20,000 nt of DNA from an uncultured virus (IMG/VR IMGVR_UViG_3300017725_002980) (IMGVR_UViG_3300017725_002980), one strand, 5' to 3'; numbered from the stretch's first letter, positions 1 to 20,000 are shown. Program-made: numbers and translations. Notes: a model not told the origin generated them from the sequence alone.

Positions 1-504
1 GAGCGTATTATTGATCCACTTCAATCACGTTGTCAAGTACTTAAAATTATCCCTCCTAGTAAAAAAGAGGTAGCAGTACACCTCGCTAGTGTAATGACAA
101 CTGAAGATACAGCGTATGAAATGGAAGATCTAAAAACCATTGTAAACCAATACTACCCAGATCTACGTAAATGTCTTAACACAATACAGTTATCGACTCA
201 AAACCAAAAATTAGTTATAGATAAATCAGTATTAGTGTCATCTAATTACATGACATCAATACTTAAAGAATTAAGTAATGCAAAACCAAAATGGCGTGAA
301 ATTCGTCAAATCATTGCTAACGCAAACGTTAGTGATTTTGAAGAGCTTTATCGTTATCTTTATGATAACGCTAATGTATATGCAAGTGGTCGTGAAGGAA
401 TGGTTGCAATTTATATCAACGAATATAGTTACCAATCCAACTTCCGTATTGATAAAGAAATCAACTGTATGGCACTCATACAAAAATTAGTTGAATTAAA
501 ATGA
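1..504 (+). CDS. Clamp loader AAA+ subunit (RFC small / T4 gp44-like), 5'-truncated by window edge
   Basis: Frame is open from base 1: ERIIDPLQSRCQVLKIIPP contains the SRC arginine-finger motif, followed by YPDLRKCLNTIQ (sensor-2-like) and a C-terminal DKEIN segment. The ORF track start at 94 is internal. Confidence 0.9.
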   Translation, partial: ERIIDPLQSRCQVLKIIPPSKKEVAVHLASVMTTEDTAYEMEDLKTIVNQYYPDLRKCLNTIQLSTQNQKLVIDKSVLVSSNYMTSILKELSNAKPKWREIRQIIANANVSDFEELYRYLYDNANVYASGREGMVAIYINEYSYQSNFRIDKEINCMALIQKLVELK

Positions 505-686
505 AAAAATTCCTAAAATTTCTTATAATTTGGATTAGTCAAAATATGGCTATACCTTTTTGGATGATAGGACACGTTCATTTAAGTTTAAATATATATC
601 AAGACTTACACGAGATAATCGCTAGTGTAGGGATGAATATTTTAGTAGCGATTGGATTTTATTTAGATTATAAACAAAACAAATAG
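501..686 (+). CDS. Small predicted membrane protein (61 aa)
   Basis: Basic N-terminus and two hydrophobic stretches (FLIIWISQNMAIPFWMIG; IIASVGMNILVAIGFYL). Start overlaps the upstream stop (ATGA). Confidence 0.6.
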   Translation: MKKFLKFLIIWISQNMAIPFWMIGHVHLSLNIYQDLHEIIASVGMNILVAIGFYLDYKQNK

Positions 687-688
687 TC

Positions 689-937
689 ATGGATCAACAA
701 CAAATGCCAAATATTGACCTTAAAAATACAGAGTCAGTAGAACACAAAAATGGAAAAGTATGGGCTCAAGGGTTCGTTATTAGGAAAATCTCTAAATTCG
801 TAGCAGGTACTCCTGAAGACGCTTTTATGCCTATCCCAGTCTTTTATAACCCAGCTGATGGTGAAATTTTTCAAGAAACCCTACCAAAAGAATTAAGAGA
901 TGAAACAGGTGACAACCCTCTTCGAGTGGTTGAATGA
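689..937 (+). CDS. Hypothetical protein between the clamp-loader subunit genes
   Basis: 82-aa ORF filling the gap; overlaps the next gene by 38 nt. Confidence 0.65.
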   Translation: MDQQQMPNIDLKNTESVEHKNGKVWAQGFVIRKISKFVAGTPEDAFMPIPVFYNPADGEIFQETLPKELRDETGDNPLRVVE

Positions 938-1331
938 GATAACTCTCTATAAAACAGCTCCTGAAGAAATTTCGCAAGAATCGTGGGATAAATGGAATTC
1001 TTACATGATACATAGATATGTATCTATGAACATAGGCTACATTGATATAGTAAATTATGTTCAAAAGATTAATCCACAAAACAAAAAACAAATTTATTCC
1101 ATCTATCGCGAAATGTTACCAAAGAAGAAAGTTTACCTCAAATATGTAAAAAACCAAAATAAAAAAAATTACCAAGAACTAGCTGAATATGTTGCTGATT
1201 ATTATGAATGCTCCTTAGGTGAAGCTGATTATTATATTGATATTTTAGGCATTAGTGTTAGAAGTATTTTATGGAAAATGGGAGTAGAAGAGGATGAAAC
1301 TGAAAAATTAATAAAAAAAGCATTATTATAA
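900..1331 (+). CDS. Clamp loader small subunit (T4 gp62-like)
   Basis: Pattern WNSYMIHRYVSM..YIDIVNYVQ..QIYSIYREMLPKKKVYLKYVK..VADYYECSLGEADYYIDIL resembles gp62-family proteins, and the gene lies just downstream of a gp44-like gene. Confidence 0.75.
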   Translation: MKQVTTLFEWLNEITLYKTAPEEISQESWDKWNSYMIHRYVSMNIGYIDIVNYVQKINPQNKKQIYSIYREMLPKKKVYLKYVKNQNKKNYQELAEYVADYYECSLGEADYYIDILGISVRSILWKMGVEEDETEKLIKKALL

Positions 1332-1340
1332 ACAAGTTAT

Positions 1341-2015
1341 ATGAATTATTTAAATACCCCCAATGGATGGGAAATAGTTAAAGAAGAAGGCTTTAATTGG
1401 GGCTCTATAGAAAATATTAACGCTAGACGTCAGGTATACCAAGAAGTTTGGGTAAATAAATTATATGAAAAAATATTTGAGGTTGAAGAAGGAGATATTG
1501 TTATTGATTTAGGTGCTGGTATTGGTGATTTTACTTGGAGTATTAGAAATAATAAACCCCAAGCTATATACTGTTTTGAACCCGGTGCAGATTCTCAAAA
1601 ATCTCTTCCTCTCTTAAAAGAGAATACATCTCAAATTCCAAATTGTTTTATTATTGAAAAATTTATGTCTAGTATTGATAATAAAAATAATATTACTTGG
1701 GATACTTTTTTAAAATCTAATCATTTAAATAAAATTGATTTTGTAAAAACTGATTGTGAAGGAGGAGAATATGAAATTTTTAAACCTGAAAATATTTTTT
1801 GGGTAAAAGAAAATATAAAAAAAATAGTAGGTGAATGGCATCTATCAACACCAGAATTAAAATCAAAATTTAGGATTTTTAGAGATACATATTTAAGATT
1901 ATTTCCTAATCATGAGGTTAATTCGGTTAATGGTGTAGACATTAAATGGGATTTATGGAATGAACATTTTATTGAATATTATAACGAAGTAATAATTTAT
2001 ATAGATAATAGATAA
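1341..2015 (+). CDS. FkbM-family SAM-dependent methyltransferase
   Basis: VIDLGAGIGDF (motif I), YCFEP, IDFVKTDCEGGE, VGEWH. Confidence 0.88.
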   Translation: MNYLNTPNGWEIVKEEGFNWGSIENINARRQVYQEVWVNKLYEKIFEVEEGDIVIDLGAGIGDFTWSIRNNKPQAIYCFEPGADSQKSLPLLKENTSQIPNCFIIEKFMSSIDNKNNITWDTFLKSNHLNKIDFVKTDCEGGEYEIFKPENIFWVKENIKKIVGEWHLSTPELKSKFRIFRDTYLRLFPNHEVNSVNGVDIKWDLWNEHFIEYYNEVIIYIDNR

Positions 2016-2350
2016 TGATGAAATCAAGTGAAATTATTAAAAAAGAATATCCTCATATTTACAATGGTTATATGGATATCATGGAAGAGCAGCTGGAGTT
2101 ATTCAGTAAAAAACATCTGGACTATGGTATGGCTAATATCAGTGCTGGGACTTTACTTTCTACTAAAGAAGAAAGGGCTTTTGCTCTTACAGGACTTTGG
2201 TATAGAATAAGTGATAAAATTAGTAGATGGAAAAATTTATTAATTACTAATAAAGTTATTAATAACGAACCTCTAACAGATACTTACCAAGATATTGTAA
2301 ATTATGGTATCATTGCTCAATTAGTTGAGCGTGGTTTATGGAAAAAATAA
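2015..2350 (+). CDS. DUF1599 / nucleotide-modification-associated domain 1 (Nmad1)-like protein
   Basis: KKHLDYG..NI, GLWYRISDKISRWKNL and EPLTDTYQDIVNYGII match the family signature (KxxDYG / RxxDKxxR / ExxxDTxxDxxNY). Confidence 0.8.
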   Translation: MMKSSEIIKKEYPHIYNGYMDIMEEQLELFSKKHLDYGMANISAGTLLSTKEERAFALTGLWYRISDKISRWKNLLITNKVINNEPLTDTYQDIVNYGIIAQLVERGLWKK

Positions 2351-3705
2351 AATTAGTTATATTTGATTTAGATGGTGTTTTAGTTGAAGCTAAAACCATC
2401 CATTATGATGCTCTAAACCAGGCGTTAGGTAAAGACTATACTATTAGTTGGAATGAACATCTATCAGTTTATGATGGGTTAAAGACTAACCAAAAATTAG
2501 AAATGCTTACTGAACGTAAGGGTTTACCTACAGAATTACATTCTAAAATTTGGGAAAGTAAACAAAAATATACACTTCAAATGCTTAAAGAACTTCAGCC
2601 GGATGAAACATTACAATCTGTAATGAATTCTCTAGTTGAGTGTGGTTATAAAATTGCTGTATGTTCTAATTCAATACGAAAAACTGTATTAACAGTTCTA
2701 TCTAAATTAGGGATAATGGAGTTTATGGATTTAGTTATATCTAATGAAGATGTAAAAAATTCCAAACCTCACCCTGAAATGTACTGGAAAGCAATATCAA
2801 TGATGAGTTGTTTACCTGAGGAGACATTAATCGTAGAAGATTCACCTTATGGTTTGTTAGCAGCATCTCGTTCTAAATCTCATGTATTAAGAGTTACTAA
2901 ACCTCAGGATGTTACTTATGATAATATTTTTAATAAATTAACAGAAATAGAAAAAGGCCAAATTATGAAATCCCCAGCATGGAGAGATAATAAACTAAAT
3001 GTATTAATTCCAATGGCGGGTGCTGGTTCTAGATTTACGCAAGCAGGGTATACCTTCCCAAAACCTCTTATTGATGTTCAAGGAAAACCAATGATCCAAG
3101 TAGTAGCTGAAAATTTAAATATTAAAGCTAACTTTATTTACATAGTACAAAAAGAACATAGATTAAAATATAATTTAGATACTTTACTTAATTTAGTTAC
3201 ACCAAATTGTAAAGTTGTAGAAGTTGATGAATTAACTGAGGGAGCAGCGTGTACCGCATTATTAGCTAAAAATTTTATTGATAACAATTCACCCTTATTC
3301 TTTGCTAACTCAGATCAATTTGTAGAATGGGATTCAAATGAATTTTTTTATAAAATGAATGAAACTGAAGTTGATGGGGGAATTGTTACATTTAAATCAA
3401 CTCATCCAAAATGGTCATTTGCCAAAACTGATGATCAAGGATTTGTAACAGAAGTTGCAGAAAAAAACCCTATATCTGATTTAGCAACAGTAGGTTTTTA
3501 TTATTGGAAACATGGTTCTGATTTTGTTAAATATGCTGAACAAATGATTAATAATAATATTAGAGTAAATGGTGAATTTTACGTTTGCCCCGTATATAAT
3601 GAAGCTATTCAAGACAACAAAAAAATTATAACCTTTAATATTCCCAAAATGCGGGGATTAGGTACTCCTGAAGATTTAAAGTATTTTTTAGAAAATTATA
3701 AATAA
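2338..3705 (+). CDS. Fusion: N-terminal HAD phosphatase/mutase (beta-PGM-like, capped) + C-terminal sugar-phosphate nucleotidyltransferase
   Basis: HAD motifs FDLDGVL, CSNS, KPHPE, VEDSPYG. NTP-transferase motifs LIPMAGAGSRF..PKPLIDV.GKPMI, ANSDQF, VAEKNPIS, NGEFYVCP, GLGTPEDL. Confidence 0.9.
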   Translation: MEKIKLVIFDLDGVLVEAKTIHYDALNQALGKDYTISWNEHLSVYDGLKTNQKLEMLTERKGLPTELHSKIWESKQKYTLQMLKELQPDETLQSVMNSLVECGYKIAVCSNSIRKTVLTVLSKLGIMEFMDLVISNEDVKNSKPHPEMYWKAISMMSCLPEETLIVEDSPYGLLAASRSKSHVLRVTKPQDVTYDNIFNKLTEIEKGQIMKSPAWRDNKLNVLIPMAGAGSRFTQAGYTFPKPLIDVQGKPMIQVVAENLNIKANFIYIVQKEHRLKYNLDTLLNLVTPNCKVVEVDELTEGAACTALLAKNFIDNNSPLFFANSDQFVEWDSNEFFYKMNETEVDGGIVTFKSTHPKWSFAKTDDQGFVTEVAEKNPISDLATVGFYYWKHGSDFVKYAEQMINNNIRVNGEFYVCPVYNEAIQDNKKIITFNIPKMRGLGTPEDLKYFLENYK

Positions 3706-4028
3706 TGGATATTTTAAAACTAAAAGATATGGTTGGTGGTTGGTTTGTAGGTGATTTTGAACCTACAGCTTATAAAACTAAAGATTTTGAAGTAAGTTAT
3801 AAAACCCACCCTAAAGGAGAAGTATGGGATAATCATTATCATAAAATAGCTACAGAAATTAACTATCTAGTTCGCGGTAATATGAATCTAAGTGGGACTC
3901 ACCTAAAAGAAGGTGATATATTCATACTACACCCAGAGGAAATAGCTGTTCCTGAATTCTTAACAGATTGTGAAATAGTCTGTGTTAAAACAGCAAGTGT
4001 AAAAGGAGATAAATATATAGTAGAATGA
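3705..4028 (+). CDS. Cupin-domain protein (possible sugar isomerase/epimerase)
   Basis: HYHKIATEINYLVRG (HxH-x4-E cupin motif 1) and LKEGDIFILHPEE (motif 2-like). Confidence 0.8.
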   Translation: MDILKLKDMVGGWFVGDFEPTAYKTKDFEVSYKTHPKGEVWDNHYHKIATEINYLVRGNMNLSGTHLKEGDIFILHPEEIAVPEFLTDCEIVCVKTASVKGDKYIVE

Positions 4029-5110
4029 ATATAGTTATACCAATGGCGGGTTTAGGAACTCGATTTTTTAATGAAGGTTTTACATTACCTAAACCATTAA
4101 TTGAAACTAATGGTAAAACACTTATTGAACATTCAATTTCAACATTAGGGGTTCAAGGAAAATATATTTTTATAACTCGTAAATATGATAACCCTGAGCA
4201 TAATGTACTTTTAACTAAACGTTTAAATGAAATTCAACCTAATAGTATTGAAATCCAATTAAACGAACCTACTAAGGGTGCTACTGAAACTGCTTTAGCA
4301 GCTAAACAATATATTAATAATAATGAACCTCTTATTATTACTAATTGTGACCAAATTACAGATTGGGATGCTTCTAAATTTAATGAATTTATTTCTAACC
4401 CTACTATTGAAGGAGTAATAGTTACCTACCCTTCTACTAATCCTAAAAATAGTTTTGCTATAGTAGAAGATGATCAAGTTGTAAAACTAGTTGAAAAGAA
4501 AGCAGTATCAGATATAGCTTTAATTGGAGTCCACTATTGGAGAGAAGGGTATATGTTTGTAGAAACAGCTGAAATGCTCTTAGGGGATTTTGAAGAAGAA
4601 GGCAGACCTGAATGTTATATATCAGAAACATATAACTACTTACTCTATAAAGGAGCTAATATTAAAAACTATCATATCTCAGCTAATGAATATATTCCAT
4701 TAGGTACTCCCTATGATCTAAAAATTTATGAGGGTAAAGTAAAAGAATTCCATACTGAAAAACCTAAAACTATATTCTGTGATATAGATGGTACCTTAGT
4801 AAAACACGCTCATAGATTTAGTGATTTAAAAGATACTAAACCTGTATTACTTCCAGATGTTAGAGAGAAATTTAATCAATGGGATTCTCAAGGCCATAAA
4901 ATTATTTTGTGTACTGCTCGTAAAGAATCTGCTCGTGAAATGACTGAATCCCATTTACAAATGTTAGGGTTATGTTGGGACATATTAATTATGGGAGTTA
5001 CTAGTGGACAACGCGTTTTAATTAACGATAAATTAAATGTAGCACATACTGATAGAGCAATAGGAATCAACGTTATAACCAACGAAGGTTTTAAAAATAT
5101 AGAATTATGA
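4025..5110 (+). CDS. Fusion: N-terminal sugar-phosphate nucleotidyltransferase + C-terminal capless HAD phosphatase
   Basis: MNIVIPMAGLGTRF..PKPLIE..GKTLI, TNCDQ, LVEKK and PLGTPYDL, then FCDIDGTL, LCTAR and LINDK HAD motifs. Confidence 0.88.
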   Translation: MNIVIPMAGLGTRFFNEGFTLPKPLIETNGKTLIEHSISTLGVQGKYIFITRKYDNPEHNVLLTKRLNEIQPNSIEIQLNEPTKGATETALAAKQYINNNEPLIITNCDQITDWDASKFNEFISNPTIEGVIVTYPSTNPKNSFAIVEDDQVVKLVEKKAVSDIALIGVHYWREGYMFVETAEMLLGDFEEEGRPECYISETYNYLLYKGANIKNYHISANEYIPLGTPYDLKIYEGKVKEFHTEKPKTIFCDIDGTLVKHAHRFSDLKDTKPVLLPDVREKFNQWDSQGHKIILCTARKESAREMTESHLQMLGLCWDILIMGVTSGQRVLINDKLNVAHTDRAIGINVITNEGFKNIEL

Positions 5111-5547
5111 AATTAATATCACATAGAGGAAACCTAGAAGGTCCTAACCCAGAAAGAGAAAACCACCCAGATTATATTTATGAAGCTATCCAAGCTGGGT
5201 ATGACGTAGAAATTGATATTTGGTTTGTAGATGGGAAATTTAAATTGGGTCATGATGAACCTCAATATGATTTTCCTTTTGATTTATTTAGTAATTTTTA
5301 TACTAAACTCTGGATTCATTGTAAAAACTTAGAATCTCTTTCTCAATTAAATAACTTAGATAGTAATGGCTCTAAATTAAATTATTTTTTTCATGAAGGT
5401 GACCTTGGAGTTTTAACTTCAAAAGGGTATATTTGGTCAACAAACCAATGTGAACGAGCGGTTTTAGTAATGCCTGAAACCTTTAATCAAGAACCAAATG
5501 AAAAAACATTTGGGGTTTGTAGCGATTATGTAGTAAACTATAAATAA
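5107..5547 (+). CDS. Short GDPD/PLC-like phosphodiesterase-fold protein
   Basis: ISHRGN..EN, GYDVEIDIW, LGHD, WIHCKN and GVCSD match glycerophosphodiester phosphodiesterase-like motifs. Confidence 0.8.
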   Translation: MKLISHRGNLEGPNPERENHPDYIYEAIQAGYDVEIDIWFVDGKFKLGHDEPQYDFPFDLFSNFYTKLWIHCKNLESLSQLNNLDSNGSKLNYFFHEGDLGVLTSKGYIWSTNQCERAVLVMPETFNQEPNEKTFGVCSDYVVNYK

Positions 5548-6158
5548 TGCCTATAAACCAAAAATATAATTTACTATTTATCCATATTCCTAAAAATGCT
5601 GGTACAACTATTGAAAATATTTTCTCTATGTATAGTAATCCTAGCAGCTTATGGTCAGGAAGTGAATTAGTTTTAGATGAGGGTAATTTTGCCCCCCAAC
5701 ATTTAAATTATAGTTTACTTAATAAGTATTATACTAATATAGACTTTTCTAAAATGATTAAGTTTACCTTTGTTAGAAATCCTTATTCTAGAACTATTTC
5801 TTTATTTAATTGGAATTTAAAACAGAATTATTATAAACCTAAATTTGATAATAAATTTACTAATAGAGAATTTGAAAATTTTTTAGTAAGTTTTATCTCA
5901 AAACTAGACTCATCACATAAATTACCTCAAAGTTTTTATTTTGATTGTGATTATGACTTTATAGGTAAAGTAGAAAACTTTAAAGAAGATTTTACTAACT
6001 TTCTAACTAAATATAATATTGCTATAAAATATAAAGGCCAACATGATAATAAAACTAATAGTAACCAAATTTTAAATAATTTATCTTCGAAAAATATTAA
6101 TCTAATTAATACTTTATATGAAGAAGATTTTAAAAGGTTTAATTACGATATGATATGA
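5547..6158 (+). CDS. Sulfotransferase (Sulfotransfer_2-like)
   Basis: FIHIPKNAGTTI (5'-PSB loop), FVRNPYSRTIS (3'-PB), DFIGKVENF, YEEDFKRFNY. Confidence 0.88.
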   Translation: MPINQKYNLLFIHIPKNAGTTIENIFSMYSNPSSLWSGSELVLDEGNFAPQHLNYSLLNKYYTNIDFSKMIKFTFVRNPYSRTISLFNWNLKQNYYKPKFDNKFTNREFENFLVSFISKLDSSHKLPQSFYFDCDYDFIGKVENFKEDFTNFLTKYNIAIKYKGQHDNKTNSNQILNNLSSKNINLINTLYEEDFKRFNYDMI

Positions 6159-6937
6159 AAATAGCAGTTGTAACAGCTACTTATCAACGAGGTGACGGTA
6201 ATACCCCATTAGTATTAACTCGAGCTATTGAATCTTTAAAAAAACAAGCCCACACTGATTGGAAGTTTTTCCTTATAGGAGATGCTTATGCAGATCAAAA
6301 TGAATTTAATTCTTTTTCTAATCTTCTACCTTCTAATAAAATTTATACAGAAAACCTCCCAGTAAGTATAGAACGTGAAAAATACCCTCCAGGCACTGAT
6401 AGATGGCATGTTAGTGGAATTACCCCTGTAAACATAGGTATAGAACGTGCTTTAGAAGAAGGTTTTGATTATATAGCTTTATTAGATCATGATGATCTTT
6501 GGTATCCTGACCATTTACAATTAATAAATGAAGGAATTAAAAAAACTAAATCCCCATTTATCTTTACTAGAGGATTTTATGAAGTTTCTAATGGAATAAG
6601 TGTAGGTATACCTTACCATGGGTATGAATCTGAAAAATTCGAACAATTACGTGTTAATGTAGATAATCCTATTAAATTAAATTATGGTTTTAACGGGTAT
6701 GCTTGCTTTCCTTATGAATGTATTTTCCTTAAAACCTCAGTTTGTTTAGATTGTAGGTTAATTAAGTTAAGAATGAGAGATTGTTTAGAAGAAACTGGAA
6801 AAAGTTCTGTGGGAGATGCTGATTGGTGGTTAAGAATTAGAGAAGAAATGATAGAAGGTAAATATAAACCTGCTTTATTTATAGACCATATTACGTGTGC
6901 TAATATAGATGAAGGGTATAGTAAAACTAACACATAA
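6155..6937 (+). CDS. Glycosyltransferase family 2 (GT-A)
   Basis: IAVVTATYQR..RAIESLKKQ..DWKFFLIGD; FDYIALLDHDDLW (DxD). Confidence 0.85.
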   Translation: MKIAVVTATYQRGDGNTPLVLTRAIESLKKQAHTDWKFFLIGDAYADQNEFNSFSNLLPSNKIYTENLPVSIEREKYPPGTDRWHVSGITPVNIGIERALEEGFDYIALLDHDDLWYPDHLQLINEGIKKTKSPFIFTRGFYEVSNGISVGIPYHGYESEKFEQLRVNVDNPIKLNYGFNGYACFPYECIFLKTSVCLDCRLIKLRMRDCLEETGKSSVGDADWWLRIREEMIEGKYKPALFIDHITCANIDEGYSKTNT

Positions 6938-7869
6938 TGAAACCAGCAATTTTAATTACATCTCATCCTAATACAGATGAAAAAGAACAAATTTTACAAA
7001 ATTTTGGAAACTTTATTTCTCAGTATAAAATAGACCATTACTTAGTTACTAACTATCCTCCTAAATCAGATACTCAAAAAAAGTTTAAAGGTTCATTTTT
7101 TTATAATAATAATCCACCTGGTCCTTTTTTAGGTAACGTATGGCTAACCTTTCCCCCAATTAGAAAGACACATCATCAAATTATCCCAAATTGGACTTAT
7201 TCCTTTATGTTATTATTATTAAACGGTGTTAAAAACTTAAAAAATTTAGGTTATACCCATTTTATCTATTTAGGATATGATTCTCTCCCAGATTATGATC
7301 TTATTAAAAATTATATAGATAAAAGTTTATCAATATTAAAAGATAAAAAAGCTACATTTACTGAGTATGAGTTAGGGTGGGAAGATTCTTTAAGTAGTAC
7401 TAATTGTGCTAGTGAAATAGACTTCTTTATAGAAGTATTTGAAAATAGTTTAGAATTATATTTAAAAAGAGAACTTCCTACACTATGTGAACAGTATTGG
7501 TACTCATCTTTATCTCTATATTTAAAGCAAGTCCAAATCCTCCCTAAATCTGATGCAATCCCTACTACATTTGATAGTGCTAGTTCTAACTATAAATTTA
7601 AATCTGGAAACTACTATTTAGGGTTTGATAAATCTTCTAATAATATTCTAATAATCACAGATAACTTAACCTTAAGTATTCAAGATAAAAATTCAAATAT
7701 AATTCCACATAATTTTTTAAGTTCTAATCTTAAATCAGAATATTTTCCTAAAGAATTAACTGCATATAAACTTGAATCTATAGAAGATGAAAAATATTAT
7801 GTAGATGATGAACTTTTATTTATTAATACTCCTGAATGGAGAAATTTAAATTATTTTGAAGACCTATGA
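6937..7869 (+). CDS. Hypothetical protein, possible divergent GT-A-like enzyme; paralog of 18178..19164
   Basis: 310-aa ORF coupled to both neighbours. N-terminal motifs align by eye with the 18178 protein (NT..K, YP...TQK, NP, NLGY.....YD). Confidence 0.6.
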   Translation: MKPAILITSHPNTDEKEQILQNFGNFISQYKIDHYLVTNYPPKSDTQKKFKGSFFYNNNPPGPFLGNVWLTFPPIRKTHHQIIPNWTYSFMLLLLNGVKNLKNLGYTHFIYLGYDSLPDYDLIKNYIDKSLSILKDKKATFTEYELGWEDSLSSTNCASEIDFFIEVFENSLELYLKRELPTLCEQYWYSSLSLYLKQVQILPKSDAIPTTFDSASSNYKFKSGNYYLGFDKSSNNILIITDNLTLSIQDKNSNIIPHNFLSSNLKSEYFPKELTAYKLESIEDEKYYVDDELLFINTPEWRNLNYFEDL

Positions 7870-8405
7870 CCTATAATGACTTAATATCCAAATTACATTC
7901 CTACTCAAGAATAATAGTCTCAGGACCTCAAAGATCAGGTACTACTTATGCAGCTTTTACTTTATCTCAAGATTTAGAATATAAACATATTGATGAACAA
8001 GAATTTGGTACTCATACTGCAGAAGGATTTTTAAATGTTCTTTCTCAAGAAAATATTGTAGTACAATGTCCTGCTGTATCCCATGTTTTAGACCAAATCC
8101 AATCCCAAAATACTATCATTTTGTGGATGGATAGAGATAATGAAGATATTGCTAAAAGTGAAGATAGAATTGATTGGCATCCTCATTGGTTTAATGTTGA
8201 AAAAAACAAATACAGAACTATATATGGTGATGAAGTTGATAAATTTGAAAGAAATTCATTAATGAAAAAACATTATTGGAATATTCAAAAACAAAATTTA
8301 AAAACAGATTATTTAGATATTCCATACTCTATTTTAAAAGAAACAAAAGGTTTTATTTCAAAAACTCAAAGAAAAGATTTTGGAGTAAAACAAATACAAT
8401 TATAA
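7866..8405 (+). CDS. P-loop sulfotransferase-like protein
   Basis: IIVSGPQRSGTTY (GxxRSGTT) and ILWMDRDNEDIAKS (R-x6-S, 3'-PB-like). A kinase cannot be excluded. Confidence 0.65.
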   Translation: MTYNDLISKLHSYSRIIVSGPQRSGTTYAAFTLSQDLEYKHIDEQEFGTHTAEGFLNVLSQENIVVQCPAVSHVLDQIQSQNTIILWMDRDNEDIAKSEDRIDWHPHWFNVEKNKYRTIYGDEVDKFERNSLMKKHYWNIQKQNLKTDYLDIPYSILKETKGFISKTQRKDFGVKQIQL

Positions 8406-8439
8406 ATTTGGTTACCCGAGAATCCTTTCGTATATTTAC
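8406..8439 (+). promoter_or_regulatory. Bacteroidota sigma70-type promoter (-33 TTTG / -7 TAnnTTTG-like), copy 1
   Basis: TTTG at 8407-8410, 20-nt spacer, TATATTTA at 8431-8438. Sits in one of the few intergenic gaps; 26/34 nt identical to 19166-19199. Confidence 0.78.
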
Positions 8440-8454
8440 CGATTAAATAATTTA

Positions 8455-9291
8455 ATGATTAATATTCAATATAATCACCCAAATATAAGAGTAGAAACTA
8501 AACAAGTTTCTATGCTACATAATTTACCTTTAACTTTAAATGTTAAATCTCATGTTAGTAAAGAAACTACATGGAACTGTCAATTGGGGGACTACAGCTG
8601 GGCAACTTTTTCTAATGATTCTATTTTTGATATTGAAATAAAGGATTCTAAAGGTAAAATTGTTATTAATAGGGAATTTAATATTTTAGAAGATGGAAGT
8701 TATTTAGACAAAGCACTACAGATGTACTGCCAAAACTTAAATAACCCCCAAGGTTTAGCAATAGGCTCTCATGATGGTGAGTTTGGAGAATGGGTTTTAC
8801 CTACTTTAGGTAATTTTACTAAAACAACTTTAGTAGAAGCATCAACCCCTCAATTTAAAAAACTTAAAAAAAATTACCAAAATCTCTCTAACGTAAATTT
8901 GATTCAAAATCTAGTTACTACAGATGGTTCTAAAGTAGAATTTTTTGAAGGAGGTAAGGGTTATACTAATTCTGTTAAAGAAAATGTAATTAGAAGTTGG
9001 GAAAAAGAAGAAATTAATTCCAATTTACGTGACTCTATTTCAATTAATGATTTAATAAATCAAATTACCCCAAATAAAAAATTAGATTGGCTACATTTAG
9101 ATATTGAAGGGTATGATGCTGAAATACTTAAAGCAATAAACGTGGAGTTATTACCTAATTTTATTATATTTGAACATAACAACTTATCTAATAAAGATAA
9201 AACAAGTATAGAAAAATATTTTACTGATCTAAATTATACTCTTTATAACGAAGACCCAGTGTCTTATTTAGTAATTAAAGATAATGGCTAA
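8455..9291 (+). CDS. FkbM-family methyltransferase with N-terminal extension
   Basis: AIGSHDG (motif-I-like), LVEAS, LDWLHLDIEGYDAEIL, IIFEH. Confidence 0.8.
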   Translation: MINIQYNHPNIRVETKQVSMLHNLPLTLNVKSHVSKETTWNCQLGDYSWATFSNDSIFDIEIKDSKGKIVINREFNILEDGSYLDKALQMYCQNLNNPQGLAIGSHDGEFGEWVLPTLGNFTKTTLVEASTPQFKKLKKNYQNLSNVNLIQNLVTTDGSKVEFFEGGKGYTNSVKENVIRSWEKEEINSNLRDSISINDLINQITPNKKLDWLHLDIEGYDAEILKAINVELLPNFIIFEHNNLSNKDKTSIEKYFTDLNYTLYNEDPVSYLVIKDNG

Positions 9292-10228
9292 GAAAAAAGC
9301 TCCTCAAATAGTTAGGAATATAAAAAATAATCCACCTAAACCGGTTGATTTTGCTTATGAGAAAAATATCTCATACTCCCAGCTATCAATGTATACACAG
9401 TGTCCTAAAAAATGGGCTCTACAATATAGAGATGGTCATAAAATAAAGGAACAAAGCATTCATATGACTTTTGGGACTGCATTACATGAGACATTGCAAA
9501 TGTACCTTGATGTTATGTATAATCAAAGTGCAGTAAAAGCTGATGAGTTAGATTTAGAAACAGATTTTGAAACCCGATTAAGAGATTGTTATGCAGAAGC
9601 TTATAAACAAAATAAAGGAGAGCATTTTACTGACGCCCAAACACTTCGAGAATTCTATTCCGACGGTGTTGAAATTATAAATTATATTAGAAAAAATAGA
9701 AGAAATTATTTTTCTAAACGTGGTTGGTGGTTAGTAGGTTGTGAAATACCAATTGTATTGGCGCCAAATCCGCATTTACCACGCGTTAAATACATGGGCT
9801 TCCTTGATGTCGTGATGTATAATGAAAATACAAATAAATTCATTATAATCGATATAAAAACCTCGACACGAGGGTGGAATGATAAAGCTAAAAAAGACAA
9901 ATCAAAGCAACATCAGTTAGTTCTATATAAAAAATTCTTTTCTCAACAATATAATATCCCAATAGATGATATTGATATTGAGTTCTTTATTGTAAAACGT
10001 AAGTTATATGAATCACAAGATTTTGTAATAAAACGTATCCAACAATTCAGACCCCCCTCAGGTAAAACTTCAATTAATAGAGCAACAAAATCACTAAATG
10101 AATTTTTAGATAATTGTTTTACATCTGAGGGGTATAATGAGAAGAATATGCCTGCTCTAATTAATAATAATTGTAAATGGTGTTCTTACTTCAAAACACA
10201 TTTATGTTCTGCGACTTTTGAAGGATAA
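9284..10228 (+). CDS. PD-(D/E)XK exonuclease, Cas4/RecB/AddB-like, with Fe-S cysteines
   Basis: ISYSQL..YTQCPKKW, FGTALHE, GFLD, IIDIKTS, QLVLY and a C-terminal CKWC-x7-C. Confidence 0.9.
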   Translation: MAKKKAPQIVRNIKNNPPKPVDFAYEKNISYSQLSMYTQCPKKWALQYRDGHKIKEQSIHMTFGTALHETLQMYLDVMYNQSAVKADELDLETDFETRLRDCYAEAYKQNKGEHFTDAQTLREFYSDGVEIINYIRKNRRNYFSKRGWWLVGCEIPIVLAPNPHLPRVKYMGFLDVVMYNENTNKFIIIDIKTSTRGWNDKAKKDKSKQHQLVLYKKFFSQQYNIPIDDIDIEFFIVKRKLYESQDFVIKRIQQFRPPSGKTSINRATKSLNEFLDNCFTSEGYNEKNMPALINNNCKWCSYFKTHLCSATFEG

Positions 10229-10230
10229 TA

Positions 10231-10242
10231 ATATACGTATAT
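10231..10242. promoter_or_regulatory. Perfect 12-bp palindrome ATATACGTATAT upstream of the RHH-like gene
   Basis: Self-complementary sequence in the 35-nt intergenic gap 10229-10263. Confidence 0.35.
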
Positions 10243-10263
10243 AAAAATATAATAAATAACGTT

Positions 10264-10452
10264 ATGGCTAGTACAGATAAAAAAACACTTACAAGTGTTA
10301 AAATCAAAAGTGATTTATTCAACGAATTTAAAATTGAGTGTGTAAAACGTAAGTTCTCTTTCCAGAAACTTGCCGACCGCGCTATTCATTTATATCTTAC
10401 AAATGAAGATTTTAGAAAAAAAATAAATAATCACAACAACTTAGAACTTTAA
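10264..10452 (+). CDS. Small ribbon-helix-helix-like DNA-binding protein
   Basis: Alternating beta-strand TLTSVKIK, helix SDLFNEFKIECVKR, turn, helix SFQKLADRAIHLYL (CopG/ParG-like pattern). Confidence 0.65.
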   Translation: MASTDKKTLTSVKIKSDLFNEFKIECVKRKFSFQKLADRAIHLYLTNEDFRKKINNHNNLEL

Positions 10453-10456
10453 GTAA

Positions 10457-11884
10457 ATGAAAGAAGGTTATATTCCTAAAGAGCAACGGAAAAATATTTT
10501 GTTGCTTACTGATGATATCAGATTCCCATCAGGTGTAGGCAATGTAGGTAAAGAAATAGTTTTACATACATCCCACCGTTATAATTGGTTTAACTTAGGG
10601 GCAGCAATGAATCACCCTGATAAAGGTAAAATAATTGATATTTCGGAAGAAACTAATAAATTAGCAGGAATTAAAGATGCTAGTGTTAAAATTCAACCAA
10701 ATGATGGTTATGGGGATCCTAAAATTTTACGTAACTTAAGAAAGCAACATAAAATTGATGCTATATTTTTAATTACAGATCCACGTTACTTTGAGTGGTT
10801 GTTCCAAATTGAAAATGAGGTTAGAAATGAAATTCCTATTATCTATTTAAATATTTGGGATGATTTACCTGCTCCTATGTATAATAAGGGATTTTATGAA
10901 TCCGTTGATACACTATTAGGTATTTCTAAGCAAACAGTTAACATCAATAAAATGGTTTTGGGGGATAAAGCTAAAACTAAAATTATTGATTATGTACCTC
11001 ATGGTATGAATACCGAAGTTTTTCATCCTATTATAGTAGAAGATTTAGAATTTACTACATTTAAAAAACAATTAAATGTTGAAGATAAAGATTTTATTTT
11101 ATTCTTTAATTCTAGAAACATCAGACGTAAAAACATCCCAGATACAATGTTATCTTGGAAGTATTTTTTAGATGAATTACCTAAAGAAAAAGCAGATAAA
11201 TGTGTATTCATACTTCATACAGAATTAGTTAGTGATCATGGTACAGATCTTTCTGCAATAGCTAACTTAATTTTTGGAGAGAATAGCCCTCATATTAGAT
11301 TTTCTACTAATAAATTATCAGCTCAACATCTAAATTACCTATATAATTTAGCAGATGCTCAGATTTTATTAACCTCAAACGAAGGTTGGGGTTTATCTCT
11401 TACTGAAGCCTTACTAACAGGCACTCCTATAATTGCTAATGTAACAGGTGGTATGCAAGATCAAATGAGATTTGAAGATAAAAATGGAAATTGGATTGAC
11501 TTTGATTCTAATTTTCCTTCTAATCATAGAGGTACTTATAAAAAACATGGTAAATGGGCTTATCCTGTTTACCCCTCATCACGTTCTTTAAAAGGTTCTC
11601 CTAAAACTCCTTATATTTGGGATGATACTTGTGATCCCGAAGATGCTTCTAAACAAATTATGAAGCTTTATAAAATGTCCCCTGAACAACGAAAAAAATC
11701 AGGGATGAAAGGTTATAAATGGGCAATAGGAGATGAAGCAGGTTTTACTGCTAAACATCAAGCTCAACGTGTAATCAAAAGTATTGATAAAACATTTGAA
11801 GATTTCCAACCAAGAGAAAAATTTGAATTTATTAATACTAATGAGTATAAAATAGAAACTGTTCCACATAAATTATTATATTAA
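10457..11884 (+). CDS. Glycosyltransferase family 4 (GT-B)
   Basis: YVPHGMN, FNSRNIRRKN, SNEGWGLSLTEA (E-x7-E), PIIANVTGG. Confidence 0.9.
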   Translation: MKEGYIPKEQRKNILLLTDDIRFPSGVGNVGKEIVLHTSHRYNWFNLGAAMNHPDKGKIIDISEETNKLAGIKDASVKIQPNDGYGDPKILRNLRKQHKIDAIFLITDPRYFEWLFQIENEVRNEIPIIYLNIWDDLPAPMYNKGFYESVDTLLGISKQTVNINKMVLGDKAKTKIIDYVPHGMNTEVFHPIIVEDLEFTTFKKQLNVEDKDFILFFNSRNIRRKNIPDTMLSWKYFLDELPKEKADKCVFILHTELVSDHGTDLSAIANLIFGENSPHIRFSTNKLSAQHLNYLYNLADAQILLTSNEGWGLSLTEALLTGTPIIANVTGGMQDQMRFEDKNGNWIDFDSNFPSNHRGTYKKHGKWAYPVYPSSRSLKGSPKTPYIWDDTCDPEDASKQIMKLYKMSPEQRKKSGMKGYKWAIGDEAGFTAKHQAQRVIKSIDKTFEDFQPREKFEFINTNEYKIETVPHKLLY

Positions 11885-13143
11885 TGAAACCCTTATTTTT
11901 AATTAGTTGTCCTTTTGATACTTACTCTGGTTATGGAGCTCGTAGTAGAGATGTTGTTAAAGCTATTATTAAAACAGATAAATATAAAGTTAAATTAATT
12001 TCCCAACCTTGGGGAAACACTAGATTTGGATTTTGCGATGATCATCCAGAATGGGAATTTTTAAATAACCATATTTTAAATGAAGAATTAATCGATAAAC
12101 CTGAATTTTGGGCTCAGATAACCGTACCTAATGAATTTCAACCTATGGGAAAATTTAATATTGGAATTACAGCAGGTATTGAAACTACATTAGCAAATGG
12201 AGCATGGGTTGAAGGTATGAACAGAATGAATTTAAATTTGGTATCATCAGAACACTCTAAAACCTCATTTAAGAATGCCGTTTGGGAAAAGAAAGATAAA
12301 GCAGGTAAAACTATAAGTTCTATTCGCCTTGAAAAACCTATTGAAGTGTTATTTGAAGGAGTTAATTTAGACACCTACTTCCCAGATAATAAACCATGTA
12401 TGATTGATTTTGATATTAAGGAATCATTTGCTTTCTTATTTGTAGGTCATTGGTTACAAGGGGAAATAGGCCAAGATAGAAAAAATGTTGGGTTATTAGT
12501 TAAGGCCTTTTTAGAGACTTTTAAAAATAAATCTAAACAACCAGCATTAATTCTTAAAACATCGGGTGCTAATAGTTCTTACATGGATAAAAATGAGATT
12601 CTTAGAAAAATTCATGTAATTAAACAGAGTTGTAAGGGAAATCTTCCTAACATATATTTACTTCACGGTGATTTTACAGATAAAGAAATGAATTCTCTTT
12701 ATAATCATTCTAAAGTTAAAGCTATGGTTAGTTTAACTAAAGGTGAGGGATTCGGTAGACCTTTATTAGAATTTACTTTAACTAAAAAACCATTAATTGC
12801 AACAAAATGGAGTGGTCATATGGATTTTCTTAATCCTAAATTTACTACATTAATTAATGGTAAACTAGAAAATGTCCATCCTAGTGCTGCTAACCCAATG
12901 TTATTAAAAGAAAGCCAATGGTTCTCCCCAGACCACAAGGATATTTCAAAATCATTAAAATCTGTATTTGAAAATTATAAAAAATATTCTGAACTAGCAA
13001 AACGTCAGGCCCATTATAGTAAAACAAATTTTGATTGGGAAAGTATGAAAGATAAATTAGATAATCTTCTTACTGCTTTTGCCCCAGAATTCCCAAAACA
13101 AATCGAATTAGCAATCCCAGAATTAACCTTACCAACATTATGA
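11884..13143 (+). CDS. Glycosyltransferase family 4 (GT-B)
   Basis: SGYGARSR, FLFVGHW..DRKNV, KGEGFGRPLLE (E-x7-E), PLIATKWSGHMDF. Confidence 0.9.
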   Translation: MKPLFLISCPFDTYSGYGARSRDVVKAIIKTDKYKVKLISQPWGNTRFGFCDDHPEWEFLNNHILNEELIDKPEFWAQITVPNEFQPMGKFNIGITAGIETTLANGAWVEGMNRMNLNLVSSEHSKTSFKNAVWEKKDKAGKTISSIRLEKPIEVLFEGVNLDTYFPDNKPCMIDFDIKESFAFLFVGHWLQGEIGQDRKNVGLLVKAFLETFKNKSKQPALILKTSGANSSYMDKNEILRKIHVIKQSCKGNLPNIYLLHGDFTDKEMNSLYNHSKVKAMVSLTKGEGFGRPLLEFTLTKKPLIATKWSGHMDFLNPKFTTLINGKLENVHPSAANPMLLKESQWFSPDHKDISKSLKSVFENYKKYSELAKRQAHYSKTNFDWESMKDKLDNLLTAFAPEFPKQIELAIPELTLPTL

Positions 13144-13595
13144 GTGTAGATAATTTAACAATATGTGATAGATGTGGAAGTGACGCATGCTATGTACAAG
13201 AAGTAAATAATGAGATTAAAAACTATATGTGTTATGGTTGTGGTTTCATTACAAATTCATTAATGAAAAAAGATGAACAATTTTTTGAAGAACAATTTGC
13301 TCTTTTACCTAAACTTTATAAAGAAATATCAGGTGAAGATGAAAAAACAGGTTTAATTTGGATGCCCAATACTGTAAATATCCCAAATAAGGGAATGGTA
13401 TTTGCTGAGGGTCAAAGTGCTGAAAAGTGGATGTGGTCCGCTGTAAAAGCAGTTCCTATGCCTAAAGAAGAGAAAGAATCATTTAAAGCTAAAGGTAAAG
13501 ATTATGAATTTAAAATGGATATGACTACTATAAAATATTACCCTGAAAGTGATTTTATGGATGCTTTAGAATATATTGGTGTTTTTGAAAATTAA
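13140..13595 (+). CDS. Hypothetical protein with N-terminal zinc ribbon
   Basis: CDRCGSDAC..CYGCGF (two CxxC pairs). Confidence 0.65.
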   Translation: MSVDNLTICDRCGSDACYVQEVNNEIKNYMCYGCGFITNSLMKKDEQFFEEQFALLPKLYKEISGEDEKTGLIWMPNTVNIPNKGMVFAEGQSAEKWMWSAVKAVPMPKEEKESFKAKGKDYEFKMDMTTIKYYPESDFMDALEYIGVFEN

Positions 13596-13598
13596 AAT

Positions 13599-14225
13599 AT
13601 GAAATTAAGTTATGCAATCCCTGTTTGTAATGAATTAGTAGAAATTCAACATTTAATTAAATTTTTACTAGATAACAAACGCCCCGAAGATGAAATTGTA
13701 GTATTATATGATTCAAAAAATGGAGATCCTGGAGTAGAAACTTATTTACGTAAAATGAATGTTGAAAGGACCTTATTTAGATGGAAACCTTTTAAATTCA
13801 ATGGCAATTTTTCAGACATGAAAAATCGTTTAAATGGAATGTGTGAAGGCGATTACATATTCCAGATTGATGCTGACGAAATGCTTAATGAATACATGAT
13901 AAAGATAATCCCTCAAGTGTTAGAGATTAATCAAGGGGTAGATTTAATGAGAGTTCCACGTATTAATAAAGTAGAAGGATTGACTGAGGCCCATATTCAA
14001 AAATGGGGTTGGAAAGTTGATGAAAAAGGTAGAGTAAATTGGCCTGATATGCAGTGGAGATTATATAGAAATGATCCACGTATTAGATGGCATGGTGAGG
14101 TACATGAAAAAATTATTGGGCATGCTACACATGCTGTTTTACCTATAAAAGAAGATTTTGCTTTAATTCATAATAAAACAATCGAACGCCAAGAAAAACA
14201 AAATGCTTACTACGATACTTTATGA
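13599..14225 (+). CDS. Glycosyltransferase family 2 (beta-1,4-glucosyltransferase/WaaE-like)
   Basis: LSYAIPVCNE, FSDMKN, YIFQIDADE, RLYRN..WHGEVHE. Confidence 0.87.
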   Translation: MKLSYAIPVCNELVEIQHLIKFLLDNKRPEDEIVVLYDSKNGDPGVETYLRKMNVERTLFRWKPFKFNGNFSDMKNRLNGMCEGDYIFQIDADEMLNEYMIKIIPQVLEINQGVDLMRVPRINKVEGLTEAHIQKWGWKVDEKGRVNWPDMQWRLYRNDPRIRWHGEVHEKIIGHATHAVLPIKEDFALIHNKTIERQEKQNAYYDTL

Positions 14226-14995
14226 TTTCAGTTATAATCCCAACATATAAAGAACCAGATGTACTTGATATTTGTTTAAATTCAATATTTAAGGGTCAAG
14301 ATGGTGATAATGAAATTATTGTGGTAGTTGATGGATTTAAAGATTTAAACCAACAAGTATTAGATAAATACCCTAAAACTAAAATAGTAAATTTTAATGA
14401 TAATAAGGGTGCTATTACATCCACAAATTGGGGAGTTTATAATGCATCTAATGATTTTATTTTAATAGTAAATGATGATAATGTTTTTCCTGAACATTGG
14501 GATACAAAATTAAAACCATATTGTCAAAAAGGTAAAGTAATTACAATCAACCAGATTGAAGCTCAACCTTCAATGTTTAAACAAACCCATATTAAAAATT
14601 TAGGGACTCCAGAATCTTTCAATTTAAAAACTTTCTGGGAATACGAAGCATCACTTCCTATCCCACCTCATGAAAAATCAGGATCACAATGGCCTTTCTT
14701 AATGTATAAACCTGATTATATGGCTGTTGGGGGGTTAGATGTTTATTATCCTTCACCTCATGTTGTTGATTGGGATTTTATGTTAAAGTGTGAATATGTA
14801 GGTTTTGAAATGGTTAGAGTTTATGATTTACATTTATATCATTTTGGTAGTATAGCAACTAGAAGAGATCCTTTAATGAATCAAATTAGTAGTGAAAAAG
14901 AAAAACAAGCACATTACTTTTTTTCAAATAAATGGGGTCAAACAATAGAACATGATCCACAAACCAATTCTAAATTATTAACTAAATTTAAATGA
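14222..14995 (+). CDS. Glycosyltransferase family 2
   Basis: ISVIIPTY, EIIVVVDG, ILIVNDDNV, VGGLD..DWDF, YHFGS. Confidence 0.88.
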   Translation: MISVIIPTYKEPDVLDICLNSIFKGQDGDNEIIVVVDGFKDLNQQVLDKYPKTKIVNFNDNKGAITSTNWGVYNASNDFILIVNDDNVFPEHWDTKLKPYCQKGKVITINQIEAQPSMFKQTHIKNLGTPESFNLKTFWEYEASLPIPPHEKSGSQWPFLMYKPDYMAVGGLDVYYPSPHVVDWDFMLKCEYVGFEMVRVYDLHLYHFGSIATRRDPLMNQISSEKEKQAHYFFSNKWGQTIEHDPQTNSKLLTKFK

Positions 14996-15360
14996 AAAAA
15001 ATCCTTCAAAATAAATATGGAAATGGTTTAAATATAAAAGAATCACCTAAAACCGAAGCTGAACGTGAAATAACATTATTTATTGACACAATAGAAACGT
15101 TAGAACATATTTGGCATGCTGAGCATGAATTGAATAATGATTATGGAGTTGATTTAATTAGTTTTAGTCAATATTATTATCATGCAATAGAAAATTTAAT
15201 TATAGCTAAATATGGTTATAATAAAGCTGATATAATTTGGTGGTGGGTTTTAGACAGATTTGCTGAAGATGGTAAGTTATTAGGAGTAGAAGATAAAAAT
15301 GGAAAAGTTTATACATTAAAAACCCCTCTAGATTTGTGGAAGTTTTTACAAAAATTGTGA
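14992..15360 (+). CDS. Hypothetical protein
   Basis: 122-aa ORF with ATGA overlap with the upstream gene. Confidence 0.65.
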   Translation: MKKILQNKYGNGLNIKESPKTEAEREITLFIDTIETLEHIWHAEHELNNDYGVDLISFSQYYYHAIENLIIAKYGYNKADIIWWWVLDRFAEDGKLLGVEDKNGKVYTLKTPLDLWKFLQKL

Positions 15361-15389
15361 TATGTATTGAGTAACCAATAAAACTCGAT

Positions 15390-15572
15390 ATGAAAGACAT
15401 AAAATATATAAATTGTTCGGTTTGTCAAGAACCAATGCCTGAACTTAGACTAACTAAGTTTAATTATAGTTTTTGTGTTAACTGTAGTGAAACTAAACCT
15501 AAAAAAGCAATTAATGCTCAATTTGGAGAAGGTGATCACACATTTAATGAAATAGTATTTATTGAAGATTAA
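15390..15572 (+). CDS. DksA/TraR-type C4 zinc-finger protein (finger only)
   Basis: CSVCQEPMPELRL..FCVNC matches the CxxCGExIPxxRL-x-CxxC pattern. Confidence 0.7.
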   Translation: MKDIKYINCSVCQEPMPELRLTKFNYSFCVNCSETKPKKAINAQFGEGDHTFNEIVFIED

Positions 15573-16210
15573 TGCCAAGCGCGAAACCACTTAATAAAGA
15601 ATTAATATTGGCAGCTATGTCTCAAACATTGAGTAATAAAGCTGCTGCTCGCTATTTGCATGTTTCTTATACACACTATAAAAAATGGGCTAAAACATAT
15701 GATGCAACGGAAGAGGGTTACAGTAATTTATTTGACCAACATTTAAATCAGGCAGGTAAAGGTATACCTAAATTTTTAAGAGCAGATGGACCCGAACCTG
15801 CTTTATTAGATATTATTGAAGGCAGAATAGATGCTTCATCATTTAGTCCTGATAAATTAAAATATAGATTAATAACTGAGGGATATTTAAAAGAAGAATG
15901 TTCAGTATGTGGTTTTCATGAACGTAGAGTAAACGATTATAAGATACCATTATTACTTAATTTTAAAGATAATAATAAAAATAATTATCGAAAAGAAAAC
16001 ATAGAATTACTTTGTTACAATCATTATTTCCTACAAGTAGGAGATATATTTAGCGACAAACAGATTAAGGGTATAGAAGACCATGTCCCAACATATCAAA
16101 GTGAGGTAGAATGGGAATTAGATGATTACCAAAAACAACAATTAGAAAAACTAGGTTTAAGCGATCAAGATGAAAGCGATGACCCTTATTCCTTAGTATC
16201 CAGACGATGA
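15572..16210 (+). CDS. HTH + degenerate HNH-like domain protein
   Basis: N-terminal SNKAAARYLHVSYTHYKKW (HTH-like). C-terminal CSVCG..PLLLNFKDNNKNNYRKENIELLCYNH resembles the HNH pattern LxxHHIDG..NN..ENLxLLCPNCH. Confidence 0.65.
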   Translation: MPSAKPLNKELILAAMSQTLSNKAAARYLHVSYTHYKKWAKTYDATEEGYSNLFDQHLNQAGKGIPKFLRADGPEPALLDIIEGRIDASSFSPDKLKYRLITEGYLKEECSVCGFHERRVNDYKIPLLLNFKDNNKNNYRKENIELLCYNHYFLQVGDIFSDKQIKGIEDHVPTYQSEVEWELDDYQKQQLEKLGLSDQDESDDPYSLVSRR

Positions 16211-16389
16211 AAAAACGTAAAAGTAAATTAGCACGTAAAAAACGTAAACATGATAAGTTAGTTAATGATTATGACAATCAAAAGTCTAAACATTTAGAAA
16301 AACTAGCTGATAAAATGTTGGAAGACCAAGAAAAACTTAGTAAATTACGGGATAAGAAATCAGACGGTAAATTTTTAGACCTATTTTAA
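16207..16389 (+). CDS. Small highly basic hypothetical protein
   Basis: 60 aa with K/R-rich N-terminus; ATGA overlap upstream. Confidence 0.55.
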   Translation: MKKRKSKLARKKRKHDKLVNDYDNQKSKHLEKLADKMLEDQEKLSKLRDKKSDGKFLDLF

Positions 16390-16686
16390 ATGGTAAAACG
16401 AATTAGAATAAAAAGTATAGAAGAATTTGAAATGATGCTTCAAGATCAAGATCTTAAAATTTCCAAAGCTATAACTGAAGTGGCATTAAAAAATTTAAAA
16501 AGTAAAAAACGTTTTATACCTGTTTTAGAAATTCATGTTGAAGAAGAAGGACAAATTTTTGATATAACCTTGGATAGGCGAGATATTCTTAGTACATTAC
16601 AGCAGAATTTAGAAATTCATGAGCGTAACGAAGATTATGAAGGTTGTGCTCGAATTGCTAAAGCAATACAAGAATTAAAAAAATAA
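16390..16686 (+). CDS. Hypothetical protein with C-terminal UvrB/C-like motif
   Basis: C-terminal ERNEDYEGCARIAKAIQEL resembles the EDYExAAxxRDxI UVR motif. Confidence 0.6.
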   Translation: MVKRIRIKSIEEFEMMLQDQDLKISKAITEVALKNLKSKKRFIPVLEIHVEEEGQIFDITLDRRDILSTLQQNLEIHERNEDYEGCARIAKAIQELKK

Positions 16687-16690
16687 TTGT

Positions 16691-17176
16691 ATGAAAAAGG
16701 TTATGTTATTAAGTCTCTTACCATTATTTATTAATAGTGGTAATATAGAAACATTAGAAGTATGTTATGAAGAAACTATTATCGAAATTAAGCCTAAGAA
16801 CATTCAACCTGTTATTACAGATGGAGACCTTCTCAATGCCCTTATTTTTGTTGAGTCTAATGGTGATGATTCTGCTATTGGCGACAGGCATCTTATAGGA
16901 AATGAAGCCATAGGTGTATTACAAATTAGACCTATAATGGTTAGAGAAGTTAATAGAATCTTAAAAATTCAAGGTAAAACAAACCTATTCAATTTAAAAG
17001 ATAGGTTTGATCGTCAACAATCAATACGTATGTTTATGGTTTGGAAAAATTTCCATCATAAAGATAGTAATAATGAAGTTATTGCTCGTAATTGGAATGG
17101 TGGTCCTAAAGGTTATAAAATAAAAAGAACCGAAAAATATTGGAATAAAATAGAAAAACAATTAAATAATGAGTAA
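16691..17176 (+). CDS. Lysozyme-fold muramidase / lytic transglycosylase with N-terminal signal-like segment
   Basis: ALIFVES (catalytic Glu), AIGVLQI, ARNWNGGPKG; N-terminus MKKVMLLSLLPLF. Confidence 0.8.
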   Translation: MKKVMLLSLLPLFINSGNIETLEVCYEETIIEIKPKNIQPVITDGDLLNALIFVESNGDDSAIGDRHLIGNEAIGVLQIRPIMVREVNRILKIQGKTNLFNLKDRFDRQQSIRMFMVWKNFHHKDSNNEVIARNWNGGPKGYKIKRTEKYWNKIEKQLNNE

Positions 17177-17309
17177 TACAAGCGCAAAACAACGTTACGA
17201 AACATTTATGGAATGGCATAGTTGGGCTAAATCTAACTATCCAAACTTTAAAAATGCTGTTAAAAAGAAAAAACCCTCACAGCCACGTTTTAGTGACTAT
17301 GGTAAGTAA
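17169..17309 (+). CDS. Small hypothetical protein (46 aa), not in the ORF track
   Basis: ATG at 17169 overlaps the end of the lysozyme gene; MSNTSAKQRYETFMEWHSWAKSNYPNFKNAVKKKKPSQPRFSDYGK*. It fills the gap and overlaps the ATG at 17299. Confidence 0.55.
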   Translation: MSNTSAKQRYETFMEWHSWAKSNYPNFKNAVKKKKPSQPRFSDYGK

Positions 17310-17472
17310 ATTATCTGTCCTACAAGTAATGCAGATTATGTCAGATAATGACTTTGTTTATATGATGGAGTATGAACCTGGTACTATAATATCATTATGT
17401 AATGCTTTAAGTATTGAACTTCAAGAATCAAAAGAAAATGAAAGTATTAGTAATAGGAGAAACTTGTGTTGA
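17299..17472 (+). CDS. Small hypothetical protein (57 aa)
   Basis: Same frame as track ORF 17254..17472; ATG at 17299 preferred because it gives a short overlap with the preceding small ORF. Confidence 0.5.
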   Translation: MVSKLSVLQVMQIMSDNDFVYMMEYEPGTIISLCNALSIELQESKENESISNRRNLC

Positions 17473-18181
17473 TGAATTCGTTTACTGCGATGCTAAACGA
17501 TTATCACCAGAGGCACCAGTACCTGTTTTAAACCCAATTAAATCGACTGAAAACCCAGGAATGGCAGGTAATACATTTGCTAATGTGAAAGCATTATCAC
17601 CTGAAGCTATAATGGCTAATATTACTCAAAAGAAAAAAATTGTTAAAACACGCTACGTAGAAGAAAAATCAAATCATATGTTTCTTAGAGTAGATAAGGG
17701 TGAAAAATTTGATGACCATCTCCAATGGAGTATGTTTATTGATTCTTCTATTGCTGAAGCTGATATTGTAATAGTTAGTGATTATAATAAGGGGTTTTTA
17801 TCAAACGCTGATTTAAAAGAAATTGCTCGTAAATCAACTTTATCTATTCTAGATAGTAAACGTAAGTTAACTGATGATATTATTGAAGGTTTTACATTTG
17901 TTAAATTAAACGAATCTGAAAAATTAAATAACCCAAATTTAACTAAAGATAATATTATTACTACTTTAGGTAAAAAAGGTGCTGAATATAAAAATATATT
18001 ATTTGAATCACCTAACCCCCAAGATACTATTGATGTTTCAGGTGCTGGTGATACATTTACAGCTGCTTTTATAGTAAAATACTATCAATTAAAAGATGAA
18101 AGCGCAGCAATTAAATTTGCTAATCGTAAGTCCTCAGAAGTAGTCTCACAAAGAGGTGTAGTAACCCCAGAATTCGAATGA
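17438..18181 (+). CDS. RfaE/HldE kinase-domain-only protein (heptose-7-phosphate kinase-like, PfkB family)
   Basis: MKVLVIGETCVD, RLSPEAPVPV, PGMAGN, KTRY, SDYNKG, DVSGAGDTF. ATG at 17438 preferred over 17414. Confidence 0.87.
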   Translation: MKVLVIGETCVDEFVYCDAKRLSPEAPVPVLNPIKSTENPGMAGNTFANVKALSPEAIMANITQKKKIVKTRYVEEKSNHMFLRVDKGEKFDDHLQWSMFIDSSIAEADIVIVSDYNKGFLSNADLKEIARKSTLSILDSKRKLTDDIIEGFTFVKLNESEKLNNPNLTKDNIITTLGKKGAEYKNILFESPNPQDTIDVSGAGDTFTAAFIVKYYQLKDESAAIKFANRKSSEVVSQRGVVTPEFE

Positions 18182-19164
18182 AAGAAATAGTTATATTTGG
18201 TTCATATTGTAATACAAAAGCTAAATTAAATGCTTTAGAAACTAGTATTAAAAAAGCAAAAAAATTAGGATTAGATGTTTTAGTATTTGGTAGATATCCT
18301 ATCCCAGAGTCAACACAAAAAATGTGTGATTATTGGATTTATGATAAATCAAACCCAATTATACAAGAACGAACATTAAATCATTGGTCAATAGCTGAAG
18401 GGAAATATATTTCAAATTGGTTTCCTGATTATGGGTATGCTGCTTTAGAACAAATAGTAAAATCATTAGGTTTTGTTAGAAATTTAGGTTATGAAATAGC
18501 TTATTGGTTAGTTTATGATGTAGATTTAACTAATTTTCAACCATTTAGAGAAGTATGTTTAGATAAATTAATTGACCACGAAGTAATATGTCATAAATTT
18601 ACTCCTGTTAAACATCAACCTGAAAAAGGGCTTGATGGAACTTCTATAGGTTTTAAAATTAATCCTAGTTTTACCAAATTAAAGGGTGTAATGACAGAAA
18701 CTTTTTATCGTGACTTAATTACTAGGCGTGATAATTTTATTTCTGAAGATTTTATGCAAGAATGTTTTAAAGTAAGTGAATTAAACTATCATATCTTAAA
18801 AACCAAACCCAACCTACCAGCTACCTTAACATCAACAGGGTTAAGAAAACATGGTGATATACCAAAAGATTTTCCAAAAACTTTACAATATATAACATAT
18901 TGTAATATTGGTTGGGACGAAGATAATAATAATGTTAACGTATTTATTTGGGAATTAAAACAACATATCTATAGTATAACATTTAATTTTGGAAATAATA
19001 AACATATAATATTAGATAAAGCTTCAACCTTTGAATTTAACTTAGATTATAAACCTACTAAATGTGAAATAGTTGAAATTAATGGTGAGGTTATTAATGA
19101 AGTATTAGATCCTGAATTTACGGATTTATATTGGGGAGTATTTAAAATAAGAAATATGCCATAA
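18178..19164 (+). CDS. Hypothetical protein, paralog of 6937..7869
   Basis: 328-aa ORF with ATGA overlap; shares N-terminal motifs with the 6937 protein. Confidence 0.6.
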   Translation: MKEIVIFGSYCNTKAKLNALETSIKKAKKLGLDVLVFGRYPIPESTQKMCDYWIYDKSNPIIQERTLNHWSIAEGKYISNWFPDYGYAALEQIVKSLGFVRNLGYEIAYWLVYDVDLTNFQPFREVCLDKLIDHEVICHKFTPVKHQPEKGLDGTSIGFKINPSFTKLKGVMTETFYRDLITRRDNFISEDFMQECFKVSELNYHILKTKPNLPATLTSTGLRKHGDIPKDFPKTLQYITYCNIGWDEDNNNVNVFIWELKQHIYSITFNFGNNKHIILDKASTFEFNLDYKPTKCEIVEINGEVINEVLDPEFTDLYWGVFKIRNMP

Positions 19165-19165
19165 T

Positions 19166-19199
19166 ATTTGGTTATTCCAAAAATTGTTCGTATATTTAC
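19166..19199 (+). promoter_or_regulatory. Bacteroidota sigma70-type promoter, copy 2
   Basis: TTTG at 19167-19170, 20-nt spacer, TATATTTA at 19191-19198. ATTTGGTTA and TTCGTATATTTAC are identical to copy 1. Confidence 0.78.
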
Positions 19200-19221
19200 A
19201 TTATAAATAAAGGTTATACAT

Positions 19222-19686
19222 ATGCCACTTTGGAAATTTAAAAATTTAAATAAATACGGTCATCTTAGAACCCGTATTATGTACACTGAAGATTCACAAT
19301 TTACATACAAGCCTAAAGGATTAGGTTCATTTGTAGGTGTAAGTAGATTCCATTATGAATCAAGAACCCCATATCATGGCTTAATGACATCTCCAGCAGA
19401 TGGTAAAACATATCTTACACCAGATTGGATTGAAGTATTACCACAAACTACTCTTGCTGATATTAAGGTAGCTGAAGAGGAAACTCGTGGGAGAAAAAAA
19501 GGTAGTACTAAAATTGAAAATCCAAGAGAATGGAAATTTGAATCAAAATCAGATCCAGATAGCTGGTATGTAGTAAAGCAGGTTAGTGAATTTAAAGTAA
19601 CTTGTAATTGTATGGGTCAATATAGAGCAAAAGACCGTAAATGCCGTCACATGAAAGAAGTGATGGAAGAATTAAATATTAAATAA
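19222..19686 (+). CDS. SWIM zinc-finger protein
   Basis: C-terminal YVV..VTCNCMG..CRH (CxC-xn-CxH). Confidence 0.75.
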   Translation: MPLWKFKNLNKYGHLRTRIMYTEDSQFTYKPKGLGSFVGVSRFHYESRTPYHGLMTSPADGKTYLTPDWIEVLPQTTLADIKVAEEETRGRKKGSTKIENPREWKFESKSDPDSWYVVKQVSEFKVTCNCMGQYRAKDRKCRHMKEVMEELNIK

Positions 19687-19689
19687 ATT

Positions 19690-20000
19690 ATGCATAGATT
19701 AGAATTAGAAATAGAAATCAAACGTTTAAGAGTATTAATGAATCAAGCATTTGATGATGGTGATGAAGTTACTGGAGATCATTATATTGATGAAATTGAT
19801 GTATTAGCTAAAATATTAAATAGTGGTATGAGTCAAGAAGAATACGCTAAATGGTTAAATTCAACAGAACACGAACGTGAAAATCATCACTTACCAATTG
19901 AAATTAGAGGTGCTGTTATTGATGCTATTAATAATGCCAATTTAAGCAAACGGATGGTAGATGAATGGAATTCATATCTTGATTTTGATTTACATGAAAA
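19690..20000 (+). CDS. Hypothetical protein, 3'-truncated by window edge
   Basis: ATG at 19690, frame open to the end of the window (MHRLELEIEIKRLRVLMNQAFDDGDEV...). Confidence 0.65.
   Translation, partial: MHRLELEIEIKRLRVLMNQAFDDGDEVTGDHYIDEIDVLAKILNSGMSQEEYAKWLNSTEHERENHHLPIEIRGAVIDAINNANLSKRMVDEWNSYLDFDLHE

Follow-up and report, generated by a model that had tools for sequence, protein, structure and literature searches.

Upon analyzing a 20,000-nucleotide stretch of DNA from an uncultured virus (the window), we found it reasonably probable that a set of phage genes serves to build sugar chains on the virion proteins of the phage itself, and that the window holds the portion of this set located on the replication side. 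A virion protein, rather than DNA, is the most likely acceptor, and collagen-like fibres are probably among the sugar-coated virion proteins. Assembly of the chains within the infected cell would account for the lack of genes for export or a lipid-carrier step. As judged by homology, three families of the variable cassette (that of the partner glycosyltransferase phrog_13607, a 310-aa family, and FkbM methyltransferases) are, in relatives, located in the fibre cluster, relocated to it, or fused with its genes.

The window belongs to an incomplete 73-kb contig from the genome of a myophage, a relative of Flavobacterium phage immuto. The phage nature assumed in an initial sequence-only reading was borne out by sheath, tube, baseplate, PolB, holin, and endolysin genes on the contig and by capsid, portal, and terminase genes in a complete relative (G010, 95 proteins). 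Profile matches likewise recovered the gene content of that reading, namely two FkbM methyltransferases (PF05050), three GT2 (6155, 13599, and 14222), two GT4 (10457 and 11884), two nucleotidyltransferase/HAD fusions, and a nuclease; its list lacked the DUF1599 gene (2015), the 310-aa ORF (6937), the 62-aa ORF, and the Cys-motif ORF (13140). Positions 1341-14995 comprise 18 co-directional ORFs that mostly overlap or lie ≤4 bp apart, with wider gaps of 49 bp before 8455 and 35 bp before 10264 (Table 1); the clamp-loader small subunit on the left flank is present in 66/81 related loci. Instead of the single island that had been proposed, we observed two things: a lineage-wide core that is fixed among relatives (Cas4-like nuclease, 62-aa ORF, GT4a, GT4b, Cys-motif protein, and GT2b), and a swappable cassette (2338-9291, or 1341-9291 in a wider sense). 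On either side of the core is a slot with sugar genes that vary among relatives, and the nuclease, previously read as an interruption, is the nearly universal first gene of the core. Nor did the limits 1341-14995 prove complete, as related genes lie outside them at 17414, 18178, and contig 1654-8961.

Table 1. Genes and motifs of the window, with the evidence for each.
Feature	Position	Strand	Evidence and occurrence
Clamp-loader large subunit (3' part), two small ORFs, clamp-loader small subunit	1..1331	+	PHROG 168 and 225; conserved left flank
FkbM-family methyltransferase 1, variable	1341..2015	+	PF05050, TIGR01444
DUF1599 ("nucleotide modification associated domain 1") protein	2015..2350	+	PF07659; semi-conserved slot marker, 46/81 loci
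HAD-IA (beta-PGM-like) + sugar-phosphate nucleotidyltransferase fusion (HAD-NTP)	2338..3705	+	Profile matches; core of predicted donor module
Cupin-like protein of donor module	3705..4028	+	phrog_24762; near HAD-NTP gene in 25/79 genome loci
Nucleotidyltransferase + HAD-III fusion of donor module	4025..5110	+	phrog_3980, PF25109
GDPD-like small protein of donor module	5107..5547	+	phrog_34507; near HAD-NTP gene in 56/79 genome loci
Sulfotransferase-family protein	5547..6158	+	PF03567 (Sulfotransfer_2) E 1.7e-16; motifs at residues 14 and 77
GT2 glycosyltransferase, variable	6155..6937	+	PF00535; DHDD motif
310-aa viral family	6937..7869	+	No Pfam match; WavE lead at 0.91
Probable second sulfotransferase-fold protein	7866..8405	+	Both PAPS-binding motifs; ESM Atlas 0.93 to Sulfotransfer_3 clusters
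CGTATATTT motif	8429..8437	+	Also upstream of ssDNA-binding gene; candidate early/middle promoter, putative function
FkbM-family methyltransferase 2, variable	8455..9291	+	PF05050
PD-(D/E)XK (Cas4-like) nuclease, resident core gene	9284..10228	+	PF12705; 80/81 related loci, first gene of conserved block
ATACGTAT motif	10233..10240	+	Same site as ATATTTAT of relatives; candidate late promoter of core operon
62-aa conserved ORF heading core operon	10264..10452	+	81/81 loci
GT4a, core GT-B glycosyltransferase	10457..11884	+	PF00534; 53% to immuto gp181
GT4b, core GT-B glycosyltransferase	11884..13143	+	PF00534; EX7E motif
151-aa core protein, two CxxC motifs, family-less	13140..13595	+	Sequence; 67/81 loci
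GT2b, core GT2 glycosyltransferase	13599..14225	+	PF00535; 53/81 loci; PDB matches weak
GT2c, only gene of second variable slot here	14222..14995	+	PF00535 E 6.8e-20; 16/81 loci
RfaE/HldE-kinase-like PfkB protein	17414..18181	+	TIGR02198 E 2.4e-36, below cut-off
328-aa paralog of 310-aa family	18178..19164	+	Homologs in fibre clusters of 5 loci at 32-39%

As had been claimed, none of these 18 ORFs encodes a membrane protein, since 19-residue Kyte-Doolittle means reached at most 1.57 in a crude scan, and 1161 of the 1192 ORFs of related loci are without a hydrophobic segment (maximum four segments in any ORF). We obtained no Pfam match to a flippase, polymerase, ABC exporter, or priming phosphoglycosyltransferase in the window or among 55 contig proteins, and neither an exporter nor a priming enzyme among 149 slot proteins of relatives or the proteins of G010, in agreement with the sequence-only reading. 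A bacterial O-antigen or capsule locus (Wzx-Wzy or ABC) was rejected on these missing genes and on the phage, not cellular, context. Gtr-type serotype conversion was also rejected, as its membrane GtrA/GtrB/GtrC cassette was not found; the only Gtr-like signal was a weak N-terminal GtrB-like PHROG match of the 14222 ORF, which has no hydrophobic segment. What the window does encode are soluble viral glycosyltransferases, a feature of virus-encoded virion glycosylation.

A second sugar-related cluster lies outside the window, before the tail sheath (contig 1654-8961). Here, contig 1654-3993 encodes a lysyl-hydroxylase/GT25/GT4 fusion (human LH3 E 5.5e-21, COLGALT1 E 3e-13) whose LH domain aligns HHD, H, and R with LH3, the HxD...H...R pattern, while the collagen-like ORF directly upstream has its repeat-region Lys in X-Lys-Gly (12/12). 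In both LH domain and X-Lys-Gly substrate, the predicted enzyme matches PLOD/L230-type collagen lysyl hydroxylases. Contig 6664-8961, between the fibre and sheath genes, encodes a GT4 fused to a TibC-type protein heptosyltransferase. Its C-terminal half scores 226 bits against a TIGR04414 cut-off of 200, aligns with TibC at E 3e-38, and has four aligned Cys, presumably iron-binding, and, at the position of an Ala in PDB 4rb4, an Asp that we take to be catalytic; no autotransporter substrate for it was found on the contig. Comparing clusters that were hand-picked and mutually related, such that their independence is overstated, we found Y-position Lys in the repeats at 1.4-26% in 16 hydroxylase clusters versus 0-1.2% in 9 clusters with the TibC-type gene only, whose repeats are mostly Ser/Thr-rich. 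Repeat chemistry thus appears to track enzyme content within this related set. The 6 kb upstream of a 50%-identical hydroxylase contained no repeat gene in six loci, and neither the hydroxylase nor the TibC-type gene was found in immuto, G004, G008, or G009, all of which keep the core.

The predicted sugar-donor module connects the window to this cluster. Full-length HAD-NTP homologs, about 59% identical, occur in 12 cyanophage records, and the gene is widespread in bacterial-genome loci. Its partner family, phrog_13607, has a GT-A fold and is present in three copies in the fibre cluster, about 50 kb away; it was detected in every phage record that holds a HAD-NTP homolog of full length (12/12) and near the HAD-NTP gene in 19/79 genome loci. 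Partner and module are both present in relatives G003, G010, and G011 and both absent from G004, G008, and G009, and the cassette slot of G011 holds an ortholog (61% identical) of the fibre-cluster copy. The module may resemble the E. coli K4 Kfo fructosylation genes (KfoD/KfoE); at the DNA level it gave no match in E. coli genomes. The cupin and GDPD-like genes named in the sequence-only reading are present, though their labels depend on sequence motifs because their sole matches are unnamed PHROGs. One distant homolog of the GDPD-like ORF is annotated near a GDPD. The kinase-like gene at 17414 is possibly part of an ADP-heptose supply, of which only this kinase step was found on the contig.

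Further cassette families point in the same direction. Homologs of FkbM 1 (49%) are neighbours of the TibC-type gene in 9 loci, and L128 has one as a fusion within that gene. In 5 loci the 310-aa family, likely a glycosyltransferase-like tailoring enzyme, separates the TibC-type gene from the tail sheath, and in Microcystis phage Mel-JY01 it forms part of the TibC-type polypeptide (HMM E 2.6e-17), a fusion that the 328-aa paralog matches at E 2e-8. As to the two sulfotransferase-like proteins reported earlier, the 5547 ORF was confirmed by its profile match, whereas the 7866 ORF, with neither a Pfam nor a PDB match, is a probable sulfotransferase-fold protein by its motifs and Atlas clusters; for both we applied the PAPS-binding motifs as we understand their definitions. 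No PAPS-making gene was found on the contig, and we infer sulfation and O-methylation of the glycan solely from family membership.

Of the core glycosyltransferases, GT4a was modeled with a pLDDT of 90 in a GT4-type fold; its nearest folds include the small-molecule GT4s MshA, BshA, and sucrose-phosphate synthase, and the fold search named no acceptor. GT4b occurs in 72/81 loci, most absences falling at contig ends. A complex prediction for the pair scored 0.85 (best control 0.00), at a mark reached by 116/157 solved pairs versus 2/215 mismatched pairs, with contact agreement of at least 93% and partner pLDDT of at least 88. GT4a and GT4b are predicted to pair, probably as a heterodimer, although a similarity to GT-B pairs of solved structure may account for the score. 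GtfA/GtfB is a paired protein O-glycosyltransferase in which GT4-type subunits form a complex and the second subunit is non-catalytic. We rejected this identity for GT4a/GT4b, which gave no such Pfam or NCBIfam match, nor one among the Foldseek matches listed, and which both keep EX7E.

Upstream motifs served as a proxy for timing. ATATTTAT precedes the tail sheath (23/23) and tube (28/28) genes, and a tail-type motif precedes the core in 61/64 distinct upstream regions (25 ATATTTAT, 36 ATAYGTAT) against a background of 32/1157. We infer from the swapping of the two at one site that ATAYGTAT may be the equivalent of the tail motif; in immuto, too, the core as well as the sheath and tube genes are preceded by the tail-gene motif. 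No tail-type motif was found at gene starts of the cassette (1341-9291), which appears to be co-transcribed with the replication genes. The CGTATATTT-type motif of FkbM 2, distinct from the tail motif, also stands before GT2b in 15/50 relatives, and the tail motif was found upstream of the TibC-type gene in 0/24 regions and of the hydroxylase fusion in 4/10.

We propose that the HAD/nucleotidyltransferase/cupin/GDPD-like module would make an activated sugar donor, to be consumed by phrog_13607 in the fibre cluster, where chains on collagen-like fibres would begin at hydroxylysine, through the lysyl hydroxylase + GT25 fusion, and/or at Ser/Thr, through the TibC-type heptosyltransferase. The presumably late core, a probable GT4a-GT4b heterodimer with GT2b, would start or extend a glycan on a lineage-wide virion protein, not necessarily the fibre. 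FkbM and sulfotransferase-fold enzymes would cap the sugars, and swapping of slots may change the coat in a serotype-like manner. A fuller version, in which a widespread lineage of Bacteroidota-type myophages possesses a complete membrane-free glycoprotein pathway over two loci, with animal-style hydroxylysine and TibC-style heptose priming of the fibre repeats, a late GT4 heterodimer, and swappable cassettes for rare, methylated, and sulfated sugars that create particle serotypes, is a tentative proposal that we consider possible but doubtful.

Other acceptors are conceivable. Many O-antigen glycosyltransferases are soluble, so the missing exporter is compatible with enzymes that act on surface glycans of the host (O-chain, capsule, or glycoproteins), whether these are linked to lipid or assembled in the cytoplasm, with priming and export borrowed from the host, so that an altered cell surface would block other phages or grazers. 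In type, the donor module and the slot genes are those of bacterial surface glycans, the module also occurs in cellular genomes, and the cassette appears to be located in a replication-side transcript, all of which suits a host-surface role. For similar islands in pelagimyophages (PMC7029224) and cyanomyophages (PMC12801897), host-surface or DNA modification is the published reading, offered in the available parts of these papers without experiment. We nevertheless hold a host-surface target to be unlikely, as a core behind a tail-gene motif would come late for superinfection exclusion, and cassette families lie between fibre and sheath genes and fuse with a protein heptosyltransferase. It is also quite improbable that only the fibre cluster modifies the virion while core and cassette serve another cytoplasmic acceptor (a non-virion host or phage protein or a small glycoside): the core is universal and the fibre enzymes patchy, and the GT4a fold neighbors would agree, but orthologs shift between cassette slot and fibre cluster, phrog_13607 and the donor module co-occur, and the large slot diversity fits a surface under selection.

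The cytoplasmic acceptor foreseen in the sequence-only reading, left there as virion protein or DNA, fits our results; the evidence favours the virion and makes hypermodification of phage DNA with a sulfated, methylated glycan very unlikely. The position after the clamp-loader genes would suit DNA; as a hint at the acceptor, it was not supported. Phage DNA glycosyltransferases do exist (cited in the accessible part of PMC12619734), the DUF1599 domain is named for nucleotide modification, and the contig is incomplete, with several 2OG oxygenases in the lineage without an assigned role. Against DNA, the published LC-MS of immuto, which carries the core at 39-55% identity, lists dA, dC, dT, and fdPreQ1 as the only nucleosides, a result covering the core but not the window's cassette. 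DpdA-like, QueC, QueD, QueE, and FolE genes already account for a DNA modification, and TET/JBP, C5-methyltransferase, and dCMP hydroxymethylase gave 0 matches in 55 + 30 contig proteins and the 95 of G010. An Asn in thymidylate synthase marks dUMP-specific enzymes, and the contig ThyA has it. T-even/TET-type glycosyl hypermodification was accordingly rejected, its hydroxymethyl-base supply not being found in this incomplete genome with a canonical ThyA.

Virion glycosylation, the reading we prefer, has partial counterparts elsewhere. Immuto shares the order nuclease, small ORF, GT4, GT4, Cys protein, and GT2, followed by a variable sugar slot, but its slot holds aminotransferases, an epimerase, and an acetyltransferase, and it lacks a detectable donor module; we found no literature study of its glycans. 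Like Aah/TibC autotransporter O-heptosyltransferases, contig 6664-8961 has the TIGR04414 domain, conserved Asp, and four Cys, yet differs in its GT4 fusion and fibre-sheath location. According to the available text of PMC9614988, Mimivirus encodes clade-specific fibril glycogene clusters with genes for making sugars, for transferases, and for methyl and sulfate-related steps, and its lysyl hydroxylase/glycosyltransferase L230 acts on viral collagen-like proteins; that is a eukaryotic giant virus, whereas here a tailed phage has a GT4-GT25-hydroxylase fusion and a TibC-type enzyme of predicted activity. In mycobacteriophages, phage-encoded soluble glycosyltransferases glycosylate virion proteins without export (Freeman et al. 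2023, as cited in the accessible part of PMC12619734). In these actinophages, as described there, capsid and tail-tube C-termini are glycosylated, whereas the present phage has far more genes, its own donor and tailoring enzymes, and repeat-rich candidate acceptor fibres. The hypervariable "LPS-like" islands of cyanomyophages and pelagimyophages, as far as described in the available parts of PMC12801897 and PMC7029224, likewise encode soluble glycosyltransferases and sugar enzymes in large and variable numbers, in another phage family with another core; the HAD-NTP module recurs together with its GT-A partner in cyanophages S-PRM1, S-CAM9, and others. Unlike their published interpretation, our comparison points to the virion. 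If the fuller version proposed above is true, a bacteriophage would bear a sulfated glycan on its virion, which would suggest that the cyanophage "LPS-like" islands, which share the donor module and transferase, also dress the virion, not the host.

The region that the sequence-only reading had taken for a single glycan island, interrupted by a Cas4-like nuclease, proved to consist of a fixed core and a swappable cassette. A search with the core glycosyltransferase GT4a (window position 10457) returned at least 598 related stretches, and across the best 80 of these plus Flavobacterium phage immuto (81 loci), we found a fixed block of the nuclease (80/81), a 62-aa ORF (81/81), GT4a (81/81), GT4b (72/81), a Cys-motif protein (67/81) and GT2b (53/81), with absences mainly at contig ends. 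The nuclease is hence a resident member of the core; its reading as an insertion or a CRISPR gene was ruled out by this distribution, its TIGR00372 match lying below cut-off. The slot between clamp loader and nuclease, by contrast, is variable: the cupin, GT2a, the 310-aa protein, the gene at 7866 and FkbM2 were confined, among the 81 loci examined, to two near-identical copies, while in 62 other loci spanning the slot it was empty or held DUF1599 alone in 33 and carried the HAD-nucleotidyltransferase fusion (HAD-NTP) in one. Slots of relatives hold glycosyltransferases of families GT2, 9, 11, 17, 25, 29 and others, besides aminotransferases, epimerases, methyl-, acetyl- and sulfotransferases and an APS-kinase-like gene; the gene content of two slots (L021 and L055, see table) suggests ulosonic-acid coats.

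All glycan enzymes read from the sequence were found in the window, and none contains a hydrophobic segment, the sequence-only reading having seen no multi-TM pattern in them. Most of their labels are firm, those of the cupin, the GDPD-like protein and the second sulfotransferase (7866, with no match in the PDB) being less well supported than the others. The phage origin was likewise borne out: the window is the final 20 kb of a linear viral contig of 73,043 bp that encodes tail sheath, tube, baseplate, split PolB, DnaB, RNR, ThyA, GroES/EL, holin and endolysin, and a complete 170-kb relative (G010) carries capsid, portal and terminase genes. Immuto is the nearest cultured phage by GT4a (53%), and this relationship, the sole basis for the assignment, would place the host in the Bacteroidota.

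About 50 kb upstream of the window genes, a second cluster lies between a collagen-like ORF and the tail sheath, with a gene order conserved among relatives. In hand-picked groups, Y-position Lys amounted to 1.4-26% in hydroxylase-bearing clusters (n=16) versus 0-1.2% in those with the TibC-type gene only (n=9), and Ser/Thr to 5-50% versus 29-91%; excluded from this comparison were duplicates, L115 (hydroxylase absent from the stretch, Lys 6/21), 13 hydroxylase loci with <2.3 kb upstream, and six loci with a 50%-identical hydroxylase and no repeat gene within 6 kb upstream. Two cultured phages show the same kinds of arrangement. In the 45-kb Roseobacter phage CRP-6, a Lys-rich collagen tail fibre stands two genes before a hydroxylase fusion of 589 aa that the record lists as a hypothetical protein, and in Microcystis phage Mel-JY01, a Ser/Thr Gly-X-Y repeat ORF, for which the record annotates the opposite strand and a short 3' piece, is followed by a 1227-aa fusion of GT4, 310-aa-family, methyltransferase and TibC-type parts.

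Locations of the second (fibre) cluster and other features in the contig and its relatives
Feature	Location	Remarks
Fibre cluster	G000:C1:1-8961 (L001:2-8961)	
Collagen-like ORF	contig 2-1402	5' end missing
GT4-GT25-hydroxylase fusion	contig 1654-3993	779 aa; LH3 E 5.5e-21, COLGALT1 E 3e-13
Second 2OG oxygenase	fibre cluster	
Three phrog_13607 genes	fibre cluster	one copy shortened, divergent
GT4 fused to TibC-type heptosyltransferase	contig 6664-8961	directly before tail sheath
Hydroxylase fusion in two ORFs	L110:4791-7109	635 + 125 aa; genuine break or assembly error
CRP-6 fibre and hydroxylase fusion	L272:3952-7564	
Mel-JY01 repeat ORF and fusion	L271:635-8430	repeat ORF, + strand 635-3052
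7-Deazaguanine cluster	G000:C1:37727-44718 (L003:1727-8715)	DpdA-like gene, QueC, QueD, QueE, FolE; DegT aminotransferase + GNAT pair inside, such a pair filling sugar slots in relatives
Split PolB	G000:C1:45336-48874	596-aa and 308-aa genes, three small ORFs between
PolA-like gene	21146	419 aa; separate from split PolB
PAS/histidine-kinase-type protein and response-regulator receiver	G000:C1:30262-31934 (L002:10262-11931)	near lysis genes
HNH-type protein	window 15572-16210	N-terminal helix-turn-helix; conserved after second slot
SLT-like transglycosylase	window 16691-17176	hydrophobic stretch at N-terminus
DAHP/KDO-synthase-like, cytidylyltransferase and GT29 sialyltransferase-family genes	L021:14473-18810 and L055:15369-17033	slots of relatives
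RuBisCO-like protein	G010, L315:8434-9666	directly 3' of donor-module cupin
SET-domain protein; phosphatidylserine-decarboxylase-family protein	G010, L316:9227-9625 and L319:479-1210	

Several families connect the cassette with the fibre cluster. Modeling gave the phrog_13607 protein a GT-A fold (pLDDT 92), with BoGT6a as its top Foldseek match (E 2.9e-6, TM 0.47), and 12 of 12 phage records with a full-length homolog of HAD-NTP, the first gene of the cassette's donor module, also carry phrog_13607 within ~2 kb, such cyanophages making up 14 of the 15 phrog_13607 records. In genome collections, the family lies near the donor module in 19 of 79 loci, some of them possibly phage contigs in bins. 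Both occur together in the source phage and the related genomes G003, G010 and G011; neither was found in G004 (one weak partial match), G008 or G009 (82% and 63% complete), and HAD-NTP was found in none of G005-G009 (0/5), of which G005 ends before the slot and is uninformative. The window's donor module has no adjacent phrog_13607, the copies of the source phage sitting in the fibre cluster, and within the G011 cassette there is an ortholog of the copy that L105 and G010 carry in their fibre clusters (61% identity). Furthermore, the 310-aa family is located between the TibC-type gene and the sheath in five loci, and FkbM1 homologs adjoin the TibC-type gene in nine closely related loci and are fused to it in L128. 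A RuBisCO-like protein was rejected as a fixed part of the donor module, as it occurs only in G010 and 3/83 loci and is absent from the source contig; it may hint at the sugar that the module makes. The donor module may resemble the Kfo fructosylation genes of E. coli K4; a comparison at the DNA level gave no match in E. coli genomes. The available portions of PMC8858990 and PMC13171598, used for this comparison, hold no domain data for the K4 fructosylation proteins.

Within the core, GT4a was modeled as a GT4-type GT-B enzyme fold; its structure was dropped as a guide to the acceptor, since the matches were to generic GT4 enzymes and none named an acceptor, and GT2b gave weak PDB matches only. 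GT4a and GT4b are predicted to form a complex, with a score of 0.85 against 0.00 for the best control (the mark is reached by 116/157 solved and 2/215 mismatched pairs), contact agreement of at least 93% and partner pLDDT of at least 88, through GT4a residues 455-466 and GT4b residues 256-264; the prediction was built on alignments made here, and resemblance to solved GT-B pairs may raise its score. The motif ATATTTAT precedes the tail sheath in 23/23 and the tube in 28/28 distinct upstream regions, and it (25) or ATAYGTAT (36) precedes the first ORF of the core in 61/64 and also in immuto, against a background of 32/1157. This tail-type motif is absent upstream of the nuclease (0/57), DUF1599 (0/38) and the clamp loader (0/49) and was not seen at cassette gene starts; FkbM2 has a different motif, common to the ssDNA-binding gene. 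Upstream of the core, the motif is a candidate late promoter.

The sequence-only reading had proposed a cytoplasmic acceptor, either virion protein or DNA, and the two parts fared differently: a virion protein is probably the acceptor, and phage DNA is highly improbable. The contig encodes a 7-deazaguanine route, which already accounts for DNA modification, its DpdA-like label resting on weak DUF6610/NF041059 matches and with no QueF seen on the contig. The ThyA of the contig has the Asn of dUMP-specific enzymes, and no TET/JBP or C5-methyltransferase match came up among the proteins of the contig or those of the 95 G010 ORFs scanned (of 134), the remainder being mostly homologs of annotated contig genes and ORFs across 20-kb cuts being missed. 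Moreover, in the LC-MS data seen for immuto, its DNA contained only dA, dC, dT and fdPreQ1 (bioRxiv 10.1101/2023.04.13.536721); as immuto has the core, this control applies to the core and not to the window's cassette.

The host surface is an unlikely acceptor. Similar islands have been interpreted as host-surface or DNA modification in the portions available of PMC7029224 and PMC12801897, and such assignments for large aquatic phages were made without a test in the literature found, as far as its accessible text goes. The exporter and priming genes whose absence had been noted were missing from the slots of relatives too: the 149 of 169 slot-family representatives scanned (best five families per protein) include neither a flippase or polymerase nor an ABC exporter or priming transferase. 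A near-identical record reaches 15 kb beyond the window and adds an RmlC-like gene, a 2OG oxygenase and another FkbM, besides just one small 4-helix ORF (scan of four of its ORFs). Another cytoplasmic molecule is a quite improbable acceptor. In immuto, G004, G008 and G009, all of which bear the core, no hydroxylase or TibC-type gene was found, so that in these phages at least the core must act on something besides such fibres.

With a virion protein as the favored acceptor, the gene set is real and would be a new form within virus-encoded virion glycosylation, not a separate category; its sulfate and heptose supply would be partly host-dependent. In the parts seen, PMC12619734 describes core glycosyltransferases in another Bacteroidota-phage lineage and cites virion and DNA glycosylation, and PMC9614988 treats mimivirus L230 and glycogene clusters (further background, likewise seen in part: PMC10202952, PMC12220804, PMC8968730). 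The literature found, mostly open-access main texts, held no acceptor test for this lineage and no description of phage TibC-type or collagen-hydroxylase systems. The question is testable in cultured phages: immuto, which has the core and analysed DNA, CRP-6 and Mel-JY01. The enzymes are candidate tools for producing hydroxylated, glycosylated collagen in bacteria, and a glycosylated phage coat would affect host range, particle stability, grazing and the reading of virion proteomes.
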